The translations under genes and the position numbers were made by a program. 60,451 nt of DNA, taken from the IMG/VR virus record IMGVR_UViG_3300043449_000416, positions 1-60,451 of that record; one strand, given 5' to 3'. The stretch is from a virus. The notes under the pieces were generated by a model that saw only the letters and a list, made by a program, of their open reading frames with translations, ran no database searches and had not been told where the DNA came from. Shown here piece by piece: positions 1 to 60,451 of the stretch. Numbering within the stretch: position 1 is the first letter of the stretch; the number at the start of each line of letters is the position of its first letter.

Positions 1-126
1 TTACTTCTGGACGCACAGTGTTTGTATTTGCGGAACGCGCTATCGTATCCTGCAATAGGACATCATTTAGTGGAGAGCTGTTCGCCCGACGTACTCGTTC
101 TTGGAGATTAGGTAGCCCTTCGCGCC
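1..126. repeat. Terminal redundancy: nt 1-126 are identical to nt 60326-60451 (circular/permuted genome or assembly overlap)
   Basis: Direct comparison of the first and last lines of the window; an ORF reads in frame through the repeat. Confidence 0.85.
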
Positions 127-817
127 CCGATAGTTCGAAGCTAGGCGTAGTCATTTCAGTGAACGACGGAAGTTGGGCCGCGTCCACCCTCTCTCCAAAA
201 GACGGCAACCCTTCGCGCCCTGCGTAACGCTCGAACACAGGAGGTAAATTATATGGCTGCGTATCGGGCGGGAATACCGACGCGGTCGGTTCTCTATAGG
301 AAGGGTTTACGGCGGTGATACTATCGCCAACAGGCTCCATACCCATCATGCGACTACGCTCAGCACGCTGCTCCACATTGGCTATGACGCGAGCCGCCCC
401 TTCTTCCCCAAGGGATTCGAGGTACTCATCCACACTCATACCCAGCTTGTTGGCATAGGCAATCACAGCGGGGTCAGTCTTAACCTTGTCTCCCTTAGCC
501 ATCTTCTTGACCGGCCCGCCAGCGTACATAGCCTGCACGCCTGTGTTCTGCGCCATGTCAGTGCTCGGGGCTAGGGCTCGCGCCATATCAGCGATACCAC
601 CCTGCGGGACTCCTGCAGCTGCGATAGCCTCTTGGGCCACCGTACCTTGGTCGCCTTTGGCATTCTGCGCGGTGAAGTCGTCCTTCATGCGCTTGCGGCG
701 CATGATTTCCCCAAGAACAAGAAACTGCGGGGCGCTACCCGAAGGTGTCTGCATTTCCCGCACGAGCTGGTCTTGCGAGAAGTTTTTCAACTGATCTTGG
801 AGTTGGACGATGTTCAT
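1..817 (-). CDS. 5' part of a virion protein gene split by the window junction (ATG at 817-815, continues past nt 1 into 60379..59282; about 619 aa in total)
   Basis: Manual minus-strand translation from the ATG at 817 is open to nt 1 (MNIVQLQDQLKNF...GGPVKKMAKGDKVKT...) and runs in frame into ...LQDTIARSANTNTVRPEV, the N-terminus of ORF 59282..60379. TAATG overlap with the stop of the upstream 412-aa ORF. Confidence 0.55.
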   Translation of the reverse strand, partial: MNIVQLQDQLKNFSQDQLVREMQTPSGSAPQFLVLGEIMRRKRMKDDFTAQNAKGDQGTVAQEAIAAAGVPQGGIADMARALAPSTDMAQNTGVQAMYAGGPVKKMAKGDKVKTDPAVIAYANKLGMSVDEYLESLGEEGAARVIANVEQRAERSRMMGMEPVGDSITAVNPSYREPTASVFPPDTQPYNLPPVFERYAGREGLPSFGERVDAAQLPSFTEMTTPSFELSGREGLPNLQERVRRANSSPLNDVLLQDTIARSANTNTVRPEV

Positions 818-2055
818 TAGCCATACGCCTTATAGAGAGAAAGTCCTGTGAGTCCTGCGCCGAGAGCCTGTTGCGCCGGGTTGGTGTAGACCGATCCAGT
901 TGTGGTCGAGGTTCCAGCATTTGCTACAGGCAGGCCGCGCAGGATGTCTGAGTAGAAGCCCAGCTGATCTTCTGGATAACCTTGCTCACGTAGGTAGTCC
1001 TGATAGCCGATATCCAATCCAGCCTGCTGTTCGGCCATTTGGTCTTTACCAATGCTCTCGAGCAACTGGGCATTTTGGATTTCAGTCTCGCGCTCTTTTT
1101 CGCCGAGGCCTGCCAGCTGCTGCCCCGCCCGACCTGCTGCATCCAGTGCCGCCAGACCTTGGCTTGCGCCGAACTGACGTGATGCTTCCGTATCGGTCTG
1201 GACGCGTGCGAGCTCCGCTGCTTGTGCTGCCTGAATACGTGCGGCCTCTGAAACGCTGATGCCCTGCACTCGGGCCATTTCTTCGGCTCTGGCTCTCTGT
1301 ACCCGAGCCGCCTCGGCAGCTGTAGCGCCTTGGTACCGGCCAGCCTCGCCAGCCTGTGCTGTTTCTGTCGCCATCCGAGCCGCGCGGTCAGCCTCGAACA
1401 TTCTTTGGGCATCCCCGTATGCGGAAGACAGCCCCTGAGCTTGAAGTTCCCCTTGACGCCGCAACAAGTCGCGCTCGGCTAGACCCTCTTGAACACCTTG
1501 GCGCGATCCACCGTAAGCACCTGCGGCCACTGCGCGAGAACTGCGGCCTTGCCGCGCGATGTCATAATCCTCTTGTGCCTGATCTTTCTGGAATTTGACC
1601 ACGTTCTGCATGTACGGGTCCATGTACTGGGATATTGCGTCACCAGTGAACTGGCCAGCAGGGCCAAACTGAAATTCTTTGAACCCAGCCTCTGAGAAAC
1701 CAGAAAACGGCGAAGCCTCGGTAGCCTTGAAGCCACCGTACTGCGAAAAATCCCCTGTATTGTATTGGCCGAGCTGCCGAGCCAAGTCGATATTCCCGCG
1801 CGCTACACCTTGGGCTTCGCCCAGACCTGCGATTCCCGATCCAGCGATGTTACGAGTAAGATCACGGGCTGCTCCAATGTCGGCGTAGTCTGCCGAGTCT
1901 GCAAGCCGCTGGCCACCGTAGGCCTGATATGGCTGTAGAGACTGCTCTTCGACGCGGCCCATAAGCCGTTCGAAGTATGGCATGAACTCCTCGGGGATGT
2001 TCGTCTGCGTAACCGTCTGTTCGGTTGGAGTCGCGCTGCTTCCGCCGGTGCTCAT
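817..2055 (-). CDS. Hypothetical virion/internal protein (412 aa, Ala/Gln/Arg-rich with repeated ARVQ motifs)
   Basis: Long ORF in the late operon; coiled-coil-like repeats (ARVQRARAEEMARVQ...AELARVQ); ATG at 2053-2055. Confidence 0.5.
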   Translation of the reverse strand: MSTGGSSATPTEQTVTQTNIPEEFMPYFERLMGRVEEQSLQPYQAYGGQRLADSADYADIGAARDLTRNIAGSGIAGLGEAQGVARGNIDLARQLGQYNTGDFSQYGGFKATEASPFSGFSEAGFKEFQFGPAGQFTGDAISQYMDPYMQNVVKFQKDQAQEDYDIARQGRSSRAVAAGAYGGSRQGVQEGLAERDLLRRQGELQAQGLSSAYGDAQRMFEADRAARMATETAQAGEAGRYQGATAAEAARVQRARAEEMARVQGISVSEAARIQAAQAAELARVQTDTEASRQFGASQGLAALDAAGRAGQQLAGLGEKERETEIQNAQLLESIGKDQMAEQQAGLDIGYQDYLREQGYPEDQLGFYSDILRGLPVANAGTSTTTGSVYTNPAQQALGAGLTGLSLYKAYG

Positions 2056-2525
2056 GGTAGATTTTCCCTGTACTGTTCGAGGGTCTCATGGTGCGTAAAG
2101 AAGCCCCGGACTTCCATGCTAACCGACTGCATGTAGTCCCGCCCCTTACATATATAGATAACATATGCAATGATCTCTGCATACCAGTCGCGAAGGACGT
2201 AGGAGAACACTCGGTCGTTTGCCGAGCCCTTCTCCAGCTTGTTGGCATCGAGCCAAGCGTTGATCCCTGTCACGATGATTGGAATCAGCTGGTGCTTGTA
2301 CTTATCAAAGAACGGGTTGAGAGGCAGCTCGGTCAGAGCGACAAAAAGCGTGCGGGCAATGTCTGCGTCGGTGACGGGCTTGTCCTTGTCGATGAGGTCG
2401 TCGAAAACCTCGCAGATGTCGCCAAACTGACGGATGAACCAGATGGCGTTCATATCGCCGGTCCACTCTACGAGCTTAGCGTCGCGTAGCTTCCGCCACT
2501 CTTCGGTGTCAAACTCAGGAGTCAT
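2052..2525 (-). CDS. Hypothetical protein (157 aa)
   Basis: ORF with 4-nt start/stop overlaps to both neighbours in the late operon. Confidence 0.5.
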   Translation of the reverse strand: MTPEFDTEEWRKLRDAKLVEWTGDMNAIWFIRQFGDICEVFDDLIDKDKPVTDADIARTLFVALTELPLNPFFDKYKHQLIPIIVTGINAWLDANKLEKGSANDRVFSYVLRDWYAEIIAYVIYICKGRDYMQSVSMEVRGFFTHHETLEQYRENLP

Positions 2526-3598
2526 GCGGCCACCCGTTTACGCAGTTCAGCCGGTGCCTTTGGTCCGGCCCCGTTCACAGCGGATAAGAATCCACCCCCG
2601 AACTTCCTCTCAAGTGCATCAGTAGCATCTTTGCGAAGCACAAACTCGCCATCAGCTAGGAGCACATCTTGTTCCCCGTCAATCGTAGCAGGCACCTTGT
2701 CATCTACACCAGAACCGTCGCCGGGACCGCGGACCATGCCGTTTTCGCCGTTGGCAAAGCGCTCGCGGGTATCATCGAATTCGCCAGACTTCACGGAGTT
2801 TACCAGATCGCGCAGGGCAGACTTGCCGTACTTGGCCAAGAACTTACCGAGGGCAATTTCAGGCTGCGGATGCTGCCCCTTGATGGCAGCGATAGCCTCG
2901 ACGATTTCGGTCTTCTCGTTTGGCTTTTTGACGTCCCCGCCTTTGGCATAGGGGAGCGCGCCTGTATCTCGGTAGGCTAGAATGTCTTCGTATGAATACG
3001 GTCGTCCGATGCCATAATTAAACTCAGGATCGATGCCGGGACGATACCCCAGCGGAGGAGTTAGCTGGACGCGCGGAATAGGTTTCATCTCTATGTCGGC
3101 AGCGATGGGCTTGGCGGCGGTAGGTTTTATTGTTGGGGTTGGAGTAGCCAATGCACCTCCGATCTGTGACCCAATACCCTGCGCAGAGCTCATAAAGTTC
3201 ATACCGTTACGGATTCCACTGCCTAGTGCTCCACTGCCAAAGAACCCCGAATTAGCTGCAGGTTGCGGGGGCATAAGGGAGCTAATACCGCCCGCCGAGC
3301 TAAGCGGGGTGCCTGTCGTCATCGCATTTGCCCCGGTACCAATAGCGCTTTGCCCGGGCATCGGTTGCTGTAGTGCGCCACCCGCAGTGCTGCCCATAAG
3401 CCCGCCGAGAAGCTTGCCACCTAAGAAGGAGCCCAGTCCTGCCTTGAGTCCCGCACCGAGGTCTCGTTGCTCGATGGCTGTCCCAAGGCCTTGACCAACA
3501 GCCCCCGCAATCAGCGGAGTTAGTGAAGCAAGGCCCAGCGCGCTGCCAATGGCGGGGGCGAAGGCGGACCCGAGAAAGCCCAAAATCATAGGAAGCAT
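2522..3598 (-). CDS. Putative internal virion / ejection protein (Gly-rich, hydrophobic N-terminus)
   Basis: 358-aa ORF; N-terminal hydrophobic Gly/Ala-rich segment (MLPMILGFLGSAFAPAIGSALGLASL...), extended Gly-rich low-complexity region; sits in the structural arm. Confidence 0.45.
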   Translation of the reverse strand: MLPMILGFLGSAFAPAIGSALGLASLTPLIAGAVGQGLGTAIEQRDLGAGLKAGLGSFLGGKLLGGLMGSTAGGALQQPMPGQSAIGTGANAMTTGTPLSSAGGISSLMPPQPAANSGFFGSGALGSGIRNGMNFMSSAQGIGSQIGGALATPTPTIKPTAAKPIAADIEMKPIPRVQLTPPLGYRPGIDPEFNYGIGRPYSYEDILAYRDTGALPYAKGGDVKKPNEKTEIVEAIAAIKGQHPQPEIALGKFLAKYGKSALRDLVNSVKSGEFDDTRERFANGENGMVRGPGDGSGVDDKVPATIDGEQDVLLADGEFVLRKDATDALERKFGGGFLSAVNGAGPKAPAELRKRVAA

Positions 3599-3661
3599 GG
3601 CAGTTCCTCTAGCAAGTTTTACACAATTTAGCAGATGCCGCGCTATACGACAATCCGAAGC

Positions 3662-4762
3662 TCATAGCTGTTGCTGCGTTACGGTTACGATTATGGCAGG
3701 CCCTGCCGGATGGAAGGCGGTTGCCGCGAAGGCGTCAAGGCTAACGTTCGTGTCATCAGCCGCCCACATAACTCGGACATATTGGTTGGCCTCTAACGAC
3801 ACATCGTATGTCGCGGAGAACGGAAAATAGGTACCGGTCCCAGTGAGACTGATAGCCCGCGTGGTATCCGGCAGATTTGTGCCGTTCTTCTCCAGCCAGA
3901 TGTACACGCTCTTCGAGCTGGCATTAGTGGATGCGAGCTGAGCAGAGATATCGACGTGGTAGTACCCCGCCTGTGACGCCACAATCCTAGAGGCTGGAGT
4001 GCCGAGCGTAACCCCGTTCGAGATTTCGGTAGCCGTATAGGTCACCGCAGTGGCCGTATTTATAGCTGACAGAGTTTGGTCGGTGCTTGAGATGAATGTG
4101 CCGTAATCCAACCCAATCGGTATGGTCGGCCTAACCATAATTTCTCCGACGGTGGAGCTTACGGTTAGAACTGCAGCGACAGAGACCACCACATCCGGGG
4201 CCGTCGGACGGACCTTGGTAAACCGCCCAGCCGTCGTTGCGGAGGCGTATAGGATATCCCCTGCGACCCAAGTCTGGCTTACTGTGGAGCCCGTGGTATT
4301 TAGACCTCGGACTTTTCCGTAGACTGTGACCGCGCCGACGGCCTGATCGACCATCTCAAAGGTGGTGACGCCGACGAAGTACAGCTCCGGGATAGAGCCG
4401 TTGGCAATGTAGGGAGAGACATTGATCTCGCCGTTTACCCCGGCAAAGCCGACAACGGAGCCGTTCGGGATGGTAGACCCCGTATTGTTCCGGCACCGCA
4501 TGAAGGTCTCAAAGCCGATCTGCTGAGTGACGTCGTTCAGGTGCGTAAGGTTGAACGTGTCCTCGGCGGCGTTGTATGACAACTCCCCAGCATCGATTTT
4601 TTCACCAGACGGGTTTAACGTGACTGTCGTGAAGATCGCATCGCCCGGGTTATTGACCTGCTGCACAAATACCGAGAACGCACGGATGAGCTGGGCCATG
4701 TATTGACGGTTGTAGTTCTCCGGCGGCGTTGGAAAGAAGGGTGCTGGTGCATTACTCGGCAT
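3662..4762 (-). CDS. Putative tail fibre / receptor-binding protein
   Basis: 366-aa ORF rich in Thr/Ser/Gly/Asn/Val, typical of fibre proteins; follows a large tail protein gene. Confidence 0.45.
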   Translation of the reverse strand: MPSNAPAPFFPTPPENYNRQYMAQLIRAFSVFVQQVNNPGDAIFTTVTLNPSGEKIDAGELSYNAAEDTFNLTHLNDVTQQIGFETFMRCRNNTGSTIPNGSVVGFAGVNGEINVSPYIANGSIPELYFVGVTTFEMVDQAVGAVTVYGKVRGLNTTGSTVSQTWVAGDILYASATTAGRFTKVRPTAPDVVVSVAAVLTVSSTVGEIMVRPTIPIGLDYGTFISSTDQTLSAINTATAVTYTATEISNGVTLGTPASRIVASQAGYYHVDISAQLASTNASSKSVYIWLEKNGTNLPDTTRAISLTGTGTYFPFSATYDVSLEANQYVRVMWAADDTNVSLDAFAATAFHPAGPAIIVTVTQQQL

Positions 4763-6624
4763 TACTTCCTCCCGTCCGTTCTGAGATCAAGCCTCGGATC
4801 ACCAAGCCGCCAAGCCGTATTTATCTGACTGGAATCAATACGCAGGGATATTGACCGCCCGCGTAGCCGTGTAAAAATCTGGTTGGTGAACTGTTCCACC
4901 GGAAGGCTTGAGGTCTTGGTGACTGGGTCCGCATCCGTCGCAAAGTAGGCCCCCCCGGGGAAGTTCCGGGCCTTTAGAGTGATAGTTACCGTGGGCGCGT
5001 CGTTCGTTGAGTTTCGGAATGTGAGATCGGGGATGAGCCTAGTGGCGAACATAAAGTTGTCACCGTCCCCCATGTCTATCACACTCGACTCGACATAAGC
5101 AGTTATGGGGGCCGGAGGGTTCACGCTTCCATCATTCAGGCCGTTCTCTTGGTAGTACACATACCCATCCGGCGAGATAGCCAGCGGGTACTGTAGGACG
5201 TTACGATCCAACCAAGCCGTGCGAGAGAGCGTTCCGTAGTACCATACGCGCTGTTCATAGTTATAGACGACGTACTTATCGTTCTCGCTGCTGGCAGCAG
5301 ATGGATAGAACCACCACACCTCAGAAAATGAACTGCAATGACCTGCGTAAATCTTAAGCTGTTGCGAAACGTTCAGATCAGAGAAAACGTATTCCTTCAC
5401 GTCGCATGGAATCTGCACCGCGGCACCGTCATAGATATAGAACTCGTTGCTACCCATCCAGTAAACAGAGTCTCCAACGGCTACGGAAGCATTGGGCGCG
5501 GCAATAGATATAGAGGATGAGACTTCTTGAATTCCGAATGTGTAGGGGGGCCCGATATATTGCATTGCGTGAATGGACACATCGGTGAAGACGAGAATCT
5601 GTTGCTTGGTCTGCACAGCTGATATGATCTCAGACCCGGTACCAATACGCAGTTCACCCGCAGTTGTTGTCGGCAGGGTGCGCCATTCAGCAAGGTTCTC
5701 TTGGTCAGAGAAGCGAATCGTCAGTGGGTCCTGAACACCGGGAGTGCCCTCTGGGTCACAACCAAACGCAATAACGTGCCGATCACGCTCCGATATCATA
5801 ACTAGGCGGGCAACCGTCGGCACTGCCTGAGCGCCGGGGAGCGTCTGCAGTTCAACTCCGCGTGTTGAGAGGCCCGCGCTCTTGTCCCAGTAATAAATAC
5901 GTCCGTTCTGCAGACAGAAGATCAAGTCCTCTCCAAAACTATCCTGCGACCAGATAGGAAGCTGTGCGCTAGGTAGTGTTGTACGCGTCCCTGAACCCCA
6001 AGTCCCGCGAGACCAAGTGCCAGAGCCCCAACCACTGCCTGCGATAGCCGTATCTAGGGCGACGTTGATCTGGTAAGCACCAACGACAGACGCACCGCCG
6101 GTTCCGGTATCCGAGGAATTAGCCGTAGCCGTTGCGGTTATCTGGTATACACCCCCGCTTACGACGTTAGTAACCTGATACTCTCGGTTTAGTACAGAAG
6201 CCGTGATGTTACCGCCGAGGCTAACCGCGCCAGAGAAGGTCACAAAGTCTCCCGTGAGAGCGCCGTGCAGGGTGTCATTCACGTTGATGATATTGGAACC
6301 CGTGGTAGCGGAAAACGTTACGCCGCCGGGCGCTGTCGTGGCGCGAAGGGGGGTGATATCGTTTACCGATCCACCGCTCAGGATGTAGTACTTTAGGTTG
6401 GTGCCACACCCGGTGTACACAGAGCCGTCGAGCGCAGTCCATGTAAGCAGAGACCGCCCAGTGCCAAGCAGCGGATCACGCGTATAGCGGGTCCAGCCCC
6501 CGATAGTTTCAGGTTTACCTGCCCGAAAACGCACAAGGTTCCCATCCCACCATCCGCCCTCATTGGCATAGGCAGTGGTCTCACGGTTAATACCGGGCCG
6601 GAATACGAGTTTTGTGAGTGCCAT
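4762..6624 (-). CDS. Putative tail protein (about 620 aa; likely start at internal Met MALTKLVFRPG)
   Basis: ORF 4762..6720 in the track; the upstream extension overlaps the spanin candidates, so the internal ATG near 6624 is the more plausible start. Gly/Thr/Ser-rich beta-type composition. Confidence 0.45.
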   Translation of the reverse strand: MALTKLVFRPGINRETTAYANEGGWWDGNLVRFRAGKPETIGGWTRYTRDPLLGTGRSLLTWTALDGSVYTGCGTNLKYYILSGGSVNDITPLRATTAPGGVTFSATTGSNIINVNDTLHGALTGDFVTFSGAVSLGGNITASVLNREYQVTNVVSGGVYQITATATANSSDTGTGGASVVGAYQINVALDTAIAGSGWGSGTWSRGTWGSGTRTTLPSAQLPIWSQDSFGEDLIFCLQNGRIYYWDKSAGLSTRGVELQTLPGAQAVPTVARLVMISERDRHVIAFGCDPEGTPGVQDPLTIRFSDQENLAEWRTLPTTTAGELRIGTGSEIISAVQTKQQILVFTDVSIHAMQYIGPPYTFGIQEVSSSISIAAPNASVAVGDSVYWMGSNEFYIYDGAAVQIPCDVKEYVFSDLNVSQQLKIYAGHCSSFSEVWWFYPSAASSENDKYVVYNYEQRVWYYGTLSRTAWLDRNVLQYPLAISPDGYVYYQENGLNDGSVNPPAPITAYVESSVIDMGDGDNFMFATRLIPDLTFRNSTNDAPTVTITLKARNFPGGAYFATDADPVTKTSSLPVEQFTNQIFTRLRGRSISLRIDSSQINTAWRLGDPRLDLRTDGRK

Positions 6625-6691
6625 AGCAATCTCCTGTCCGTAAGATACTACACCACTCGAGAAGTTTAGCCAACATCTCGATCTGGCGAGT

Positions 6692-6919
6692 TTAGGCTCG
6701 CCTGCCGCAGCCCGCGTCAAGTAGTCGGATCAGGTACGCACCGGAAACAGTCGAAAGCGGCCCCCCGTCGTCAGCCAAAGCCCGTGCATGTTCGCTGCTC
6801 GCCGTTTCGGTACCTACGCAGACCGCATCAGTGTTTGCCGCGCTCACGCAACCAATCGTGGGCAGCGTCAGCATCAGACATGCGACCCACTTCGTCCATC
6901 CGTCTCCGTGTTTCAGCAT
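6692..6919 (-). CDS. Candidate o-spanin (lipoprotein-like), overlapping the i-spanin candidate in another frame
   Basis: Alternative-frame ORF with n-region / hydrophobic stretch / Cys (MLKHGDGWTKWVACLMLTLPTIGC...) immediately downstream of the endolysin. The lipobox is imperfect. Confidence 0.25.
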   Translation of the reverse strand: MLKHGDGWTKWVACLMLTLPTIGCVSAANTDAVCVGTETASSEHARALADDGGPLSTVSGAYLIRLLDAGCGRRA

Positions 6920-7064
6920 AATCTTCAAACTCCTCTTGTTTGGCGTCAGCCTGAGCCGCTTTTCTGCCACCAAGCCAGCTAGCTGCTAGCGCGGCAAGGA
7001 CAAGACCAATACCTATAGCCCAGAGTTTTAGACGCACAAAGATCAACGGTCGCCCTCTGCCCAC
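6828..7064 (-). CDS. Candidate i-spanin / small membrane protein with charged C-terminal tail
   Basis: 78 aa; N-terminal TM helix (LWAIGIGLVLAALAASWL) followed by a charged helical tail; adjacent to the endolysin. Confidence 0.35.
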   Translation of the reverse strand: MGRGRPLIFVRLKLWAIGIGLVLAALAASWLGGRKAAQADAKQEEFEDYAETRRRMDEVGRMSDADAAHDWLRERGKH

Positions 7065-7708
7065 TTTTTGATGCGCTCCCGCATAACCCAGAGCGCGGCA
7101 AGGACGACAATCCCGGCAAATACCAATGCGACAATCTGAGCCGTGCCATCTAACGCGCCGACGGCGGCAACACCAGCGCCCGCACCCGAAGCAATCTGTA
7201 TGGTGGAGGCCTGCACGGTGGTGGATTGCGCGACACTTGTGCGCCCCTCAAACTCACCGCCCATAGGGGTCAGAAACAACTTGCGTTCAGCATCGCGGCG
7301 ACGGGTTAAGCCTTTTAGAACCTTGCCGCCAGCCTTGTTCCAAAGCAGAATCGCTTTTGCCGCGCCTTCTTTGTCGCCCGCGTTGAACGAACGAAGGGCG
7401 GATGACTTCTTGAATGCACCGGGACCGATGTTGTAGGCCAGCGACACAAACGCCCCAAATTCGTTTTCGTTAGCTGGCGCGGTGATCGACGGGATGATCT
7501 GAGCGGCAAACTTGGCTAGCGCAGCGTGCAGATATTTTTCCGCGTCGCTCCGGCTGATGGTCATACCTTCACTGGGCGTGATGCCAACGCCCGCCGCTGC
7601 CGTAGTGCCGTAGCCAATGGTCCAAATGCCAGCGGGGCACTTATAGGCCTTCGCACTAAAGCCCTCAAATTCCTTGACCAGATCAACGGTCGCTTGGTTA
7701 ATGTTCAT
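7043..7708 (-). CDS. Endolysin, glycoside hydrolase family 24 (phage lysozyme) with C-terminal hydrophobic segment
   Basis: N-terminal motif VDLVKEFEGFSAKAYKCPAGIWTIGYGTT is the classic GH24 catalytic-Glu / TIGYG signature; C-terminus has Gly/Ala-rich hydrophobic helices (VALVFAGIVVLAALWVM). Confidence 0.8.
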   Translation of the reverse strand: MNINQATVDLVKEFEGFSAKAYKCPAGIWTIGYGTTAAAGVGITPSEGMTISRSDAEKYLHAALAKFAAQIIPSITAPANENEFGAFVSLAYNIGPGAFKKSSALRSFNAGDKEGAAKAILLWNKAGGKVLKGLTRRRDAERKLFLTPMGGEFEGRTSVAQSTTVQASTIQIASGAGAGVAAVGALDGTAQIVALVFAGIVVLAALWVMRERIKKWAEGDR

Positions 7709-7938
7709 TTGCTCCCCACCTTCGCAATGAGTGACTTTATGTCATCGCGGATTTCGCCCAGCATCCTGTTGGTCTCCTCGCGAGACTGCCGGGTCATTTC
7801 CAAATCCTCTTTCCGCTGATACCAAAGCCGTTTGATCTCTCTACCATTTTCAACGCTGCGCGCTTCGAGGCGAATAAGCCAAACAATGGTCGCCACGAAT
7901 GCAGCGGCAACCGGCCAGAAGGTGCGTATAAATTCCAT
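7705..7938 (-). CDS. Putative holin / small membrane protein
   Basis: 77 aa; N-terminal TM segment (FWPVAAAFVATIVWLI) then a charged C-terminal region; immediately upstream of the endolysin. Confidence 0.4.
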   Translation of the reverse strand: MEFIRTFWPVAAAFVATIVWLIRLEARSVENGREIKRLWYQRKEDLEMTRQSREETNRMLGEIRDDIKSLIAKVGSK

Positions 7939-7960
7939 CTCTATGTTACCTTCCTCAGAC

Positions 7961-8302
7961 TTATTCTACGGGGTAGGGGTAGCGCGCTTTGATCTCAGCG
8001 ATCTTCGCGAGCCATTCGGTCTCGGTAGCCTCACCACGCTGCGACATAAAGAAGAGCGGGTCGGCTTCGAGGCTGTAAGCGGCCCGGCGGTTTGCCTCTT
8101 GCTGCTCACGGGTTGGTAGAGGTGGTGAAACAGCTATCCAGCTGCCGCCCGACCACTCATGACCCCGCCCCGGCATAAGAGGAACCTCTACCGTACCTTC
8201 CGGGTACGTTGCTAGAACCTCAACGCTTGGCTCCGAAAGTGTTTGCCAATATCCACGATCAGGGTGAAAAAATCCGCGCTCCATTATCTCAGCTCCGACC
8301 AA
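7961..8302 (-). CDS. Hypothetical protein (113 aa)
   Basis: ORF between tail fibre and lysis genes. Confidence 0.4.
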   Translation of the reverse strand: MVGAEIMERGFFHPDRGYWQTLSEPSVEVLATYPEGTVEVPLMPGRGHEWSGGSWIAVSPPLPTREQQEANRRAAYSLEADPLFFMSQRGEATETEWLAKIAEIKARYPYPVE

Positions 8303-9654
8303 TTTAGGATAGTTGCGGTCCCATTAACGCGATAATAGTGGTTGATGGGGACAATGATGTAAGTATAAGGCCAATAAGATGAGTAGGAAGTCCCTATGTC
8401 AACCCAAGTAGTGTTGTTGGTGGATACCTGAACTGACCGATCAGTCGAATTGCTGAGACGAATGGCAAGTTGGATCGGGCGGCTCGTGGTGTTTTGGTAG
8501 CTCGTGCTAACAGCGCGCGATGCCTCTACATCTTGCCAAGTCTGGCCAGAGCCAACTGCGTTTGTAGCGGTGGTGGCTGTCGCTGCGTTTCCACTAATGC
8601 TGATGCCCCAAGTGCCAGTCGCACCGCTGCCCGCGTTAGAGGGTTTCCCATTGAGCTGGGTCTGGATCGAAGATGTTACCCCATCAACGAAGTTCAGTTC
8701 CGTCACAGTAGCCGTTAGGCCTGTAATCGATGAGGCGCTAGTCGCAGTCGTGGCTGTCGTAGCAGTCGTAGCCGTCGTAGCATTGCCCGTCAGGGCCCCT
8801 ACAAACGTGCCCGCAGTGACGGTGTTCGTCGACGGGTTATAGGTGAAGGTCTGGGTACTATCTTGCAGCAGCCCGTAGTAGCCCGTGTTCGATTGGGTAG
8901 TGTCCGCAAATGGGATCTTAAAGGCTAAAGATCTTGTGTCTGACGTCACCTTAACGGTGTCCGCCTGCGGCGACGTTGAGCTTACCGTGGTAAAGCTAAG
9001 AGTGCCGGTACCGTTGGTGCTCAGAACCTGACCAACTGTTCCATCTGCCGATGGAAAGTTAATGACATCGAGAAACGCCTGCAGGTTGGCATCATATGCC
9101 AGCACGTTCGTCCCAATGACGAGGCCTAAATTAGTACGAGCATCTACAGCGCTAGAGGCTCCGGTCCCGCCGTCGGCAACAGCCAGATCGGTGATACCCG
9201 TAATAGTACCCCCGGTGATCTTGACAGAGTTCATGGCAAAGTTGTCAGTCAGGTTTACAACACCTGCTGCGCCCCCGCCGCCATTAGAGTAAATCACCCC
9301 GCTGTCACCATTGGCGATGGTCACTGTTGTGCCGGAACCCTGCGTGAAGATGACCGACTGACCAGACAGGTTGTAGACGTAATAGATCTTCTGGGCGTAG
9401 TTAGGCGCGATGGTGATCGTATGGGTGGCGCTCGGCGTGCCACCAAGAACCAGAGCCTTGTACTGGCCGCTAGATAAAGTGCCGTCGGATGTCGTGAGCG
9501 TTGACGCGGTACCACTCAGAGGTAGCAAAACCGTGCCATTGATGGCCCGATCAAGGATGTTCATGTTATCGTTGACAACTTCACCCCAGACACCATCGAG
9601 TTCGCCGTCGGCTGGGAGTTCAACCCCGAGGTTATTAGTGTATGTACTGGGCAT
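8284..9654 (-). CDS. Putative tail fibre / tailspike protein
   Basis: 456 aa, Thr/Ser/Gly/Asn-rich; contains the motif ...GGTITGITDLAVADGGTGASSAVDARTNLG that I recognise from phage fibre proteins. Confidence 0.5.
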   Translation of the reverse strand: MPSTYTNNLGVELPADGELDGVWGEVVNDNMNILDRAINGTVLLPLSGTASTLTTSDGTLSSGQYKALVLGGTPSATHTITIAPNYAQKIYYVYNLSGQSVIFTQGSGTTVTIANGDSGVIYSNGGGGAAGVVNLTDNFAMNSVKITGGTITGITDLAVADGGTGASSAVDARTNLGLVIGTNVLAYDANLQAFLDVINFPSADGTVGQVLSTNGTGTLSFTTVSSTSPQADTVKVTSDTRSLAFKIPFADTTQSNTGYYGLLQDSTQTFTYNPSTNTVTAGTFVGALTGNATTATTATTATTATSASSITGLTATVTELNFVDGVTSSIQTQLNGKPSNAGSGATGTWGISISGNAATATTATNAVGSGQTWQDVEASRAVSTSYQNTTSRPIQLAIRLSNSTDRSVQVSTNNTTWVDIGTSYSSYWPYTYIIVPINHYYRVNGTATILNWSELR

Positions 9655-9663
9655 AGGTCATCC

Positions 9664-10482
9664 TCACGCCGCGATGGTTGTCCAAATGGTCGGTGGAGTC
9701 GGCCCCACCGCTGTCCATGAATTTATAGCATCTGGATTGACTTCCGTCCATGTCGAACCGGGATTTGGCACGATACTGCCCCAAACTGTCGCCTGACCAA
9801 TACGGCCAGTGGCACTAACACCGAGCGGAATGACGTTAGCAGAGCCTGTGGCACCAAGGGTGCCGATTGCGCCAGTGGCAGAAACACTAGTAACTGCGGC
9901 GTTAACGTCGATAACTACAAGCACATTTCCGACTGCGTTAGTAGCAGAAACACCGACTAAAGTTAGGTTCGCATCGGCAGACACTGTAGCGTCGCCAACT
10001 TGACCTGTACCGCTTACGCCGGACACAAGGGCGTTAGCAGAGACCGTTACGGTAACGGTACCCACAAAACCACTTGCCACGACACCTTCAATGTCTGGGA
10101 ATACGGCGCTACCAAGCTGCCCGGTCGCTACCACTCCCGTAGGTGAAACGACGGCGGACCCAGAAACAGTAGGCGTTCCTGTCTGACCTGTCGCGGATAC
10201 ACCAACAAGAGAAGCTGTGACTGCTGCGCTTACAGCTACGGAGCCTACGGCACCTGTAGCCGCGACACCTGTGGGTGTGGTAACAGCACTGCCTGTTAGT
10301 GTAACGGAGCCTACGGCACCTGTAGCCGCGACACCCGTGGGTGTGATAACAGCGTTACCCGTTGCCGTAATGGAGCCTATAGAACCTGTAGCCGCAACAC
10401 CCGTAACAAGAACGGTGACGTTAACCGCCACTACCCCTATGTCGGCGAGGGGGGAAGATGCAAGTGGCGTAAAGCCTAGCAT
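9664..10482 (-). CDS. Repeat-containing fibre-like protein
   Basis: 272 aa with tandemly repeated peptide units (VAATGAVGSVTLTGSAVTTPTG...), mirrored by tandem nucleotide repeats. Confidence 0.45.
   Translation of the reverse strand: MLGFTPLASSPLADIGVVAVNVTVLVTGVAATGSIGSITATGNAVITPTGVAATGAVGSVTLTGSAVTTPTGVAATGAVGSVAVSAAVTASLVGVSATGQTGTPTVSGSAVVSPTGVVATGQLGSAVFPDIEGVVASGFVGTVTVTVSANALVSGVSGTGQVGDATVSADANLTLVGVSATNAVGNVLVVIDVNAAVTSVSATGAIGTLGATGSANVIPLGVSATGRIGQATVWGSIVPNPGSTWTEVNPDAINSWTAVGPTPPTIWTTIAA
10234..10347. repeat. Tandem roughly 57-bp direct repeat inside the fibre-like gene
   Basis: Unit gagcctacggcacctgtagccgcgacacc(t/c)gtgggtgtg(g/a)taacagc occurs twice in succession, with partial flanking copies. 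Confidence 0.6.
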
Positions 10483-10490
10483 GGCTTACC

Positions 10491-10967
10491 TCATGGTTTT
10501 ACAGGCCACGTCACGCTGAGCGGGAACCCTTCTTGTAGAGGTATACCACGAAGTGCCCTACGATACGATAACCATTTGGCTGGTACTGGGACGCCAATCT
10601 CCATGGATTTAACAATAACCCAATCCGTCTCAAGAAGTAGTCGGTCCCGTTCGATGCGGACAGATGAGGACTGTGATGCTTCGCTCTGCTGTAGTTCCTC
10701 TGCCGTTAGGTCGCGGACGGTGTGGACAGTTTCCCAGCGGCCCAGCGTCGCATTGAAAACGCAGCTCGTAATAGTGGCTTCCTGAGTATGCGTATCATAC
10801 TGAACCTCTACCTCGTAGACAGGAAATACGCCATACGACGTCAAGGTCTGCTCCGTTGGATGAAGCGGAAAACTCGTGTCCGGGTTATCTTGAAACAGTT
10901 GCCGTACAGAGTAAGGGAACTGCACGACGGAGCCGTCTTTGGTTAGAACGTGCATATTCATCTCCAT
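10491..10967 (-). CDS. Hypothetical protein (158 aa)
   Basis: ORF in the tail-fibre region. Confidence 0.45.
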   Translation of the reverse strand: MEMNMHVLTKDGSVVQFPYSVRQLFQDNPDTSFPLHPTEQTLTSYGVFPVYEVEVQYDTHTQEATITSCVFNATLGRWETVHTVRDLTAEELQQSEASQSSSVRIERDRLLLETDWVIVKSMEIGVPVPAKWLSYRRALRGIPLQEGFPLSVTWPVKP

Positions 10968-11629
10968 GAGACTGCCGCAATGGATATAGTACCCGATGTA
11001 CTGGTCGTCGCAGTCTCGACAAAGCTCGCAGTGTCATTTAGCGGTAGGATATTCGCAACTGCCATTGTCGCTCTTGCGTCTGGGCTGCCATCATAATTCT
11101 CGGTAGCACTGGACCATGTAGTTGTCCGGCCTGAGCCGGTTGGTCCAACAACAAAAAGTGTCGCTCCCCGAGCGCTTAGGTTAATTGTGGCGGTACGGGT
11201 CGTCACGGATGTCACGGTCGTCGCAGAAAAAGTGCTCGTGGGTGTCGAGCTTTTCCATGCCGTCAAGGTATAAACAGCTAGGTTACACGCATCCACCTGA
11301 GCAGACCAAGTAATGACAATATCTGCCGTTGTTCCAGATGTTACCAAGCGCGATGCGATACCGCACTGGATTGTGGCAGCGCCGCTAACTACGCTTGGTG
11401 AAGCCGCATGAACAGTAGCTGCAGTGCCCCCGATGGTCACGGACGATAGGGTATTCTCCGCACTGCTCCGCCCCGCCGCACAGGCAATGACAACGAGACG
11501 GTCATCGCTGGCAGTTCCAATAGATACCCCGGTAAAGGTATAAGTTGTCAGCTTCGAGAGGCTTGAAGTCTGGGTTATATAGGTCAACCGTGCCGCGACG
11601 GGGACAGACCGGAGCTTGTCGGACAGCAT
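10958..11629 (-). CDS. Hypothetical structural protein (start at internal Met MLSDKL)
   Basis: ORF 10958..11761; its 5' extension overlaps the upstream gene, and the internal Met at 11629 gives a 1-nt stop/start overlap. Thr/Ser-rich. Confidence 0.4.
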   Translation of the reverse strand: MLSDKLRSVPVAARLTYITQTSSLSKLTTYTFTGVSIGTASDDRLVVIACAAGRSSAENTLSSVTIGGTAATVHAASPSVVSGAATIQCGIASRLVTSGTTADIVITWSAQVDACNLAVYTLTAWKSSTPTSTFSATTVTSVTTRTATINLSARGATLFVVGPTGSGRTTTWSSATENYDGSPDARATMAVANILPLNDTASFVETATTSTSGTISIAAVSWR

Positions 11630-12291
11630 TAGGTTACCTGCCCGGTCAGGACGCCATAGATAGTCGTACCGACCTTCCAAAGGACAATAACAGTATTTCC
11701 GCTGGCAGGGGCCAACGTGGGCGCAGTTCCGCCAACCCACGTCACGGGTACAGATGTCCATGTGATTGTAAAAGACGACGCACTGTCATTGATCATAAAG
11801 GTAATGGACTGACCAGCAGCCCAAGTTCCCGCTGTGGGTGTCGAGTTGGCACTGAGCGTCCACGTCTGGATAGAACCATTGGTAGGCGACAGTGCGGGTG
11901 TCGTGCCAGTGACGGCAAAGATTTCTTCTGTGTAGCCGTCATTCAGGACAGCGCCAGTCAGCGTCTTATTGCTCAGGGTCTGCGTATTGTCTGGAGACAC
12001 AAGGTCCGCCGCCGCCGCTGTGACGAAGACCGTCGCAGTGCCGGAGAGGTTTAGCAGTGATCCGGTCGAAGACTGCACCAAAGATCGAGTAAGGGTCGTA
12101 CCGGACGATGTGTACGTACCGGTCCCGATTTCCCAAGCAGTTCCGTCTTCGATAACGTAGCTCACGCTGTCTGCGTTGGCGACGCCCGCTGCGGTAAAGG
12201 TCTGGTAGCCAGTTGAAGCGGAGCCAAGCGTAATAGTTCCAGTGCCAGTCGTGGCAGTGGTCATCTTTGCCCGGTTTACGAACTTCGGCAT
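11629..12291 (-). CDS. Tail-fibre-like protein
   Basis: 220 aa; Thr/Gly/Ser-rich with [17 protein letters not shown]...EIGTGTY-type motifs. Confidence 0.45.
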
Positions 12292-12314
12292 ATCAGCCCT
12301 CCACCTCGGCTAGG

Positions 12315-12758
12315 TTACGCGATGCGGATGATGGCGTTGGAAGCGTCAGCTGTAGGAAACTGGATGGTAAACGTACCAGAAGTTGACGTTTTGTCAGCCC
12401 CGAAGTCCAACACTGCCACCGAAGGGTTGGTGTAGGTATGCGTCGGAGTCGTGTTGTAGATCAACGCACCGCGAGCAGTGATCGTGGCCGACGTAAATGA
12501 GATATCGGCGAAGTCAGTGAACGCTGTGGTGCCCGACGTCGTTGGCGAGATGTTGGTCAAGGTGCCCCCACCCGCAGCGTAAGTGCCGGAGTTTGCGACC
12601 TCGTTGGTCGAACTGTACGCAGTGGTGGTTGCATCCAAAGTAGCCGCACTCGAGTAGAGAGCGATCTTAAATGTGTCCCCGCCCGTGGTGCGAAAATCGT
12701 GCGCGGCTTCAAGAAGCTGACTCTTGAACGAGGTGCACATTGCTTGTGTGATGGCCAA
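12315..12758 (-). CDS. Hypothetical structural protein (147 aa)
   Basis: Thr/Ser/Ala-rich ORF in the structural arm. Confidence 0.45.
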   Translation of the reverse strand: MAITQAMCTSFKSQLLEAAHDFRTTGGDTFKIALYSSAATLDATTTAYSSTNEVANSGTYAAGGGTLTNISPTTSGTTAFTDFADISFTSATITARGALIYNTTPTHTYTNPSVAVLDFGADKTSTSGTFTIQFPTADASNAIIRIA

Positions 12759-12767
12759 GATAGCCTC

Positions 12768-13055
12768 CTATAGCTTGCGAATGGCGTCAGCGAGTTGTAG
12801 ATGGCCCGCCTGTACGAGCGCATTATACACAGTTACACGGTCGTTGGTAACTGCCTCTTTCATGTAGTGGGTAAGCACATGGGTGATGGCTGCGCGATAG
12901 GCTTTTGCCTGCTCACGAATAGCCGGATGAGCGTCTTCTGAGACGTTAATAATCTTGGTTGCGCAGAGTTCTGCGAGCTCCTCGGGTGTATGTCCCCGAC
13001 CCTCGGTAGTCGACACCGATACGATGCCGGGCAAAGCGGACCCCATAAACATCAA
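12768..13055 (-). CDS. Hypothetical protein (95 aa)
   Basis: ORF with coupled overlap to the downstream gene. Confidence 0.4.
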   Translation of the reverse strand: MMFMGSALPGIVSVSTTEGRGHTPEELAELCATKIINVSEDAHPAIREQAKAYRAAITHVLTHYMKEAVTNDRVTVYNALVQAGHLQLADAIRKL

Positions 13056-13702
13056 CCAACTCCAGACATCTGCCCGTCGCGGTAGTCGTCCCGCTTGGAG
13101 CGTAAATCAATGCCAAAGAGCTGCGCCATGGCTTCCATATACCGGTTTGTGTAGAGCTGTAGCATATCAGCATCCCCCTTTAGATAGGTATACGCTTCAA
13201 CGAGCGAACCATACAAGAGGGCAGTCTCGGCGTTAGTTCCGAGCCACGAGGTGCCTGTATCCACGATAGACGGTGGATCGTAATAGTAATGCAGCTCAAC
13301 GGTATAGGCCGCGTTCGGCGTAGGGCCAAGAATGAAGTTGCCCTCGGTCACCCCAGTTTGATCACCGTCAAACTGCGCGTAATACTTTGGCAATCCCTGC
13401 GTCGTCGGGCCCGGGTAGGCCTCGCGGATGAAGTTCACATCCTTATCGTAGAGGTAGCTGTAGTTCCCAGAACCATCAACAACGGCCATAGAGAACACTG
13501 ACAAGAAATCAGAAGGCCGGGCAAGATATTGATTGCCCAGCGTCGTAGCAGCGGTAGCGTTCTTACGCAGTTCTGGGATCTGCACTGAGCGGTAGATGCG
13601 CTCCTCAGCCTGCCGAACAAACGTAGGGATGTTAGAAACAAAGGAGGTTTCCTGAGTCTCGAGATAATCCTGTAGTGCGGCGGTGAGTTGCGTATAGTTC
13701 AT
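13052..13702 (-). CDS. Hypothetical structural protein (216 aa; possible head-tail adaptor)
   Basis: ORF in the head-tail joining region; no diagnostic motif recognised. Confidence 0.4.
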   Translation of the reverse strand: MNYTQLTAALQDYLETQETSFVSNIPTFVRQAEERIYRSVQIPELRKNATAATTLGNQYLARPSDFLSVFSMAVVDGSGNYSYLYDKDVNFIREAYPGPTTQGLPKYYAQFDGDQTGVTEGNFILGPTPNAAYTVELHYYYDPPSIVDTGTSWLGTNAETALLYGSLVEAYTYLKGDADMLQLYTNRYMEAMAQLFGIDLRSKRDDYRDGQMSGVG

Positions 13703-13705
13703 CTA

Positions 13706-14059
13706 TCAGCCGTTCTTGCTAAAGTTACCGCCCTTGGTGGCTGCGCCCATACCGCGAGCCTTACCGCCCATAGCCATGCGAGCTTCTTTTTTCTCCATGG
13801 GCATGGATTCCTTGCCCTCGTGCTTCATCATTGCGGCCTTGGACTTGTACATCTCCTTGCCGCCGTACTCAGAGATTTTACCACCCATAGCCATCTTACC
13901 AACCCCATCGGCAGCAAAGGCTGGGACTTTCTTGCCGCCTTTTTTAACCATTTTAAGCTTTCCGCCAGCAGCCATGCCGTGAGCCTTGCCCTTCATCATG
14001 GTGCCATCAGGCATCTTGTGCACTGCGCCGCCCTTGGCTTTAGTCATGCAGTTCGCCAT
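13706..14059 (-). CDS. Lys/Gly/Met-rich low-complexity basic protein (117 aa)
   Basis: Repeated KxxGGK / MAMGGK motifs (HGMAAGGKLKMVKKGGKK...ARMAMGGKARGMG). Confidence 0.45.
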   Translation of the reverse strand: MANCMTKAKGGAVHKMPDGTMMKGKAHGMAAGGKLKMVKKGGKKVPAFAADGVGKMAMGGKISEYGGKEMYKSKAAMMKHEGKESMPMEKKEARMAMGGKARGMGAATKGGNFSKNG

Positions 14060-14069
14060 CTCGATCTCC

Positions 14070-14381
14070 TTACGATGTGACCACAGTCACGGTTCCAACA
14101 GACCCTACCATATCCTGAATAGGGTTCCAAACAGGATTCCAACCAAAGAGCCCGTCCCCCGGGGAGTAGTCTGGGCGTGGGTTCTGCAGAGCCTGCGGAT
14201 CATTGATCTTCACACGCCCCAAGAAGTTCTGGGGTTGGTCAGGGTCAACAATATCGCGGCCCACTCGAAAGCCCGTCTTAACGCCGTTTTGATACTCCCA
14301 GACGAGGTCTGAGAGTTTATAGGTACGCCCACTGCGGTCGCAGATGCCGAGGGCTTTACTTCCCCGTGCGTATGCGGGCAT
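14070..14381 (-). CDS. Hypothetical protein (103 aa)
   Basis: ORF with coupled overlap to the upstream gene. Confidence 0.45.
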   Translation of the reverse strand: MPAYARGSKALGICDRSGRTYKLSDLVWEYQNGVKTGFRVGRDIVDPDQPQNFLGRVKINDPQALQNPRPDYSPGDGLFGWNPVWNPIQDMVGSVGTVTVVTS

Positions 14382-15067
14382 CAGAAACCCCCAATCATCA
14401 TCGTATTGAACGGCACAAAACTAACCGATGAGCGGTCACGATCTTCGCTTGCGGCCAGTTCAAACTGCTCTTCATAGACCTGCTTCAATGGCAGAATACG
14501 GGCAGCTGCATCGGGCTTCTTCATGGCAATGTAATAGGCCAGACCTGCGACAAGCGCGGGGACAAACCGCGGAGGGATATTAGTGGTATCCGCGCCGATG
14601 CCCGAGGCCAATCCATCAATGCCTTTCAGGCGGTAGTAGAATAGGGTGTAGCTTTGAGAGCTGTCGGGTGTAGGCCACAGCGTAACTGTCGTGCTCGTCG
14701 CTAGCCGCTGCACAAAAATCTGAGTCGGGCGACCCGTGATCTGCTTGTTAGTCTGCTGGGCATAGGTCGACACGGAAATGCGCTCAAGTGCGGTGTCCGC
14801 CTGCGCAGTGCCGGTTCCAGTACGCATCTGATGCTCGATAATATCAATCGTGCCCGTCGGCAGAGTATAGGTCGCAGTTCCTGCTACCAAGGCAAGCGTG
14901 CCCGCCTCAATGGTAAACAAGTTCAAGCCTCGGTTAGCCCACTCGAGTGTCATAAGATTCAGAGACCGGCGAGCCGTCTTTAGGTCATACCCCGAACGCA
15001 TCTCCAGCCCAGCCCGCTCAAAGGCCTCTTCAAAGAGTTCCGGTAGATCGGGTACGATGACGGCCAT
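14381..15067 (-). CDS. Hypothetical structural protein (228 aa)
   Basis: ORF in the structural arm. Confidence 0.5.
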   Translation of the reverse strand: MAVIVPDLPELFEEAFERAGLEMRSGYDLKTARRSLNLMTLEWANRGLNLFTIEAGTLALVAGTATYTLPTGTIDIIEHQMRTGTGTAQADTALERISVSTYAQQTNKQITGRPTQIFVQRLATSTTVTLWPTPDSSQSYTLFYYRLKGIDGLASGIGADTTNIPPRFVPALVAGLAYYIAMKKPDAAARILPLKQVYEEQFELAASEDRDRSSVSFVPFNTMMIGGF

Positions 15068-15070
15068 GAT

Positions 15071-15451
15071 TTAGTCCCTGAATTTTGCGGTCTTCTTCGC
15101 AATGCGTTTCGGCTGGGCCACGAACTGCTTGCCCTTGGCAGTGCCCTCGCGCTTGGCTCGAGTAGTAGCAGCATACTCCGCAGGGCTCAGCGCGTCACGT
15201 GCCTTTTTCGGGAGGTAGCGCTCGCCTGTCTTTCCAGAGGGCTTGCCGCTCTTTGTCCCCCAGTCCTCTTTTCCCCACTTACTTAGGGATTTCTGAGCGG
15301 CGGTCTTCTCACCTGAATACCCGCCGCCCTTTTCTTTGTAGATTTTCCCAGCGAGTTGCATGGCCCGGGCGGAATGTTTCCCGCCCATCTTGGCCTTGGC
15401 TTGCACCTTGGACTGTTCCCATAGCTTCTCGTTGGTACGACCCATGATCAC
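15071..15451 (-). CDS. Basic Lys-rich protein (126 aa)
   Basis: Lys/Gly-rich (KMGGKHS...KEKGGGYSGEKT...SGKPSGKTG...); part of the small-basic-protein cluster. Confidence 0.45.
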   Translation of the reverse strand: MIMGRTNEKLWEQSKVQAKAKMGGKHSARAMQLAGKIYKEKGGGYSGEKTAAQKSLSKWGKEDWGTKSGKPSGKTGERYLPKKARDALSPAEYAATTRAKREGTAKGKQFVAQPKRIAKKTAKFRD

Positions 15452-15453
15452 TT

Positions 15454-15590
15454 AAAGCCCTTTGAGCACTTCGCTGCGCGGGCGCAGTCAGCCGGATATC
15501 CGCACTGATTGCAGGGTGTAAACTGAGGAGCCTGCTCCACAGTTTCTGCTTTTGGCGGAGTTTCCATCTTTGTGGGCTTCTTGGCCATCA
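15454..15590 (-). CDS. Small Cys-containing protein (about 46 aa), possible zinc ribbon
   Basis: Manual translation MAKKPTKMETPPKAETVEQAPQFTPCNQCGYPADCARAAKCSKGFK; not in the ORF track (below its size cutoff). Confidence 0.3.
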
Positions 15591-16142
15591 GTACATCTTC
15601 CCTTTGGTGTTGCCCTTCATGCAGCAGCCGTCGCCGCGGGTCATGCCGCCCTTAGCCATTTTCTTGACAACGCCACCCTTTTTCATGGGCATAGCTCGCT
15701 GCATTGTCTCGGGCGCGCTACCCATCATGCGTGTAGGTGTAGCCTGAGCTGCTTGAGCTGCTTGCATTGCCATAGCTGCCCGTAGGTCTGACTGCATTGG
15801 TGGCATCGGAGCCATCACGCCAGAGAGGGCCGGTCTGGGCCCCGCAGTACCTTGTATGCCTCCGGGTTGTGATACTAGGGCACGGTCCGGCATTCCGCCG
15901 CGCTCCATTTGGCGCATACCGCGCTCTTGTTGGCGCTCCATTCGGCGCATGTCGCCCTGACTAAGACCGTTAGGACCGCCCATAGGGCCATTAGGACCGC
16001 CCATAGGACGACCACCCGGCATAGGAGCACCGGGGCCACCCGGCATAGCTGATGCCATGCCGCCAAACATCATTTTCTTGACCTTCTTTGGCTTCGACTT
16101 CGGGGCAGTGGCGATCTGCTTCCCCATATTTCCACGGTTCAT
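15588..16142 (-). CDS. Met/Gly/Pro-rich low-complexity protein (184 aa)
   Basis: Repeats PMGGPNGPMGGPNG and MRRMERQQERGMRQMERGGM; C-terminus KKGGVVKKMAKGGMTRG. Confidence 0.45.
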   Translation of the reverse strand: MNRGNMGKQIATAPKSKPKKVKKMMFGGMASAMPGGPGAPMPGGRPMGGPNGPMGGPNGLSQGDMRRMERQQERGMRQMERGGMPDRALVSQPGGIQGTAGPRPALSGVMAPMPPMQSDLRAAMAMQAAQAAQATPTRMMGSAPETMQRAMPMKKGGVVKKMAKGGMTRGDGCCMKGNTKGKMY

Positions 16143-16279
16143 TTCTTTTTCCCTTTCTTGGCTACGCCCTTGATAGAGCCTTTGTTCTCAGCGGCGTAGA
16201 AGACGCGGTCACCGCGCTCTTTGCCATACTGCTTTTCCATAGCCGCCTTAATCTTTTTGCCTTTAGCAGTCAGTGGCAT
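16139..16279 (-). CDS. Small basic protein (about 46 aa)
   Basis: Manual translation MPLTAKGKKIKAAMEKQYGKERGDRVFYAAENKGSIKGVAKKGKKK; ATGA overlap with the downstream gene. Confidence 0.3.
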   Translation of the reverse strand: MPLTAKGKKIKAAMEKQYGKERGDRVFYAAENKGSIKGVAKKGKKK

Positions 16280-16288
16280 GTCAGTACC

Positions 16289-16540
16289 TCAGCAATTCCA
16301 AGCGCGCAGCGAGAGCGCCTTGCGTGTGGGTTTACCTTTTTCATCCTTCATCGGACCGGGCATGCCACTCATGCGGGCGCAGAACGACTTGCGCCGCGCT
16401 GCGTCTTTCGGGGTTTTTGGGTTCGGCGCTGGCGGCTTGAGGTTCATACCCTGAGCCTTGGCGGACGCCCGCCCTTTTGCATTTAGGCCCCCCTTCGGGT
16501 CTTTGCCTTCTTTGCGAGTCCACGCGGGCGTCTTTGCCAT
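16289..16540 (-). CDS. Small basic protein (about 83 aa; start at internal Met MAKTPAWTRK)
   Basis: Lys/Pro/Gly-rich; the 5' extension of the track ORF overlaps the neighbouring gene. Confidence 0.35.
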   Translation of the reverse strand: MAKTPAWTRKEGKDPKGGLNAKGRASAKAQGMNLKPPAPNPKTPKDAARRKSFCARMSGMPGPMKDEKGKPTRKALSLRAWNC

Positions 16541-16544
16541 GGTA

Positions 16545-16820
16545 TTACGACCAGAACAGGGTCTGTGCGGTGACGTTAGTGGCGGTTGCCACGAACGGAT
16601 CAGCCTCAAAAAGAACACCCGTGCCGGGGATAAAGATGTCGTAAGTACCGGCGGCACCAAAATCCATGTCGATCTTAGTAGTTCCGCCACTTCCACTCGT
16701 GAGAGTGACACGCCCAGCACCGCTAAGCGTGACAACAACCATCCTGATCCTTGCGCGACCGATACCTACAGCACCTGTTGCGGTTACCCGTTTGGAACTT
16801 ACGTCATATTCATCGGCCAT
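16545..16820 (-). CDS. Hypothetical protein (91 aa)
   Basis: ORF in the structural arm. Confidence 0.4.
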   Translation of the reverse strand: MADEYDVSSKRVTATGAVGIGRARIRMVVVTLSGAGRVTLTSGSGGTTKIDMDFGAAGTYDIFIPGTGVLFEADPFVATATNVTAQTLFWS

Positions 16821-16832
16821 GTGGGCCTCCTA

Positions 16833-17102
16833 TTAGCTAAGAGCTGCGCCAACAGCAGTGACCCATGCGGAGCCTGTCGAAACAACAAGGCAGTACTCGT
16901 TGTTAGCCACACCGTTGTCGTTGATGAGACGGACCTGACCGGCGTTGCCCGCGGCAGCCGTCGGCAGTGAGGCGGTTGCGATAGCGGTGAGCTTGACGAA
17001 GCTGGTGACGGTCACGTCACCAGAGACAGCGCCGATGAAGCCGTTCTCAGACGTTACCGGTCCCGAGAAAGTTGTAGAAGCCATGGAAATACCCCTTTGC
17101 AC
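16833..17102 (-). CDS. Hypothetical small structural protein (89 aa)
   Basis: ORF downstream of the HNH and capsid genes. Confidence 0.4.
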   Translation of the reverse strand: MQRGISMASTTFSGPVTSENGFIGAVSGDVTVTSFVKLTAIATASLPTAAAGNAGQVRLINDNGVANNEYCLVVSTGSAWVTAVGAALS

Positions 17103-17201
17103 AAGGATTCGCCGCGCAGTCTGTGCAACGTCAGGTCGGGCGTCCTGTCTGCGTGGCTGATGTTACCCTGTGGGGATTGTACACTACTATCGCCAACCGC
17201 G

Positions 17202-17771
17202 CTAGAGCCTGTTACTTTTGGAGCTGTTTTCTATGTGCGTGAGAATCTGTAAGTTCCACGGAACGTGAAGACCGCAAACGACTTCGGAGCGGAGTGGTAT
17301 AATGTGGTCGACGACATGCTTGATTCCGGTGTCGCGGGTAAGCCTGCGTGCCGCGAGATACATCTCACGAATTTGTAGCTTGTGCTCCGCGGTCAACCAC
17401 GGGGGCGAAGCGTTTCTAAGTCGCCGACGCCTGACGTTAACACCCAGCTGGACGTAGTCTGGGTTTCTAGCCTTCCACGCCCGCTTGTATTCACGGGTAG
17501 CTTCGGCAGACTGACTGGTGGCGCGGGCTAAAACTAACTCGCGATTGCGCTCATAATACCGACGACCCGCTGCCTTGGCAGCGTCGGATTTAGGCTGAGA
17601 TTTCCGACGCTCGTTATCTGTGGCCCAGTCCTCTTTCATGCACTCCACACAGGCACCCTTGGTTTTGCGTGGGGCTACGTGCCCACGCACGCAGGGCTCG
17701 CCGGTGAAGTAGTGTGTTGCGCCAAGAGCTTTGGCTTCTTTGCGGGTCTTTGGATATTCCATTTGCGCCAC
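17202..17771 (-). CDS. HNH endonuclease (free-standing, with N-terminal Cys-rich motif)
   Basis: C-terminal HVDHIIPLRSEVVCGLHVPWNLQILTHIENSSKSN is an HNH signature; N-terminus has a CxxxH...CxxC cluster. Confidence 0.75.
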   Translation of the reverse strand: MAQMEYPKTRKEAKALGATHYFTGEPCVRGHVAPRKTKGACVECMKEDWATDNERRKSQPKSDAAKAAGRRYYERNRELVLARATSQSAEATREYKRAWKARNPDYVQLGVNVRRRRLRNASPPWLTAEHKLQIREMYLAARRLTRDTGIKHVVDHIIPLRSEVVCGLHVPWNLQILTHIENSSKSNRL

Positions 17772-17878
17772 CTGTGGTTTTTGACACGGGTAACGTAAAC
17801 GGCGTAATGGCCGCGGTCAAGCGCAAAAGAAAAGGCCCGCCGAAGCGGGCCTTAACTCTGCTAAGTGCTTGATTTTCC

Positions 17879-18784
17879 TCAAGCGCCGGGAGAAGCGTAC
17901 ATCGCCAGCGGGTCGGAAACGCCGAAACTGTAGCGCTCCCTTGCTTTGTACCTCACGTTGCCAGTGTCAAAATCCCCGTCCATTGAAGTCGACATAGCGA
18001 CGCGAACGAAGTGCTTCATACCATTCGGGATGTCGGTGGTGAGGTACCACGCGTCATTGTCCGTCAGGTAGTGGTTGACGCGATACCCCTCGGGGATGGA
18101 CCCGTTGTTGTTAAGCGCGTTGATGTCGTTATCGGCGGTGCCGACACGCAGCTCGGTCTGCAGCAGACGAGTTGCAACAAACATCAGGCTCGGCGGAACA
18201 ATCAGCTTGCGCGGACGGGCAGCGATCAACAGACCACGTTCGTCTTTGTAAGCAGCGATGTCGATAACCGCTTGTTCCAGCGAGGTCTCGTTGAGGTCGG
18301 TGTCAACCGAAGGACGGTTGGCGTTAGTGCCGCCCGCAACGGTAGGGTGCGCGTTGTTGAACAAAGTTACGCCGTCACCCGAGGTGAAGGTCGTAAAGCC
18401 CGTATTCAGCAGCGAAGCAGCCTTGACCTGCTTGGTGTACGCCATGGCGCGAGCGAGCGCCTTGGTGTAGCGAGCCGAGAGCGAGTCGTACAGGTTGTCT
18501 TCCATAGCTTCTTCGGTGATCGAGAAGCCCATGGCCACCGTCTCGTGATTGTAACGAGCGGTGAACGATTCCTGTGCGTTGTCATACGAGATGGCAGAGC
18601 CTTCCGGTTTCACCGGAGCTGCGCCGAACCCGCTGAGCTTAACTTCCTCTTCAAAGCTACGCTCCGAAGTCTCGGTCTCATAAAACTCAGCATGCTCGTT
18701 TTCGTATTTGCCGTATTCAAGACCGAACAGGGCGTTAAGGCCCGGAAGCAGTTCTTTAAGGGCCTGTGCGCGTGAAATAGCCAT
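17879..18784 (-). CDS. Putative major capsid protein
   Basis: 301-aa ORF directly downstream of the scaffold-like gene; composition and position are consistent with an HK97-fold capsid protein. Confidence 0.5.
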   Translation of the reverse strand: MAISRAQALKELLPGLNALFGLEYGKYENEHAEFYETETSERSFEEEVKLSGFGAAPVKPEGSAISYDNAQESFTARYNHETVAMGFSITEEAMEDNLYDSLSARYTKALARAMAYTKQVKAASLLNTGFTTFTSGDGVTLFNNAHPTVAGGTNANRPSVDTDLNETSLEQAVIDIAAYKDERGLLIAARPRKLIVPPSLMFVATRLLQTELRVGTADNDINALNNNGSIPEGYRVNHYLTDNDAWYLTTDIPNGMKHFVRVAMSTSMDGDFDTGNVRYKARERYSFGVSDPLAMYASPGA

Positions 18785-18797
18785 GTGTCAGCCCTCC

Positions 18798-19397
18798 TTA
18801 CACGCCAACCGCAGCGGTCAGCTGCGTGTAGTTAAGTTTTACGACCAGCAGCGGGTACGTGGTACCAGCTTCGCCACCACGAGGGCCACCGACGTAGTCG
18901 ATGATTCGCAGAGGGAGGTTGGCGTCGGTGCTGAGAGTGGTCGCGTCGAGTGCAACGCGCGAGGCCTTGAACGTGGTGTTCACAGCGCCTTGGACAATAG
19001 CGGCGTTCTTGCCGTAGATGTCCAGCGAGTTGGTGATGGCCGCAGATGCCTGCACGACGTACAGCGCCTGCGGGTCGTCAACTACGAATGCCAGAGCATC
19101 CGAAGCGACAGTGCCGGTCGGCCACATGTTCGAGAACGTGATTTGGCCGGTCGACGGGTCAGTATACGAGCAGCCGACAAACACACCGAGCATAGCAATA
19201 TCGGTCGACGTGTCGCCCGTACCGGTCTGCTTGGTGATCGTTGTCGAAGTGCCGTTGTCAACGAGGTTGACGATATCTCCGGCGGCAATGTTGACAGCAA
19301 GGCCCGAAGCGATGGGATACTGGCGGAAAACCTCCAGCGAACCATTGTCGAGACGGCCAGTCACACGCAGACCGAAGGGAGCGTTAAGGGAACCCAT
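18798..19397 (-). CDS. Hypothetical capsid-associated protein (199 aa)
   Basis: ORF between scaffold and capsid genes. Confidence 0.4.
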   Translation of the reverse strand: MGSLNAPFGLRVTGRLDNGSLEVFRQYPIASGLAVNIAAGDIVNLVDNGTSTTITKQTGTGDTSTDIAMLGVFVGCSYTDPSTGQITFSNMWPTGTVASDALAFVVDDPQALYVVQASAAITNSLDIYGKNAAIVQGAVNTTFKASRVALDATTLSTDANLPLRIIDYVGGPRGGEAGTTYPLLVVKLNYTQLTAAVGV

Positions 19398-19435
19398 GGG
19401 TTCTCTCCTTCATCTACAGTTTCAGTTCACGGCAA

Positions 19436-19882
19436 TCACTTGCCGAACGAGGTCTTGGTTGAACGCTCGGGCCGAAGCACCGGCATTCGCGGGTCGTTTT
19501 CACGCATAAAGTTCCGGTCGACAGCGTCGATCTGATTCTGCGCGATCTCGAGTTGGCCCTCTACACGTGCCTGTACGTCCTCAGCGGGCGCAGCACAGAG
19601 TAGGAGACCTCCGACTTCGACATTGCCTTTAAAGCGGGAGTCGACATCGGACATAATTTGCAGCTCGGGATAGTCAGCGGCCATCACTGGCGCATAACCT
19701 TCTCGGAACCGTGCGGAGACATTCGTCATGTCTGCGTTACCCAGTGTAGAGGTGCGAATCCATCGGAACTTCAAGCCGTCCCGAGGCTCGGGGGTAGGCA
19801 GCATGGATTGCCGCTTCCACGTTTTTTTGCGAGGACTCGTGTTTTCACGAGTTTCGAGAGTACGTGGGGTCCGGTCAGCCAT
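19436..19882 (-). CDS. Hypothetical protein (148 aa)
   Basis: ORF in the head-morphogenesis block. Confidence 0.4.
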   Translation of the reverse strand: MADRTPRTLETRENTSPRKKTWKRQSMLPTPEPRDGLKFRWIRTSTLGNADMTNVSARFREGYAPVMAADYPELQIMSDVDSRFKGNVEVGGLLLCAAPAEDVQARVEGQLEIAQNQIDAVDRNFMRENDPRMPVLRPERSTKTSFGK

Positions 19883-20795
19883 TTTGCATATCCTTTAGCT
19901 TCTGCGCCGCGAATATTTTAAGCGGTACCCCAAGACGCTTGGCGAGAGCGGCCTCAGAGGAGGTTAGCACAACCTTGCGCGGTGCTTTCGTGCTGCGAGC
20001 AGCCGGGGCGACCACGGTACCAGCCTGACGTCGGGGTGCTTTTTCCTCAATGAGCCCGTCGTCAAACCTGTCTGGAAACGTGCGGCGAACCGCGTCGTCT
20101 ATCTTAGAATAATACAAATCGCTCTGCGGATCAATTCCCTGTGCTACGAGGTCCTCATGGACGCCCATAGCGAAGCCGGTCATCGATTTGTCCTTCATGA
20201 ACCAAGAGTTCTTATCGGCCCATTGCATCGCCCGATCATCAGGCTTTGCCACTTTAGGAGCGGCCTGCTGTTGGGTCTGCGGCACAGGAGCGGTGGCCTG
20301 CGCGGCGCGCGGTCTGTAGTTCTGCACTCGGTCGGCCTCGACCTGCAGCTTGAGCAGTTTCTCTTGCGCAGCGAGAACAGCGTCAGCGTCGCCGCTCTCG
20401 TAAGCCGACTTATACGCGGTCCGCGCGGATGAGAGTTCGCTCTCAAGGCGGGCCTTGGTCTGTCCGACAAAAGCAGTCTCGCCATCAGCGTAAGCCTTAC
20501 GAAGCTCCTCGTTCTCCCTACGAATCTTTTCGGCGTAGGAGATGGCCTCCTCACGGAGACGGACAGCTTCTTCCTTGGCGCGACGCTCAGCGTGCTGATC
20601 GAACTTGAGCTTGTTGATGCGTTTTTTGACGCTATCAGAGTAACCCTCTAGGTCGTCATCATCGGCACCTTTGGTCTCAACCTCAGAAGCTTTCGGTTTG
20701 CCTCGGTCTTGCTCAGGGGTATCATCCTGAACCTCAATTTCGAGCTCGTCATCGTTCTCGATGTCAACTTCGATGTCATCATTCTTGTCGCTCAT
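19875..20795 (-). CDS. Putative scaffolding protein
   Basis: 306 aa; highly acidic N-terminus (DDIEVDIENDDELEIEVQDD), predicted helical charged core; lies between portal and capsid. Confidence 0.5.
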   Translation of the reverse strand: MSDKNDDIEVDIENDDELEIEVQDDTPEQDRGKPKASEVETKGADDDDLEGYSDSVKKRINKLKFDQHAERRAKEEAVRLREEAISYAEKIRRENEELRKAYADGETAFVGQTKARLESELSSARTAYKSAYESGDADAVLAAQEKLLKLQVEADRVQNYRPRAAQATAPVPQTQQQAAPKVAKPDDRAMQWADKNSWFMKDKSMTGFAMGVHEDLVAQGIDPQSDLYYSKIDDAVRRTFPDRFDDGLIEEKAPRRQAGTVVAPAARSTKAPRKVVLTSSEAALAKRLGVPLKIFAAQKLKDMQNG

Positions 20796-21160
20796 GCTCG
20801 GCTGTACCCCCGTGGGTCTTCGACAACCGCCTCAACGGTGTCATCATTAATGAGACGGAACTCTTTGCCCAGAACTTTGAATCTGGTTCCTGAGTAGGAG
20901 CGGAAGATGACGAAGTCGCCCTCTTTGCACCAAGGTCCGTTTGGGAATTTGTTGAGATCGGCGTATGCGTCAGGTCCCACCTTGACCACAAATCCAACGA
21001 TGGACGCCGTTTCCTCAGCTTTTTTAAGCTGGTCCGGCATGTAGATTCCGCCTTCGGTTTTCTCGCTGACCTCTGGGACGGCGATCAGTAGCCTATAGCC
21101 CGATGGTTCCGGCAGCTTAGCCTTTAGCTGCTCGTCTTCGACTTTATTAGCCGTATACAT
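20792..21160 (-). CDS. GroES/Cpn10-like co-chaperonin
   Basis: Pattern GYRLLIAVPEVSEKTEGGIYMPDQ...IVGFVVKVGP...GDFVIFRSYSG...FRLINDDTVEAVV follows the GroES beta-barrel signature (ektxGGI, VxAVGxG, GDxVxF). Confidence 0.55.
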   Translation of the reverse strand: MYTANKVEDEQLKAKLPEPSGYRLLIAVPEVSEKTEGGIYMPDQLKKAEETASIVGFVVKVGPDAYADLNKFPNGPWCKEGDFVIFRSYSGTRFKVLGKEFRLINDDTVEAVVEDPRGYSRA

Positions 21161-21239
21161 AGTGCCTCCTGCAGTGATTAAGGCTCACAGCGCCTTGCGC
21201 GGGACATCCGCGTAACTCAAAGAAATATAGCGGATAGTA

Positions 21240-21431
21240 TCAGTCCGCAATAAATCTTTTCTCTAGGTCCTTTACGTCATCGTACATGCGCTGGAGCGCC
21301 GTATATTCCCCGACGCTCCGGCAATAATCCTCATAGCTCTTGGCACCGCCCGTTGCGAGGTGGTGCTCAATGGCTGACTTCTGCTCGTTCAGACCGCGAA
21401 TCATAAAGGCAAAGATGGTATCTTCCATCAC
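21240..21431 (-). CDS. Hypothetical small protein (63 aa)
   Basis: ORF with 4-nt overlap to the portal stop. Confidence 0.35.
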   Translation of the reverse strand: MMEDTIFAFMIRGLNEQKSAIEHHLATGGAKSYEDYCRSVGEYTALQRMYDDVKDLEKRFIAD

Positions 21432-23917
21432 TGGCCCCCAGCGTTAGGCGATTTGCGCGCTTGGAGCAGCCGTGCCGCCTCGATGGCGAGGCGCGTGCCA
21501 TCCATCTGAGCTTTGACATTCTCTTTCGCAGCGTCAGTGGCAAGCTTTGCCATGGTGTTTGCCGCGGATCGGTCGTTCTCGCTCTCGACACGCTCCTGCT
21601 GGATGTAGAGGTTTCCAGCGCTGGTGGCGGCGCTGACCTGCAGTTTCTTGTTGTCGAAGTCGATCTTGTGCTGCAGTTCTTTCTCTTTGATGTCCAACTC
21701 GCGCATCTGGATGATAGTGAGCGGGTCCTGTGCCTGCTGCTCTGCCGTAGCGGCCTGCTGCTCTGCCTGATTCTTGTTGAACAGCTTGGCTGCGGCCTGA
21801 GCAACCATACGGGACAGCTGCACCTCGACTTCCTCGGGCAGCGGCTCGCCCTCGGGCGGCAGCGGAACACCGAGGTTCATCTCGATCTCTTTGCGATACT
21901 GATAGGCAACGTGCTCGGTAATATGCGCCATGGCAGCCCCTTGAATAGCCTGCGCGAAGGGCGACTGGCCGACCATCTGAGCAATCTTCGGGTCCTGCAT
22001 CGCGGCCATGTGGGCAGCAATATGTGCTTCGTGGTCTTGGTAGAGGAACGCTTTGACAGGGGACTGCTGCAACAGCGCCATATTCTCGGCCACTGGGTCC
22101 ATGGGCTTCATATCTGCCGGAGACTTAATGATGTCCTTAGCGTCTTGGATGCCCAGCACCTCGAGCATCTGTGAGTGCAGCTTGCCCATATCGTACAGCT
22201 GCGGAGCCTGCTGTGATAACTGCAGCGCGGCCTGATACTGCATGATCCGCTGCGCCATGGTGGCGGCGTTAGGATCAGATACCGGGATTATATCCACGCG
22301 CCCATCAAAGTCCTCGATGCGGTTGAAGTCACCGTCCATCTCGTAGGCATACTGCTCTGGCATGTAGTCATGCACGATCCGCGCGAGGATGCGTAGTTCC
22401 TGCTTCATAGCTGCGTGCAGGCGGGCTTGAACACCCGACATAACCTTCAAACTGCGCTCGAGCAGGGCGAGCGTGGTACCCACCGGTGCGTTTGCACTCA
22501 TGTCACCCACTTGGATGTCAGCCACGGAGCCGATGCGACGGCCTTCCTCAACCACGTTACCCAGCAGGGTATACAGGACGCTCGATGGCTCTTTGTACGG
22601 CATCGGGAACAGGCTCTCGCGGAGCGTACCTCCCGTCACGTCAGCGTCTCTCCACTCACCGGGCATCAGCGGGGTGTTGTCACCCTTGATGCGCAGGCTC
22701 CGGGCCTTGAGGCCCGCTGGGAGGTTAGACAGGGTGCCCGCATCGATGAGCTGCCGCAGGATTGACGTCGCAGACTTAGCCAGACCGCCGATCAGATGAA
22801 TTAGTCCCGTACCGTAGAACCCCATACCCGGCAGGTAGGGGTAGTGGGTGAAGTGCATCAGCTTGCGCTTCTTCGCGTCATCTTCCTTCCAGTTACGGCG
22901 GATAGCGAGAACAGTCCGAGAGGTCTTGTCGATTGTGATGACGTAAGGCCGTGCCACGCCATCCTCATCCTCGAACGGCTCCGGCAGGTCGATGTCCACG
23001 TGCATTTCCAAGAGTGTACGGCGCGGATCATCCTCGAATGTCTGCTCCTCCCCCGCCAGCTCGGCGTATTTCTCCTCGATGTCGGTGAGGTCTTTCTCCG
23101 CATCAGGCAGCTCGACATCGCGGTAGAAGCCAACAACCTGCAGCTCACGGACCTCATTGTCGGTCTTCTTCATCACATGTGTGAACCGTGGGCAGACGCG
23201 CAGGTTAGACGCGCCGTAGGAGACCACGAGGTCCTCAGCAGGAACAAAAATGGATGAGGGGAGCTCTGTGATGGGATCGTAGTATGTCTTCTTGAACGCT
23301 GACCCGGCCAGCGGGAGGCGGAACAGCATCAGCTCCATCTCGTCGCGGTAGTCCGGCATCTCCTCAGTGATGAGGTAGTTCATCTCATTCTGGACGCGGT
23401 TAGCTTGGTCAGCCTTCTCGGGGGTAAGTTTACCCATGATCTTTGTCCGTACCGGCCCCGAGGCGGGCATCAGCTCGCTCATTGCCTGCGCTTGGAACCG
23501 CACCACGGCCTCGGTCAGCATCGGGTGATAGACACCGGAGGCACCGGCCCAAGGCTGCGTGCGGTCCTCGATCTTCATCCCCAGCAAGTCCAAGCCGGTA
23601 ATATAGGCCGACGCCCAGTCCTTGCGGCTCTCACGATCAGAGAGAAAAGATCCAACCAGCTCACTGGCGATACTCTCAAGCTCCCCATCGTCAATGATTT
23701 CGGCGAGGTTGGTGTCGTGGGCGGTCATGTCCGCGCCCGTATCGTCCTCACCATCGCCGAAGTCGACTAGGACCTCACCGGTATCCGCATCGATTTGGAT
23801 TGATGGGTCTTCTTCCGTCGCGATGGATACTTCAATCTCGGTATCGTCCTGCGGCCCGAACTCGAACGGCGTCATCGGCTTCTCGATTGCCATGGCATAT
23901 CCCCTGTAGGTCTCCAC
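21428..23917 (-). CDS. Putative portal protein
   Basis: 829-aa ORF immediately downstream of the terminase gene; size and position are typical of portals. Confidence 0.55.
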   Translation of the reverse strand: METYRGYAMAIEKPMTPFEFGPQDDTEIEVSIATEEDPSIQIDADTGEVLVDFGDGEDDTGADMTAHDTNLAEIIDDGELESIASELVGSFLSDRESRKDWASAYITGLDLLGMKIEDRTQPWAGASGVYHPMLTEAVVRFQAQAMSELMPASGPVRTKIMGKLTPEKADQANRVQNEMNYLITEEMPDYRDEMELMLFRLPLAGSAFKKTYYDPITELPSSIFVPAEDLVVSYGASNLRVCPRFTHVMKKTDNEVRELQVVGFYRDVELPDAEKDLTDIEEKYAELAGEEQTFEDDPRRTLLEMHVDIDLPEPFEDEDGVARPYVITIDKTSRTVLAIRRNWKEDDAKKRKLMHFTHYPYLPGMGFYGTGLIHLIGGLAKSATSILRQLIDAGTLSNLPAGLKARSLRIKGDNTPLMPGEWRDADVTGGTLRESLFPMPYKEPSSVLYTLLGNVVEEGRRIGSVADIQVGDMSANAPVGTTLALLERSLKVMSGVQARLHAAMKQELRILARIVHDYMPEQYAYEMDGDFNRIEDFDGRVDIIPVSDPNAATMAQRIMQYQAALQLSQQAPQLYDMGKLHSQMLEVLGIQDAKDIIKSPADMKPMDPVAENMALLQQSPVKAFLYQDHEAHIAAHMAAMQDPKIAQMVGQSPFAQAIQGAAMAHITEHVAYQYRKEIEMNLGVPLPPEGEPLPEEVEVQLSRMVAQAAAKLFNKNQAEQQAATAEQQAQDPLTIIQMRELDIKEKELQHKIDFDNKKLQVSAATSAGNLYIQQERVESENDRSAANTMAKLATDAAKENVKAQMDGTRLAIEAARLLQARKSPNAGGQ

Positions 23918-24201
23918 GAGACCTTAGCACGAGGTGTTAAAGCTCGCAATGTAGTTGCGAGGGGCGCTAGATTTCTATTGATGAGCCGTAGCGCAGTCTA
24001 ATCAATTTCGACCAAAGATACCGTTCCGCTTTTTTGATGCAGTTGTGTATATGCGCCCCCGCAGTCCTTCGTACCGCTATGCTACGATGAATACAATACT
24101 CTTCAATAAAAAAACCCGGCGGGAGAGGACCGCCGGGCTAGTTCCAAGGAGCCAACGCATAAGGAGGAGAAAACGTTGACGCGAATAGTGTAGCACGGGC
24201 T

Positions 24202-26688
24202 CTAGTAGTAATCAACTTTTCTTCTGTATGGCAGCTCTTCATCCAGCTCATCTGTCGGCAGGCGGATGAACCCCCCTTGGCGGAACCGCATCAGGGCCAT
24301 TATTGTCGTGTCGCAGTTGTGGACCAGCACACCGTTAGCGTAGTAGCAGTGAGTGTCAGCTACCGTCAGGTTGTATACTGGCTTTTTCTCTTCTCCTACG
24401 TTTATACTGTCTACTTGCGCACGTGTTGCCGCAAAGTTCGGCCCGGCCAGAAGACGATAGAAACTGCGTACTGCACTCCTTACAGGTACGGATAACCGGG
24501 TTTTCAGCCTGCTCTTTGAGCTTTTTCTCTCTAGCCTCACGGGCGGCCCCACCAAGTTTAAGGTACTTAGCTGTGCGATCTCTGTGCCAAGCTCTACCTT
24601 CCTCTGAACGGTGCCACTCGCTCGCCTTGCCACGAACCCTGTTAAGCAGGGCAAGTTGCTCGGGGCTTCTCGCTCTAATGCTGCGCTCTTCGGAGTGGCG
24701 TCTGCAGTGCTCTTCGCGAGATACGCACTCAAGGTTAGTGACGCCGTTGTTATCCCAATTTCCGTCCTTGTGGTGAACCTCCCAGCCGTCTGGAATAGGC
24801 CCATTGTGGAACTCCCACACAGCGCGGTGCAAGTTGAACCCTCCGGCTCGCTGAAAATACTTCCGAAGAGACGCTCTCGGAGAGTTCGGATAGCGGTTGT
24901 AAGTGTAGCCGTTGAACACAACAGACTCCGTGTGAACTTCTGGTTTAGTCGGCCACGGCATTTGCGCCCCCATTGCTTGGTCACCTTTACTGTATCAGTC
25001 ACAGTAATAGTGTCAAGACGCTTCCACCCGCACGTTGTGGCGATTGGGTGGTTCCCGGTGCCTTCCAGAGTGTGGCCTCCAGCGCGCAGAATAAATGTAT
25101 TTCGCACCCCTGTGCAACCTGCGGCCTGTACCACTTTCGCCCCCGCTGGCGTTTTAACGACGTCCCCGATCTTTATTGTTTCAATAGGTTGCTCTATTCC
25201 ATCAGCCATCAGAACTTGCGTTCCGGCTACAAAACAGTGGTCGTCGTTTTCAGCGAACGGGAATCCTGCAACTTCCTCGACCAGCTCCTCTGCCCACCGT
25301 TTAGGCGGCACCCAGACCAGCCCCGAGGAGATGATATCAGACACAGAGTTCAGACGCGCCATCTTGCTATTCGGGTTGTTTACCGAGCCCCTGACAGGGG
25401 TGTACTCCTGCACCATGAGCCCCGAGCGGCGCATCTCCTGATACAACGGCGTCCCCGAACTCTTTTTCTCGACGATGAACACGTCGGGTTCCCACTGCTG
25501 ATACTCCTCCAGAGCCAACGCTTTGAGCTCTGGAAACTCCATGCGCCGCTTGATGGCATTGAGCAGGATGATCTGGTGCATGTTCTCCTCGTCATTGAAG
25601 AACACTCCCCACGTTGTCAGAGACGTGAAGTCAGCCCGGTTGTGGGCTTCTGCAGCGGCGTCGAGAGACATGATGATATACTCTACAGCCGGTGGGTCGT
25701 CGTCTGGCCACAGCCGCCACCAATCTCTCTTGATTATGGCAGCTTCTTCGCCCGTCGGATTCTGCTGATACTGCGCGTTCCACTGGAACACCGGCATGGA
25801 GGCCTTGGTCCGCAGCAGTGCTTGTAGATCAAAAAACTCAGGCCAGAGGGCTCTTTGAATTATATTTTCTTCACCAGTGACGTTGTCTTTCTGGACTACG
25901 TCTAAAATAGCCGGAAACTCCACCACCTCATATTGGTCGGAGTTCTCGTTGTTGGCCATATCTTGAATAAGGCGTCCTGTTAGATCTTTTTTATGCCATC
26001 TTGTATGGACCACGGCCACGCGCCCCCCGGGCATCAGACGCGTCCGGGCCCCGAAGGCGAACCATTCGTAAGCTTTGTCGAATGCCGTGAAGTTTCCGTT
26101 CAAGATATCCTGCTCGGAGTGCGGGTCGTCGACGAGCAGCAGGTCAGCGCCGCGGCCCGCGAGGGCCGATCCCACGCCCGTGGCGTAAAACTCGCATCCT
26201 GTGGTCGTGTTCCAGCGCCCAGCCGACTTGCTGTCAGAGGACAGCGCGAGGTTCGGGAAGACCTGCTGGTAGGGCTCAGAGTCGATGATATTCCGCACCT
26301 TCCGACCGAAATCGACGGCTAGGTCCGTCGTATGCGAGACCAACATGACCTTTTTCCCGGGGTTTCGACCGATGAACCATGCAGGATAGTAGGTTGAGAC
26401 GAGCTGAGACTTGCCGTGGCGGGGTGGGATGTTGACGCAGACCCTGTCTTTGTCCCCCCGCTCGATGTCCATGAGCTCATCCGCTAGAATTCTATGGTGT
26501 CGGCCCACCTTATAGGTACGGTCCATATACTTACAGAAGGCAATCAGGTCATCCTTGGCACCCTGCAGCGTGGCGCGCTTGTCCAACTCCTCGAGCATTT
26601 TCTCGATCTCGAGCAGTTCCTGCTCGTCGAGCATATCCACGCTCTTGAGGAGCGTTTCGAGCTCTGCTCGATTGAAGTCGGAGCTCAT
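24202..26688 (-). CDS. terL: Terminase large subunit, interrupted by an intein
   Basis: Walker A (IPPRHGKSQ), Walker B (ADLLLVDDPH) and a C-terminal nuclease region; intein blocks CFVAGTQVLMADG... (A), TGNHP (B) and ...YYANGVLVHN/CDTTI (F/G). Confidence 0.85.
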   Translation of the reverse strand: MSSDFNRAELETLLKSVDMLDEQELLEIEKMLEELDKRATLQGAKDDLIAFCKYMDRTYKVGRHHRILADELMDIERGDKDRVCVNIPPRHGKSQLVSTYYPAWFIGRNPGKKVMLVSHTTDLAVDFGRKVRNIIDSEPYQQVFPNLALSSDSKSAGRWNTTTGCEFYATGVGSALAGRGADLLLVDDPHSEQDILNGNFTAFDKAYEWFAFGARTRLMPGGRVAVVHTRWHKKDLTGRLIQDMANNENSDQYEVVEFPAILDVVQKDNVTGEENIIQRALWPEFFDLQALLRTKASMPVFQWNAQYQQNPTGEEAAIIKRDWWRLWPDDDPPAVEYIIMSLDAAAEAHNRADFTSLTTWGVFFNDEENMHQIILLNAIKRRMEFPELKALALEEYQQWEPDVFIVEKKSSGTPLYQEMRRSGLMVQEYTPVRGSVNNPNSKMARLNSVSDIISSGLVWVPPKRWAEELVEEVAGFPFAENDDHCFVAGTQVLMADGIEQPIETIKIGDVVKTPAGAKVVQAAGCTGVRNTFILRAGGHTLEGTGNHPIATTCGWKRLDTITVTDTVKVTKQWGRKCRGRLNQKFTRSLLCSTATLTTAIRTLRERLFGSIFSEPEGSTCTALCGSSTMGLFQTAGRFTTRTEIGITTASLTLSAYLAKSTADATPKSAALEREAPSNLPCLTGFVARRASGTVQRKVELGTEIAQLSTLNLVGPPVRLERKSSKSRLKTRLSVPVRSAVRSFYRLLAGPNFAATRAQVDSINVGEEKKPVYNLTVADTHCYYANGVLVHNCDTTIMALMRFRQGGFIRLPTDELDEELPYRRKVDYY
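24316..25236 (-). other. Intein within terL (aa 485-791 of the precursor)
   Basis: N-terminal Cys after ...FAENDDH, C-terminal HN followed by +1 Cys; boundaries computed from the ORF. Confidence 0.75.
24356..24973 (-). CDS. HNH endonuclease ORF nested inside the terL intein, in a different reading frame
   Basis: HRAVWEFHNGPIPDGWEVHHKDGNWDNNGVTNLECVSREEHCRRH is an unambiguous HNH motif; the ORF exactly fills the gap between the intein N- and C-terminal splicing blocks and has a GGTGA-like RBS upstream of its ATG. Confidence 0.7.
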   Translation of the reverse strand: MGAQMPWPTKPEVHTESVVFNGYTYNRYPNSPRASLRKYFQRAGGFNLHRAVWEFHNGPIPDGWEVHHKDGNWDNNGVTNLECVSREEHCRRHSEERSIRARSPEQLALLNRVRGKASEWHRSEEGRAWHRDRTAKYLKLGGAAREAREKKLKEQAENPVIRTCKECSTQFLSSSGRAELCGNTCASRQYKRRRREKASIQPDGS

Positions 26689-27263
26689 CTTTCGCCCTCT
26701 TCGCCCTCTTCGTGGTCGTCGTAGGACACTTCCGCGTCCTCTACGCTATCTGGCGTCACATCGATCATCTTCTCCAGCTTTCTGCGCAGGCGTTCCCGCA
26801 GATCATCGCTCGTCTGGTGCATGATCGTGATCTCTTGCTTCTCAGTGAAGAGCCCGACGTCAGAGACCTTTCCTAAAAGTTCCAACGCCTTCACCCGGAT
26901 ACGTGCATCGGGGTTCTCCGTCTCCTGAATGAGCTTGTTGACCACCATATGACGCACCTGAGCCGCCTCTTCGACGATCTTGTGGCCGTAATCCTTGAGA
27001 ATCTTCTCTGTAAGAAGGAGGGCGGCGGGTGTTTTGCGGGTGATTGCCTTTACCGCAGAGCGGGTCTGCAGCGCAGATGGGTTTCTTGCCGCCTGTCTGG
27101 CCGTCGTCGCAGCGTCGTCGAGGTCTTCATCGCCGAATTCGATGTCTAATCCTGCAGCTTCGAGAAGCCGGGCCGTACTTGCAGCGGCGGATAAGGTGGA
27201 CATGAACCCGTCGGGGGTACCCTCGTCAGAGAGGGGCATATCTAAGTCAATTTTTAGTTCCAT
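26685..27263 (-). CDS. Putative terminase small subunit / DNA-packaging protein
   Basis: 192-aa ORF immediately upstream of terL with ATGA overlap; acidic termini; first gene of the minus-strand arm. Confidence 0.35.
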   Translation of the reverse strand: MELKIDLDMPLSDEGTPDGFMSTLSAAASTARLLEAAGLDIEFGDEDLDDAATTARQAARNPSALQTRSAVKAITRKTPAALLLTEKILKDYGHKIVEEAAQVRHMVVNKLIQETENPDARIRVKALELLGKVSDVGLFTEKQEITIMHQTSDDLRERLRRKLEKMIDVTPDSVEDAEVSYDDHEEGEEGER

Positions 27264-27719
27264 GGGTGCACCCTTTAGGGAGATTTTGCACAGTATAGGG
27301 TGGATTTTTAGTTTTTGGGAGTCCCTTTCCTACGAAGGGGGGCTCGCCTTTTGCAGAGTTGTGACTCAGCGGCGAAAATGAAGGGGGAGGGGGTATATTT
27401 TGTTATAATCTGACGCTATCTAGTGTATTTCGTTGTGTTTAGTTGTGTTTTGCTATGTTTTAGTGTATTGTACTGAAATAGCGCTGTATTTATGTGGAAT
27501 AGTATTACTATACAGCATACACGCCGCCGCCCGCCCAAGGGGGGTGCCCCCCGGTGGGGGTCGGGATATGCCAGAAAAGCGCGTTAGTCGCCGGACTAAT
27601 ACTAGTAAACTGTACTAGGCGCGCCCAAAAGCTACACTTAGCTATCAAATAATGCAATAAAGGTTTTGTCGAAGGGCAATAACGCCACGACATTCAATCT
27701 AATCGGAAAGAATCTAATC

Positions 27720-28334
27720 ATGTCGAAAACAATCGAACCTACCCTTAAAAACCTGATCGATTTCGGACGCAAGGCGGTCGACACCACGGACCGCGCTGAA
27801 ATCAGCCGCGCGGCCTTCATCGACAGTCTTGTTGCGGCGGGATACACCGCTTCAAATACCGCGTCTTATAAGGCGAGCGATCTGAAAGCGGGTGTCGTCA
27901 CGAACGCGAACGTGATGCACCGGGCGAACCTGCTTTACATCGCCGCCGCGTCTATCAAGATTAAGGGCAAGCGGCTTTCAGAGACCGATCTGGCCAAGTT
28001 TGCAGATGAAGCGGTATCGAACAAGGTTCTGCTATCTGGTACGGCCAAGGGCAACTTGTCCGGCACCGTGACATGGCTGGGCAATGCCACGTCGTGGTTG
28101 GGCAAGGTTCGCAAGGACCTTGAGGCGCGGGAAGCGCAAGGGCAAGACGTGGCCGGGACGCCGCGGACACCTTCGACTGACGCTGATATCATCCTTGGAT
28201 ATCTCCAGAAGGCGTACACTAAAACCTTTAAGGATGACGTGAACCTGAAATGCGACCTTGCCGATCTGCAAAAAGAATTGCGGCACGTGGCCAAGTCGCT
28301 GGGCGCGGACCTGAAAGCTCCGGTAAAAAAGTAA
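27720..28334 (+). CDS. Hypothetical early protein (204 aa)
   Basis: First ORF of the plus-strand arm; start taken at the first ATG (MSKTIEP...); followed by an intrinsic terminator. Confidence 0.45.
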   Translation: MSKTIEPTLKNLIDFGRKAVDTTDRAEISRAAFIDSLVAAGYTASNTASYKASDLKAGVVTNANVMHRANLLYIAAASIKIKGKRLSETDLAKFADEAVSNKVLLSGTAKGNLSGTVTWLGNATSWLGKVRKDLEAREAQGQDVAGTPRTPSTDADIILGYLQKAYTKTFKDDVNLKCDLADLQKELRHVAKSLGADLKAPVKK

Positions 28335-28341
28335 GACCATC

Positions 28342-28370
28342 GGGCGATGCGAAAGCATCGCCCTTTTTTT
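28342..28370 (+). terminator. Rho-independent terminator
   Basis: GGGCGATGC-GAAA-GCATCGCCC stem-loop followed by TTTTTTT, directly after the stop at 28334. Confidence 0.65.
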
Positions 28371-28441
28371 GTGTCCAAAATCCTGCGCCACCAAACGCGC
28401 GGGGCCCCCGAGACCAGTTCTCAAGGCCGCATCGAGCAGCT

Positions 28442-28459
28442 GTTAGGGGTCGGACTAAC
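28442..28459. repeat. GTTAG-N-CTAAC hairpin family member
   Basis: gttaggggtcggactaac; preceded by the gcatcgagcagc motif shared with the copy at 28665. Confidence 0.5.
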
Positions 28460-28664
28460 GATGTTCTGGGGGTCGGGGGTTTTCGGGGCCGCGTAATTTT
28501 ATTACGTTTGGCGGCTCCTCTGCTAGTCAGCGACTATCCCCTCGGGATCGTCATGACGACGCTTAGGAGTCTACCAAGTAATTTTATTTCGTCAAGGGTT
28601 TTTACGCCTCTAAGTCAAAAATAGTTGGAAACCAGTTTTTAGGACAGCATCGAGCAGCGCAGGC

Positions 28665-28682
28665 GTTAGGCCCTCGACTAAC
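28665..28682. repeat. GTTAG-N-CTAAC hairpin family member
   Basis: gttaggccctcgactaac, preceded by gcatcgagcagc. Confidence 0.5.
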
Positions 28683-28699
28683 AATTCACTAGATGTTGT

Positions 28700-29170
28700 T
28701 TTTTAGACCCCTCAAACACAAGATGTGGGGTCGATCAACATTTAGTATTTTGGACCCCTCCAACACAAGACAAAAAACGCTTGTGTTTATGTGTAGGTAT
28801 TGTTCTATCAAATGATGTAATGTTACCAATTTTTATCGTCTAAGTCATTGAAAACAAACAATGTTCCGTCTTTTTTGTAATGTTACCGATTGGTGGTCCG
28901 TAAGCCATTGAAAACAAACAATGTTCCTAATGTTCCGTCCAAAATAGACACACCCGACCTTTGCGTTCGGGAGGCAGGGGACTCCCTAAAACCACCCCGC
29001 CAACTCCTCGGTCTCGCATCTCTAATTTTGCCGGACTTTGGTAACATTTAGAACATTGCAGTCTTTTCAAGGGCTTATATATATATTATTAGTAACATTA
29101 CATATAACATTAGGACATTACACCGCCTACCACTAAAGTGAACCAGATAGCACTATTTTGTACCATTTAC
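28700..29170. repeat. AT-rich noncoding region with direct repeats / iteron-like AACATT-AATGTT motifs
   Basis: Two copies of gacccctc(a/c)aacacaag; two copies of gtaatgttacc(a/g)att...agtcattgaaaacaaacaatgttcc; multiple taacatt/aatgttcc units; no credible ORF. Confidence 0.55.
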
Positions 29171-29198
29171 TTGACTTAGCCAGCCAATGTGGTATTAT
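29171..29198 (+). promoter_or_regulatory. Sigma70-like promoter (TTGACT-N16-TGgTATTAT)
   Basis: -35 TTGACT at 29171-29176; extended -10 tgg-TATTAT at 29190-29198; about 80 nt upstream of the first gene of the early operon. Confidence 0.45.
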
Positions 29199-29278
29199 GG
29201 TATTAGTTGTTATGTATCCTGAGTCCCCCTGCCCCCGCGGCCTGTGCCGCTAGTCCGCCGCCTAACAAGGAGCCAAGT

Positions 29279-29533
29279 ATGACCAAAGACCAACTGCGCA
29301 CCCTGCTTTCTATCCTTGTCCCCGCTGCCACGGCGCGTGGCGACATCTACCATTTCACCCGCGTAGGGTCGGGCAATGCCCCCGGCAAGATGGAGACCAT
29401 CAACGGTGTTAGTCTGGCGACTAACGAGCAACCCCAAGTGCGTCCCGCGCGCCCACGTCGCATCTACCAGCGCCAAGGCGTCTACGGTGCAGGGTTCGAG
29501 ATTCCTACGTACAAGCCCCACCAAAAAACCTGA
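29279..29533 (+). CDS. Hypothetical protein (84 aa)
   Basis: ATG preceded by AAGGAG; start refined from track ORF 29207..29533. Confidence 0.5.
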   Translation: MTKDQLRTLLSILVPAATARGDIYHFTRVGSGNAPGKMETINGVSLATNEQPQVRPARPRRIYQRQGVYGAGFEIPTYKPHQKT

Positions 29534-29536
29534 CCT

Positions 29537-29554
29537 GTTAGTCCACCGACTAAC
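29537..29554. repeat. GTTAG-N-CTAAC hairpin family member
   Basis: gttagtccaccgactaac, about 28 nt upstream of the next ATG and followed by an AAGGAG RBS. Confidence 0.55.
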
Positions 29555-29581
29555 ACCAACCCCAGAACAAGGAGAAATCAA

Positions 29582-29884
29582 ATGCAGACAGAACGCACCA
29601 TCAATTTTCGCATCGACGCCGACACCATCATCAACATCGCGGAGATTGCGGGCAACGCCGAATTCTTCCGTGCCATAGGCTACCTTGCACAATGGAACCC
29701 AAGTCATGCCATCTGCGAAATCATCGGCGGCGTGTACGACGGCAACCCCGAGATCATTGCAACCTATCGCCGCGAAGAACGAGGCCCCATCACCTACCAG
29801 ATCGGTGCCGTGTGGCACGAAGGGAAATCTATCGACGGGCTGACGGGCGAACCCCTGCCCGGACACTTCGGCTTCCACTCCTAA
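29582..29884 (+). CDS. Hypothetical protein (100 aa)
   Basis: ORF with RBS caaggagaaatcaaATG. Confidence 0.5.
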   Translation: MQTERTINFRIDADTIINIAEIAGNAEFFRAIGYLAQWNPSHAICEIIGGVYDGNPEIIATYRREERGPITYQIGAVWHEGKSIDGLTGEPLPGHFGFHS

Positions 29885-29910
29885 CGCCAACCGTTAGGCC
29901 GCGCCCTAAC
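29881..29910. repeat. Two overlapping GTTAG/CTAAC palindromes
   Basis: ctaacgccaaccgttag overlapping gttaggccgcgccctaac, in the intergenic region upstream of 29939. Confidence 0.55.
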
Positions 29911-29938
29911 AGGCTAAACAAAACAAGGATCAAATGAA

Positions 29939-30220
29939 ATGCAGACCCAACAGACCCAACGCTTCGAATCCCTCACACTCTCGCTGCCCGCACACTGGAT
30001 CGTGCCCGTGCTTTATGGTGACCTGTCCCCTCTTGACGAGGCTGAGGCTGTCGCCTTTGATCGCTGGCTGGCGGATACAATCCGCGAAGTCGGACATGGG
30101 AAAACCCCACTCATCGGCACGATCCACGATCAGGCCTACTTCGCCCGTTACCACGACGCTGCCGAATACGGCGTGCTGGCGTGTGACTGCTACGACGTTG
30201 AACTTCTGGTGGAAGAATAA
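29939..30220 (+). CDS. Hypothetical protein (93 aa)
   Basis: ORF with RBS. Confidence 0.5.
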   Translation: MQTQQTQRFESLTLSLPAHWIVPVLYGDLSPLDEAEAVAFDRWLADTIREVGHGKTPLIGTIHDQAYFARYHDAAEYGVLACDCYDVELLVEE

Positions 30221-30232
30221 GGGAGGCATGAG

Positions 30233-30574
30233 ATGACCAGCCGCTCAAAGATTGTTAGTCCGCTTCCTAACGCTGCGCTCCACACGGTGCTTATCATCCC
30301 CTTTGATCACATCTGTGCCTCAACGGCTCAGCTGCTGGAGGAAGAGGCAGATGAAAGGTCTCACAAGCTACTGCTGACCATCGCAAGCTGGGGCACCTAC
30401 GGATGGTTCATGTGGGTGCCGGAAGACCCGGGCGAGCAGCTCAATGCCGAACACTCCATGCCCGCCGACCTCTACCACATCTTTGTCTACGCTAAACAAG
30501 CAGGCGCAGATTACCTGCTGATCGATACCGACGCCGAACGTAACCCAGACCTACCCGTATACCCGGAGGAATAA
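30233..30574 (+). CDS. Hypothetical protein (113 aa)
   Basis: ORF with RBS gggaggcatgagATG; carries a hairpin-family copy at 30245-30262 inside its 5' coding region. Confidence 0.5.
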   Translation: MTSRSKIVSPLPNAALHTVLIIPFDHICASTAQLLEEEADERSHKLLLTIASWGTYGWFMWVPEDPGEQLNAEHSMPADLYHIFVYAKQAGADYLLIDTDAERNPDLPVYPEE

Positions 30575-30575
30575 A

Positions 30576-30668
30576 ATGAGAGAGATCATCGAGGACTTGC
30601 TTGGCGTGGCTGCTATATTTGCCATTGGTTACGGTGCCTTGTTCATCGGCCATGGATTTGGATTTTAA
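30576..30668 (+). CDS. Possible small hydrophobic peptide (30 aa)
   Basis: Manual translation MREIIEDLLGVAAIFAIGYGALFIGHGFGF with RBS ggaggaataaaATG; too short to be in the track. Confidence 0.3.
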   Translation: MREIIEDLLGVAAIFAIGYGALFIGHGFGF

Positions 30669-30670
30669 GT

Positions 30671-30688
30671 GTTAGGCCAGAGCCTAAC
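30671..30688. repeat. GTTAG-N-CTAAC hairpin family member (perfect palindrome)
   Basis: gttaggccagagcctaac followed by acaaggagaaatgatATG. Confidence 0.6.
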
Positions 30689-30704
30689 AACAAGGAGAAA
30701 TGAT

Positions 30705-30947
30705 ATGGAACCAAAGAAACACCAACACTACACCCGCACCACCTTCGGTAAGATGCCTATAGGCACGAGGTTCCGCAGCACGCCGACAGCGACGGCCTAT
30801 GAGTGGCTTAAGGTCAGCACGCGCACCGCGCGGATCAACGGTAACGGTGCAGCATATTACTTCCGCATGGACGACCCGCTCTACGTCAACATTGGACACT
30901 GGGCAGAGATGTTAGGCAACAGCCTAACGGGGGACGACGATGCTTGA
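30705..30947 (+). CDS. Hypothetical protein (80 aa)
   Basis: ATG with AAGGAG RBS; carries hairpin copy gttaggcaacagcctaac at 30912-30929 in its 3' coding region. Confidence 0.5.
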   Translation: MEPKKHQHYTRTTFGKMPIGTRFRSTPTATAYEWLKVSTRTARINGNGAAYYFRMDDPLYVNIGHWAEMLGNSLTGDDDA

Positions 30948-31311
30948 ACCGAGAAAACATAGCCACTGGGCCGCTAGGCCGCGGCTAAAATTCCTCGGGG
31001 GCGTAGCCGAATTTGACCTGTGGTGGAGGGACGACCAGTCAGCGCCGGGTATCCCGAGCGGCGACATCCTGCCGTATTTGCGCTTGGTGACTATAGATAT
31101 GCCATCCGTAGACGACTGGGACGAGCTCCGCGTACCGCTGCATCTGAACGAGGAGACGAACTCAAGTATGGAGCCCGCGATGCGCAGACTCAAGGGCAGG
31201 TGGGGCTGTATAAATCTGACCCTAGCGCAGCTGGCCGAGATACGCACATACCTGCAATGCTTCGCCCCGTGGGTGTTAGGAGGAAGGCTAACAGATGGTC
31301 AACAAACATAA
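30940..31311 (+). CDS. Hypothetical protein (123 aa), paralog of 33211..33516
   Basis: Shares EPR...WAAR...FLGG...FDLW(W/F) and L..L...YL..FAPWV motifs with the 33211 ORF. Confidence 0.5.
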   Translation: MLEPRKHSHWAARPRLKFLGGVAEFDLWWRDDQSAPGIPSGDILPYLRLVTIDMPSVDDWDELRVPLHLNEETNSSMEPAMRRLKGRWGCINLTLAQLAEIRTYLQCFAPWVLGGRLTDGQQT

Positions 31312-31564
31312 CGGCAGCGGCAGCGGCTACGGCAGCGGCAGCGGCACCGGCAGCGGCACCGGCTACGGCAACGGCAGCGGCTACGGCAGCGGCAGCGGCA
31401 CCGGCTACGGCAACGGCAGCGGCTACGGCTACGGCACCGGCACCGGCTACGGCAGCGGCAACGGCAACGGCTACGGCGACGGCAGCGGCAACGGCTACGG
31501 CAGCGGCAACGGCAACGGCTACGGCGACGGCAGCGGCAACGGCTACGGCGACGGTAAGGGTTAG
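31295..31564 (+). CDS. Gly/Ser/Tyr/Asn-rich low-complexity repeat protein (89 aa)
   Basis: Translation is almost entirely (GSG/GNG/GYG)n, encoded by tandem ggcagcggc/tacggc/aacggc units; AGGAGG RBS upstream. Confidence 0.5.
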   Translation: MVNKHNGSGSGYGSGSGTGSGTGYGNGSGYGSGSGTGYGNGSGYGYGTGTGYGSGNGNGYGDGSGNGYGSGNGNGYGDGSGNGYGDGKG

Positions 31565-31604
31565 CGGATGGTCAATTCTAAAACTTGAAACTTAACAAAG
31601 GGTG

Positions 31605-31916
31605 ATGACAATGAAAGACGTAGTACTAAACAAAAAAGTCCTCGTGCGTAGCGACGCGAGCGGGGTGCACTTCGGAACATTGGTGGAATGGGATCACGAC
31701 ACCGTACACCTGCGTGATTCGCGGAGACTATGGGCATGGGATACCGGCGGAACAGGCATATCCCTGTCCGAGATCGCCATCTGTGGGGTCAAGCATGAGA
31801 CAAGCAAGATCACCATGCCTCTGCCTGATATCATTATTGTTGGCGTGTGCGAGATCATACCGTGCCACGGCATGGCCATAGCTACCATCGAGACCGCAGA
31901 AATGGCCAAGCCTTAG
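31605..31916 (+). CDS. Hypothetical protein (about 103 aa)
   Basis: ORF with upstream aaagggtg RBS-like sequence. Confidence 0.5.
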   Translation: MTMKDVVLNKKVLVRSDASGVHFGTLVEWDHDTVHLRDSRRLWAWDTGGTGISLSEIAICGVKHETSKITMPLPDIIIVGVCEIIPCHGMAIATIETAEMAKP

Positions 31917-31942
31917 TCGAGGGCCTAACAAGGAGAAATGAA

Positions 31943-32152
31943 ATGACGATACCCGAGTGCACCGACTGTGGGGCCGCGTTCTCCGAACGCCGAGCCGTGT
32001 TAGGTTACCGCCTATGTCTCACCTGCGGTGAGCAGGCGGCACGTGAAGTCAGGGCAGGTTGGTGTATTGCGCCAGTCGCCCATAAGCAGGGATCGACTCT
32101 CGTTACACAGCGCGAACAGCTGCGCGGGCTGAACAAAGTAGTGCCAACGTGA
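31943..32152 (+). CDS. Small Cys-rich protein (69 aa), zinc-ribbon-like
   Basis: CTDCG...CLTCG (two CxxC pairs); RBS acaaggagaaatgaaATG. Confidence 0.5.
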   Translation: MTIPECTDCGAAFSERRAVLGYRLCLTCGEQAAREVRAGWCIAPVAHKQGSTLVTQREQLRGLNKVVPT

Positions 32153-32172
32153 GGTAAATATCTCACATCTAT

Positions 32173-32201
32173 TGACATAGAGTGTCGTATAGTGTAGTAT
32201 A
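32173..32201 (+). promoter_or_regulatory. Sigma70-like promoter (TTGACA-N17-TAGTAT)
   Basis: -35 TTGACA at 32173-32178, -10 TAGTAT at 32196-32201, in the 148-bp intergenic gap upstream of 32301; flanked by tagtgta / gtgttg repeats. Confidence 0.45.
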
Positions 32202-32265
32202 GTGATATGTGTTGTTAGATTGTGTTGTGAATGTAGCGGGCCAAGCCCTTCAAATCAAATCAACT

Positions 32266-32283
32266 GTTAGGCCGGAGCCTAAC
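32266..32283. repeat. GTTAG-N-CTAAC hairpin family member (perfect palindrome)
   Basis: gttaggccggagcctaac followed by accaaggagaaactaaaATG. Confidence 0.6.
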
Positions 32284-32300
32284 ACCAAGGAGAAACTAAA

Positions 32301-33209
32301 ATGAACAACGTCACACAAATGGAACTGAACTTCGCACCTGTGGTGCAGTCAATCTCATCGTCGTCCATGCTGGTCGAGCTGGGCATCGGCGTATGGACCG
32401 GGCGGCGCATGGACAAGCGCGCATCCGAGGAAGTCGTCGCTGCCAACCATGCCGATAAGGGCGTGGCGCGGGTGACCAAGAGCCTACTGGGGGCCTGTGA
32501 TGAACTGGACGCGCTCGTGAAGTTCGCAGCAAACGTGCGGAACATCCACTACAACAGCACCCTGCCTTGGTCGGACATGGGCCCGCGTCTGCTCCCCACC
32601 CCGCGCTACTTCGCATACCACAAGAACATGAGCGCCTTGCAGACAGAGTTCTTCCGCATGGTGGACGCGTTCGTCGCTGCTTACGATCTTGAGGTGGCTG
32701 CGGCACAGGCCAAGCTGGGTGACCTGTTCGATGTTAGAGAGTACCCTAACGCCTCCGAGTTGCGTCAGAAGTTCTCGTTCAAGTTCAACTACATCCCCCT
32801 GCCTGACGCTGGCGACTGGCGGCTCGACATCAACAACGAAGCACTAACATCACTTCGGGACCAATACGCCACGCACTACACGGGACAGCTGACCGCGGCC
32901 ATGAACGACATCTGGAAACGCCTCTACGAAACGCTGACCACGCTGTCGCGCCAGCTATCCGACAAGACCGAGGATGGTAAAACGCCGCGCATCTTCGCCT
33001 CTGTGTTCGACCGCATGCAGGAGGTACTGGACCTGATGGAGACGTGCAACATGACGGGCGACATGACCATGCAGTTGATGCAGCGCAAGCTGGCAGCGGC
33101 CTTCAATGGGGTCAGCGCCGAGGCTGTCAAAGACGATGCCTACTTACGCCGTAACACAAAGCAGGCTATCGACGTGGCCATCAAGTCCCTGCCTAGCTTG
33201 GGCTGGTAA
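32301..33209 (+). CDS. Hypothetical protein (302 aa)
   Basis: Well-formed ORF with RBS; first gene after the internal promoter; precedes the MoxR/VWA block. Confidence 0.55.
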   Translation: MNNVTQMELNFAPVVQSISSSSMLVELGIGVWTGRRMDKRASEEVVAANHADKGVARVTKSLLGACDELDALVKFAANVRNIHYNSTLPWSDMGPRLLPTPRYFAYHKNMSALQTEFFRMVDAFVAAYDLEVAAAQAKLGDLFDVREYPNASELRQKFSFKFNYIPLPDAGDWRLDINNEALTSLRDQYATHYTGQLTAAMNDIWKRLYETLTTLSRQLSDKTEDGKTPRIFASVFDRMQEVLDLMETCNMTGDMTMQLMQRKLAAAFNGVSAEAVKDDAYLRRNTKQAIDVAIKSLPSLGW

Positions 33210-33210
33210 C

Positions 33211-33516
33211 ATGGAGCCGCGCTGGTACCGCGCGGCGTGGGCCCGCGAAGATCACACCTTCCTCGGGGGGACGAACGCATTCGACCTGTGGTTCGACGAA
33301 ACTCTGGACGTGCGGGTGGCGATGGGCGCTACGCCAGATAAATGGGACTGGTTCTACTGGTCCCGAGCACGTCAGAAGTATGAGTGGGGGACAGACGATA
33401 TGAGCCATGTCGACCACGACAAGGTGTTAGTCGAAGCCCTAACTTACCTGCGTATCTTTGCACCGTGGGTAGAAGAAGAAATGACCAAAGGAACGAAAGA
33501 ATATCACAGCGAATAG
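33211..33516 (+). CDS. Hypothetical protein (101 aa), paralog of 30940..31311
   Basis: MEPRWYRAAWARED..FLGG..FDLWF...LTYLRIFAPWV; carries a hairpin copy (33426-33443) at the same relative position as its paralog. Confidence 0.5.
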   Translation: MEPRWYRAAWAREDHTFLGGTNAFDLWFDETLDVRVAMGATPDKWDWFYWSRARQKYEWGTDDMSHVDHDKVLVEALTYLRIFAPWVEEEMTKGTKEYHSE

Positions 33517-33527
33517 GAGAAGAAAGA

Positions 33528-34133
33528 ATGACTAGAGTAACCAACGAGCTACGCCGCACTCTGCAGACCGCCATCATGAAAGACCTGCCAAGCCGGGATT
33601 ATACTAAGGAGATACACGCGCTGGTGCAGGGTGTCATCGCCGAGCACATGCCACCCAAGGTTAGATCCCTCTACGACAATACGGAGCTGCGCAGTTATTT
33701 GCGCTTAGATAATATCGAGGTGGTTAAAGGTAACGCTAGGGTTCCCCTGCATAGCACTGACTCTGCCTATGTGTATGGATTGACTAAATTTATGACCATC
33801 CGCATGGACGACGCCGAGAATGCTGTGAGGCTACCCGAGGGTTCACTCTACAGGTCAGTCGTGATCAAACTGCACGAGGCGGGCTCTGTCGCTGCCTACT
33901 TCGCACAGGAAGAACTTCGGGTAAGCGTGCGTAACCGTGTACGTGCTAACCTTGCAGCGGCAAGGACGTTCAAGCAACTCTATGCAAACCTCGAGCCCGA
34001 GCTGCACCACTACATCCCCAAGGATGAGGTCAAGGCACAGGTGCCTGCCTGTGTTGCGCCCGTGGTGGACGACCTGCGTAAGCTGGGCGCTGTTCTGCCG
34101 GAAACGCCGAAAGCTACGGGAGAGAAGCCATGA
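33528..34133 (+). CDS. Hypothetical protein (201 aa)
   Basis: ATG with RBS ataggagaagaaagaATG. Confidence 0.5.
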   Translation: MTRVTNELRRTLQTAIMKDLPSRDYTKEIHALVQGVIAEHMPPKVRSLYDNTELRSYLRLDNIEVVKGNARVPLHSTDSAYVYGLTKFMTIRMDDAENAVRLPEGSLYRSVVIKLHEAGSVAAYFAQEELRVSVRNRVRANLAAARTFKQLYANLEPELHHYIPKDEVKAQVPACVAPVVDDLRKLGAVLPETPKATGEKP

Positions 34134-34336
34134 CCTTCTGGTACGTCCTCATCATATCCTTCTCCGCCCCCTTTGAGGGCCTGTCCACCGTCGTGCCGTA
34201 TGCCGATCCGCAAGCCTGCGGGGAAGCTATCTTGGCTATTGAGGCAGCACTGTCTCATTCGGCGGGGATCAATGCAATTCAGTGCAAGGAGACGTCGGTC
34301 GCGATGTCATCGATCAGACCAAAGCGTCGGCCCTGA
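34130..34336 (+). CDS. Hypothetical small protein (68 aa), hydrophobic N-terminus
   Basis: ATGA-coupled to the upstream ORF; MTFWYVLIISFSAPF... Confidence 0.4.
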   Translation: MTFWYVLIISFSAPFEGLSTVVPYADPQACGEAILAIEAALSHSAGINAIQCKETSVAMSSIRPKRRP

Positions 34337-34372
34337 TATTAGTACTACGTGTAACTTGTATACCAACAACAA

Positions 34373-34390
34373 GTTAGGGCATCCCCTAAC
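34373..34390. repeat. GTTAG-N-CTAAC hairpin family member
   Basis: gttagggcatcccctaac, about 25 nt upstream of the MoxR-like gene. Confidence 0.6.
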
Positions 34391-34414
34391 GCCATCATCT
34401 AATGGAGAACTAGA

Positions 34415-35512
34415 ATGTCTAACCAAGCTGTAAACATGTACGCTGTCGGTCTTGATCAGATCGCCGCACTCATCAAGGCCACGGGCCACAAGCGCACCAC
34501 TCTGGTGCAGGGTCACATGGGCACCGGGAAATCCTCGCTGCTCCGCGCACTGTCGGCGGCACTGCCGACCCACACGCCGTGCTACTTTGACTGCACGACC
34601 AAAGACTTGGGTGACATCACCCTGCCGCGCATCGCCGAGGCTACCAAAGACGCCGCCTATGTTAGTTACGCGACTAACGAAGAACTTGGCGCGCATCACG
34701 GCGGGCCGATCATCCTGATGGTTGACGAGTATGGTAAGGCTAACCCATCCGTGAAGAACGCGCTGCTGCGTCTCATGCTCGAGCGTAAGATCGGCAGCTA
34801 CACCCTGCACCCTGACAGCATCATCTTTGCCACCACTAACCTTGGTGCCGAGGGCGTCGGTGACTTGTTGCCGCCCCATGCCCGTAACCGCATCACTGTC
34901 GTCACTGCCCGCAAGCCAAGCAACATGGAGTGGATCGAGTGGGGCATCAACGCTGGCGTGGATCACACCCTGCTTGGCTGGTGCAAAGACAATCCGCAGC
35001 TGTTCCACAGCTTCGACGACTACAAGAACCCCGACGACAACCCCTACATCTTCCACCCCAAGCAACAGCGCGCGGCCTTCGTTACGCCTCGCTCACTGGA
35101 AGCGGCATCGGATATCTTGAAGGAGCGGCTGCACTTCGACGACCAGACCACCACGGCTGCTCTCATGGGCACTATCGGTGAGCGCGGTGCGATGGACCTG
35201 ATGGCCTTCGTCAAGCTGGCGGATCAGCTGCCCTCGCTCGAGAGTATCAAGACTTCGCCCCAGACAGCCAAAGTGCCAACGTCTGCCGCCGCTGTGTGCA
35301 TGGTTGTGTATCGCACGCTGGCCACCATCGAGAAGGAGTGGATCGACAACTGGATGATCTACATGGACCGTCTCGATACCGAGGCGCAGGGTATGTTCGC
35401 CAACGGCGTGCGTGCACCGAAGTATGGCCGTCAGGCGTTGGTCATGACCAACAAGAACTTCACCCAGTGGGCTATGAGTAACAGCTACCTTTTCGCCGCT
35501 GATAAACGGTGA
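34415..35512 (+). CDS. MoxR-like AAA+ ATPase (CbbQ/NorQ/CobS-type)
   Basis: Walker A GHMGTGKSSL, Walker B IILMVDEYGKANPSVKNALLRLMLER, overall AAA_5-like layout; a hairpin copy lies inside at 34661-34678. Confidence 0.7.
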   Translation: MSNQAVNMYAVGLDQIAALIKATGHKRTTLVQGHMGTGKSSLLRALSAALPTHTPCYFDCTTKDLGDITLPRIAEATKDAAYVSYATNEELGAHHGGPIILMVDEYGKANPSVKNALLRLMLERKIGSYTLHPDSIIFATTNLGAEGVGDLLPPHARNRITVVTARKPSNMEWIEWGINAGVDHTLLGWCKDNPQLFHSFDDYKNPDDNPYIFHPKQQRAAFVTPRSLEAASDILKERLHFDDQTTTAALMGTIGERGAMDLMAFVKLADQLPSLESIKTSPQTAKVPTSAAAVCMVVYRTLATIEKEWIDNWMIYMDRLDTEAQGMFANGVRAPKYGRQALVMTNKNFTQWAMSNSYLFAADKR

Positions 35513-35516
35513 AGAC

Positions 35517-35720
35517 ATGGCAAAAAATAGTGGAAAGAAATGGAGCTCCGCGGAGCTGACCAAACTGTTCTTCTATTGGAAAGAAGGCGAAACCTTTGAG
35601 ACGATAGCAAAACGGTTGGGCCGCACTAAGGGCGCGGTCCAGCAAAAACTATACGAATACGACATACACACAGACGAGCGTATCCGTGAGAGCGCCGCAG
35701 ATGGAGACGACGATGTTTAA
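35517..35720 (+). CDS. Small helix-turn-helix DNA-binding protein (67 aa)
   Basis: WSSAELTKLFFYWKEGETFETIAKRLGRTKGAVQQKL resembles an HTH; acidic tail. Confidence 0.45.
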   Translation: MAKNSGKKWSSAELTKLFFYWKEGETFETIAKRLGRTKGAVQQKLYEYDIHTDERIRESAADGDDDV

Positions 35721-36972
35721 TATAGGTAAACCACTCAGCGCCGAACAGCGCCTGCAGAAGGCCGTGATCGACATCATGGCCAACAACAAATACATCGCCC
35801 TTGCGGGCATCCTGATGATCGGCAATCGCAGCGTCGAGGATGATGTTAGGCAATGCCCTACCGCCTACACCAACGGGCGGGACGAGGTCTATGGTCGTGA
35901 CTTCGTCGATAAACTCAACGACGCCGAGCTACGCTTCCTAGTGCTGCACGAGTGCTATCACAAACTCTATCGGCACCTGACCACGTGGCGCTGGATGTAT
36001 GAAGAGAACGCTCAGCTGGCCAACCAAGCCTGTGACTTCGTCATTAACATCAAGCTGGTCGATGACAACAAGACCGACAACTTTGCCACCATGACAGGCG
36101 TGCTCAAGATCGGCTGTCTCGACGAGAAGTACCGTGCATGGGACAGCGCACAGGTGTTCCATGACCTCAAGAAGGGTGGCGGTAAGGGTCAGGGTCAGGG
36201 TCAGGGTCAGGGTCAGGGTCAGGGTCAGGGTCAGGGTCAGGGTCAGGGTCAGGGTGGCGAGGGCACTGGTTTCGATGAGCACGGCTGGGACGACGCCAAG
36301 GATATGACCGCGCAGGAGCGGGATGAGTTGGCCCGTGAGATTGACGAAGCGATCCGTCAGGGCGCGCTGATGGCTGGCAAGATGGGCTCTGGCGGTGACC
36401 GGGACTTGGTCGAGTTGCTCCAACCGCAGGTGGATTGGCGCGAGGTGCTACGTGACTTCATCACCAGCACATGTGCGGGGTCTGACTACTCCACGTGGCG
36501 TAAACCCAATCGACGTTACATCGGCGCTGGCGTGTATATGCCGAGTGGTATCTCCGAGCAGATCGGCGAGATCGTGGTGGCTATCGACACGTCCGGCTCT
36601 ATCGGAGGGCCCCAGCTATCCGCCTTCTTGTCCGAGGTGGGCAGCATCGCCGAAACCGTTAACCCCGAGGCTATCCGCCTCCTCTACTGGGACACGCGGG
36701 TCTGCGGCGACGAGACTTACAAGGGAGAGGAAGTGGCCAACCTCACCAAGTCGACCAAGCCCAAGGGCGGCGGCGGCACCACAGTGGAGTGCGTGCCACA
36801 GTATCTGCAGGACCAGCAGATCAAGGCTCAGTGCGTCATCGTGCTGACTGATGGCTATCTGGGTGGATCGTGGGGCGAGTGGCACCACCCGCTCCTGTGG
36901 GTCATCCTCGACAACAAGAACGCCGTGCCTAGCGTGGGCACAGCTGTGCACATCAAGCAGCGGGAGATGTAG
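35701..36972 (+). CDS. VWA-domain protein with N-terminal HExxH metallopeptidase-like motif (partner of the MoxR-like ATPase)
   Basis: HECYH (HExxH) near the N-terminus; MIDAS-type VAIDTSGSIGG; (GQ)n linker; the MoxR plus VWA pairing is a known two-gene module. Confidence 0.65.
   Translation: METTMFNIGKPLSAEQRLQKAVIDIMANNKYIALAGILMIGNRSVEDDVRQCPTAYTNGRDEVYGRDFVDKLNDAELRFLVLHECYHKLYRHLTTWRWMYEENAQLANQACDFVINIKLVDDNKTDNFATMTGVLKIGCLDEKYRAWDSAQVFHDLKKGGGKGQGQGQGQGQGQGQGQGQGQGQGGEGTGFDEHGWDDAKDMTAQERDELAREIDEAIRQGALMAGKMGSGGDRDLVELLQPQVDWREVLRDFITSTCAGSDYSTWRKPNRRYIGAGVYMPSGISEQIGEIVVAIDTSGSIGGPQLSAFLSEVGSIAETVNPEAIRLLYWDTRVCGDETYKGEEVANLTKSTKPKGGGGTTVECVPQYLQDQQIKAQCVIVLTDGYLGGSWGEWHHPLLWVILDNKNAVPSVGTAVHIKQREM
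36181..36258 (+). repeat. (GGTCAG)n hexanucleotide microsatellite encoding a poly-Gly-Gln linker
   Basis: About 11 perfect tandem GGTCAG units from 36187 to 36252, in frame within the VWA gene. Confidence 0.85.
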
Positions 36973-36974
36973 GT

Positions 36975-37424
36975 ATGGGGTATCGGAGCGACATAGCAAT
37001 AGTCTTCATATTCAAGAAGAAGGAGCAGATTGACGAGGTGCTGGCCGTCTATCAGATGCACCCGTTTGTGCAGGCGAATGACCTTACCAAAGAGTGGAAA
37101 GTCCACGACTGGGGTAACATGTGGGGTATGACCTACTACGCCGACGGCGTCAAATGGTATGATAATTATGAGGATGTGCAGAGTTTCGAGTACATGGAAA
37201 AATTGGTGAAGACCTTCGCCGATGAGCGCGGGGTGGATGTTGTGGAGACTCACGCAGACGGCACACAATCGTTGGCGTACATGTTCCCCTACGCCTACCG
37301 TAAGATCAGAATAGGAGAAGAGGACGACGACAATGAAACCGACGGCCATTACAACGACGTGGTGCTCACTGATGAACTCTACGAGCGCGTGAGTATGCGC
37401 CGTGAACTAATAACCAACTTCTAG
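36975..37424 (+). CDS. Hypothetical protein (149 aa)
   Basis: ORF immediately downstream of the VWA gene. Confidence 0.5.
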   Translation: MGYRSDIAIVFIFKKKEQIDEVLAVYQMHPFVQANDLTKEWKVHDWGNMWGMTYYADGVKWYDNYEDVQSFEYMEKLVKTFADERGVDVVETHADGTQSLAYMFPYAYRKIRIGEEDDDNETDGHYNDVVLTDELYERVSMRRELITNF

Positions 37425-37441
37425 GGAAAGGAATAAATCCA

Positions 37442-38524
37442 ATGGTCTACATCAACAAACTAGACAGTTTCGCCGACGCCGAGAAGCGTTACACCGATAC
37501 CACCCCCGTGCACAGTAAGCACCATACCTTAGAGCAGGACGTGCGCCCTGTCGGTAAGCGTTCCCGCAAGTGGGAGCGGATCATCAAGGTGGACGACAAT
37601 ACCTATGTGCTAAGCTGTGGTGGATTTTTTGACTCCGTATTCGGCGGGGGGCCGGGCGACGAGACGTTCCGTAGGCAATACCCTATCACGACCAAGGAGA
37701 CTGTTAGGCTCGCGCCTATCGTATGGCGCAAGCATATGGACGGTACCGAGACCATCACTATACGCAACGGAGCGGGCGATTGGAACCACAACGCTGTGTA
37801 CTCGTTTGTCTCTCGTGCGCTACCCCGTGAACTTTGGTTTCGTCAGACCCGTGAGGGTAAGCAGTTTATCTACAACCGCAGCCAAGGGCAGACGGTGCAC
37901 CTGCCAAAGACCACCAGCGCGCCGCGCCATGTGATCGAGTACTACAAAGATCAGATACGAAAAATAGCCCCTAAGAGAAACAACTGGGCTGAGAAGTACG
38001 CCAAGTCATACACAACTGGGGACGACGGGCTTAGCGTTACCTTCAAGCGCGAGGCCAACGGTACCTTTACTCTGGTTGGCGAGGCGCACAAGGTCATGGT
38101 GGACCGTACCCGCATCAACAAGACAATGAAGTCCGACTTCAAGGCCGACATTGCGGGTTTGTTCGAGAGTGCAACAGCCCTGTACCCACTGATGCGGACC
38201 CAGATGACGTGGACCCTGCAGCGGGACACTTCCGATGAGATGCGACGTATTACCGAGGCGCTCGAGATTGAGGGTTATACATATTCCCATGGCCCGTTGT
38301 TTAAGTACTGCGATACCACACTCGTTCGGGACATCTTGAAGAACCCAGAACACCCAATGCGCCATGGCCTGAACATCGCGGCCATGTATGAGATTCACGA
38401 CGCGATACGCCGCTTAGGTGGAGATGAACAAAACGACGCACGCAATAGGGCTGTTCGCGCCTGCTTTAACAGATGGCTTAACAAGCTAGGCGGGTTCACT
38501 GTGACCACCCGCGAGGAGAAATAA
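37442..38524 (+). CDS. Hypothetical protein (360 aa)
   Basis: Long ORF with RBS; no motif recognised. Confidence 0.55.
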   Translation: MVYINKLDSFADAEKRYTDTTPVHSKHHTLEQDVRPVGKRSRKWERIIKVDDNTYVLSCGGFFDSVFGGGPGDETFRRQYPITTKETVRLAPIVWRKHMDGTETITIRNGAGDWNHNAVYSFVSRALPRELWFRQTREGKQFIYNRSQGQTVHLPKTTSAPRHVIEYYKDQIRKIAPKRNNWAEKYAKSYTTGDDGLSVTFKREANGTFTLVGEAHKVMVDRTRINKTMKSDFKADIAGLFESATALYPLMRTQMTWTLQRDTSDEMRRITEALEIEGYTYSHGPLFKYCDTTLVRDILKNPEHPMRHGLNIAAMYEIHDAIRRLGGDEQNDARNRAVRACFNRWLNKLGGFTVTTREEK

Positions 38525-38525
38525 A

Positions 38526-39425
38526 ATGGCATCTAACTATCAACACGCGCTTGTCTCATATTGCACGACCCCGGCAGCTAAGGAGACGCATGAGCACTAC
38601 GGGGAGGCGTCCTACCGCGGCGATGAAATAAAGGCCTTCATCAAGGCTACGTGCGTGGCTATGGGCGCTGTTCACCATAACACCGGCCACGACTCTGCTA
38701 CGATCTACCGTCCGGGTGACACGCATGTTATGGGCGATATCGGTTATAAAGATGTTCGGGTAAAGAGCAGAGGCGCGTCAGAGACAATGCGGCAGTACTT
38801 TGTTCGCACATCGACTATCAGAAACGAAAAGTATCGCGACACGCTATGGCAGCATAACATCATTGCCACCAAGTCTATGAAGAACGCGGTTGCCCACGCT
38901 GTGGACTGGTTAAAGCCCATACACGCTGCAGATTCTATACGGCTAACGTCTGTCGCAGCACGCACTATTATTGATAAATCGGTGCACGAGCATGCCGAAA
39001 AAGTAAAGGGTCTATTCAAGCAACTGTTCGGGGAGTCTACCTACGGTAACAAGTTCGATCTGCCGATCTATAATGAACTAAGGTATATCACTTTTGCATC
39101 GCCGGAGTTGAATAAGCTACTTACCGAGTTCAACGAGAACCTTAATGGGTGGCGCGACGCCAAGAGCATTGCCCAGCGCGGCATCCACTATGTGGGGCTG
39201 ACTGATAACTACGGGCAGCTAGTAGCCGATGTGGCCCGCTGCGAGGCGCTGGGACACAGCACGAAGATCAGCGATATTATGCGGTTTCCGGCTATGGGCC
39301 TTCCCGAATGGGTGCAGGGCCGCGTGGCTGTGTTGCAGATGATGTCGCCTCAGACGTATGTTCCGGGTGTTGGCTTACGAGTAGACGATAAAATATTCTA
39401 TGTCATGGAGGACGAGGTGGAATGA
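38526..39425 (+). CDS. Hypothetical protein (299 aa); C-terminal domain shared with the next ORF
   Basis: C-terminus ...LPEWVQGRVAVLQMMSPQTYVPGVGLRVDDKIFYVME aligns with the C-terminus of 39422..39811. Confidence 0.5.
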   Translation: MASNYQHALVSYCTTPAAKETHEHYGEASYRGDEIKAFIKATCVAMGAVHHNTGHDSATIYRPGDTHVMGDIGYKDVRVKSRGASETMRQYFVRTSTIRNEKYRDTLWQHNIIATKSMKNAVAHAVDWLKPIHAADSIRLTSVAARTIIDKSVHEHAEKVKGLFKQLFGESTYGNKFDLPIYNELRYITFASPELNKLLTEFNENLNGWRDAKSIAQRGIHYVGLTDNYGQLVADVARCEALGHSTKISDIMRFPAMGLPEWVQGRVAVLQMMSPQTYVPGVGLRVDDKIFYVMEDEVE

Positions 39426-39811
39426 AGGGGAGAGTGCACGATATGATGCTAAGGGATCGCCTTGTACGGGCTGATCTATCCCGCGCAGCCGCCGGTACGG
39501 ACTCGCCACGTGTAACGCAGATTAAAGGTAGGGACAAAGACGTATCAGCCCTACGCGCCCAGTGGACGGGCGATATAGAGAATGTTTACCGGGTACTAGT
39601 CGGTCCGACTATCGAGGTTGTGTGCCTTGGCATCGACAGCGTAGACAAAGAGGTCGAAGGTACTTACGCTGATATGTCCGAGCTACCTGCGTGGATGCAG
39701 GAGCGTGTTGCCGTGCTGTCCATGATGAAGGTGGACCCGCCACAGACTAAGATCGAGGGTATCGGCATGCGTGTTGATGAGAGCGTGTATTGGGTGATTA
39801 AGGGCGAGTGA
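39422..39811 (+). CDS. Hypothetical protein (129 aa); C-terminal domain paralogous to the upstream ORF
   Basis: ...LPAWMQERVAVLSMMKVDPPQTKIEGIGMRVDESVYWVIK. Confidence 0.5.
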   Translation: MKGRVHDMMLRDRLVRADLSRAAAGTDSPRVTQIKGRDKDVSALRAQWTGDIENVYRVLVGPTIEVVCLGIDSVDKEVEGTYADMSELPAWMQERVAVLSMMKVDPPQTKIEGIGMRVDESVYWVIKGE

Positions 39812-39853
39812 CCTAGAAGCGGCTAACAACAATGGATATAAACAAGAGAAGGA

Positions 39854-40129
39854 ATGCCAATTTTGATACGAGAACCTGAAAATATGACGCAAGAGGCGCT
39901 TGATGGTATCATAGCAGCATTGCCAAAAGAGCTGTCAGAGGCAGAGATTTCCGCGCTAACAGTGACGTTATACAACTCTTACGGGGTTGACGCAGTTGAC
40001 GCTATAACCTCACTCATCGTTGTGATCTATATCATCGGCGAAACAAACGGTCTCGCAAAGTCGTTTATCTCCGCGGGGCTACGTAGGGCCGCAGACCGCG
40101 AGGAAGCCCATGTTCGGGCAACGCACTGA
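39854..40129 (+). CDS. Hypothetical protein (91 aa)
   Basis: ORF with coupled overlap to the next gene. Confidence 0.45.
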   Translation: MPILIREPENMTQEALDGIIAALPKELSEAEISALTVTLYNSYGVDAVDAITSLIVVIYIIGETNGLAKSFISAGLRRAADREEAHVRATH

Positions 40130-40422
40130 TGGCAGCTACTCCTGAGAAGAAAGTCAAAGACAAGGTGGTCGCCCAGCTTAAAGCGCTGGGGGCCTACTAC
40201 TTCTACCCGGTAACGAGCGGGTTCGGTGCATCGGGTGTGCCTGACATCATCGTCTGTTATAAGGGTCGGTTCTTCGGGCTCGAGTGCAAGGCCAACGGCA
40301 ACAAACCTACGGCACTGCAACAGATGAACATCGATAAGATCAACGGCGCGGGCGGCATCGCCATCGTCATCGACGAAGACAACATGAATGAAGTTAAAAC
40401 AATCTTGGAGAAAGAGCGCTGA
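40129..40422 (+). CDS. VRR-NUC domain nuclease-like protein
   Basis: GVPDIIVCYKGRFFGLECKANGNKPTALQQ...GGIAIVI matches the VRR-NUC (PD-(D/E)XK) signature. Confidence 0.6.
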   Translation: MAATPEKKVKDKVVAQLKALGAYYFYPVTSGFGASGVPDIIVCYKGRFFGLECKANGNKPTALQQMNIDKINGAGGIAIVIDEDNMNEVKTILEKER

Positions 40423-40730
40423 TGGCACCGCGACGCAAAACCATAACTAGGGATATGATGGAAGCCGCGTTGGCTAAGAATTGGAACGCCACCCAAGCGG
40501 CGGCGCATTATGGTTTCCAAGACAAGTCAATCGAATCTGCCTGTGAGCGGTTTGGAATTACGCTGCCAATGATGAGCTTCCGCAGGCCGCTCCCTTTGAA
40601 AAAACGCGAATGGGTAGATACGATAAAGACCGACGCGCCTGATCGGATTGACCAGTCTGACAAGAAGGTGAAGCTATCAGCAAGCAGGGATGCCATTGAA
40701 CGGGCCCTGCGAAAAATCGCTGGTAAATAA
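40422..40730 (+). CDS. Hypothetical protein with putative HTH (102 aa)
   Basis: TITRDMMEAALAKNWNATQAAAHYGF...ACERFGI resembles an HTH segment. Confidence 0.4.
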   Translation: MAPRRKTITRDMMEAALAKNWNATQAAAHYGFQDKSIESACERFGITLPMMSFRRPLPLKKREWVDTIKTDAPDRIDQSDKKVKLSASRDAIERALRKIAGK

Positions 40731-40768
40731 CACTAAAAAATACTAAACAACGCTAACGCGTGTATAAA

Positions 40769-41287
40769 ATGGAGTCAACAATGGCTAAATCTTCTAAGGA
40801 AGAAAAGAGGGTCTGGGAATACCTACTACAAAACCGCACTGCCGAAGCTGCCGACGTAGTCCTAGCCTGTGGAGTATCACTAGGAGTCGCGCAGACCTGC
40901 ATCGACCGTATCGGAACACCGCGTGAGGTATTTGCACGAGAGGCGTTGACCGGACAGGTTAAGGAGGGCCGCAAGGACGATGGTGGCAAAGTGCCGTATC
41001 ACCTTCTTGCCCCCGAGTTTCTGGATGCTACTGCGCAGGTTCTCAAGTTCGGGGCGAATAAATATTCAGAGCGCAACTGGGAGCTAGGTATGGACTGGAG
41101 CCGCCCATTCTCTGCCTTGATGCGGCACATGTGGGCGTGGTGGCGTGGAGAACAAATCGATCCAGAAACAGGCATGAGCCACCTATGGCACGCTTGTGCA
41201 TGTATAATGTTTTTGATAGCATATGAGCAAAGAGGAGTTGGTACAGATGACCGGGCAAAAACTACGTCACGCGCTTTGCTGCCCTGA
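40769..41287 (+). CDS. Putative all-alpha nucleotide pyrophosphohydrolase-like protein (MazG / dATP-dGTP diphosphohydrolase-like)
   Basis: Motif GANKYSERNWELGMDWSRPFSALMRHMWAWWRGEQIDPETGMSHLWHACACIMFLIAY resembles phage dNTP pyrophosphohydrolase families; assignment is tentative. Confidence 0.4.
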   Translation: MESTMAKSSKEEKRVWEYLLQNRTAEAADVVLACGVSLGVAQTCIDRIGTPREVFAREALTGQVKEGRKDDGGKVPYHLLAPEFLDATAQVLKFGANKYSERNWELGMDWSRPFSALMRHMWAWWRGEQIDPETGMSHLWHACACIMFLIAYEQRGVGTDDRAKTTSRALLP

Positions 41288-41768
41288 TGCACCGCATTTA
41301 GCGTTAGGATTATGCTCTACACACTACCAAAAGCGTAAGGCATGGAAAAACGGAGTGCGCCCCAGTGCCCCGCAGGAGTGTGATTGGCTAGACGCCCTAG
41401 TCGAACAAGCTAGGGGGGAGAAGAAACAGCGAGCCGTAACCTCCGCGGTAACTCGCCGCGCAGATGCAAACGCTAAGCGTACAGTAGATAAGGGGCATCG
41501 TAAGTACACAACTAAGTACAGGTACGGAGTTACACAGGAGTATATAGAGCGTTTACGGGATAAACAGGGCGGCAAGTGCGCGATATGCGGGAAAGAAGGG
41601 CCGCTATACATAGACCACTGCCACACAACTAATGTTGTTCGGGGGCTTCTATGCCCCGGGTGCAATACAATGCTTGGGGTTATCGAAACTCGGGGCCACT
41701 TACTGCCTATGGCGAAAGAATATATCGAGGCCCGGAACACGGGCAAGGACGACCGACCCAATACTTAA
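41223..41768 (+). CDS. Recombination endonuclease VII-like protein
   Basis: KCAICGKEGPLYIDHCHTTNVVRGLLCPGCNTMLG is the Endo VII / His-Me finger signature. Confidence 0.75.
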   Translation: MSKEELVQMTGQKLRHALCCPDAPHLALGLCSTHYQKRKAWKNGVRPSAPQECDWLDALVEQARGEKKQRAVTSAVTRRADANAKRTVDKGHRKYTTKYRYGVTQEYIERLRDKQGGKCAICGKEGPLYIDHCHTTNVVRGLLCPGCNTMLGVIETRGHLLPMAKEYIEARNTGKDDRPNT

Positions 41769-41785
41769 TCAAAGGAAACGAAAGA

Positions 41786-42403
41786 ATGAGCATGAACTAT
41801 TTCACACCCGCAGACTTAAAACAGCTTGATGCCACTTATAATTACACGGCTCGCGCAGGCTTGGGCTTTGCCATCACCCCCGACAACGAGCAGGTTTTTG
41901 TCCCCGCCCGGGACGTGGAGCGTCTTAACCTTGGGGTTGGCGACACCATCCGCATCTGGGCAACAGACAACTATGCCTCTCCACATACGGCGCACTACCC
42001 GTCACGCTGGCGTGCAGTAAGAGTCGAGATCACATCTCGAGTGACTGACCTTGTTAGGGCAGAGCCTAACGTCGCCCCAGCGCCCATGGGGCTTCCTGCC
42101 CCAGCTAAGCCGCACGTCACTGATTTTGTCGCTGTGATGGCAGGGCTTATGGATGAACGGCGTCCGTGGTCGGTCAACGAGTTGACCCACGCCATTGCCA
42201 AGATCAGTGCTCCACTGGCAGGCACGCCCGACTTGATCCAGAAGGTCGGTGGACGACTGCATACCCTGCACAAGAACGGTGATATCGCTGCGCTCAAGGT
42301 CTACGCGAAGGGCGACCAACAAAACGCCAGCGCGGTCTACTACGCTAAGGGTGTGGACGTATTCTACGACCACCTCGATGCACCTCTCGGTGATGAGGAG
42401 TAA
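41786..42403 (+). CDS. Hypothetical protein (205 aa)
   Basis: ATG with RBS aaaggaaacgaaagaATG; contains hairpin copy 42053-42070. Confidence 0.5.
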   Translation: MSMNYFTPADLKQLDATYNYTARAGLGFAITPDNEQVFVPARDVERLNLGVGDTIRIWATDNYASPHTAHYPSRWRAVRVEITSRVTDLVRAEPNVAPAPMGLPAPAKPHVTDFVAVMAGLMDERRPWSVNELTHAIAKISAPLAGTPDLIQKVGGRLHTLHKNGDIAALKVYAKGDQQNASAVYYAKGVDVFYDHLDAPLGDEE

Positions 42404-42406
42404 GAC

Positions 42407-44245
42407 GTGGACATAATAACTATAGACATGGAGACCTACTACGACAAAGACTACTCGCTGTCTAAGATCACCACGGAAGAATATGTCCGTGACCCCCGCT
42501 TCCAAGTCATTGGGGTGGGGGTGAAGGTCAACGACGATAAGACCGAGTGGTTCAGTGGAACACACGGCAAGATCAAGGAGTTCTTGGCTCAGTATGACTG
42601 GGCTAACTCCGCGGTGTTGGTACACAATATGATGTTCGATGGCTCGATCCTGTCGTGGCGATTTGGTATTCGTCCGAAGGCGCTGTTCGACACACTGTGC
42701 ATGGCCCGTGCGATCCACGGTGTCGAGAAAAGCGCCAGCCTAAAGGCCCTCGCCGAGAACTATGCGGTAGGGGAGAAGGGCACCGAGGTGCTGGACGCCA
42801 AGGGTAAACGTCGCGGAGACTTCACACCGGAGGAGCTATCGGCCTACGGGCGTTACTGTATCAATGACGTAGACCTGACCTACGATATCTTCAACATCAT
42901 GATGTCCCGTGGGTTCCCGAAGTCTGAACTCAAGTTGATCGACCTAACCCTGCGTATGTTCACTGAGCCTACGATAGGGCTGGATCGGGAGCGTCTCGAG
43001 AAGCATCTCGTGAAGACGCAGACTATGAAGGAAGACCTGCTCAAGTCTGCTGGCGTCGAGGATAAAGCCGACCTCATGTCGAACCCGAAGTTTGCCGCAC
43101 TGTTAGGGACGCTCGGTGTCCCGTGCCCTATGAAGATCAGCCCTACCACGGGTAAAATGACCTACGCGCTGGCTAAGACTGATCAGGGTATGAAAGACCT
43201 GCTGGAGCATGATGATCCACAGGTGCAGGCGCTGGCCGCTGCGCGCCTCGGGGTGAAGTCTACGCTCGAGGAGACCCGCACACAGCGGTTTATCGACATC
43301 GCTGGGCGGGGCCTGCTGCCTGTCCCGGTGCGCTACTACGCGGCTCATACAGGGCGCTGGGGTGGTGACGACAAGATCAACCTGCAGAATCTGCCTAGTC
43401 GGGGGCCTAATGCCAAGGCGCTTAAGAAGTGCATAGTGGCACCAGAAGGCCATAGCATCGTCGAAGCCGACTCGTCACAGATCGAAGCGCGCATGCTGGC
43501 ATGGCTGGCTGGGCAAGACGACGTGGTGCAGACCTTCGCGTCTAAGGGTGACGTCTATAAGAAGATGGCCTCAGCGATCTACAACGTGGACGAGGCTGAC
43601 GTGACCAAGGATCAACGGTTTGTAGGTAAAACAACAGTTTTGGGCGCGGGGTATGGCATGGGTGGCGAGAAGTTCCAGCTGGCTCTTAAGAATTCCGGGG
43701 TGGACATCACCAAAAACGAGGCGGCTAAGATCATCGGCATCTACCGAGAAACCAACAACATGATCTCGAACATGTGGAAGCAGGCCGGAACCATGCTGCG
43801 TTATATGGTGCGTGGTGACGCTATGCCATTCGGTAAGGATGGGGTTCTTGGTGTGGATACCTATGCTCCCGGTATCAAGCTGCCCAATGGCCTTCTGATC
43901 CGCTACGATGGACTGCTAGAGAGCGAGAACGAGAAGGGTGGCACCGAGTATTCTTACAAGACCCGCATGGGCCCCACTCGCATCTACGGCGGTAAGGTGG
44001 TCGAGAATGTCACGCAAGCACTCGCCAGACTTATCATCGGCGAACAAATGCTGCGAATTAGTAAGAAGTACAGAGTTGTGTTGACTGTTCATGACAGTAT
44101 CGTATGCTGTGTACCTGACCAAGAAGCCGAAGCCTGCAAAGCCTACGTCGAGCAGTGTATGCGCTGGGTTCCCGCTTGGGCCGAGGGCTTACCCGTGGAC
44201 TGCGAGGCCGGGGTCGGCAAGAATTATGGAGAGTGCGATGCTTGA
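42407..44245 (+). CDS. DNA polymerase (family A-like) with N-terminal 3'-5' exonuclease
   Basis: Exo motifs IITIDMETYYD, HNMMFDGSIL, YCINDVDLTYDIF; polymerase motifs VEADSSQIEARMLAWLAG, KDQRFVGKTTVLGAGYG, VHDSIVCCV. Confidence 0.8.
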   Translation: MDIITIDMETYYDKDYSLSKITTEEYVRDPRFQVIGVGVKVNDDKTEWFSGTHGKIKEFLAQYDWANSAVLVHNMMFDGSILSWRFGIRPKALFDTLCMARAIHGVEKSASLKALAENYAVGEKGTEVLDAKGKRRGDFTPEELSAYGRYCINDVDLTYDIFNIMMSRGFPKSELKLIDLTLRMFTEPTIGLDRERLEKHLVKTQTMKEDLLKSAGVEDKADLMSNPKFAALLGTLGVPCPMKISPTTGKMTYALAKTDQGMKDLLEHDDPQVQALAAARLGVKSTLEETRTQRFIDIAGRGLLPVPVRYYAAHTGRWGGDDKINLQNLPSRGPNAKALKKCIVAPEGHSIVEADSSQIEARMLAWLAGQDDVVQTFASKGDVYKKMASAIYNVDEADVTKDQRFVGKTTVLGAGYGMGGEKFQLALKNSGVDITKNEAAKIIGIYRETNNMISNMWKQAGTMLRYMVRGDAMPFGKDGVLGVDTYAPGIKLPNGLLIRYDGLLESENEKGGTEYSYKTRMGPTRIYGGKVVENVTQALARLIIGEQMLRISKKYRVVLTVHDSIVCCVPDQEAEACKAYVEQCMRWVPAWAEGLPVDCEAGVGKNYGECDA

Positions 44246-44696
44246 GCTGGAGTGGCGGGCCATACCGGGATACGCCTACGAGGTATCTTCGGCGGGCGAT
44301 GTTCGTAACGCCATAACCCGTAAGGTGCTAACCCCAATGCGCACTGGCTGGAGAGCCGTGGTTAGGTTGTCTACCAATCCGCGGGTAGACTTTCCTGTAT
44401 CTCACTTGGTGCTATCCGCGTTTAGTGGGGCTCGACCGCTGGGCGGAGTAGCTATGCACATGGATGATGACCCGCATAACAACCATGCAAACAATCTGCG
44501 GTGGGGCACCATGCAAGATAATGCTAGAGATATGGCACAAAAGTGTCGGGGAGGTAAGCAGGTGCTAACCGCTGAGGTGGTTACTGAAATCCGTGCGCGG
44601 AGGGCATCCGGGGAACGGGGTCGAGAATTGGCTGTAGCGTATGGTATATCCGAACAGCGTGTATGTGACATACATAAAGGGCGTACTACACTATGA
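44226..44696 (+). CDS. HNH homing-endonuclease-like protein, overlapping the 3' end of the DNA polymerase gene
   Basis: WRAIPGYAYEVSSAGDVRN... N-terminal module and MHMDDDPHNNHANNLRWGTMQDNARD HNH-type motif; first ATG lies inside the last codons of the polymerase gene. Confidence 0.65.
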   Translation: MESAMLELEWRAIPGYAYEVSSAGDVRNAITRKVLTPMRTGWRAVVRLSTNPRVDFPVSHLVLSAFSGARPLGGVAMHMDDDPHNNHANNLRWGTMQDNARDMAQKCRGGKQVLTAEVVTEIRARRASGERGRELAVAYGISEQRVCDIHKGRTTL

Positions 44697-45358
44697 GCAG
44701 CGCGGGTGCATGGTCTTTTAGTCGGATGAAGGCGTTTGAGACGTGCCCGAAGCAGTACTATCACGTGAACGTCCTAAAGCAGTTTTCGTTCCAAGAGACC
44801 GAGGCGACCAGATACGGCACCGAATTCCACAAGGCCTGTGAAGAGTACATCCGTGACGGTAAGCCAATGTCGCCGCAGTTCTCATTCATGCAGCCCGCTA
44901 TGGAAAAGCTTGCGGCCATGCCGGGGGAGAAGCACTGCGAACTCAAGATGGGGCTCACAGCTGATCTCGAGGCGTGCGGGTTCTTCGATAAGGGTGTGTG
45001 GTTCCGCGGCATCGTGGACCTGCTGATTATAGACGGAGACGGGGCCCGTGTCGTAGACTACAAGACGGGCAAGAGCGCGAAGTATGCCGACGTCGGACAG
45101 CTGCAGTTGATGGCACTGTCGGTGTTCAAACACTTCCCGCAGGTCAAGAAGGTGAAGGGCGCGTTGCTCTTCACCATCGCCAACGACATCGTGAAGCAGG
45201 ACTACTCGGTGACTGACGAGGGCGTGCTGTGGAAGCCGTGGGTGATGAAATACGCCGCCTTGGAGAAGGCCCACGAGACAAACGTGTGGAATCCTCGACC
45301 TTCTGGGCTATGCCGAAAGTACTGCCCTGTGGTAGAATGTGCCCATAACGGGGGTTGA
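44693..45358 (+). CDS. PD-(D/E)XK nuclease (Cas4/RecB-like exonuclease)
   Basis: GIVDLLIIDGDGARVVDYKTGK (D...DYK), QLQLMAL, N-terminal Cys and C-terminal CRKYCPVVEC Cys cluster as in Cas4-like nucleases. Confidence 0.7.
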   Translation: MSSAGAWSFSRMKAFETCPKQYYHVNVLKQFSFQETEATRYGTEFHKACEEYIRDGKPMSPQFSFMQPAMEKLAAMPGEKHCELKMGLTADLEACGFFDKGVWFRGIVDLLIIDGDGARVVDYKTGKSAKYADVGQLQLMALSVFKHFPQVKKVKGALLFTIANDIVKQDYSVTDEGVLWKPWVMKYAALEKAHETNVWNPRPSGLCRKYCPVVECAHNGG

Positions 45359-45621
45359 TTGCCATGCCATACACGAAGTCGCCGCGTCCTTATAAGGCCG
45401 AATACCAGAAACAAATAGAACGTGGTGAGCACCCGGACCGCATGGAGCGGCAGCGTGCTCGGCGTGCCTTGGACAAGAAGGGCGTTGACCGCACAGGCAA
45501 GGACGTGAGCCACAAGAAAGCGTTGGCCAAGGGGGGCAGCAACGCTGACGGCTATAAGCTAGAGAGCCCCTCGAAGAACCGTAGCCGGAACGGCCATAAA
45601 CCCGGTGAGAAAAAAGGTTAG
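45355..45621 (+). CDS. Small basic hypothetical protein (88 aa)
   Basis: Arg/Lys-rich ORF ATGA-coupled to the upstream gene. Confidence 0.4.
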   Translation: MIAMPYTKSPRPYKAEYQKQIERGEHPDRMERQRARRALDKKGVDRTGKDVSHKKALAKGGSNADGYKLESPSKNRSRNGHKPGEKKG

Positions 45622-45634
45622 GGAAAACCCTAAC
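45617..45634. repeat. GTTAG-N-CTAAC hairpin family member (perfect palindrome)
   Basis: gttagggaaaaccctaac, immediately upstream of the helicase start. Confidence 0.6.
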
Positions 45635-45649
45635 GTCTCGGAGAACGAT

Positions 45650-48064
45650 ATGCAGATCATTGATAATAAGGCGTTGCTTCTCAAGCTACGCAATCCAAAA
45701 CAAGTCACTACGATCATCCCTAAGAGTCGCGCTATCAGCGAGCACGAGGTCATTGTAAACTGGGGCGTACAGGAAACGCACACTCTACGTGGGCTGAACA
45801 TCAAGGTGCCGTCACCCATCGAAGGTCGCTATAACTGGACGGGCAAGTTCGCCCCAATGGCGCACCAGCGCACGACAGCATCTTTCCTGACCATGTACCA
45901 GAGAGCGTTTTGCTTCAACGAAGCCGGGACTGGTAAGACGGCTAGTGCGATCTGGGCTGCAGACTTCCTCATGAAGCAGGGTATCATCAAGCGTGCCTTG
46001 GTCATATGTCCGCTCTCGATCATGGACAGCGCGTGGCGCGCGGACTTGTTTACGTTTGCCATGCACCGGACTGTAGACATCGCCCATGGTACCGCAGACA
46101 AACGTAAGAAAATCATCGCTCGGAAACCTGATTTCCTCATCATCAACTACGACGGTGTTGAGATTGTCAAAGAAGACATCGCGGCGGCGGGCTACGACCT
46201 CATTATCGTTGACGAATGCTTTGTTGCTGGCACCCCCGTGCACACCCCGAACGGTATAACGGCGATTGAGAAGCTCAAAGTAGGAGATGCGGTGTTTACA
46301 AGTGATGGGGTACGTAATATAAAAACGGTATCCAAGCGAAAACCAAACAGTCTTGTGGAGGTAAAATTTGATACCGGGGAAATACTTACATGCACACCAG
46401 AGCATCCTTTCTTCACTGACTGGGGTTGGGTGCCCGCCAGAGCTCTTGGGGGTAGACGCATCGTGTCTTTATCTGCGCTGTCCGATCTGCGGAAACCACT
46501 ACAAAGTGGCCCAGAGCAAATGGCGCTTTCACCGGAAGACAAAAACACACACTGGGATGACCTGTGCTCGATCCTGCGGTCGGAAGAGGTGGCATCTCCT
46601 GCACCCGGGTCAGTCAGCGCTAAAGTTTCTGACTGTGGAGCAGAGGGCGAAGGGGGTTCGGTCTGGGTTTCACCGTACACCAGAGCAGCGCGAGCACTTA
46701 TCGAAGGTGGCGATATCGAAAGGGATTCGTCCGATGGTTCGTGGCGGCAACGGTACGGGCATGACTGGGGCGGAGACGTTGCTAGCGGCGCAGCTTCCGG
46801 CTGGTTGGCGATGGAACTTCCAAATAGCGTTGGGCAAGAGGCTTCCCGGCTATCCTACGAATTACAAACTCGACTTCGCGTGGCCGGAGAAGAAACTTGG
46901 GTTGGAAGTGGATGGAGGCAGCCATCGCACGACGAAGGCTCAGGAGAGGGACAGGAAGAAAACGGAAAAGCTTTCGGAATTAGGGTGGGAAGTGTTACGT
47001 ATAGAGAACCGGGATGCGACGAATACGTCTACAACCTCGAAGTTGATGGAACTCCTAACTACTTTGTTGGGGGACAACGAGCACTAGTACACAACTGCAG
47101 CCACTACAAGAATGCTCAGAGCAAGCGCTGGAAGGTGCTGAACTCGCTGGTTAAGCCCGAGACGTGGCTCTGGATGATGACGGGTACCCCGGCGGCACAA
47201 GGGCCCGAGGATGCTTTCGGCTTAGCGAAGCTGGTAAACCCGACGGGTGTGCCTAAGTTCTTCAACGCTTGGAAGGACATGGTGATGTACAAGGTATCTC
47301 AGTACCGCTGGAAACCCAAGGAACACTCTGAGCATACCGTGCATCGGGCCCTGCAGCCCGCAATTCGCTACACCAAGGAAGAATGCTTAGACCTACCAGA
47401 TATGCTCTACGTTAAACGAGACGTGGCGCTGACCAAGCAGCAGGAGCTCTACTACAATCGCCTCAAGAAGCAGATGGTCATGGAAGTGGCTGGGGCGCAG
47501 ATCACGGCGGTAAACGCTGCGGTGATGATGGGCAAACTCCTGCAAATCTCGGCGGGCGCAAGCTACACCGAATCCGGCGACACAGTGCAGTTCGATATCA
47601 ACAATCGCTACAGCGTCCTCAAAGAGGTCATCGCTGAGAGCACTCACAAGGTGCTGGTCTTTGTGCCTTTCAAACACGTGATAGAGATGTTGACCGCGCA
47701 GCTGACCAAGGATGGCATTACAAACGCTGTCATCAGCGGCGACGTAAAGGCTGGGGACCGAACTGACATCTTTAGGCAGTTCCAAAACCAACCTGACCCT
47801 AGAGTGCTGGTCATCCAACCGCAGGCTGCCGCACATGGCGTGACGCTCACTGCGGCGAATACAGTTGTCTGGTGGGCACCGACGTCATCGCTCGAAACCT
47901 ACGCACAGGCTAACGCCCGGGTGCACCGCAAAGGGCAATCCAACAAGTGCACCGTAGTTCAGCTGCAGGGGTCGGGCGTAGAGCGCAGGGTCTACAAGAT
48001 GCTCGACGAGAAGATTGACGTGCATACTAAGGTTGTCGATCTTTATAAAGAATTGCTTGACTAG
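45650..48064 (+). CDS. SNF2-family (DExH) helicase interrupted by an intein in motif II
   Basis: Motif I NEAGTGKT, motif II LIIVDE|C...HN|CSH (intein inserted), motif III MMTGTP, motif VI QANARVHRKGQ; start refined to the ATG at 45650. Confidence 0.8.
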   Translation: MQIIDNKALLLKLRNPKQVTTIIPKSRAISEHEVIVNWGVQETHTLRGLNIKVPSPIEGRYNWTGKFAPMAHQRTTASFLTMYQRAFCFNEAGTGKTASAIWAADFLMKQGIIKRALVICPLSIMDSAWRADLFTFAMHRTVDIAHGTADKRKKIIARKPDFLIINYDGVEIVKEDIAAAGYDLIIVDECFVAGTPVHTPNGITAIEKLKVGDAVFTSDGVRNIKTVSKRKPNSLVEVKFDTGEILTCTPEHPFFTDWGWVPARALGGRRIVSLSALSDLRKPLQSGPEQMALSPEDKNTHWDDLCSILRSEEVASPAPGSVSAKVSDCGAEGEGGSVWVSPYTRAARALIEGGDIERDSSDGSWRQRYGHDWGGDVASGAASGWLAMELPNSVGQEASRLSYELQTRLRVAGEETWVGSGWRQPSHDEGSGEGQEENGKAFGIRVGSVTYREPGCDEYVYNLEVDGTPNYFVGGQRALVHNCSHYKNAQSKRWKVLNSLVKPETWLWMMTGTPAAQGPEDAFGLAKLVNPTGVPKFFNAWKDMVMYKVSQYRWKPKEHSEHTVHRALQPAIRYTKEECLDLPDMLYVKRDVALTKQQELYYNRLKKQMVMEVAGAQITAVNAAVMMGKLLQISAGASYTESGDTVQFDINNRYSVLKEVIAESTHKVLVFVPFKHVIEMLTAQLTKDGITNAVISGDVKAGDRTDIFRQFQNQPDPRVLVIQPQAAAHGVTLTAANTVVWWAPTSSLETYAQANARVHRKGQSNKCTVVQLQGSGVERRVYKMLDEKIDVHTKVVDLYKELLD
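46217..47095 (+). other. Intein within the SNF2 helicase gene (aa 205-497 of the track ORF)
   Basis: N-terminal CFVAGTPVHTPNG...TCTPEHPFFT (blocks A/B); C-terminal EYVYNLEVDGTPNYFVGGQRALVHN followed by Cys. Confidence 0.75.
46368..47087 (+). CDS. Vsr-like (DUF559-type PD-(D/E)XK) endonuclease ORF nested in the helicase intein, in a different frame
   Basis: C-terminal YKLDFAWPEKKLGLEVDGGSH...ERDRKKTEKLSELGWEVLRI matches the Vsr/DUF559 nuclease signature; upstream CPICG zinc motif and a NUMOD-like segment (GFHRTPEQREHLSKVAISKGI). Confidence 0.6.
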   Translation: MIPGKYLHAHQSILSSLTGVGCPPELLGVDASCLYLRCPICGNHYKVAQSKWRFHRKTKTHTGMTCARSCGRKRWHLLHPGQSALKFLTVEQRAKGVRSGFHRTPEQREHLSKVAISKGIRPMVRGGNGTGMTGAETLLAAQLPAGWRWNFQIALGKRLPGYPTNYKLDFAWPEKKLGLEVDGGSHRTTKAQERDRKKTEKLSELGWEVLRIENRDATNTSTTSKLMELLTTLLGDNEH

Positions 48065-48114
48065 TGTAACAGATACCATTAGATATCAATTTCTGATAGT
48101 GAAGGAGAACCACT

Positions 48115-48528
48115 ATGACTGATGATACCGTGGGCGAAACCGCCCTAACTCCCGACACGATGACCAAAATCTACATCAAAATCCGCGACAAGCGGGCCGA
48201 ACTCAAAGCAGAGTTTGAGCAACAAGACGAGATTCTGGAGATGCAGATCAACGCTATCAAGTCGGAACTGCTCGACTACTGCAAGACGCAGGGTATCGAA
48301 AGCGTTCGCACCCCATCGGGAGTGTTTTACCGGACGATGAAAACGCGCTATTGGACCAACGACTGGGACTCGATGAACAGGTTCATCTTGGAAAATGAGG
48401 TCCCGCAGTTCTACGAGAAGCGTCTCAATCAGACTGTCGTAAAGCAATTCCTTGAAGAAAACCCTGACGTGCTACCGCCCGGCCTAAACGCCGATAGCGA
48501 GTACGTCATCACCGTGAGGAAGAAGTAA
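48115..48528 (+). CDS. Hypothetical protein (137 aa)
   Basis: ORF with RBS gaaggagaaccactATG. Confidence 0.5.
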   Translation: MTDDTVGETALTPDTMTKIYIKIRDKRAELKAEFEQQDEILEMQINAIKSELLDYCKTQGIESVRTPSGVFYRTMKTRYWTNDWDSMNRFILENEVPQFYEKRLNQTVVKQFLEENPDVLPPGLNADSEYVITVRKK

Positions 48529-48755
48529 TGACCGAAACCCCATTCGCCACCATCGAGGAAGTAGCAAAGTACTTCGTCGTCTCGGTTGCGACCGTGCGTA
48601 CATGGCTGCGTAACGGCACCATCCCGAAGCATACCTACCTCAAGGTAGGCAACACCTATAGGTTCAACCTGCCCGACGTGGCGACGGCCCTCGTAAGCGC
48701 ACCGAAGGCTCCGGTGCAGTTAGAAATGAACTTCGATAACGACAACGATAACTAA
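48528..48755 (+). CDS. Small HTH DNA-binding protein (75 aa)
   Basis: ATIEEVAKYFVVSVATVRTWLRNGTIP is a typical excisionase/MerR-type HTH. Confidence 0.5.
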   Translation: MTETPFATIEEVAKYFVVSVATVRTWLRNGTIPKHTYLKVGNTYRFNLPDVATALVSAPKAPVQLEMNFDNDNDN

Positions 48756-48765
48756 GGAGAACGAC

Positions 48766-49671
48766 ATGAGTGAAATGACCCTTTTCGGCGCGGGCAACCC
48801 GCTGGTTAACAGCGACCTATTCAAATCGCTGCGTGACATGAACAAGACCCTCGCTGGCGGTGGCGCTGGTGGCGGTAAGCGTATCTCGATCAAAGGTAAT
48901 AAATTCCGCCTCTTTATCGATGGTGAGCAGGTCTCCGTGTCCAAGGAAGACTATCTGAACGTCGTGGTAGTTAACGCCGCTGCGATCTCGCGTACCTACT
49001 ATGAGGGCACCTACGATTCAAACAACGCTTCGGCCCCAACCTGCTGGTCCACCGATACCCGAACCCCTGCGGCAGAAGTCCCTGCGGATCAAAAGAAAGC
49101 CTCACGCTGCGCCGACTGCCCAATGAACGTCAAGGGCTCGGGACAGGGCGACAGCCGTGCCTGCCGCTACAATCAGCGTCTGGCCATCACGCTCGAGGGT
49201 AAGCCGGATGAGGTCTACCAGTTGCAGCTGCCCGCCACCTCACTGTTCGGTGATGGCAAGAACGGTAAGATGCCCATGCAGGCATATGCCAAATTCCTTG
49301 ACGCACACAACACGCCGATCATCGCAGTCATGACCAAGATGTCGCTGGACGAAAACTCGGAGACCCCGAGGCTATTCTTTAGCCCTGTGCGTCCGCTGAC
49401 CGAGGAAGAACTACATGCGGCTGTTGCAGTTAAGGACGGCGAGGATGCTATCAAAGCTATCACGTTGACTGTCGCACAGACTGATGGTGTCAAGAAGAAG
49501 GACTCCGCAGCGGGGACCAAGAGTTACAACCCCGCCAAAGAAAAGATCATCGTTGATGATGAAGATGAGGTGGAAGAACCCAAGAAGGTCGCCGCCAAAA
49601 AGACCGCCACGGTATCTACTGATCCCAAGGCAAACATCTCGGCTCTTGTCGCGCAGTGGGACGACGAGTAA
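48766..49671 (+). CDS. Hypothetical protein with acidic C-terminal tail (possible ssDNA-binding / recombination protein)
   Basis: 301 aa; Cys cluster (CWSTD...CADCP...C) and an acidic C-terminus ending ...AQWDDE, reminiscent of phage SSB tails; lies directly upstream of the primase-helicase. Confidence 0.35.
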   Translation: MSEMTLFGAGNPLVNSDLFKSLRDMNKTLAGGGAGGGKRISIKGNKFRLFIDGEQVSVSKEDYLNVVVVNAAAISRTYYEGTYDSNNASAPTCWSTDTRTPAAEVPADQKKASRCADCPMNVKGSGQGDSRACRYNQRLAITLEGKPDEVYQLQLPATSLFGDGKNGKMPMQAYAKFLDAHNTPIIAVMTKMSLDENSETPRLFFSPVRPLTEEELHAAVAVKDGEDAIKAITLTVAQTDGVKKKDSAAGTKSYNPAKEKIIVDDEDEVEEPKKVAAKKTATVSTDPKANISALVAQWDDE

Positions 49672-49749
49672 TCCTTAACAGGCTCACCGCGACGGGGGAT
49701 AAAAATAACCTCACCTCGTCGCGGCACCCCAACAGGAAGAGTGGCGGCA

Positions 49750-52608
49750 ATGGATACAACGACGTTTTTGCGGTCCGTTCTTGGGACTGCGGGCTCCTAC
49801 TGCGTTCTTGCGCTCAGCGAGGGCAGACGCATCCAGAAGTTCTACGATACCATCGAGCAGCTTGAGCACGCTGCGCTGAACTTCGATGAAAATGGTTTCG
49901 ATGCCTACTACGCCCTTGGTACGTTCGAGGAAGCAGGGTCACGTGAAGCCGATAACGTCAAGCAGATGCGCGCGTTCTTTATGGACCTCGACTGTGGCGT
50001 TAACCTCAAGACGGGCAAGGACAAGGAATTCTCTGACCAGCATACTGCTATCTTGGCGCTCAGGGAGTTCGTTAAGACTACCGGGCTGCCCCGCCCGTTC
50101 TTAGTCAACTCCGGCTACGGTGTGCACGTTTACTGGCCACTGACCGCGCCCGTAGACTTTATGACGTGGCTCCCGGTTGCGGAGAAGCTAAAGGCGCTGG
50201 CCAAGGCCAAAGGCTTTAAGGCCGATGAGGCTGTGACTGCTGACGCCGCTCGGGTGCTACGAGTGCCGGGGACGCATAACCACAAGGGCGACGATCCTAA
50301 ACCCGTCAGCTTTTTCGGCATTGCGGAGCCTACCCCCGTCGAGTTCTTTGACTTTGCTGCACGGCTAGAGACTGTTGCTGGTAGTCTGCCGACTAACCTT
50401 CCTACCAGACGCTACTCACCTGCGGTGACAAACAGTGCAATGATGGACGCGCTGATTGGTAAGCGTGAAGCGTCGTTTAAAGCTATCATGCAGAAGACTA
50501 TGGCGGGTAAGGGCTGCGCCCAGCTGGCCTACTGCATCGAGAACCGCGCTGATTTGGATGAACCTATGTGGCGCGCGGCGCTCTCTATTGCCAAGCACTG
50601 CACCGATATGGCTAAGGCCGTGAAGGCTGTATCGCAGGGTCACGCCGGATACGACGAAGATGAAGCGATGTGGAAGGCAGACCGCATTAAGGGGCCCTAT
50701 CTCTGTACGCGCTTCGAGGAGTACAACCCGGGTGGGTGCCAAGGCTGCCCCAACTGGAACAAGATCAAGTCACCCATCGTCCTTGGTCAGCAGTTCACTG
50801 AGGCTACGCCCGAGGATAACACCATCGTCGTAGCTGACCCGCAAGCGCCCGAGGCACCACCGAGGGTCTATGAAATCCCGGCCTATCCAAGCCCCTACTT
50901 CCGCGGCAAGGACGGCGGGGTGTTTATCCGTATAATTGACGACGAGGGTGAAGTCAGTGAGCGGATTGTCTGGCACCACGATCTATACGTCGTGCGCCGT
51001 TTGTATGACCCAGAGCAGGGTGAAATTATCGAGATGCGGCACCACCTACCCAGAGACGGGGTTAGGTCTTTCGTGGTGCCCCTCTACGTCGTTACGTCGA
51101 AGGAAGAGTTTCGAAAAGTCCTCGCCACCAATGGCGTCATAGCGATCAACAAGGAAGTGGACGCAATTATGAGCTTTACGCAAAGCATGGTTAAAGACCT
51201 GCAGATTACCACGCAGGCAGACAACGCGCACCGCCAGTTCGGCTGGCTGCCCGACTTCAAGGGGTTCGTTCTTGGGGATAAGGTGATCTACGAAGACCGT
51301 GTCGATTTCAACGCACCGTCAGCCGCAACACGCGGGATGATTGAGTTCTTTGAACCCGAAGGCACTCTCGATGGATGGCGCTCTGCGGTTAATTTCTATA
51401 ACCGCCCCGGCTTCGAGCTGCATCAGTTCATCACCTGCGTCGGTTTCGGCTCGGTGCTGATGAAGTTTCTTCCGATCAACGCCGCGCTCCTGCATATCTG
51501 GTCGAAGGACTCCGGTTTCGGTAAGACGCACGCCCAGTATGCGGCGCTATCGATATGGGGTGATCCTCGTAAGCTACTACTCCAAGAGCGCGATACCCAT
51601 AACTCCCGCATGAACCGCGCCGATGTGATGCACAGTCTGCCGGTCTGCATGGACGAGATCACCAACATCAAGCCCCAAGACGCTTCCGACATGATCTATC
51701 AAATCACCGGGGGTCAGCAGCGCAATCGCATGTCTTCAACAGGCAATACAGAGCGTTATCGCGGTGATCCTTGGAACCTACTATTCGTGACGTCGGCAAA
51801 CTGCAGTCTGATCGATAAGGTATCTATGGCCAAGGCAATGCCGAAAGCGGAAGCCCAGAGGGTTCTGGAGATCGAGACGAGTAAGCTCTTTACCGAGAAG
51901 GCTGACAAGCGCCAGACCGATGAGTTCAGTGCCAAGGTCCAGAGCAACTACGGCCACGCGGGCATCCTGTTTGTGCAGTACGTGATGTCCAACCTTGCGG
52001 AGACGAAGCTCCTCGTCGAAACACTGCAACGTAAAATCGATGAGGCCGCAGACCTTGGCCCGGAGAACCGTTTCTGGTCGGCAGCTGTTGCCACCTCTCT
52101 CGCCGCTGCGGTGATCTGCAAGCACCTAGAGCTCTTGGACTATGACATACCCACACTGCGCGACTACATCATCAAGAACATCCTCAAGGCCAACAAGATA
52201 GTCAGCGCTGAGATGTCCCTTGACCCGATGGACCTCGTGACAGCCTACACCTACCAGAACTTGGGCCGTATTCTGCAGATCAAGTCCACTATCGACCGTC
52301 GCAGCAAGGAGAACGGCAACGGCATAGATGATCTAGTTGTGCCGGACCAGCAGCCCAAGACTGCCGACATAATCGGGCGCTACGAGACCGATCTGCACGT
52401 GTTGTACCTTCTGCCGTCCCCGTTCAAGGTCTGGTTGGCCGAGCAGCAGGTCAACTACAACTCAGTTATTGCCGAGCTCAAGGTCAAGTATAATGCCAAG
52501 AAGTCCAAGGTGCGGCTGACGAAAGGCACCAAGATGCAGATGCCCGTGGCCGATACCATCGAGATACCGATTGTTCTGGGCGACGTTAATGGCGAAGAAA
52601 GTAAATGA
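49750..52608 (+). CDS. Primase-polymerase (PrimPol) fused to an SF3 (D5-like) helicase
   Basis: FMDLDCGV and RVPGTHNHKG primase-polymerase motifs in the N-terminus; Walker A SKDSGFGKT and SF3-type downstream motifs in the C-terminus; start taken at the first ATG. Confidence 0.75.
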   Translation: MDTTTFLRSVLGTAGSYCVLALSEGRRIQKFYDTIEQLEHAALNFDENGFDAYYALGTFEEAGSREADNVKQMRAFFMDLDCGVNLKTGKDKEFSDQHTAILALREFVKTTGLPRPFLVNSGYGVHVYWPLTAPVDFMTWLPVAEKLKALAKAKGFKADEAVTADAARVLRVPGTHNHKGDDPKPVSFFGIAEPTPVEFFDFAARLETVAGSLPTNLPTRRYSPAVTNSAMMDALIGKREASFKAIMQKTMAGKGCAQLAYCIENRADLDEPMWRAALSIAKHCTDMAKAVKAVSQGHAGYDEDEAMWKADRIKGPYLCTRFEEYNPGGCQGCPNWNKIKSPIVLGQQFTEATPEDNTIVVADPQAPEAPPRVYEIPAYPSPYFRGKDGGVFIRIIDDEGEVSERIVWHHDLYVVRRLYDPEQGEIIEMRHHLPRDGVRSFVVPLYVVTSKEEFRKVLATNGVIAINKEVDAIMSFTQSMVKDLQITTQADNAHRQFGWLPDFKGFVLGDKVIYEDRVDFNAPSAATRGMIEFFEPEGTLDGWRSAVNFYNRPGFELHQFITCVGFGSVLMKFLPINAALLHIWSKDSGFGKTHAQYAALSIWGDPRKLLLQERDTHNSRMNRADVMHSLPVCMDEITNIKPQDASDMIYQITGGQQRNRMSSTGNTERYRGDPWNLLFVTSANCSLIDKVSMAKAMPKAEAQRVLEIETSKLFTEKADKRQTDEFSAKVQSNYGHAGILFVQYVMSNLAETKLLVETLQRKIDEAADLGPENRFWSAAVATSLAAAVICKHLELLDYDIPTLRDYIIKNILKANKIVSAEMSLDPMDLVTAYTYQNLGRILQIKSTIDRRSKENGNGIDDLVVPDQQPKTADIIGRYETDLHVLYLLPSPFKVWLAEQQVNYNSVIAELKVKYNAKKSKVRLTKGTKMQMPVADTIEIPIVLGDVNGEESK

Positions 52609-52807
52609 GTTAGACCCCGACGGTGTACGTATCATCGTGCCGTGGCAAGAACTGCATGTGGGGGGCTCCTTCTTTGTCCCCTGCATCAACATCGAGACCT
52701 GTGAGAAGCAGGTTCAAAGTGTGGCAGAAAGGTTAGGGATCAGCCTAACATGCAGGCAGCGGATTGAAGCCCAGCGCTTGGGGTTGCGGATATGGAGAAC
52801 CACATGA
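52589..52807 (+). CDS. Hypothetical protein (about 72 aa), last gene of the plus-strand arm
   Basis: ORF overlapping the primase 3' end; contains hairpin copy 52732-52749. Confidence 0.4.
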   Translation: MAKKVNELDPDGVRIIVPWQELHVGGSFFVPCINIETCEKQVQSVAERLGISLTCRQRIEAQRLGLRIWRTT

Positions 52808-52867
52808 TATTGTGTGCCTGACAGAACAGCTCGCCGCCCGCTTGCCTACTGTCGGTTCTCCCAACTG

Positions 52868-52895
52868 GCCCCGGCTTCGTGCCGGGGCTTTTTTC
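52868..52895. terminator. Intrinsic terminator between the convergent arms
   Basis: GGCCCCGGC-TTCG-TGCCGGGGC stem-loop followed by TTTTTTC on the plus strand; located between the plus-strand stop (52807) and the minus-strand stop (52896). Confidence 0.6.
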
Positions 52896-55800
52896 TTAGA
52901 AGAGCTGGAACCCTTGGTTGTACATCCCCTCCAGATCGATCAGGGCTTCCCGTACTATCGGGTTGATCGACACACCACTCGACATTTCCTTAGACGTGCG
53001 TTGGTGGCTCTTAAGCGAGTCTTTGAGGAACTCCCCATCAATAACTGCTTCGGGAAACCGGTCTTTGATCTCCGCATTGAACGCACGGATATCAGCCATA
53101 GCTTCTTGTGCGCCCTCGATGTCGCCCTGACGTAGTGCGATGTAGTAGAGTTTTGACAGTTCCGAGCGCTTCTTGGAGACCTCGTTGCTGATCCTAACCT
53201 TGAGTTGGTTAATGTCCTGCTGCAGCGTGGCCTTCGTTGGCGTAAAGCCAAGCATCTGTCCTAGCAAATCACTGGAACCAAGATCGCCAGTGATGACGTC
53301 CTTACGCCGCGTCTCGATGGAAGCGCCATCGGCCAGATAACGCCCCGCTTTGATGAAGTTACGGACTGCCGCTGGTACCATGTTCTCAATGCCACGCACC
53401 ATGTCGCCTTCCCCGCCAGTCATGGCCGTATAGAACTCCGAGATACCACGACCGAACTGCGTTGCAGTAGACCATGCAGGGCCTCCGATAGCCGCCACAA
53501 GGGTTTCTTCTGCCGACGCATCGGTGTTGTAGCGGTTTTCACGGAGCAAGAGCCCGGTAAGCCCGATACGGGACGAGATGTCGAACCCAGATATGTCCGA
53601 CAGGAAGCCTTTATAAATTCCTTCACCGAGATAGCGACGTGTCAGCATGTCTGCATCTTCCTCGTCATCGCCGAGGAACGCGTTTGCTACCGTGGACACA
53701 AGCCCATAGAGGGGCACACCTGCGATACCGGCAAAGGCAAAAGACGATAGCTGCAGACCAACAAGCTGCTTAAAAGCTACCCGCCGATCTTCTGGTGTGA
53801 AGTCAGGATCATTACTACCTAGCGTCAACTGCTTTATAAGCTTCATCTGCATGTAAAACAGCGAAAGCCCGAAGTTTTTGTACATGAGAGCTACGCGCCC
53901 GATACCCTTCTGGGCCCAGCGCGGTGCGGTAGCGAGAGTAGAACCACCACCCGTTTCAGTTGCCTGATATACAGCGCGCTCGGCAGCGCGGGTGCGTCGT
54001 TGGTCTTCGGTGAGCCCACGCTCAGCTTCGGTTGGCTTGTTCCGCAGACGGGCGAGTTCGAGATTATAGGCCGCGACGAGAGTAACCTGACGGTTGGCGC
54101 GTTCAACTTGGTGAAACAAGGCACCGGATATGGCAGAGAAACGATCACCGAAGCTCCGCGCGCGTCCAACATCCTCGGCACCGATGCTATCGTAATAAAT
54201 CGAGCGGTTCAGCTGCCCGTTCTTAGACGCAACATCCACAAGAGGGGCGAGTTCCTGCAGCATCGGGCGAAGTTCCGGTGCGATGTCGTCGCGCAGGACG
54301 TACTCGTTATTACTATTCAAGACGAAGTAGTTGTCTATGGACGGCATAGCCCGAACCTTGGTTGTCTTCTGCCCTTCAAACTGCGCAGGGAGTTCGATCT
54401 CACGGCTAAGGCCACTGTTCAGGAATAGCTTATAGGCACTGCCGATTGCAGCGGCAGATGATCGGCTGCCATAACGCCCAGCTAAGTACGGGTAGAGCAC
54501 AACGGGGACTGACGACAAGTTCACCAGCGCCGAGGACACGTTCAAGCCAATAGTAAACGTAAAGGCCCCACGGTTAACTGTCTGCACCATGCGCTCGAGC
54601 ATATCGGCAGGGGGGTTAGTGGCAAAGTTGGCACGGGCAACGAGCTCCTCGACTACCGCTACCTTGTTCTGGTCATTGGTATTTCTTGCCTGATCCTGAA
54701 TGGCATCCGACACGGCTCTGATCTTGTTGCTGTAGGCGTAGCGGACACCCTGTCGTCCAAGGCTGTAACCCTTAACGCGAAGTGCCTCCAACGAGTCCTC
54801 CATGTAGCCACGCGTATTCTTACGCCGCTGCAAAGACTTAGCAAACGATGTTTCCGGTAGCGCATCTACAAAGAGTTTGGTGATCTCCTGCTGAATGCTC
54901 GAGGCTGTAGCTGCATCCACCCCGGTGTTGGCGAGATTGGACCGGATAATAGACAGCGTGTCACGCACAAATAGAGAGTCCGGTGTACGCCCCTGCCGCA
55001 CCACGTCGAGCGTGGAGTAGTAGTTAAAGATTGGTTTCCCATCTGGGCCCTTGGTAACTTCCGACATAGCCTCGAGTTCTTTGGCGGCGCGGTCACGCGC
55101 ACGGGGGCTTTCGTAAGCCTCCTTTACAGGCTCAGTGGTGTTGGTCTCGGGGTCAAAGGCGGAATATTCTAACCAGTAGTCGCCCTTACGAGCCAGCGGG
55201 AAGTACGGCTCGATGCGGTTCATGTCGAAGAACTTTGTGTAGATGCTCTGCTTTACCTCAGCGGCTAGCGTGGGGTTGGATGAGAGAATAAAGTCAATTT
55301 TGCCCGAGAGAGCCTCGCGCAGGCGCTCGTACTGCTTGCGGTACAGCTGGCGCATGTTGTTATAGAGATCATGCCCATCCCTACCAATAGCGGCCCAGTC
55401 CTTCTGCAGTGCGTCATACATACGCATTTTGTCGGAGTCGGCACCGTACTTCTTTAGGGCCTTCTCGCGGGTCAGAGACGGATCGACTTGGTTGACTGTG
55501 GAGCGCGTGACGACGCGGTCGAACAGCGGCTTGAGGTTGGGGTTGTTCTTCACCCACTTCTGGGCGATCTGCAGAACGCCATCTACCTCTTGGTCAGACT
55601 TGACAGCAGCTGCATCCATCTGCTGGACGCCGTCCTGTAGATCATAGGCACCGTCAATCTTGTAGTGTGCGGCCACGTCGGCCAAAGGCTGCATCCCCAT
55701 AAACCCGAGAACGGTGCGCTTCGCGCCCCAAGATGCGCCAGACAAAACACTAGAGGCGTCGTCGCCGAACTGTTGAGCAAACTCCTTGGTACGGCCCGGG

Positions 55801-58800
55801 AAGGAGCCGTCGATCTGCGCTACGCGATTAAGGATCGTTGCGCCCTCTTCCGGCGTGGAGATGTCGGTCACGCTGATTGGGAAATCGAGTATCTGCATGA
55901 CCATCTGGTCGGTAATGTCGAGAGCGCTACGCAGCTGCCTTGGCTGCAAACCGATAAGTCTACGGACAAGGTTAATGATCTCGTTTGTGAACCGCTGTAC
56001 CGCAGATATAGGTTTACCATCAGGGTACAGTTGGGACAGTTCGCGTTGAAACTGCGGGTCAGAGAAAGCATCAGCGACAAACTCGAACAGATTTTTCTGT
56101 CCATTTAGTTGACCCAGTTTCGGTGCCACATCAGCAAATATTTGCTCCATGCGTTTGCGCATAGGGGAGGCTTCGTTGAGCAGCTCTCGTGCCGTAGCAG
56201 CGTGCGTCATCTCGTGCAGCAGTGTCGCGACGTCCATACCATAGACAGAATCCAACAAAAGCTCGCTCGTCTGGCGGCGATTAGTTAGACGATACTGTCC
56301 GCTTATTTCAGCCCCGTTGCGGTCGTCGCGTAGATCATCCACGATTCGCACCGAGGTGCCCGTCGCGTAGGGAGCCAGCGCACGGACAATACGCTTGATA
56401 CGGTCATTAGGCGCGTACATCTGCAGGGCGCGAAGCGCTAGCTCGAGATTACCACGGCGTAGCTGATTGACCACTGCCGGGTGCAGGGGGGAGCCAAGGT
56501 CCAGAACGTCTTGTGGGCGGTTAAACCGTAGCCCAAGGATTTGATCAGTAACGAAGTCGATCTGGTCTTCTGCCGTCATCTTCCGCATGCCCGCGGCACG
56601 TTTCTGCGGGGGCACCTTAGTCTCTTGGACTGCGCCCAATAGGGCATCGAGTCCCTTTCCACCAAGAGATACGAGACGCTGCCCCTCTGCTTTTTGTGCG
56701 GCCTTGGTCTTAGCTTGAGCAGTCAGTTCCTGCTCGAGCGCGGCTCTTTCCTCGGTGTTGGCCGCGCGTCCACCGATAGCGGTAGAACTAGGCAAAGATG
56801 ATACAGCCCGCATTGGCACCTTGGCCTCTTGGGCTTTGCGGTACTTTCGTTGCAGGTCACGTACTTTGACCTGCGCCTGCGGGGACATGTTAGCCTCTAC
56901 CCACGCGAGAGCTTGCTTAGCGCGCTCTTGGGTCATACCCGAGAAGAACTCGCGCTCCGCAGGGCTGATTGTCTCGTCACCTGCAGGCAACGCGCCGGTT
57001 TCAGTTTCGAGCGCTTTCTGATTTTTGAACCGCTGGTTCTTTAGCGTGGCGTCGGCAACGATGAACTCGAGAGCATCGATGGGGCGTTTGAACTGCGAGA
57101 AGTACATCTGCGCGTTCTCGGCAGGGGCCATACCCTTCTTGCCCTTCTTGATAGCACCGGGCTGGAGCAGCCCGAGCACTCTACGCTTATCTTCCGACGT
57201 CGTCGGATCATCCAGAACAAGTGCGTCGGGGGTCGAATATTCGTCGATGAGCGAAGCCAGTTCCGGTTTATCTGCCATGCGTGCGGTCCACGCAGCCTCG
57301 AGTTCGCTCTGCGCAGCCGAGTTGGATGCAACCTCACGGACGTCGCGCATAGGTGCCAGCTGACGCTGAGCATCACGGACCTGTAGTTCAGTCGGAGAAC
57401 CCGTAAACGCGGGGGCAGTCAGTGCAGGGCGCTCTGTTCCCGCTGCTGTATCAGCAGCCACAGGCACCGACATATCTCCTCCCAGTCCTCCGCCCGTAGG
57501 TGTTTCAGTCCCGGTGGAGCCTGTAGCGATGCTATCGACCCCTCCGCTTCCTTCCACGCTTGGTCCACCACTCGGAACGCCAACTCCCACTTCTTCTGGT
57601 TTAACCGCTGCAGCCTCGGGGACATTTGGGGCCTCCTGCTTGGGGGCAATAGCCGGTGCTTCCGGTGCGGGCTGTCCAGTGATAAGCCGCGCGACGAGCG
57701 CTTTGTTCGCGGCGGTAGCCTTATCATTTTGCGCCCAGCGGTTGAGCGTCCTAACAACAGCGCTGTCTGTTAGGGGTTTCCCTACCATCTTACGCAACGG
57801 CGCTGATTTAGCCGTGCCAACGCCGAGCTGCGTCACAAGATCATCGGTCAAAACTGGCACAGTTGATTCGGCGGATACGATACCCGGCACTGTCTCCGCT
57901 GGGAGGACTTCGGATTTTGCAACGGCCTCATTCGTGACAGGAACTGCCGCTTTTGGCACCGCAGTCGCCGTAGCTTTCGGCACGGTGGTGGGTTTTTTCT
58001 TGAGTGTTGGTTCGACTGGAACTTCTGCCGGGACAGCGGCGGCTTCGAGGCCAAGAGAGAGCTGTTCTTCTTCGGGTGTAGGCTGCAGTTCCAACTTAGC
58101 TGGCAGCACTGAGCCTCCTACCTCGGGGGCAGTGGGGAGGAACAACTCACCTTGCTCCTGTCCGGTCACAAACCCCGGACGCGTAGACGGCGTTAGGGGT
58201 AACTCCATCTGAGTTTGTAGATCGGCGGGATTAATAGTAGCCGTAGCAGCTCCCGGCGCTTCTCTAAGGCGAGGGCCACCGACTGCGCCGCCGATACCAC
58301 CAGCAGCGACACCGAGGACACCGCCAGCCACACCGGCGTCGATATATTCTTGGATAGCATCGGGGCTGTCAACTGGCAGACCCGCCTGATAGCGCTCTAA
58401 TATCTGCTGGCCAACTTCATTTAGGGATTCCGTTGTGCCGCCAACCGCTGCGCCAGACAGGGCCCGGGTAAACAGTTTGGCACCGGGGCGAACAAAGACA
58501 CCTGCACCTGCCAACGCATTAGTTACAGCGGTAATCCCAGCCTGCCCAACTGTGGAGCCGAGGGCGTCGGTTAGATCAACAGCGTCTCTACGGCCCGCTG
58601 CAACTTCTTCCTCTTGGCGCTGCACGTTAGCACCGAACAGCATCGGGGCCTCAGTAAGACCAGAGCCGATACCGAAACCAGCCAAAGCCCCCGCTGGGCC
58701 TCCGAAGCTACCAACAGCAGCGCCAACAGCGCCACCCGCCAGACTCGTACCGAGCTGAGGCAACTGCTCGCCTGCCAATTCACCAGCGTATGTAAGCCCC

Positions 58801-59213
58801 GCGCCAATAGTTGGGAAGAAACCTTCGGCAGCAACAACATCTTGACGCGTAGTCGGTGCAGGCTGCAGAAGGCTTAGCTCAAACTGGCGCTGCGCAGCTG
58901 CGTCTTCCATACCCCGGCCATATTCGGCGATGCTGGGCAGTCCAACCTGCTGACCGATAGTCTCTATAGTAGTGCCAAAGAGGGACTTTGCGCTGGCCTT
59001 GCCGCGCTCAAGACCGCGACCAAGAGCTGTACCATCGTCCGGTTGCGCTAAAGGTTTGCCGAGCGTCGCTTCGTATTCCGTAGCAAACGCACGTTCTTGC
59101 TCGTCCAAATATGCACGGATGCGCGCCTGCTCTGTCTCAGAGGGAGTATCACCCTTGATATTAACGCTGTAGGTCTTCCCGCTTAGACGGCCCGGAACCT
59201 GAATAATACCCAT
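52896..59213 (-). CDS. Giant virion-associated protein (2105 aa) with internal HExxH motif
   Basis: Single uninterrupted ORF; Gly/Ala-rich N-terminal third; HEMTH (HExxH) at ...LLDSVYGMDVATLLHEMTHAAT...; last gene of the late operon. Confidence 0.6.
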   Translation of the reverse strand: MGIIQVPGRLSGKTYSVNIKGDTPSETEQARIRAYLDEQERAFATEYEATLGKPLAQPDDGTALGRGLERGKASAKSLFGTTIETIGQQVGLPSIAEYGRGMEDAAAQRQFELSLLQPAPTTRQDVVAAEGFFPTIGAGLTYAGELAGEQLPQLGTSLAGGAVGAAVGSFGGPAGALAGFGIGSGLTEAPMLFGANVQRQEEEVAAGRRDAVDLTDALGSTVGQAGITAVTNALAGAGVFVRPGAKLFTRALSGAAVGGTTESLNEVGQQILERYQAGLPVDSPDAIQEYIDAGVAGGVLGVAAGGIGGAVGGPRLREAPGAATATINPADLQTQMELPLTPSTRPGFVTGQEQGELFLPTAPEVGGSVLPAKLELQPTPEEEQLSLGLEAAAVPAEVPVEPTLKKKPTTVPKATATAVPKAAVPVTNEAVAKSEVLPAETVPGIVSAESTVPVLTDDLVTQLGVGTAKSAPLRKMVGKPLTDSAVVRTLNRWAQNDKATAANKALVARLITGQPAPEAPAIAPKQEAPNVPEAAAVKPEEVGVGVPSGGPSVEGSGGVDSIATGSTGTETPTGGGLGGDMSVPVAADTAAGTERPALTAPAFTGSPTELQVRDAQRQLAPMRDVREVASNSAAQSELEAAWTARMADKPELASLIDEYSTPDALVLDDPTTSEDKRRVLGLLQPGAIKKGKKGMAPAENAQMYFSQFKRPIDALEFIVADATLKNQRFKNQKALETETGALPAGDETISPAEREFFSGMTQERAKQALAWVEANMSPQAQVKVRDLQRKYRKAQEAKVPMRAVSSLPSSTAIGGRAANTEERAALEQELTAQAKTKAAQKAEGQRLVSLGGKGLDALLGAVQETKVPPQKRAAGMRKMTAEDQIDFVTDQILGLRFNRPQDVLDLGSPLHPAVVNQLRRGNLELALRALQMYAPNDRIKRIVRALAPYATGTSVRIVDDLRDDRNGAEISGQYRLTNRRQTSELLLDSVYGMDVATLLHEMTHAATARELLNEASPMRKRMEQIFADVAPKLGQLNGQKNLFEFVADAFSDPQFQRELSQLYPDGKPISAVQRFTNEIINLVRRLIGLQPRQLRSALDITDQMVMQILDFPISVTDISTPEEGATILNRVAQIDGSFPGRTKEFAQQFGDDASSVLSGASWGAKRTVLGFMGMQPLADVAAHYKIDGAYDLQDGVQQMDAAAVKSDQEVDGVLQIAQKWVKNNPNLKPLFDRVVTRSTVNQVDPSLTREKALKKYGADSDKMRMYDALQKDWAAIGRDGHDLYNNMRQLYRKQYERLREALSGKIDFILSSNPTLAAEVKQSIYTKFFDMNRIEPYFPLARKGDYWLEYSAFDPETNTTEPVKEAYESPRARDRAAKELEAMSEVTKGPDGKPIFNYYSTLDVVRQGRTPDSLFVRDTLSIIRSNLANTGVDAATASSIQQEITKLFVDALPETSFAKSLQRRKNTRGYMEDSLEALRVKGYSLGRQGVRYAYSNKIRAVSDAIQDQARNTNDQNKVAVVEELVARANFATNPPADMLERMVQTVNRGAFTFTIGLNVSSALVNLSSVPVVLYPYLAGRYGSRSSAAAIGSAYKLFLNSGLSREIELPAQFEGQKTTKVRAMPSIDNYFVLNSNNEYVLRDDIAPELRPMLQELAPLVDVASKNGQLNRSIYYDSIGAEDVGRARSFGDRFSAISGALFHQVERANRQVTLVAAYNLELARLRNKPTEAERGLTEDQRRTRAAERAVYQATETGGGSTLATAPRWAQKGIGRVALMYKNFGLSLFYMQMKLIKQLTLGSNDPDFTPEDRRVAFKQLVGLQLSSFAFAGIAGVPLYGLVSTVANAFLGDDEEDADMLTRRYLGEGIYKGFLSDISGFDISSRIGLTGLLLRENRYNTDASAEETLVAAIGGPAWSTATQFGRGISEFYTAMTGGEGDMVRGIENMVPAAVRNFIKAGRYLADGASIETRRKDVITGDLGSSDLLGQMLGFTPTKATLQQDINQLKVRISNEVSKKRSELSKLYYIALRQGDIEGAQEAMADIRAFNAEIKDRFPEAVIDGEFLKDSLKSHQRTSKEMSSGVSINPIVREALIDLEGMYNQGFQLF

Positions 59214-59281
59214 GCGAAGACTCCTTTACTTAGCCAGAGTATACGTAAAGGTGCCGCTCTAGGCTAGTCTGGTTATTGGTC

Positions 59282-60379
59282 TTATTCGTCAGCGAAGTTT
59301 GGGACTTCGTCGGCTCCGCCATCCGTAGCTGTAGACCCGTAGAGGATAGTATCCCGAAGCGCCAGTTTGTTATTTAGCTCTTGCTGTACTGCGGCAAGCT
59401 GCATTTCCGCTTCCGGTGTAGTCGGTGGCATGACTGCTGAGTTAGCAATCAACCCATCTAGGCGCTCGATATCTGAATTTATCTGCGTAAGGAGACGCCC
59501 TGTCCCTGCAGATAGACCGAAACCACCGCTATTACTACCTCCGCCACTACCGCCACCAGATGCTGCTTTAGCCCGCGCTGCACGAGACTGCGCAATGGCA
59601 CCTGTGAGCTCGAGTTTTTCTTTGTCGTACTGGTCCCGTGCACTGCGCGCAGCTTCGATACCTTTGAGTCCGGCTTCGCCAAGAGCGCCCCCAAGCGTTG
59701 GCTGTCTGGACGACATAAGGTTCAAGCCTACCTGCGCCAGCGCCAGCCACTTGTCCTGCTCGGCTGCCTTCTCGCGCTTTGACAGTGTATCCATGAGCGC
59801 CTGTTCGTAGGACGATACGCCACCGGCCCCACCGCTAGTTCCACCGCTGGTTCCACCTTGCGACGCGGCAGCGGTTTGTGCTCCACCTTGCGGCGCGGCA
59901 GCTGGCTGTGCTCCAAGCAACGCAGCGCTTTGTGCTGCGAGTAACCCCTGTGGCGCAGCTGCTCCGGGCACTGCAGTAGTCGTAGGCAGCGGTTGAAGCT
60001 TTGGCACTTCGGGTGTGGTACGTCTCGCCTGTTCTGCGGCAATCGCAGCTTGGTCTTCGACAGTACGCCCTCCCATAGCTCCCAAAATAGCGTCAACGTA
60101 AGACCCAGAAGAGCTTAGAGGATCGTATGTAGGCATAACAGGGGCCCCAGAACGACTGACGGCTCTTGGTCCTTGTTGAGATTCCATTGCTGTAGGCAAC
60201 CCTGTCTGCGGTGCTGCGCGTCCCATTTGAGCGGAATACGCCAGTTCTTCACGGTTCTGTCTGGACTGATCCATACCCGGAAGAGCTGCCAGAAGTTCGC
60301 TGATGGACGGTTCCGCGCCAGAAATTACTTCTGGACGCACAGTGTTTGTATTTGCGGAACGCGCTATCGTATCCTGCAA
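59282..60379 (-). CDS. 3' part of the junction-spanning virion protein gene (continuation of 1..817)
   Basis: Track ORF (365 aa) starts on a non-ATG codon inside the terminal repeat; the frame is open upstream and continuous with the ATG at 817; Gly/Ser/Ala-rich low-complexity stretches. Confidence 0.55.
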   Translation of the reverse strand: MQDTIARSANTNTVRPEVISGAEPSISELLAALPGMDQSRQNREELAYSAQMGRAAPQTGLPTAMESQQGPRAVSRSGAPVMPTYDPLSSSGSYVDAILGAMGGRTVEDQAAIAAEQARRTTPEVPKLQPLPTTTAVPGAAAPQGLLAAQSAALLGAQPAAAPQGGAQTAAASQGGTSGGTSGGAGGVSSYEQALMDTLSKREKAAEQDKWLALAQVGLNLMSSRQPTLGGALGEAGLKGIEAARSARDQYDKEKLELTGAIAQSRAARAKAASGGGSGGGSNSGGFGLSAGTGRLLTQINSDIERLDGLIANSAVMPPTTPEAEMQLAAVQQELNNKLALRDTILYGSTATDGGADEVPNFADE

Positions 60380-60451
60380 TAGGACATCATTTAGTGGAGA
60401 GCTGTTCGCCCGACGTACTCGTTCTTGGAGATTAGGTAGCCCTTCGCGCCC
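60326..60451. repeat. Terminal redundancy (copy of nt 1-126)
   Basis: Identical to the first 126 nt of the window. Confidence 0.85.

What the first reader, a model, noticed from the sequence alone, without database searches (positions are those of the whole stretch)
1..817. Window is a circular permutation that cuts through a gene; 126-bp terminal redundancy
The last 126 nt repeat the first 126 nt. Translating the minus strand from the ATG at 817 gives an open frame to nt 1 that continues in frame into ORF 59282..60379, so a single gene of about 619 codons spans the junction. The redundancy is therefore more likely an assembly overlap of a circular or concatemeric genome than a biological direct terminal repeat. 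The ORF track misses the 5' half of this gene.
Basis: seen in the sequence. Interest (0 to 1): 0.5.

Follow-up and report, generated by a model that had tools for sequence, protein, structure and literature searches.

The report
Assembler overlap splitting a phage gene
The identical 127-base ends of this 60-kb phage contig are a leftover of how the assembler wrote out a circular sequence, and the arbitrary cut splits one real 619-codon virion gene in two; this is a routine, well-documented artefact that only needs trimming and rotating.

Summary
The terminal redundancy is exactly 127 nt (1-127 = 60325-60451), not 126, so the unit genome is 60,324 bp. After circularising, a minus-strand ORF runs from the ATG at 817 through nt 1 and 60324 to a stop at 59282-59284. 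It is exactly 619 codons, and nt 1 is the first base of codon 273.

- 127 is the usual largest k of SPAdes-type assemblers, which leave a k-long repeat when they break a circular path at a random place (PMC8116208, PMC6232296).
- An independent assembly (Logan SRR35180140, L006) is 100% identical over 19,451 bp straight across the junction. It holds one copy of the 127-mer and the same 619-aa gene.
- Homologues (over 955, mostly 540-680 aa) are single genes deep inside contigs, with the same neighbours.
- A relative assembled twice has two different breakpoints, one of which cuts another gene.

The split gene lies in the late operon, between a DNA-ejection-protein homologue and a 2105-aa polyvalent protein. 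It is probably an ejected internal virion protein, but that is inferred from gene order only. The true packaging ends cannot be determined without reads. This is ordinary and of low interest.

The parts
1..127 (.). Left copy of the 127-nt terminal overlap. It is genuine genome sequence and encodes codons 231-273 of the junction gene on the minus strand.
   Evidence: Exact prefix = suffix of 127 nt; repeat family D3. There is a single copy in the independent contig L006, flanked by window 128-187 on one side and 60265-60324 on the other.
60325..60451 (.). Right copy of the overlap. This is the redundant duplicate written by the assembler and should be trimmed, giving a unit genome of 60,324 bp.
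   Evidence: The length equals k = 127 (literature).
1..817 (-). 5' part of the junction gene: ATG at 817-815, codons 1-272, plus the first base of codon 273 at nt 1.
   Evidence: The N-terminus MNIVQLQDQLKNFSQDQL... is invariant in homologues.
59282..60324 (-). 3' part of the junction gene: the last two bases of codon 273 through codon 619, plus the stop codon at 59282-59284.
   Evidence: The protein is identical to the 619-aa gene called on L006 at 9451-11310.
59282..60379 (-). Truncated ORF call (365 aa, TTG start) that the linear window yields for the 3' part. The TTG is an internal codon, not the true start.
   Evidence: It is in frame with the full gene: 60451-60379 = 72 nt = 24 codons.
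817..2055 (-). Upstream gene (412 aa), a homologue of PHROG 4287 'DNA ejection protein'. Its TAA stop overlaps the junction gene's ATG (TAATG), which suggests translational coupling.
   Evidence: The identical protein is on L006, directly followed by the 619-aa gene.
52896..59213 (-). Downstream gene (2105 aa): a giant polyvalent protein with an LPD39 domain and a C-terminal region resembling DarB. It is the last gene of the late arm.
   Evidence: Equivalent genes of 2162-2269 aa follow the junction-gene homologue in L001, L004, L005 and L006.
52867..52889 (+). GC-rich hairpin followed by a T-run, located between the convergent late and replication arms. This is where the late transcription unit that contains the junction gene ends.
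   Evidence: There are no promoter-like or terminator-like sites near the junction itself.

Best explanation
The window is a complete, circularly closed assembly of a roughly 60.3-kb tailed-phage genome, from a freshwater podovirus lineage distantly related to the HTVC023P-type pelagiphages.

A de Bruijn graph assembler running with a largest k of 127 found a cycle, opened it at an arbitrary node and wrote it out linearly. As a result the first and last k = 127 bases are the same sequence written twice. The opening point fell inside codon 273 of a real 619-codon gene, so in the linear record the gene's 5' half is at the left end (817 to 1, minus strand) and its 3' half is at the right end (60324 to 59282).

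The repeat is therefore a technical overlap. It is not a packaged direct terminal repeat and says nothing about the physical ends of the virion DNA. The closure arises because the reads came from a template without fixed ends at this spot: circularly permuted headful-packaged DNA, replicative concatemers or circles, or a genome whose real ends lie elsewhere and were collapsed during assembly.

Shown here: the repeat, its length, the reading frame, continuity in an independent assembly, and conservation and synteny of the gene.

Inferred: the assembler and its k setting. The gene's role is also inferred: probably an ejected internal virion protein, about 0.55, from gene order and a helical-plus-disordered architecture. 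So is the packaging mode: headful about 0.5, fixed ends elsewhere about 0.4, true circular episome about 0.1.
For: (1) The ends overlap exactly by 127 nt, and this is the only long repeat in the window. 127 is the top default k of SPAdes; authors close SPAdes contigs 'by removal of 127 bp overlapping ends' (PMC6232296). [quoted passage not shown]

(2) The independent contig L006 (Logan, SRR35180140, 25,666 bp linear) matches the circularised window at 19,451 of 19,451 bases with no gaps, from window 10267 through 1 and 60324 to 51141. It has one copy of the 127-mer, no tandem copy, the expected flanks, and 10,140 and 9,184 bases on either side. It encodes the identical 619-aa protein between the 412-aa and 2105-aa genes.

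(3) The gene is real. It has more than 955 homologues, mostly 540-680 aa, several of them collinear over 97-100% of the query. The N-terminal (residues 1-110) and C-terminal (residues 440-527) blocks are conserved.

(4) Synteny in relatives (L001, L004, L005) is: ~620 aa structural protein, ~350-370 aa, ~157 aa, 346-413 aa, the homologue, a giant LPD39 protein of 2162-2269 aa, then a convergent DUF927 primase. In all three the homologue is far from the contig ends.

(5) The relative carrying P0013 was assembled once as a 65,855-bp scaffold with its giant gene intact (2230 aa), and once as a 66,001-bp contig named k141_... whose end cuts that giant gene. Breakpoints in this group therefore depend on the assembly.

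(6) The junction lies in the middle of the late operon. AT skew is continuous across it and flips only at about 28 kb and about 53 kb. There are no promoter-like or terminator-like sites near it.

(7) The gene content is that of a whole phage: TerL, portal, major head protein, tail and ejection genes, lysin, DNA polymerase, helicase, primase and resolvase. The size matches relatives of 57.6-66 kb.
Against: No reads are available, so coverage and read-start pile-ups at nt 1 and nt 127 could not be examined.

Continuity across the junction in L006 does not formally exclude a DTR. Concatemer junctions of DTR phages also carry a single copy of the repeat, so reads from replicating DNA would look the same.

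The assembler and its k setting are inferred from the number 127, not read from any metadata.

L006 may come from the same sequencing library as the window. It is independent as an assembly (k = 31 pipeline) but not necessarily as a sample.

The only solved terminase with detectable sequence similarity is T7 gp19, a DTR packager, although the match is weak (E about 1e-3). Short exact DTRs somewhere in this genome therefore remain possible.
Confidence: 0.95

Rival explanations
1. The 127 nt are a genuine packaged direct terminal repeat. On this reading the virion DNA is linear with fixed ends at window nt 1 and nt 60451, and the 619-codon gene is split in the particle and becomes whole only after circularisation or concatemer formation in the cell.
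For: The repeat is exact and terminal. Short exact DTRs of 100-500 bp are known in podoviruses such as T7 (my own knowledge). The only solved terminase with sequence similarity is T7 gp19, weakly (E 8.7e-4 and 2e-3). A single copy of the repeat in L006 is also what a concatemer junction would show.
Against: The length coincides exactly with a standard assembler k. The ends fall inside codon 273 of a conserved gene in the middle of the late operon, not in a non-coding region. No sequence signal, skew change or regulatory site marks the position. A relative shows different breakpoints in different assemblies, one of which also cuts a gene. The region around the junction is the variable middle of the protein family, so a conserved terminase cutting site there is implausible.
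Confidence: 0.02
2. The circular closure is false. On this reading a repeat of at least 127 nt that occurs twice in a larger or different genome made the assembler join two unrelated ends, so the contig is incomplete or chimeric and the 619-codon ORF is an artificial fusion.
For: De Bruijn graph assemblers can close false cycles on repeats longer than k (general knowledge). The window does contain internal tandem repeats (for example 10238-10404 and 31269-31610).
Against: L006 carries the same join with 9-10 kb of 100% identical sequence on both sides and only one copy of the 127-mer. The fused ORF is collinear with full-length homologues of 573-634 aa at 97-100% coverage. The flanking gene order is the conserved one. 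The gene content is that of one complete phage, and the size matches relatives.
Confidence: 0.01
3. The overlap is technical, but the phage has fixed physical ends elsewhere in the circle: a short DTR or cohesive ends in a non-coding region, for example the 876-bp repeat-rich gap at 28334-29210 or near the small-terminase-position gene at 26685-27263. Assembly collapsed those ends.
For: There is weak similarity between the TerL and T7 gp19. The genome has a large AT-richer non-coding region with direct and inverted repeats between the two arms. Several TerL relatives are deposited with the terminase gene within about 1-3 kb of base 1.
Against: Beyond its own lineage, the TerL's relatives are mostly Mycobacterium cluster-B-type, Microbacterium and T1-like phages. 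I recall many of these as circularly permuted headful packagers; that is my own knowledge and was not tested. The late-gene order resembles P22, a headful packager. No termini have been determined for any relative in the papers I could read.
Confidence: 0.4

Closest known systems
k-mer-length terminal overlaps on circular contigs from de Bruijn graph assemblers (the 'technical DTR' described in the CheckV paper, PMC8116208; 127-bp overlaps from SPAdes, PMC6232296)
   Same: The two ends are exactly identical. The length equals a standard largest k (127). The breakpoint is arbitrary and falls inside a gene. The sequence is continuous in another assembly. The contig has the gene content and size of a complete genome.
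   Different: Nothing differs in what could be tested. The assembler and its parameters are inferred, not documented, and read coverage was not available.
Short exact direct terminal repeats of T7-like podoviruses (T7 about 160 bp; my own knowledge)
   Same: A direct repeat of about a hundred bases at both ends of a linear phage sequence, and a TerL with faint similarity to T7 gp19.
   Different: T7-type repeats lie in non-coding DNA at defined concatemer junctions. Here the repeat is codons 231-273 of a conserved late gene, its length equals the assembler's k, and relatives are broken at other places.
Circularly permuted, terminally redundant genomes of headful packagers such as P22 (my own knowledge)
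   Same: Such genomes assemble as circles with no unique ends. The late-gene order here resembles P22: small-terminase position, TerL, portal, head protein, a gp10-like 'stabilization protein', then ejection proteins.
   Different: Real headful redundancy is hundreds to thousands of bases and varies between particles. It is not an exact 127-nt repeat in the assembled sequence. Headful packaging is not demonstrated for this phage.
Ejection (internal virion) proteins of podoviruses: P22 gp7/gp20/gp16 and T7 gp14/gp15/gp16 (my own knowledge)
   Same: The junction gene sits in the same place in the late operon, directly after a homologue of PHROG 4287 'DNA ejection protein' and before a giant protein presumed to be injected. 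Its size (619 aa) is similar to P22 gp16 (609 aa, from memory). The predicted architecture is long helices plus disordered low-complexity linkers.
   Different: No sequence or fold similarity to any characterised ejection protein was detected. The only outside link is a 46-residue N-terminal match to the gene in the same position in phage MinM2 (E 3e-5, probability 73%).

Membership tests
Assembler k-mer overlap on a circular contig | The two contig ends are exactly identical, in direct orientation | tested here: met
   127 of 127 identical, and the only long repeat in the window.
Assembler k-mer overlap on a circular contig | The overlap length equals a k value used by common assemblers | tested here: met
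   The length is exactly 127. 127-bp overlaps from SPAdes default k values are reported in PMC6232296. DTR lengths peak at assembler k values in PMC8116208. The k actually used for this window is unknown.
Assembler k-mer overlap on a circular contig | The breakpoint is arbitrary with respect to genome features and differs between assemblies | tested here: met
   The cut falls inside codon 273 of a conserved gene. L006 is broken elsewhere, at window ~10267 inside a 66-nt tandem repeat. A relative was assembled with two different breakpoints.
Assembler k-mer overlap on a circular contig | Sequence is continuous across the junction, with one copy of the overlap, in independent data | tested here: met
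   L006 matches 19,451 of 19,451 bases across the junction, with a single copy and the correct flanks.
Assembler k-mer overlap on a circular contig | Even read coverage over the overlap and no read-start pile-ups at its edges | not testable with these tools
   No reads are available.
Biological short direct terminal repeat (T7-type) | The repeat lies at the physical ends of packaged DNA (read-start pile-ups, doubled coverage) | not testable with these tools
   No reads are available.
Biological short direct terminal repeat (T7-type) | The repeat lies in non-coding DNA at a defined terminase processing site | tested here: not met
   The repeat is codons 231-273 of a 619-codon gene, in the variable middle of the protein family.
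Biological short direct terminal repeat (T7-type) | The large terminase belongs to a clade of DTR packagers | tested here: inconclusive
   The only match in the PDB is T7 gp19, at E about 1e-3. Closer relatives are uncharacterised or of mixed packaging types.
Headful (pac) packaging with circular permutation | The large terminase clusters with known headful packagers | tested here: inconclusive
   Relatives include T1-like, Mycobacterium cluster-B-type and Microbacterium phages. Their packaging modes are recalled from memory, and no tree was built.
Headful (pac) packaging with circular permutation | Read-level evidence of permuted ends or a pac-initiated series | not testable with these tools
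   No reads are available.
Podovirus ejection / internal virion proteins (for the 619-aa gene) | Encoded in the late operon next to other ejection proteins, downstream of tail-completion genes | tested here: met
   The order is: phrog_3287 ('stabilization protein' homologue), 366 aa, 358 aa, 157 aa, phrog_4287 'DNA ejection protein', the 619-aa gene, then the giant LPD39 protein. The same order is found in L001, L004, L005 and L006, and analogous modules occur in DSL-LC04 and MinM2.
Podovirus ejection / internal virion proteins (for the 619-aa gene) | Sequence or fold homology to a characterised ejection protein | tested here: not met
   No PHROG or Pfam family. No tblastn hit in GenBank phages. 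PDB profile hits are low-complexity noise. Foldseek against the PDB gave 0 hits at E <= 0.001, using a model with pTM 0.30.
Podovirus ejection / internal virion proteins (for the 619-aa gene) | Present in virions and released into the host at infection | not testable with these tools
   This needs virion proteomics or ejection assays.

The most novel reading that the evidence does not exclude
The 127 nt are a true packaged terminal repeat that happens to equal the assembler's k. On this reading the virion DNA has fixed ends inside the coding sequence of an ejection-module gene. The gene would be physically split in the particle and could be expressed only after the incoming genome recombines through the repeat or forms concatemers, which would be a built-in timer for a late gene.
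Probability: 0.015. Interest if true: 0.6.

Novelty: already known. Interest (0 to 1): 0.07.

Why it matters
The value is practical, for annotation.

- If the overlap is taken at face value it would be recorded as a 127-bp DTR, which implies a T7-like packaging mode for which there is no evidence.
- The genome length would be overstated by 127 bp (60,451 instead of 60,324).
- A conserved 619-aa late gene would be lost. It would be replaced by a 365-aa fragment with a false TTG start and an uncalled 272-codon 5' half.

Trimming 60325-60451 and rotating the sequence fixes all three. A sensible new start is a non-coding point such as 27264-27432, between the two divergent arms, or just after the terminator at 52889. 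The sequence also shows that the contig is very probably a complete genome of a little-studied freshwater relative of the HTVC023P-type phages.

Tried and rejected
- **Source contig or other assemblies, by exact search:** two 40-mers at the overlap edges against IMG/VR and a 41-mer from inside the repeat against JGI metagenome contigs all gave 0 hits. These collections therefore gave no alternative breakpoints for this exact phage.
- **Megablast of window 1-20000 against GenBank phages:** no match.
- **Exact-protein look-ups:** the major head protein, portal, DNA polymerase and 955-aa primase were not on record, probably because of different start calls.
- **Function of the 619-aa protein:** PHROGs and Pfam found nothing, and tblastn against phages found nothing. 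A PDB profile search returned only low-complexity noise. An AlphaFold model of the closest full-length homologue, P0002, was helices plus disorder (pLDDT 66, pTM 0.30), with no Foldseek hit in the PDB. hhalign against the DSL-LC04 gene in the same position was negative.
- **Packaging class from TerL:** only a weak T7 gp19 match in the PDB and a mixed set of relatives. I judged a formal terminase tree too weak at this divergence to be worth building.
- **Literature on termini of relatives:** nothing beyond 'circular contig'.
- **Literature searches for the k = 127 statement:** two of these returned irrelevant papers before the useful ones.

Full report
**1. Observation**

The window's first and last bases are identical over exactly 127 nt. 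The longest prefix that equals a suffix is 127, and at 126 or 128 the ends are out of register. So 1-127 = 60325-60451 and the non-redundant genome is 60,324 bp. The repeat finder lists this pair as the only long repeat in the window (family D3).

After deleting one copy and joining the ends, the minus strand is open from an ATG at 817, through nt 1 and 60324, to a stop at 59282-59284.

In the linear window the ORF lister gives only a truncated 3' piece (59282-60379, TTG start, 365 aa) and omits the 5' piece, because it runs off the end. The 3' part reads in frame from nt 60451. The ATG at 817 overlaps the TAA of the upstream gene (TAATG), and every homologue begins MNIVQLQ..., so the start is secure.

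**2. What the genome is**

PHROG and Pfam scans give a complete tailed-phage gene set in two arms.

The late arm is on the minus strand. It starts at about 27.3 kb and contains, in order:
- a 192-aa ORF in the small-terminase position;
- TerL (24202-26688) and portal (21428-23917);
- the major head protein (17879-18784);
- tail genes and the endolysin (7043-7708);
- a 652-aa virion protein (4762-6720) whose relatives are annotated 'stabilization protein';
- ORFs of 366, 358 and 157 aa;
- a 412-aa homologue of PHROG 4287 'DNA ejection protein' (817-2055);
- the junction gene;
- a 2105-aa protein with an LPD39 domain and a C-terminal region resembling DarB (52896-59213).

The replication arm is on the plus strand from about 27.4 to 52.8 kb. 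It holds an ATPase, a protein matching the PHROG 'HNH endonuclease' family, a family-A DNA polymerase, an exonuclease, a helicase and a DUF927 primase. The arms converge on a strong hairpin terminator at 52867-52889.

AT skew changes sign only at about 28 kb and about 53 kb and is continuous across the contig ends. No promoter-like or terminator-like site lies near the junction. The contig ends therefore fall in the middle of the late operon.

There is no near-identical phage in GenBank. By TerL the nearest named relatives are Pelagibacter phages HTVC027P and HTVC023P, 023Pt_psg01, the lake metagenome-assembled DSL-LC04, and the cyanophage records MinM2 and Pag-Yong1, at 39-45% identity and with genome sizes of 57.6-65 kb.

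**3. Tests of the junction**

(a) *Independent assembly.* The 412-aa protein is found exactly on a 25,666-bp linear Logan contig from run SRR35180140 (L006). There it is followed by a 619-aa gene and a 2105-aa gene. BLAST of L006 against the circularised window gives 19,451 of 19,451 identities with no gaps, running from window 10267 through 1 and 60324 to 51141. L006 holds one copy of the 127-mer and no tandem copy. It is flanked by window 128-187 on one side and 60265-60324 on the other, with 10,140 and 9,184 bases on either side. Its 619-aa product is identical to mine. That contig ends at window ~10267, inside a 66-nt tandem repeat, which is an understandable break for a k = 31 assembly.

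(b) *Conservation.* The 619-aa protein has more than 955 homologues, mostly 540-680 aa. Several are collinear over 97-100% of the query. The N-terminal ~110 residues and a C-terminal block (residues 440-527) are highly conserved, and the middle is variable.

(c) *Synteny.* In L001, L004 and L005 the homologue is one gene, far from the contig ends, with the same neighbours on both sides.

(d) *Breakpoints in a relative.* The phage carrying P0013 was assembled as a 65,855-bp scaffold with the giant gene intact (2230 aa), and also as a 66,001-bp contig named k141_... whose end cuts the giant gene.

**4. Why 127 matters**

SPAdes contigs assembled with default k values are closed 'by removal of 127 bp overlapping ends' (PMC6232296).

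The CheckV paper reports that DTR lengths in metagenomic contigs cluster at assembler k values. [quoted passage not shown] The window fits this description point by point. That the assembler used k = 127 is my inference from the number. One preprint on an unrelated prophage draws '127-bp terminal repeats' on its genome map. I could not check it, but it suggests how easily this number ends up in annotations.

**5. Explanation and rivals**

Best explanation (0.95): a technical k-mer overlap on a circularly closed assembly, with an arbitrary cut inside a real gene.

A genuine 127-bp DTR at these coordinates (about 0.02) is not formally excluded, for two reasons. Concatemer junctions of DTR phages also carry one repeat copy, and the TerL has a faint similarity to T7 gp19 (E about 1e-3). 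However, it would require three things: a coincidence with the assembler's k, ends inside the variable middle of a conserved late gene, and no sequence signal at the site.

A false circularisation on an internal repeat (about 0.01) is contradicted by L006 and by the collinear homologues.

What remains open is the real packaging mode:
- The P22-like gene order, and wider TerL relatives that I recall as circularly permuted, lean towards headful packaging (about 0.5).
- Fixed ends elsewhere are about 0.4, for example in the repeat-rich 876-bp non-coding gap at 28334-29210.
- The papers on relatives report only 'circular contigs'.

**6. The split gene**

The gene has no Pfam or PHROG family, no tblastn hit in GenBank phages and no meaningful PDB sequence hit.

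The family profile matches the first 46 residues of MinM2 MM2_24, the gene in the same position in that phage (E 3e-5, probability 73%). It does not match the DSL-LC04 gene in the same position.

An AlphaFold model of the closest full-length homologue (P0002) shows helical N- and C-terminal parts joined by long disordered, Gly/Ala/Pro-rich linkers (pLDDT 66, pTM 0.30). There was no Foldseek match in the PDB.

From its place between an ejection-protein homologue and a giant polyvalent protein, I infer an ejected internal virion protein (about 0.55). It fails the homology criterion for membership in any characterised ejection-protein family.

**7. Verdict**

The phenomenon is well known and technical, and the interest is low. 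The useful action is to trim 60325-60451, rotate the sequence to a non-coding start, and re-call genes.

Noticed in passing
window 24202-26688 (minus strand): The large terminase (828 aa) appears to carry an intein in its nuclease domain. Terminase homology stops at about residue 483. The intein starts at DDH|CFVAGTQV (Cys1), has Hint-type Pfam hits at residues 485-560 and 758-791, and ends VLVHN|CDTT (His-Asn followed by a +1 Cys). The middle of the insert is Ser/Thr/Arg-rich with no recognisable homing endonuclease.
   Followed up: partly
window 28442-52749 (16 sites) and 57769: The hairpin motif GTTAGG-N6-CCTAAC occurs 17 times against 0.08 expected, and 16 of the sites lie in the replication arm. 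Many sit 10-25 nt upstream of a Shine-Dalgarno sequence and ATG, for example 29893, 30671, 32266, 34373 and 45617. One copy is conserved at the equivalent convergent intergenic spot in the relatives L001, L004, L005 and L006. It is probably a lineage-specific regulatory or RNA-processing element.
   Followed up: partly
window 28334-29210: This is the largest non-coding gap (876 bp, lower GC) and lies next to the point where the two arms diverge. It contains direct repeats (28410 and 28628, 31 nt; 28841 and 28901, 27 nt), an inverted repeat (28815-28854 and 29064-29103) and two copies of the hairpin motif. It is a candidate origin or early control region, or the site of real genome ends.
   Followed up: no
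window 52896-59213 (minus strand): A 2105-aa polyvalent protein is the last gene of the late arm. It has an LPD39 domain at residues 1164-1307 and a C-terminal ~400 residues matching the PHROG 'DarB-like antirestriction' family. Relatives have versions of 2162-2803 aa, one of them annotated RelA/SpoT. It is probably injected with the DNA.
   Followed up: partly
window 10238-10404, within ORF 9664-10482 (minus strand): There are 66-nt tandem repeats (2-3 copies, 85-97% identical) inside a 272-aa late gene with no family match. The independent Logan contig L006 ends exactly here, at window ~10267.
   Followed up: no
window 31269-31610 and 36161-36261: There are two in-frame short-period repeats. 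One is a 6/12/18-nt Gly-rich array in ORF 31020-31595 (no family match). The other is a (GGTCAG)n Gly-Gln run in ORF 35686-36972, which matches the PHROG 'HNH endonuclease' family phrog_1314.
   Followed up: no
the junction protein family (alignments A1 and A2; window 817-1 and 60324-59282): The family has nearly invariant N-terminal (residues 1-110) and C-terminal (residues 440-527) blocks, but a hypervariable middle full of indels and a variable tail. Many database hits share 80-90% identity over only 18-28% of the query, which suggests modular exchange or rapid diversification of the central part.
   Followed up: partly
GenBank OQ594354.1, OL906435.1 and PP438419.1 (L008 is from the first): Three records under different names and hosts (Synechococcus phage MinM2, Planktothrix phage Pag-Yong1, Planktothrix phage Pra-JY27) all have a length of 65,014 bp and give identical TerL hit statistics, but at different coordinates and strands (59189, 43213, and 60008 on the minus strand). 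They look like the same genome deposited in three permutations.
   Followed up: no
window 17202-17771 (minus strand): An endonuclease VII-like gene (phrog_1035) sits among the head and tail genes. This would fit resolution of branched replicative DNA before packaging.
   Followed up: no

What the first reader, a model, noticed from the sequence alone, without database searches (positions are those of the whole stretch)
7043..7708. GH24 endolysin with C-terminal (not N-terminal) hydrophobic helices, and overlapping spanin candidates
The lysozyme catalytic motif is at the N-terminus, while the C-terminal 50 residues are Gly/Ala-rich hydrophobic helices ending in a basic tail. This is the opposite topology to classic N-terminal signal-anchor-release endolysins. 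Downstream, two overlapping ORFs in different frames (6828..7064 and 6692..6919) look like an i-spanin/o-spanin pair, although the lipobox is imperfect.
Basis: partly seen in the sequence, partly recalled or inferred. Interest (0 to 1): 0.45.

Follow-up and report, generated by a model that had tools for sequence, protein, structure and literature searches.

The report
Phage endolysin with portable C-terminal membrane anchor
A phage cell-wall-digesting enzyme carries its membrane-spanning segment at the tail end instead of the front, a rare and poorly understood layout already described in one cultured phage, and the same 66-residue tail piece turns out to be attached to many unrelated wall-digesting enzymes in aquatic phages.

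Summary
Window 7043..7708 (- strand) encodes a 221-aa GH24 lysozyme (Pfam PF00959, E 9e-42). It has the catalytic motif E15-x8-C24-x5-T30, no N-terminal hydrophobic segment, and a conserved C-terminal module (residues 156-221).

The module consists of:
- an uncharged Ala/Gly-rich helix (168-186);
- a tight turn (LDGTAQ);
- a strongly hydrophobic helix (190-209);
- a basic tail (RERIKKWAEGDR).

The gene sits in a four-gene lysis cassette with overlapping start and stop codons: a 77-aa single-TM holin candidate, the endolysin, a 72-aa i-spanin (start corrected to TTG 7046), and an overlapped o-spanin. The o-spanin lipobox is TIGC here and consensus-type (LISC, VTGC, VSGC, LTGC, VTSC) in eight relatives.

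The architecture is already published for LysAP of Acidovorax phage AP1 (2022), the best full-length match among cultured phages, and analogously for M4Lys and Enc34. It is therefore not categorically new.

Beyond the finding: the module is a distinct, unannotated sequence family, not detectably homologous to the LysAP or Enc34 tails. It always sits at the extreme C-terminus. It is fused to at least nine peptidoglycan-hydrolase domain families, including in cultured Roseobacter phages CRP-403, CRP-406 and CRP-811.

How the enzyme reaches the wall remains unresolved. I favour a cytoplasm-side hairpin tether released by the holin.

The parts
7705..7938 (-). 77-aa holin candidate: N-terminal TM helix (residues ~4-24) followed by a charged helical C-terminal domain. 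Its stop overlaps the endolysin start (ATGA).
   Evidence: ORF. KD19 maximum 1.76 at residues 4-22. No curated family match. Homologues sit in the same position in L088 (96% identity), L086 (70%) and the cultured Roseobacter phage CRP-811 (68%). The holin role is inferred from position and shape only.
7043..7708 (-). Endolysin, 221 aa: GH24 catalytic domain, linker and C-terminal membrane module.
7271..7708 (-). GH24 (Phage_lysozyme) catalytic domain, residues 1-146, with E15, C24 and T30.
   Evidence: PF00959 at 9e-42. Closest solved structure 6et6_A at E 4e-38. AF2 pLDDT is 83-92 for residues 1-120 and drops below 50 at 125-130.
7244..7270 (-). Variable linker, residues 147-155.
   Evidence: Relatives carry insertions of up to 12 residues here. 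pLDDT is below 50.
7046..7243 (-). Conserved C-terminal module, residues 156-221. It comprises R-x-S-x-x-Q-S-x-T-x-Q-A, an Ala/Gly-rich helix, an LDGTAQ turn, a TM helix, and W-[IV]-M-R-E-R-[LI]-x-K-W-A-x-G-x-R.
   Evidence: phmmer with residues 153-221 found 77 representative clusters, and the module is at the extreme C-terminus in nearly all (the two exceptions, P0187 and P0192, are weak partial matches). It is fused to 9 different peptidoglycan-hydrolase Pfam families.
7151..7207 (-). Proximal helix, residues 168-186 (STIQIASGAGAGVAAVGAL): uncharged, weakly hydrophobic, SAR-like.
   Evidence: Hessa sum +5.8, KD 1.29, hydrophobic moment 0.14. It is uncharged in 92% of the family. This lies between the pinholin S68 TMD1 (+6.5) and the R21 SAR domain (+0.78).
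7082..7141 (-). Distal TM helix, residues 190-209 (AQIVALVFAGIVVLAALWVM): stable anchor.
   Evidence: Hessa sum -1.0 and KD 2.55, more hydrophobic than the R21 SAR domain or S68 TMD2. AF2 helix 188-217 with pLDDT 77-85.
7046..7081 (-). Basic tail, residues 210-221 (RERIKKWAEGDR).
   Evidence: R212 is 99% and G219 is 100% conserved. The family averages 4.5 K/R in the last 12 residues.
6828..7046 (-). i-spanin, 72 aa: TTG start overlapping the endolysin stop, N-terminal TM helix, and a charged periplasmic domain of about 45 aa.
   Evidence: PHROG 1026 'Rz-like spanin' at 5.7e-6. KD19 of 2.05. Ten homologues or positional counterparts aligned (two at only 21-28% identity); the metagenomic relatives begin at the endolysin stop and the CRP-phage genes overlap it by 4-10 nt.
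6692..6919 (-). o-spanin, 75 aa: lipoprotein signal with lipobox T-I-G-C24 (6848..6859). It overlaps the i-spanin gene by 92 nt in another frame and extends 136 nt beyond it ('overlapped' architecture).
   Evidence: The alignment of 9 loci has invariant C24, C34 and C71. Relatives have lipoboxes LISC, VTGC, VSGC, LTGC and VTSC. An AGGAG motif lies 10 nt upstream of the ATG.

Best explanation
This is the lysis cassette of a roughly 60-kb tailed phage. It has four genes with overlapping start and stop codons, which suggests translational coupling: holin candidate, endolysin, i-spanin and o-spanin.

The endolysin is a GH24 muramidase with no N-terminal export signal. It is held at the cytoplasmic membrane by a conserved 66-residue C-terminal two-helix module.

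Shown here:
- the domain composition;
- the conservation and hydrophobic character of the module;
- its portability among peptidoglycan hydrolases;
- the spanin pair.

Inferred mechanism:
1. The module inserts after translation as a helical hairpin from the cytoplasmic side. The Ala/Gly-rich helix packs against the strongly hydrophobic helix. Both basic flanks (near-invariant R156, and R210/R212 in the tail) stay inside, and the short acidic or neutral LDGT turn faces the periplasm.
2. The folded enzyme is thereby parked on the inner face of the membrane.
3. When the upstream single-TM protein permeabilises the membrane, the tethered enzyme reaches the murein through its flexible linker.
4. 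The spanin pair then disrupts the outer membrane.

On this reading, the holin-independent lysis reported when LysAP or M4Lys is over-expressed is membrane damage caused by the anchor itself.
For: - GH24 identity and catalytic motif.
- No N-terminal hydrophobic segment.
- Module conserved in more than 120 close clusters and 77 distant representative clusters, at the extreme C-terminus in nearly all (two weak partial matches excepted).
- Module fused to Amidase_2, CHAP, Phage_lysozyme, Peptidase_M15_2, M15_3 and M15_4, GH108, Hydrolase_2 and GH19. The catalytic class is therefore irrelevant and the module supplies a generic endolysin-handling function.
- Distal helix is more hydrophobic than established SAR domains (Hessa -1.0 against +0.78 for R21). 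The proximal helix is uncharged, non-amphipathic and in the SAR range (+5.8).
- The turn between the helices is only 3-5 residues. Both flanks carry net positive charge (+1.5 and +2.6 on average). AF2 predicts helix-break-helix.
- The cassette order is conserved in different genomic neighbourhoods and in cultured roseophages.
- Published data on analogous proteins. For LysAP, deleting the TMD abolishes lysis and leaves the protein cytosolic, and the E15A mutant is inactive (PMC8879335). For M4Lys, the TMD is essential and lysis is Sec-independent (PMC7143992); a bacteriostatic effect of the TMD alone is reported second-hand in the Enc34 paper (PMC8943055). The Enc34 authors note that no known pathway exports an N-terminal domain by means of a C-terminal signal (PMC8943055).
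Against: - The topology is not measured. Simple scales rate the proximal helix as not autonomously membrane-inserting (Hessa +5.8), so a single-span orientation remains possible.
- The LysAP authors propose the opposite orientation (enzyme in the periplasm, Sec-dependent), although only from a delay of lysis at 10 mM azide.
- A stably anchored enzyme needs its linker to reach the murein through a lesion, which is plausible but untested.
- In L082 no TM protein lies next to the endolysin, so a separate holin is not always adjacent.
- The holin role of the 77-aa protein rests on position and shape only. It has no family match.
- The module is not demonstrably homologous to the LysAP or M4Lys tails, so transferring their experimental results to this protein is by analogy.
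Confidence: 0.5

Rival explanations
1. C-terminal signal-anchor model, as proposed for LysAP. The distal helix spans the membrane N-out/C-in, so the catalytic domain is exported to the periplasm and kept inactive by the tether. The upstream small TM protein acts as a pinholin, and depolarisation activates or releases the enzyme.
For: - The basic tail fits C-in.
- LysAP alone lyses E. coli, needs its TMD and catalytic Glu, and lysis is delayed by 10 mM azide.
- The long flexible or acidic linkers in prophage relatives L026, L063 and L068 would suit an enzyme that must reach from the membrane to the murein.
- The proximal helix scores too low to be an autonomous TM helix.
Against: - The TM helix is the last part of the protein to be synthesised, so about 190 residues of an already folded lysozyme would have to cross afterwards. 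No known pathway does this (PMC8943055).
- M4Lys lysis is Sec-independent.
- The distal helix is more hydrophobic than any calibrated SAR domain, so release on depolarisation is unlikely.
- Near-invariant R156 and the uncharged Ala/Gly helix have no obvious role in this model.
Confidence: 0.27
2. Built-in holin model. The 66-residue module is itself a pinholin-like two-helix lesion former fused in cis. The endolysin therefore opens its own way to the wall, and the neighbouring small TM proteins are only timers (antiholin- or releasin-like).
For: - The module has the same size and layout as pinholin S21-68: a weak Gly/Ala/Ser-rich helix, a short loop, a hydrophobic helix and a K/R/E-rich tail.
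- LysAP and M4Lys lyse cells without a holin and the full-length Enc34 enzyme is toxic to cells. The M4Lys TMD alone is bacteriostatic as cited in PMC8943055, while the M4Lys abstract says the TMD alone does not cause lysis.
- The accompanying small TM proteins are very diverse. There are two N-TM families, a 2-TM protein in CRP-406, C-TM proteins in CRP-403, L002 and L007, and none next to L082.
Against: - There is no sequence or profile similarity to S68 (hhalign probability 0.8%) or to any holin family in Pfam or PHROGs.
- The module was not found free-standing. Of the short hits, one checked lies at a contig edge and one is a frameshifted gene; several others begin within a catalytic domain.
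- In S21-68 the weak helix must leave the membrane to activate the pinholin. A 155-residue N-terminal domain should block that.
- Holin-independent lysis has been shown only under strong over-expression.
Confidence: 0.18
3. The C-terminal segment is a soluble element rather than a transmembrane anchor: a cell-wall-binding domain, or an amphipathic helix that permeabilises the outer membrane.
For: Some endolysins of Gram-negative hosts carry C-terminal amphipathic helices (cited in PMC8943055).
Against: - The hydrophobic moment is only 0.12-0.14.
- There are 20 consecutive uncharged hydrophobic residues with KD 2.55.
- No binding-domain family matches.
- Charges occur only in the flanks.
Confidence: 0.03
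4. Artefact: a mis-assembled or frameshifted fusion of a lysozyme gene with a separate small membrane-protein gene.
For: None, apart from one relative (L098) in which a sequencing frameshift splits the gene.
Against: The same 221-233-aa architecture occurs in more than 120 independent clusters from JGI, ENA, Logan and NCBI and in complete genomes of cultured phages.
Confidence: 0.01

Closest known systems
LysAP, endolysin of Acidovorax oryzae phage AP1 (OM049504; PMC8879335, 2022), described as a 'C-terminal SAR endolysin' with holin HolAP
   Same: - GH24 catalytic domain at the N-terminus with the E15-x8-D/C24-x5-T30 motif.
- No signal peptide.
- A single C-terminal TM helix followed by a basic tail.
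- Similar size (227 aa against 221 aa).
- Best full-length hit among 50,697 phage records: 36.9% identity over 99% of the query.
- Preceded by a small one-TM holin-type gene.
   Different: - The C-terminal regions are not detectably homologous on their own: BLASTP finds no alignment and hhalign gives 1.2% probability.
- LysAP has a spacer of about 12-20 residues between the Ala/Gly-rich stretch and the TM helix.
- LysAP has Asp where this protein has Cys24.
- HolAP is a 111-aa member of the Phage_holin_2_3 family, whereas the 77-aa protein here matches no holin family.
- No annotated spanins follow LysAP.
M4Lys (Salmonella phage BSPM4), Enc34 ORF39 and Siskin endolysins (PMC7143992, PMC8943055, PMC6498227)
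   Same: - N-terminal catalytic domain plus a C-terminal two-helix membrane domain.
- Located between a one-TM holin-like gene and an overlapped i-/o-spanin pair.
- The TMD is required for toxicity or lysis.
- The export route is unexplained.
   Different: - The catalytic domain is the unrelated PHA02564 family.
- There is no sequence similarity in the membrane domain.
- These endolysins were reported as confined to Chivirus-like enterobacterial phages. The module here spans many catalytic classes and aquatic phages.
SAR endolysins (R21, P1 Lyz) with pinholin S21-68
   Same: - GH24 catalytic domain of the same E-8-D/C-5-T type. R21 (3hde/3hdf) is among the PDB hits at E ~3e-19.
- A weakly hydrophobic Gly/Ala-rich helix is present.
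- The 66-aa module mimics the layout of S21-68.
   Different: - The hydrophobic element is C-terminal, not N-terminal.
- It includes a second helix more hydrophobic than the calibrated SAR domains.
- There is no homology to S68.
Endolysins of cultured Roseobacter phages CRP-403 (gp39, 'hypothetical'), CRP-406 ('lysozyme'), CRP-811 ('amidase'), CRP-118 and CRP-804
   Same: - They carry the same C-terminal module (50-53% identity over 93-99% of the 69-aa query; E from 6e-10 to 9e-8, with CRP-804 only at 6e-2).
- In the three loci examined (CRP-403, CRP-406, CRP-811) a ~72-aa TM gene follows, overlapping the endolysin stop. Clear i-/o-spanin homologues were seen in CRP-406 and CRP-403; the CRP-811 counterpart is only 28% identical and its downstream lipoprotein-like ORF was not aligned.
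- CRP-811 also has a homologue of the 77-aa upstream protein.
   Different: - Their catalytic domains are Amidase_2-like or CHAP-like by sequence inspection rather than GH24.
- Their records do not annotate the membrane module.
Overlapped two-component spanins (phage P2 LysB/LysC type; Kongari et al. 2018, PMC6139136)
   Same: - An N-terminal-TM i-spanin.
- An o-spanin lipoprotein gene that starts inside the i-spanin gene in another frame and extends beyond it.
- Position directly after the endolysin.
   Different: - Both are very short (72 aa and 75 aa).
- The i-spanin has no periplasmic Cys.
- The lipobox TIGC deviates at position -3 from the consensus [LVI][ASTVI][GAS]C.

Membership tests
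GH24 / Pfam PF00959 Phage_lysozyme | Profile match above the curated cut-off | tested here: met
   142.8 bits against a cut-off of 22.3, residues 12-141. PDB homologue 6et6_A at E 4e-38.
GH24 / Pfam PF00959 Phage_lysozyme | Catalytic motif E-x8-[D/C]-x5-T (motif definition from my own knowledge of the SAR-endolysin literature) | tested here: met
   E15, C24 and T30 are in the sequence. E15 and T30 are invariant and C24 is at least 90% conserved in 42 relatives. LysAP has D24.
GH24 / Pfam PF00959 Phage_lysozyme | Muramidase activity on peptidoglycan | not testable with these tools
   Requires a turbidity-reduction assay with the 1-155 fragment.
SAR (signal-anchor-release) endolysins | N-terminal weakly hydrophobic signal-anchor preceding the catalytic domain | tested here: not met
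   No hydrophobic window lies in residues 1-177, and the catalytic Glu is residue 15.
SAR (signal-anchor-release) endolysins | Membrane helix of marginal hydrophobicity that can leave the bilayer | tested here: inconclusive
   The proximal helix scores Hessa +5.8, in the SAR range (R21 +0.78, S68 TMD1 +6.5). The distal helix scores -1.0, more hydrophobic than either.
SAR (signal-anchor-release) endolysins | Sec-dependent export and release upon membrane depolarisation | not testable with these tools
   Needs SecA depletion and energy-poison experiments.
LysAP-type C-terminal-TMD GH24 endolysin (phage AP1) | GH24 domain at the N-terminus, no signal peptide, one predicted TM helix near the C-terminus followed by cationic residues | tested here: met
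LysAP-type C-terminal-TMD GH24 endolysin (phage AP1) | C-terminal region homologous to that of LysAP | tested here: not met
   BLASTP finds no alignment at E<=100. hhalign of the module profile against the LysAP tail gives 1.2% probability.
LysAP-type C-terminal-TMD GH24 endolysin (phage AP1) | Partner holin of the Phage_holin_2_3 family (HolAP) | tested here: not met
   The upstream 77-aa protein has no Pfam holin match. Its best hit is DUF2852 at E 0.051, below the cut-off.
LysAP-type C-terminal-TMD GH24 endolysin (phage AP1) | TMD required for membrane localisation and lysis | not testable with these tools
   Requires expression of full-length protein against the 156-221 deletion.
Enc34/M4Lys-type endolysins | PHA02564 catalytic domain | tested here: not met
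   The catalytic domain is PF00959. There is no similarity to Enc34 ORF39.
Enc34/M4Lys-type endolysins | C-terminal two-helix membrane domain | tested here: met
   AF2 predicts helices 168-184 and 188-217. This holds at the level of prediction only, and there is no sequence homology.
Two-component spanin, overlapped architecture | i-spanin: N-terminal TM helix plus a charged periplasmic domain, encoded next to the endolysin | tested here: met
   KD19 of 2.05 at residues 7-26 of the 78-aa reading. PHROG 1026 'Rz-like spanin' at 5.7e-6. Conserved in 10 loci.
Two-component spanin, overlapped architecture | o-spanin: lipoprotein signal with a lipobox Cys | tested here: met
   The lipobox is T-I-G-C24, and only position -3 falls outside the consensus [LVI][ASTVI][GAS]C. 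The Cys is invariant in 9 loci, whose lipoboxes are LISC, VTGC, VSGC, LTGC and VTSC. Residue +2 is Val, not Asp, which is compatible with outer-membrane sorting (the sorting rule is from my own knowledge). LipoP and SignalP were not available.
Two-component spanin, overlapped architecture | o-spanin gene starts inside the i-spanin gene in another frame and extends past its stop | tested here: met
   The overlap is 6828..6919 (92 nt) and the o-spanin extends to 6692.
Two-component spanin, overlapped architecture | Outer-membrane disruption; complementation of lambda Rz/Rz1 | not testable with these tools
   Requires genetic complementation.
Pinholin (S21-68 type), considered for the C-terminal module | Small free-standing protein with a SAR-like TMD1, a hydrophobic TMD2 and a basic tail | tested here: not met
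   The layout and size match, but the module is always fused to a hydrolase. There is no profile similarity to S68 or to holin families.

The most novel reading that the evidence does not exclude
The 66-residue C-terminal module is a portable, self-sufficient device that brings any peptidoglycan hydrolase to the murein without an N-terminal signal. It might do so as a pinholin-like hairpin that opens the membrane in cis, or by an unrecognised post-translational route for exporting an N-terminal domain. Either would be a third general route of endolysin delivery, alongside holin-released cytoplasmic enzymes and N-terminal SAR or signal-peptide enzymes. It appears widespread in phages that are probably of aquatic Alphaproteobacteria.
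Probability: 0.2. Interest if true: 0.8.

Novelty: new variant of a known kind. Interest (0 to 1): 0.5.

Why it matters
Endolysins with a C-terminal membrane domain are a recognised puzzle. The published examples lyse cells only when the tail is present, yet no known pathway moves an N-terminal domain across the membrane by means of a C-terminal signal (PMC8943055). Those examples were regarded as rare or confined to particular clades.

This window shows a well-conserved member of that class. Following it up shows that one short, unannotated module is grafted onto at least nine catalytic families, and that it travels with the same spanin pair in abundant uncultured aquatic phages and in cultured roseophages.

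That turns a curiosity into a general, testable module with a defined motif: R-x-S-x-x-Q-S-x-T, an Ala/Gly-rich helix, LDGTAQ, a TM helix, then W-I-M-R-E-R-L-x-K-W-A-x-G-D-R. It gives annotators a signature for recognising such endolysins. It is also relevant to engineering self-delivering lysins.

Tried and rejected
- A megablast of window 1-25000 against 50,697 phage records found nothing, so no close cultured relative exists.
- Pfam and PHROGs scans of the isolated module at E<=10 gave only noise: 8xMP at 0.1, and a 'peptidase' PHROG at 0.014 that probably reflects the same tail on another enzyme.
- Homology of the module to the LysAP tail, the Enc34 tail and pinholin S68 was tested and not found.
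- I suspected that the short M-start hits from the module search were free-standing holin-like proteins. Of the two I could check, one lies at a contig edge (L097) and the other is a frameshifted CHAP-type gene (L098), so the idea was dropped.
- The promoter and terminator scan of 6400..8400 found nothing above shuffled expectation. There are no tRNAs in the window.
- L002, whose endolysin is 87% identical, lacks the lipobox Cys in the overlapping frame and has a 163-aa C-terminal-TM gene inserted after the endolysin. The o-spanin arrangement is therefore not universal.
- DeepTMHMM, SignalP and LipoP were not available. I substituted Kyte-Doolittle, Hessa and Eisenberg scales, calibrated on R21 and S68 retrieved from phage 434.
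- The R21 sequence I recalled from memory was verified as 100% identical to a database record before use.
Full report
**1. What is in the sequence**

On the minus strand, four small genes lie between a tail-fibre-like gene (8284..9654) and a virion structural gene (4762..6720; PHROG 3287).
- 7705..7938 encodes a 77-aa protein with one N-terminal hydrophobic helix and a charged helical remainder.
- 7043..7708 is the 221-aa protein of the finding.
- 6828..7046 encodes a 72-aa protein with an N-terminal TM helix.
- 6692..6919 encodes a 75-aa protein in another frame.

The first stop overlaps the endolysin start (ATGA). The endolysin stop overlaps the next start (cgTTGAtc).

The window as a whole is a phage genome. 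It encodes a portal, a large terminase, a DNA-ejection protein, a primase/helicase and a 2105-aa DarB-like protein. It has no near relative among cultured phages. Its terminase is 41-44% identical to those of Pelagibacter phages HTVC027P and HTVC023P.

**2. The endolysin**

Residues 12-141 match Pfam Phage_lysozyme at 142.8 bits (E 9e-42) and PHROG 7. The closest solved structure by sequence is 6et6_A (E 4e-38). The SAR endolysin R21 (3hde) is also among the hits.

The motif E15-x8-C24-x5-T30 is present. E15 and T30 are invariant, and C24 is at least 90% conserved in 42 relatives. There is no N-terminal hydrophobic stretch.

After a linker of variable length (147-155; relatives carry insertions of up to 12 residues) comes a conserved module, residues 156-221. 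AlphaFold2 models the catalytic domain confidently (pLDDT 83-92), the linker poorly, and then two helices at 168-184 and 188-217.

On simple scales, calibrated with proteins retrieved from phage 434:

| Segment | Hessa sum | KD | Other |
|---|---|---|---|
| Proximal helix, STIQIASGAGAGVAAVGAL | +5.8 | 1.29 | moment 0.14; uncharged in 92% of family members |
| Distal helix, AQIVALVFAGIVVLAALWVM | -1.0 | 2.55 | |
| R21 SAR domain | +0.78 | 2.11 | |
| Pinholin S68 TMD1 | +6.5 | 0.59 | |
| Pinholin S68 TMD2 | +1.0 | 1.72 | |

The proximal helix is therefore SAR-like, and the distal helix is a stable anchor. The tail RERIKKWAEGDR is basic. Across the family the last 12 residues hold 4.5 K/R on average, and the N-flank of the module is also net positive.

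**3. Conservation and spread**

More than 120 clusters (clustered at 90% identity) from JGI, ENA, Logan and NCBI share 65-100% identity over the full length. Invariant residues extend through the module: R156, S162, L186, G188, A190, Q191, R210, R212, W216 and G219.

Among cultured phages, only 3 of 2,644 records with a GH24 match cover at least 80% of the query. The best is Acidovorax phage AP1 'lysozyme R' (36.9% identity, 99% coverage).

A phmmer search with the 69 C-terminal residues alone, against 1.84 billion representatives, returned 77 proteins at E<=1e-3. In nearly all of them the match ends at or within four residues of the C-terminus (the two exceptions, P0187 and P0192, are weak partial matches).

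The N-terminal domains of those proteins differ. Among the 48 proteins scanned, Pfam finds (examples):

| Pfam family | Proteins |
|---|---|
| Amidase_2 | 14 |
| CHAP | 8 |
| Phage_lysozyme | 6 |
| Peptidase_M15_4 | 4 |
| Peptidase_M15_3 | 2 |
| Peptidase_M15_2 | 2 |
| Glyco_hydro_108 with PG_binding_3 | 2 |
| Hydrolase_2 | 1 |
| Glyco_hydro_19 | 1 |

Several short hits begin within a catalytic domain. Of two that looked free-standing, one sits at a contig edge and one is a frameshifted gene.

In the cultured-phage collection the module occurs only in five Roseobacter phages:
- CRP-403, with a CHAP-like enzyme by sequence inspection, annotated 'hypothetical';
- CRP-406 and CRP-811, with Amidase_2-like enzymes by sequence inspection;
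- CRP-118 and CRP-804.

Alphaproteobacterial prophages carry GH24 enzymes with a C-terminal TM helix, among them Anderseniella and Azospirillum. The Anderseniella tail is related to the module (hhalign 94.5%, E 8e-8). Parvularculaceae and Caulobacterales prophages have a version with an acidic linker of more than 100 residues.

The module matches nothing in Pfam or PHROGs.

**4. The rest of the cassette**

*i-spanin.* The 72-aa protein matches PHROG 1026 'Rz-like spanin' (5.7e-6). It aligns with counterparts in nine other loci, two of them (L082, CRP-811) at only 21-28% identity. In the metagenomic relatives the gene begins at the endolysin stop with TTG, GTG or ATG; in the CRP phages it overlaps the stop by 4-10 nt. 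I therefore move the start from 7064 to 7046.

*o-spanin.* The 75-aa overlapped ORF has a lipoprotein-type signal ending in T-I-G-C24. The published consensus is [LVI][ASTVI][GAS]C, with validated exceptions (PMC6139136). Eight relatives, including CRP-403 and CRP-406, carry LISC, VTGC, VSGC, LTGC or VTSC. C24, C34 and C71 are invariant. The overlap with the i-spanin gene is 92 nt, which is the P2-type 'overlapped' architecture.

*Holin candidate.* The upstream 77-aa protein has homologues in L088, L086 and phage CRP-811. Other relatives carry an unrelated N-TM protein of the same size there. CRP-406 has a two-TM protein, CRP-403 and L002 have a C-terminal-TM protein, and L082 has none. Its holin role is inferred from position and shape only.

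**5. Comparison with the literature**

The architecture of a GH24 domain plus a C-terminal TMD was described experimentally for LysAP of phage AP1 (PMC8879335).
- LysAP alone lyses E. coli.
- Deleting the TMD abolishes lysis and leaves the protein cytosolic.
- The E15A mutant is inactive.
- The holin HolAP enhances lysis.
- A delay of lysis at 10 mM azide led the authors to propose a Sec-dependent 'C-terminal SAR endolysin-pinholin' model.

M4Lys of BSPM4 and ORF39 of Enc34 have an unrelated catalytic domain with a two-helix C-terminal TMD. M4Lys lysis is TMD-dependent but Sec- and holin-independent. The Enc34 authors stress that no known mechanism exports an N-terminal domain by means of a C-terminal signal (PMC7143992, PMC8943055).

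The module of the present family is not detectably homologous to those tails. My full-text searches found no description of it, or of its distribution across catalytic classes. That is absence within the library searched, not proof that it is unpublished.

**6. Mechanism**

Shown: a lysozyme with no N-terminal signal carries a conserved, portable, strongly hydrophobic C-terminal element, and it sits in a holin-candidate/endolysin/spanin cassette.

Inferred, and favoured at about 0.5: the two helices form a hairpin inserted from the cytoplasmic side. Four observations fit this:
- both flanks are basic;
- the turn is only 3-5 residues and is acidic or neutral;
- the proximal helix is uncharged and rich in small residues, as in helices that pack inside membranes;
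- the TM helix is the last part of the protein to be made, so insertion must follow synthesis and folding of the enzyme.

The enzyme would then wait on the inner face of the membrane until the holin-type protein opens it. The published holin-independent lysis would be a consequence of over-producing a membrane-perturbing anchor.

Rivals:
- The LysAP model, with a periplasmic enzyme on an N-out/C-in anchor (about 0.27). It fits the basic tail and the long linkers of some relatives. It needs an unknown export route, and release on depolarisation is hard to reconcile with so hydrophobic an anchor.
- A built-in pinholin-like lesion former (about 0.18). The layout resembles S21-68, but there is no homology, and the large N-terminal domain should block the activating flip.
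- A soluble or amphipathic helix, or an assembly artefact. The data exclude both.

**7. Verdict**

The finding is real and its interpretation is correct. It is a new sequence variant of an already described but mechanistically unresolved kind of endolysin. The added value is that its anchor is a widespread, domain-shuffled module, with culturable model phages available.

Noticed in passing
window 52896..59213 (- strand): A 2105-aa ORF whose C-terminal third matches PHROG 10089 'DarB-like antirestriction' (1e-51) and other giant-protein PHROGs. It may be an injected anti-restriction or helicase-methylase protein.
   Followed up: no
window 24202..26688 (- strand): The large terminase is 828 aa, but relatives align only to residues ~14-514. 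The remaining ~300 C-terminal residues are an unexplained extension, with only a weak PHROG 35162 hit at residues 756-796.
   Followed up: no
window 7637..7639 (codon for C24 of the endolysin): The position of the catalytic Asp in the GH24 triad is Cys in at least 90% of this family and Asp in a minority (P0056, P0092, LysAP). It is the only Cys in the protein, so it cannot take part in SAR-type disulfide caging.
   Followed up: partly
L002 1857..2348 and 2349..2592: In the MAG contig whose endolysin is 87% identical, a 163-aa protein with a coiled-coil region and a C-terminal TM helix is inserted between the endolysin and the i-spanin. The frame overlapping the i-spanin lacks the lipobox Cys (LTLPASGS...). 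The inserted protein resembles CRP-403 gp38 in layout.
   Followed up: partly
L026 2968..3897, L063 2914..4032, L068 2959..4008: Prophage GH24 lysozymes of Parvularculaceae, Caulobacterales and an unclassified Pseudomonadota MAG carry a low-complexity acidic linker of over 100 residues between the catalytic domain and a C-terminal TM helix ending in ...DDWRQYRR. This is a long-tether version of the same architecture.
   Followed up: no
L007 3691..4185: In the Anderseniella prophage, the C-terminal-TM lysozyme is followed by a 164-aa multi-TM protein. It is preceded by a 71-aa protein with a coiled-coil region and a C-terminal TM helix, which is the reverse layout of the window's 77-aa protein. 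The multi-TM protein looks like a GTA-type 3-TM holin from memory; I did not test this.
   Followed up: no
alignment A3 (one member): One protein that carries the C-terminal module matched Pfam PEP-utilizers (E 1.5e-15), which is not a peptidoglycan hydrolase. It may be a chimeric contig or a chance match of the tail.
   Followed up: no
window 7961..8302 (- strand): A 113-aa ORF lies just upstream of the cassette. Its C-terminal ~45 residues match three PHROGs of unknown function (E 2e-9 to 5e-8). From its position after the fibre-like gene 8284..9654 it may be a tail-fibre assembly factor.
   Followed up: no
L082 2331..2501: In this relative, the gene directly upstream of the endolysin encodes a 56-aa protein with no TM helix, and no holin-like gene is adjacent. 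Either the holin lies elsewhere or the endolysin works without one.
   Followed up: no

What the first reader, a model, noticed from the sequence alone, without database searches (positions are those of the whole stretch)
13706..16540. Cluster of small, highly basic Lys/Gly/Met-rich low-complexity proteins with a shared KKMAKGG-type motif inside the structural module
Six adjacent ORFs (13706..14059, 15071..15451, 15454..15590, 15588..16142, 16139..16279, 16289..16540) encode Lys/Gly/Met/Pro-rich proteins with repeated motifs (KxxGGK, MAMGGK, PMGGPNG, VVKKMAKGGM). The same motif (GGPVKKMAKGDKV) appears in the junction-spanning virion protein. Such proteins might be DNA-condensing or internal capsid proteins co-packaged with the genome; the cluster is not a standard feature of phage structural modules.
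Basis: seen in the sequence. Interest (0 to 1): 0.6.

Follow-up and report, generated by a model that had tools for sequence, protein, structure and literature searches.

The report
Swappable small basic phage proteins
Six real, conserved genes for tiny, positively charged, probably floppy proteins sit in a fast-changing slot next to the capsid and head-tail connector genes of an aquatic phage. They are assembled from interchangeable short modules, one of them an unannotated C-terminal tail found in thousands of phage proteins. They probably ride inside the virus particle, but that is not proven.

Summary
The six ORFs exist on the minus strand, are basic (pI 9.1-11.4), are predicted disordered, and are under purifying selection against the closest relative, so they are genes rather than GC-rich noise. 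The "shared KKMAKGG motif" holds only for the 117-aa and 184-aa proteins and for a predicted internal virion protein. The other four belong to separate families: DUF6321, a two-module DUF5872-like protein, a 46-aa miniprotein and a Cys4 miniprotein.

The window is a circular genome of about 60.3 kb from an HTVC023P-type podophage. In 37 loci of this family, the gap between the capsid gene and the first head-tail adaptor gene runs from 1.4 to 8.1 kb. It holds 0-8 such basic ORFs, whose modules are fused, split and reshuffled.

KKMAKGG is the front half of a roughly 32-37-residue C-terminal module. That module has 7,761 cluster representatives in public data and no Pfam or PHROG model.

Evidence for virion association is indirect. 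The DUF6321-bearing protein of cyanophage S-SM1 was detected in purified virions. An aromatic-A-x-GG motif recurs in predicted ejection proteins. T7 gp7.3 and gp6.7 are a structural precedent.

Best reading, at about 0.4 confidence: these are accessory internal or portal-channel polycations. Function remains untested.

The parts
16289..16540 (-). o6: stand-alone DUF6321 protein, 83 aa, pI 10.9
   Evidence: Pfam DUF6321 at E=5.5e-27, 94.7 bits against a cut-off of 28.5; also phrog_4689. More than 8000 database clusters match, and the best 120 are 84-94% identical. 40 of 83 positions are invariant. dN/dS is 0.058. The AF2 model has pLDDT 76.8 and three helices, with no fold match.
16139..16279 (-). 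o5: 46-aa Lys-rich miniprotein (28% K)
   Evidence: 650 database clusters at E<=1e-3, nearly all 45-50 aa, with no Pfam family or name. dN/dS is 0.069. Present in 5 of 37 loci.
15588..16142 (-). o4: 184-aa protein. It has a conserved N-terminal module (MNRGNMGKQIATAPKSK..KKVKKMMFGGMA), a Pro/Gly/Met-rich variable centre and a C-terminal TAG module.
   Evidence: Alignment to the 129-aa L002 orthologue shows conserved ends and a centre that differs by in-frame indels. Orthologues of 64-65 aa lack the centre altogether (P0213 and P0237). No Pfam or PHROG hit.
15591..15686 (-). TAG module of o4: MKKGGVVKKMAKGGMTRGDGCCMKGNTKGKMY at the C-terminus
   Evidence: 34 slot ORFs in 18 loci carry the same C-terminal motif. 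A profile finds 7,761 representatives at E<=1e-3. The module also exists as a stand-alone 37-48-aa protein. AF2 predicts no structure.
15448..15588 (-). o3: 46-aa miniprotein with four conserved Cys (C-x2-C-x5-C-x5-C)
   Evidence: The L002 orthologue keeps all four Cys and the KCSKGFK end; dN/dS is 0.22. Similar Cys-rich stretches sit directly in front of the TAG in proteins of L029 and L076.
15071..15445 (-). o2: 124-aa fusion of two modules. The N-half is GGKHSARAMQLAGKIYKEKGGGY. The C-half is phrog_14910.
   Evidence: phrog_14910 at E=7.5e-36 for residues 51-125 and phrog_17747 at E=0.003 for residues 9-45. Pfam DUF5872 scores 21.3 bits, below its 27.5 cut-off. The halves are separate genes in 18 loci and fused in 5. 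dN/dS is 0.030.
13706..14059 (-). o1: 117-aa Lys/Gly/Met-rich protein ending in a TAG variant (RMAMGGKARGMGAATKGGNFSKNG, 13709-13777)
   Evidence: 48% identical over residues 28-110 to a 154-aa L074 slot protein, E=5e-12. The L002 orthologue is 58 aa, with the same PAFAADGVGKM and tag segments. Strong Shine-Dalgarno sequence, taaggag.
1..817 (-). 5' part of a 619-aa predicted internal virion/ejection protein. The motif MYAGGPVKKMAKGDKV lies at 482-529.
   Evidence: Orthologues of 400-720 aa keep MYAGG[PF]VKKM[AK]xG[GD]. One orthologue (L100) carries, read by eye, a lysozyme/transglycosylase-like stretch. The gene lies next to a phrog_4287 'DNA ejection protein'.
59282..60324 (-). 3' part of the same 619-aa gene, joined once the 127-bp terminal overlap is removed
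   Evidence: Positions 1-127 equal 60325-60451. The reading frame is continuous on the circularised sequence.
2522..3598 (-). 358-aa predicted membrane-active internal protein with PYAKGGDVKK at 2924-2950
   Evidence: The N-terminus is hydrophobic and Gly-rich. Orthologues keep PYA[KE]GG. It is one of three GGxVKK sites, against 0.03 expected and 0 of 5000 shuffles.
14381..15067 (-). Head-tail adaptor paralogue A (SU10_adaptor); downstream border of slot S1
   Evidence: Pfam PF24175 at E=5.3e-16. Syntenic in the 36 related loci that hold it.
13052..13702 (-). Head-tail adaptor paralogue B; downstream border of slot S2, which holds o1
   Evidence: Pfam PF24175 at E=2e-27.
17879..18784 (-). Major capsid protein; upstream border of slot S1. 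A terminator-like hairpin follows at 17832-17853.
   Evidence: 65-73% identical to the capsid proteins of HTVC023P, HTVC027P and Pag-Yong1. Terminator-like site, 9-bp stem with 7 GC pairs.

Best explanation
The six ORFs are genuine late genes. They fill a hypervariable accessory slot in the head and head-tail-joining gene block of an HTVC023P-type podophage.

They encode small, polycationic, intrinsically disordered proteins built from a shared pool of short modules:
- DUF6321.
- The two o2 halves.
- The o4 N-terminal module.
- A PAFAADG module.
- A Cys4 knuckle.
- A 32-37-residue C-terminal TAG: MKKGGxVKKMAKGG...R[AG]DG[CI]AxRGKTRGxMx.

Inferred mechanism. The proteins are made together with head and neck proteins and built into the particle, either in the head interior or in the portal/adaptor channel. 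The short conserved peptides (the aromatic-A-x-GG motif and the TAG) act as anchors to a common partner. The disordered Lys/Gly-rich parts lie against packaged DNA. The proteins then leave the particle with, or just ahead of, the genome. This is the arrangement solved for T7 gp7.3, which has a C-terminal anchor and a basic disordered N-part around the DNA end.

What is shown: the ORFs are real genes; they are basic and predicted disordered; the modules are shuffled; the slot is conserved; and one module belongs to a protein found in purified virions of another phage.

What is inferred: virion location for these particular proteins, the anchoring role of the motifs, DNA contact and ejection.
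For: Real genes. dN/dS is 0.03-0.30 against 0.062 for the capsid gene. Starts and stops are coupled with the adaptor gene. o6 and o5 have thousands and hundreds of close homologues respectively.

Disorder. All six fall on the disordered side of the charge-hydropathy plot, with 8-17% order-promoting residues against 24-31% in neighbouring structural proteins. The TAG module scores pLDDT 60.6 with no secondary structure.

Position. The genes lie between the capsid gene and two SU10-type adaptor paralogues. Only a terminator-like hairpin directly after the capsid gene stands out, and no convincing signals lie inside the cluster.

Virion link 1. S-SM1 SSM1_115 (T4-GC119) ends in DUF6321: Pfam E=2.8e-22 and blastp E=1e-16 to o6. 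T4-GC119 is listed as detected with 13 peptide counts in purified virions in Sullivan et al. 2010 Suppl. Table 8, PMC3037559.

Virion link 2. GGxVKK occurs in o4 and in two proteins of the ejection-protein block, 3 observed against 0.03 expected. Its core is conserved in their orthologues.

Virion link 3. In relatives the same slot holds 786-aa and 1118-aa proteins with weak, sub-threshold matches to peptidoglycan-hydrolase domains (SLT 20.0 bits against a 21.3 cut-off; Hydrolase_2 E=0.095). Such domains are typical of ejected proteins.

Virion link 4. In relatives, TAG proteins carry an N-terminal module that PHROGs and GenBank place at the N-terminus of 'virion structural proteins' of jumbo phages.

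Precedent. T7 gp7.3 (99 aa, pI 10.1, K 16%, G 14%) has a C-terminal 15-residue anchor at the adaptor/nozzle junction and a basic disordered remainder around the DNA end. T7 gp6.7 is a core protein.

The TAG is strictly C-terminal: 140 of the best 150 matches end within one residue of the C-terminus.
Against: There are no virion proteomics or structures for any HTVC023P-type phage, so none of the six proteins has been seen in a particle.

The S-SM1 evidence concerns a 495-aa protein whose only significant similarity is to o6. Highly basic proteins can also stick to purified virions.

The slot also carries clearly non-structural cargo: homing endonucleases, an M15 peptidase, holin-like proteins and a glycosyltransferase. 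Position alone therefore proves little.

In other phage types the homologues lie elsewhere in the late region: before TerL in MEP401 and HMO-2011, after the holin in Pag-Yong1, and in a mobile AMG cassette in cyanomyoviruses.

Presence is patchy. TAG ORFs number 0-4 per genome and are absent from 19 of 37 loci. DUF6321 is found in 23 of 37. None is therefore an essential virion part.

DUF6321 is strongly conserved across phages with unrelated virions. That fits a universal partner such as DNA or a host component better than a lineage-specific structural partner.

There is no sequence similarity to T7 gp6.7 or gp7.3 or to any solved structure.
Confidence: 0.4

Rival explanations
1. These are non-virion late accessory proteins, acting as 'moron'-type cargo. 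The polycations work inside the infected cell on a universal polyanionic target: phage or host DNA, RNA, or the ribosome. They might compact or shield DNA or modulate translation. They would lie in this slot only because it tolerates insertions.
For: The slot is a general insertion hot spot with obviously non-structural cargo and homing endonucleases.

Homologues sit at different late-region positions in other phage types, and in cyanomyoviruses they sit in a mobile metabolic-gene cassette.

Presence is patchy.

DUF6321 is very strongly conserved across phages with unrelated virion architectures and hosts, which suggests a partner common to all.

A slot protein in L016 has an ArfA-like KGKGSY stretch (Pfam ArfA E=1.7e-5, just under threshold).
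Against: The one experimental datum available places a DUF6321 protein in purified virions.

The motif is shared with predicted ejection proteins.

No known nucleic-acid-binding or ribosomal domain is detected. The ArfA hit is short, sub-threshold, lies in a compositionally biased protein, and is not in this window.
Confidence: 0.3
2. These are external capsid accessories. The TAG or DUF6321 would anchor disordered polycationic 'hairs' on the head surface, next to the decoration-like proteins encoded just upstream. The hairs would aid adhesion to negatively charged cells or particles.
For: The genes lie directly downstream of the capsid gene and of acidic Gly/Thr/Ala-rich proteins (g89 and g91). 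That family is present in 36 loci and resembles decoration or head-fibre proteins by position and composition only.

Variable copy number and rapid length change in the low-complexity parts are typical of surface-exposed accessory proteins.
Against: No Ig-like, lectin or other adhesion domain is found. The shared motif points to internal or ejection proteins rather than surface ones. Unstructured Lys-rich chains exposed outside would be protease-sensitive, and charge effects are screened in seawater (inference).
Confidence: 0.08
3. These are lysis helpers: cationic peptides that perturb the outer membrane or cell wall at the end of infection, in the manner of 'disruptin'.
For: In relatives the same slot sometimes holds holin-like proteins and an M15 peptidase. 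The proteins are strongly cationic.
Against: No amphipathic or transmembrane segments are present, and order-promoting residues are only 8-17%. The endolysin of this genome lies elsewhere, at 7043-7708. No signal peptides are evident in the sequences.
Confidence: 0.04
4. These are spurious ORFs produced by GC-rich sequence or by the complement of a real gene.
For: Low-complexity composition; long antisense ORFs exist across the region.
Against: dN/dS is well below 1 in the minus-strand frames. Indels are in frame. The families are conserved, with hundreds to thousands of members. Pfam and PHROG models match two of the six.
Confidence: 0.01

Closest known systems
Bacteriophage T7 gp7.3 and gp6.7 (small ejected virion proteins; Zheng et al. 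2024, PMC11784390)
   Same: They are small (99 and 88 aa), basic (pI 10.1 and 9.4) and Lys/Gly-rich, and are encoded beside the portal gene in T7. The slot genes here lie beside the adaptor genes. gp7.3 has a short ordered C-terminal anchor at the adaptor/nozzle junction and a positively charged disordered remainder around the DNA end. gp6.7 bridges portal and core. This is the same design as o1 and o4: a conserved C-terminal peptide with a disordered basic body.
   Different: No detectable sequence similarity. The TAG profile scores no better than shuffles, and blastp gives E>0.1. The T7 proteins are single-copy core genes, whereas the slot proteins are patchy, multi-copy and modular. Virion location is not shown here.
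Cyanomyovirus T4-GC119 'structural protein' (S-SM1 SSM1_115, 495 aa; S-P4 AYR01841, 529 aa)
   Same: It ends in the same DUF6321 domain as o6. It is likewise very basic, Lys-rich and low in complexity, and its length varies from 276 to 2985 nt among 16 cyanophages. It was detected in purified S-SM1 virions.
   Different: Here DUF6321 is a stand-alone 83-aa protein. The other five ORFs show no significant similarity to T4-GC119: the best is o5 against its N-terminus at E=0.088. The phage type (myovirus) and the genomic context (between terminase genes, in a mobile cassette) also differ.
T4 internal proteins IPI, IPII and IPIII with their capsid targeting sequence
   Same: The concept is the same: many copies of small proteins placed in the head at prohead assembly through a short portable peptide, then injected with the DNA (PMC7697877).
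   Different: The T4 signal is N-terminal, about 10 residues long, and is removed by the prohead protease. The TAG is C-terminal. No prohead protease was recognised among the head genes scanned here. There is no sequence similarity.
Pfam DUF6321 and DUF5872; PHROGs 4689 and 14910
   Same: o6 is a clear DUF6321 and phrog_4689 member. The o2 C-half is a clear phrog_14910 member.
   Different: These are families of unknown function, and the literature search found nothing on either beyond one gene-table entry. o2 is below the DUF5872 threshold. o1, o3, o4, o5 and the TAG have no model in Pfam or PHROGs.
Encapsulin cargo-loading peptides (short C-terminal peptides that dock cargo to the inside of an HK97-fold shell). 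Recalled from memory, not tested.
   Same: A short, conserved, strictly C-terminal peptide is attached to very different N-terminal parts, in a virus whose capsid is presumed (not tested here) to have the HK97 fold.
   Different: The sequence motif differs. The attached parts are disordered polycations rather than enzymes. Binding to the capsid is untested.
DNA-condensing basic virion proteins of other viruses (phiX174 protein J, adenovirus protein VII). Recalled from memory.
   Same: Small, highly basic Lys/Arg/Gly/Pro-rich proteins packaged with the genome.
   Different: No homology. For tailed phages with motor-driven packaging, no such general condensing protein is established, and DNA binding is untested here.

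Membership tests
Pfam DUF6321 (PF19846) | Match to the family HMM above the gathering score | tested here: met
   o6 scores 94.7 bits against a cut-off of 28.5, E=5.5e-27, covering profile positions 1-72 of 72.
Pfam DUF5872 (PF19197) | Match to the family HMM above the gathering score | tested here: not met
   o2 scores 21.3 bits against a cut-off of 27.5, E=4.1e-4. It is treated as DUF5872-like only. Its C-half is a firm phrog_14910 member, E=7.5e-36.
Cyanomyovirus T4-GC119 virion protein | C-terminal DUF6321 domain | tested here: met
   o6 against SSM1_115 residues 414-495: 45% identity, E=1e-16. SSM1_115 matches Pfam DUF6321 at E=2.8e-22.
Cyanomyovirus T4-GC119 virion protein | Long basic N-terminal body homologous to the cyanophage protein | tested here: not met
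   o6 is stand-alone. o1-o5 against SSM1_115 all give E>=0.088.
Cyanomyovirus T4-GC119 virion protein | Presence in purified virions | not testable with these tools
   Shown only for S-SM1 (13 peptide counts). No proteomics exists for this phage family.
T7 gp6.7 / gp7.3 small ejected proteins | Sequence homology | tested here: not met
   blastp of the T7 proteins against all slot ORFs gives a best E of 0.17-0.20. The TAG HMM scores them no better than about half of 2000 shuffles.
T7 gp6.7 / gp7.3 small ejected proteins | Small, basic, Lys/Gly-rich, largely disordered, encoded beside portal or adaptor genes | tested here: met
T7 gp6.7 / gp7.3 small ejected proteins | Located in the portal/adaptor/nozzle channel or core and ejected at infection | not testable with these tools
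   Needs virion proteomics or cryo-EM.
T4-type internal proteins (IPI-III) | N-terminal capsid targeting sequence removed by a prohead protease | tested here: not met
   The conserved portable peptide is C-terminal. No prohead protease family was hit among the head-module proteins scanned.
KGG stress-protein repeat (Pfam PF10685). The lead came from memory. | Match to the KGG repeat HMM | tested here: not met
   None of the six proteins matches it in Pfam at E<=1.
Nucleoid-associated / histone-like DNA-binding proteins | Recognisable DNA-binding domain or fold | tested here: not met
Encapsulin-type cargo-loading peptide (analogy only) | Short conserved peptide at the extreme C-terminus of diverse proteins | tested here: met
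   140 of the best 150 profile matches end within one residue of the C-terminus. Proteins range from 45 to 316 aa, and their N-terminal parts are unrelated.
Encapsulin-type cargo-loading peptide (analogy only) | Peptide binds the inner face of the HK97-fold shell | not testable with these tools
   Would need complex prediction or binding assays.

The most novel reading that the evidence does not exclude
The 32-37-residue C-terminal TAG (MKKGGxVKKMAKGG...RADG[IC]AQRGKTRGKM[VC]) may be a portable virion-targeting or anchoring signal of tailed phages, analogous to an encapsulin cargo-loading peptide or to the T4 capsid targeting sequence. The wider aromatic-A-x-GG motif shared with ejection proteins may be part of the same signal. 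On this reading the slot is a polymorphic 'payload' locus. Its exchangeable disordered polycations would be loaded into the head or portal channel and delivered into the host with the DNA. Aquatic phages of many lineages would share this delivery code.
Probability: 0.15. Interest if true: 0.8.

Novelty: new variant of a known kind. Interest (0 to 1): 0.5.

Why it matters
[quoted passage not shown] DUF6321 alone occurs in 513 sequenced phages, mostly cyanophages. Yet none of these small proteins has a known function, and the TAG family (7,761 cluster representatives) has no model in Pfam or PHROGs.

If the proteins are packaged, they would be a widespread and so far overlooked class of internal or portal-channel polycations. 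Their short portable anchoring peptide could be tested directly. It might also be exploited to load foreign proteins into phage particles.

If they are not packaged, they are an abundant class of late-expressed polycations aimed at a universal cellular or nucleic-acid target.

Either way the locus offers a compact, well-delimited system: a conserved slot, defined modules and natural fusion and fission variants. That makes it suitable for working out what small disordered 'dark matter' proteins do in environmental phages.

Tried and rejected
- Near and distant DNA search of the region against 50,697 phage records found only short patches, so no close sequenced relative exists there.
- Sequence searches of five of the six proteins against all PDB chains found no match at E<=1.
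- AF2 of the TAG module gave an unstructured result, so a fold search would be pointless.
- Homology to T7 gp6.7 and gp7.3 was rejected.
- The idea that the five other ORFs are split pieces of cyanophage T4-GC119 was tested. Only o6 matches. The o5 N-terminal resemblance (E=0.088) is not significant.
- tblastn of a 36-aa TAG consensus against the phage collection found nothing, probably because of the short query and the low-complexity filter. A regular-expression scan of six fetched reference loci found only a weak variant in HTVC023P gp51.
- Pfam scans of ten long TAG proteins looked for an enzymatic N-terminal 'cargo' and found none.
- Promoter and terminator scans gave counts no higher than in shuffled sequence, apart from the hairpin after the capsid gene.
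- Tandem-repeat search found only two tiny arrays, so the low complexity is not a long tandem array.
- Literature searches for DUF6321, DUF5872, HTVC023P and Pag-Yong1 turned up no functional or proteomic information on these genes.
- The Walker-A-like string G-x4-GKT in many TAGs was considered and dismissed. It is not conserved in o1 or o4, and a roughly 30-residue peptide cannot be an NTPase (reasoning).
- Spurious-ORF and antisense-gene explanations were rejected.

Full report
**What the window is**

The first 127 bases equal the last 127. The sequence is therefore a circularly assembled genome of 60,324 bp.

The minus strand of roughly 1-27,300 and 52,900-60,451 carries the packaging and virion genes:
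- TerL (24202-26688), which contains an intein.
- Portal (21428-23917).
- GroES.
- Major capsid protein (17879-18784).
- Two paralogues of the SU10-type head-tail adaptor (14381-15067 and 13052-13702).
- Tail genes and an endolysin.
- A block of predicted ejection or internal proteins.
- A 2105-aa polyvalent protein.

The capsid protein is 65-73% identical to those of Pelagibacter phages HTVC023P and HTVC027P and of Planktothrix phage Pag-Yong1. The genome is thus a member of the abundant HTVC023P-type group of aquatic podophages.

**The observation**

I call them o6 (16289-16540), o5 (16139-16279), o4 (15588-16142), o3 (15448-15588), o2 (15071-15445/15451) and o1 (13706-14059).

- All are basic, with pI 9.1-11.4. 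Lys is 8-28%, and Met is about 15% in o1 and o4.
- All six fall on the disordered side of the charge-hydropathy plot. They have only 8-17% order-promoting residues, against 24-31% in the neighbouring structural proteins.
- In a crude whole-genome gene call only one other ORF is similarly basic and K/G-rich.
- They are genes. Against the closest relative (L002), dN/dS is 0.058 (o6), 0.069 (o5), 0.30 (o4), 0.22 (o3), 0.030 (o2) and 0.15 (o1), compared with 0.062 for the capsid gene. Length differences in o4 and o1 are in-frame indels within the low-complexity centres.
- Starts and stops overlap or nearly abut, and o2 ends 3 nt before adaptor A.
- A terminator-like hairpin follows the capsid gene. 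No site inside the cluster stands out, and the site counts equal those in shuffled sequence.

1. The KKMAKGG-type motif is shared by o4 and o1 and, in part, by the junction protein. It is not shared by o2, o3, o5 or o6.
2. o1 is separated from the other five by adaptor A and a 103-aa gene.
3. Once the terminal overlap is removed, the 'junction-spanning protein' and the following 365-aa ORF form one 619-aa gene.

**What each gene is**

- **o6** is a stand-alone DUF6321 domain (94.7 bits against a cut-off of 28.5).
  - It is extraordinarily common and conserved. More than 8000 database clusters match, and the best 120 are 84-94% identical and nearly all 83 aa. 40 of 83 positions are invariant.
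  - It occurs in 513 sequenced phages: mostly T4-like cyanomyoviruses, but also T7-like cyanopodoviruses, pelagiphages and Methylophilales phages.
  - In a survey of 185,579 prokaryotic species genomes it appears only on MAG or SAG contigs of wildly different taxa, which are most simply explained as phage contigs.
- **o2** is a fusion of two modules. Its C-half is phrog_14910 (E=7.5e-36) and its N-half is weakly phrog_17747. Pfam DUF5872 is below threshold. The two halves are separate genes in 18 related loci and fused in 5.
- **o5** is a 46-aa miniprotein with 650 close database clusters and no annotation.
- **o3** is a Cys4 miniprotein conserved in L002.
- **o4 and o1** have no Pfam or PHROG match.

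**The motif**

KKMAKGG is the front half of a self-contained C-terminal module that I call TAG. Its consensus is MKKGGxVKKMAKGG-(1-7 residues)-R[AG][DM]G[CIA][AC]x[KR]GxT[KR]GxMx, followed by the stop codon.

- Among slot ORFs of related loci, 34 proteins in 18 loci end this way, almost always exactly 7 residues after the core pattern. Their total lengths run from 45 to 453 aa and their N-terminal parts are unrelated.
- The module also exists alone, as proteins of 37-48 aa.
- A profile finds at least 2,338 clusters in the 5.8-billion-protein set, none with a Pfam domain or a name.
- The same profile finds 7,761 representatives at E<=1e-3 in the 1.84-billion representative set. In 140 of the best 150 the match ends within one residue of the C-terminus.
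- Canonical members have no Pfam match and no significant PHROG match (best E=0.022). The longer ones carry only low-complexity N-terminal parts.
- AlphaFold2 predicts no structure for the module (pLDDT 60.6, pTM 0.13). It behaves like a linear peptide that would fold only on a partner.
- o4 consists of a conserved N-terminal module, a Pro/Gly/Met-rich spacer that is absent from 64-65-aa orthologues, and the TAG.
- o1 is 48% identical (E=5e-12) to the C-terminal two-thirds of a 154-aa slot protein of L074. It ends in the RGMGAATKGGNF variant of the TAG.

**The locus**

In 37 loci that contain both the capsid and the adaptor A genes, gene order is conserved: capsid, adaptor A, the 103-aa gene, adaptor B, then the next tail genes. 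Two gaps vary:
- Slot S1, between the capsid gene and adaptor A, is 1.4-8.1 kb (median 3.1 kb).
- Slot S2, between the 103-aa gene and adaptor B, is 0-1.9 kb.

The slots hold 0-8 basic K/R/G-rich ORFs (median 5) and 0-4 TAG-bearing ORFs. They also hold acidic decoration-like proteins, HNH and GIY-YIG endonucleases, an M15 peptidase, holin-like proteins and a glycosyltransferase. In two loci they hold 786-aa and 1118-aa proteins with weak, sub-threshold SLT or cell-wall-hydrolase-like matches.

Module-level searches show repeated fusion, fission and recombination:
- o4N+TAG in 3 ORFs, o4N alone in 2, and o4N+PAFAADG in 1.
- PAFAADG+TAG in 5 ORFs.
- o2N+o2C fused in 5 loci and separate in 18.
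- DUF6321 preceded by other modules in L053 and L069.
- Cys-rich stretches in front of the TAG in L029 and L076.

The six window genes are therefore one sample from a shared pool of about ten short modules.

**Evidence bearing on function**

1. In cyanomyoviruses DUF6321 is the C-terminus of T4-GC119, a very basic protein of highly variable length. Supplementary Table 8 of Sullivan et al. 2010 (PMC3037559) lists T4-GC119 as detected, with 13 peptide counts, in purified virions. I take this phage to be S-SM1, since the main text describes the S-SM1 proteome.
2. GGxVKK occurs three times in the proteome, against 0.03 expected, and 0 of 5000 shuffles reached that number. The three sites are in o4, in the 619-aa protein, and in a 358-aa protein with a hydrophobic Gly-rich N-terminus. 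The latter two lie in the block beside a phrog_4287 'DNA ejection protein'. Their orthologues keep MYAGG[PF]VKKM[AK]xG[GD] and PYA[KE]GG respectively. One orthologue of the 619-aa protein carries, read by eye, a lysozyme-like part.
3. In relatives, TAG proteins begin with a module (MPSKSKAQHNFM...) that is the N-terminus of PHROGs annotated 'virion structural protein'. It is also the N-terminus of annotated virion proteins of Rak2-like jumbo phages, and it is 77% identical to phiKZ PHIKZ165.1.
4. T7 provides a solved precedent. gp7.3 (99 aa, pI 10.1) is held by its last 15 residues at the adaptor/nozzle junction, while its positively charged, unresolved N-part surrounds the DNA end. gp6.7 is a core protein. 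There is no sequence similarity, so this is an analogy of design and not homology.

**Evidence against, or neutral**

- No proteomics or structure exists for this phage family.
- The slot also houses non-structural cargo.
- Homologues occupy other late-region positions in other phage types.
- All the modules are dispensable at the family level.
- DUF6321 is conserved across phages with unrelated virions. This argues for a universal partner such as DNA or a host component.
- The DUF6321 model (pLDDT 76.8, three helices) matches no known fold, and none of the five proteins tested matches a PDB sequence.

**Conclusion**

The finding is real but needs re-description. It is not a peculiar repeat cluster with one shared motif. 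It is the local content of a family-wide hypervariable slot filled with modular, disordered polycations.

The most likely role, at about 0.4 confidence, is as accessory internal or portal-channel virion proteins. Their conserved short peptides would anchor them, and their basic disordered parts would contact the packaged DNA. The main rival, at about 0.3, is that they are late intracellular polycations acting on nucleic acids or ribosomes.

The TAG module is a large and apparently undescribed family. Whether it is a targeting or anchoring signal is the most interesting open question, and it can be tested directly by virion proteomics, reporter fusions and complex prediction.

Noticed in passing
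window 1-127 and 60325-60451: The two ends are identical over 127 bp, an assembler-type terminal overlap. The genome is circular or circularly permuted at 60,324 bp. ORFs near the ends are artificially broken if the window is read as linear.
   Followed up: yes
window 24202-26688 (-): The large terminase is 828 aa, against about 530 aa in Pag-Yong1. It contains an intein: Hint, Hom_end_hint and Intein_splicing matches cover residues about 485-791, inserted after the nuclease domain.
   Followed up: partly
window 17202-17771 (-): An HNH/endonuclease VII-like gene lies directly after the capsid gene and its terminator. A homologue was found in only 3 of the 80 related loci, so it is probably a mobile homing endonuclease. 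Relatives carry GIY-YIG or other HNH genes at the same spot.
   Followed up: partly
window 52896-59213 (-): A 2105-aa protein carries an LPD39 domain and a DarB-like C-terminal region. This marks it as a 'polyvalent protein' of the kind thought to be packaged and injected.
   Followed up: no
window 45355-45621 (+): This is the only other strongly basic K/G-rich small ORF in the genome (88 aa), and it lies in the replication module. By eye it resembles slot proteins of L016 and L026, one of which matches part of the HNH_3 model.
   Followed up: no
L016 11160-11960 (266-aa slot protein): It contains the stretch KPKKGKGSYNRKAS, which matches the C-terminal ribosome-binding part of ArfA (Pfam ArfA E=1.7e-5, 24.6 bits, just under the 25.5 cut-off). 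This may be chance in a biased sequence, or a hint of ribosome targeting.
   Followed up: no
L074 3293-3757, L075 10526-10960, L069 11260-11793, L053 2408-2932: Relatives' TAG- or DUF6321-ending proteins start with a module MPSKSKAQHNFMAAVA...KDF. It is 77% identical over 43 aa to phiKZ PHIKZ165.1. It also lies at the N-termini of annotated virion structural proteins of Rak2-like jumbo phages (121Q, PBECO4, GAP32). So a short module is shared between aquatic podophages and jumbo phages.
   Followed up: partly
window 14381-15067 and 13052-13702 (-): Two diverged paralogues of the SU10-type head-tail adaptor are separated by a 103-aa gene and o1. Both are conserved across the family.
   Followed up: no
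L101 (JBIIGF010000001.1, 61,867 bp): A contig binned as an Aestuariivirga MAG from a lake time series carries an 89%-identical DUF6321 gene and has the size of this phage genome. It is probably a mis-binned relative, which hints at a freshwater origin for the window. All 80 listed hits in the genome collection are MAG or SAG contigs.
   Followed up: no
window 16545-17102 (-) and relatives: Two small acidic Gly/Ala/Thr-rich proteins (89 and 91 aa) lie between the HNH gene and o6. Their family is present in 36 loci, with 63-295 aa and often two or more copies. By position they may be head decoration or fibre proteins.
   Followed up: no
o6, TAG variants: Many of these miniproteins end in Cys or have Cys within the last few residues (...RAWNC...RGKMC...GGKC...GGMC). 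No explanation was found.
   Followed up: no
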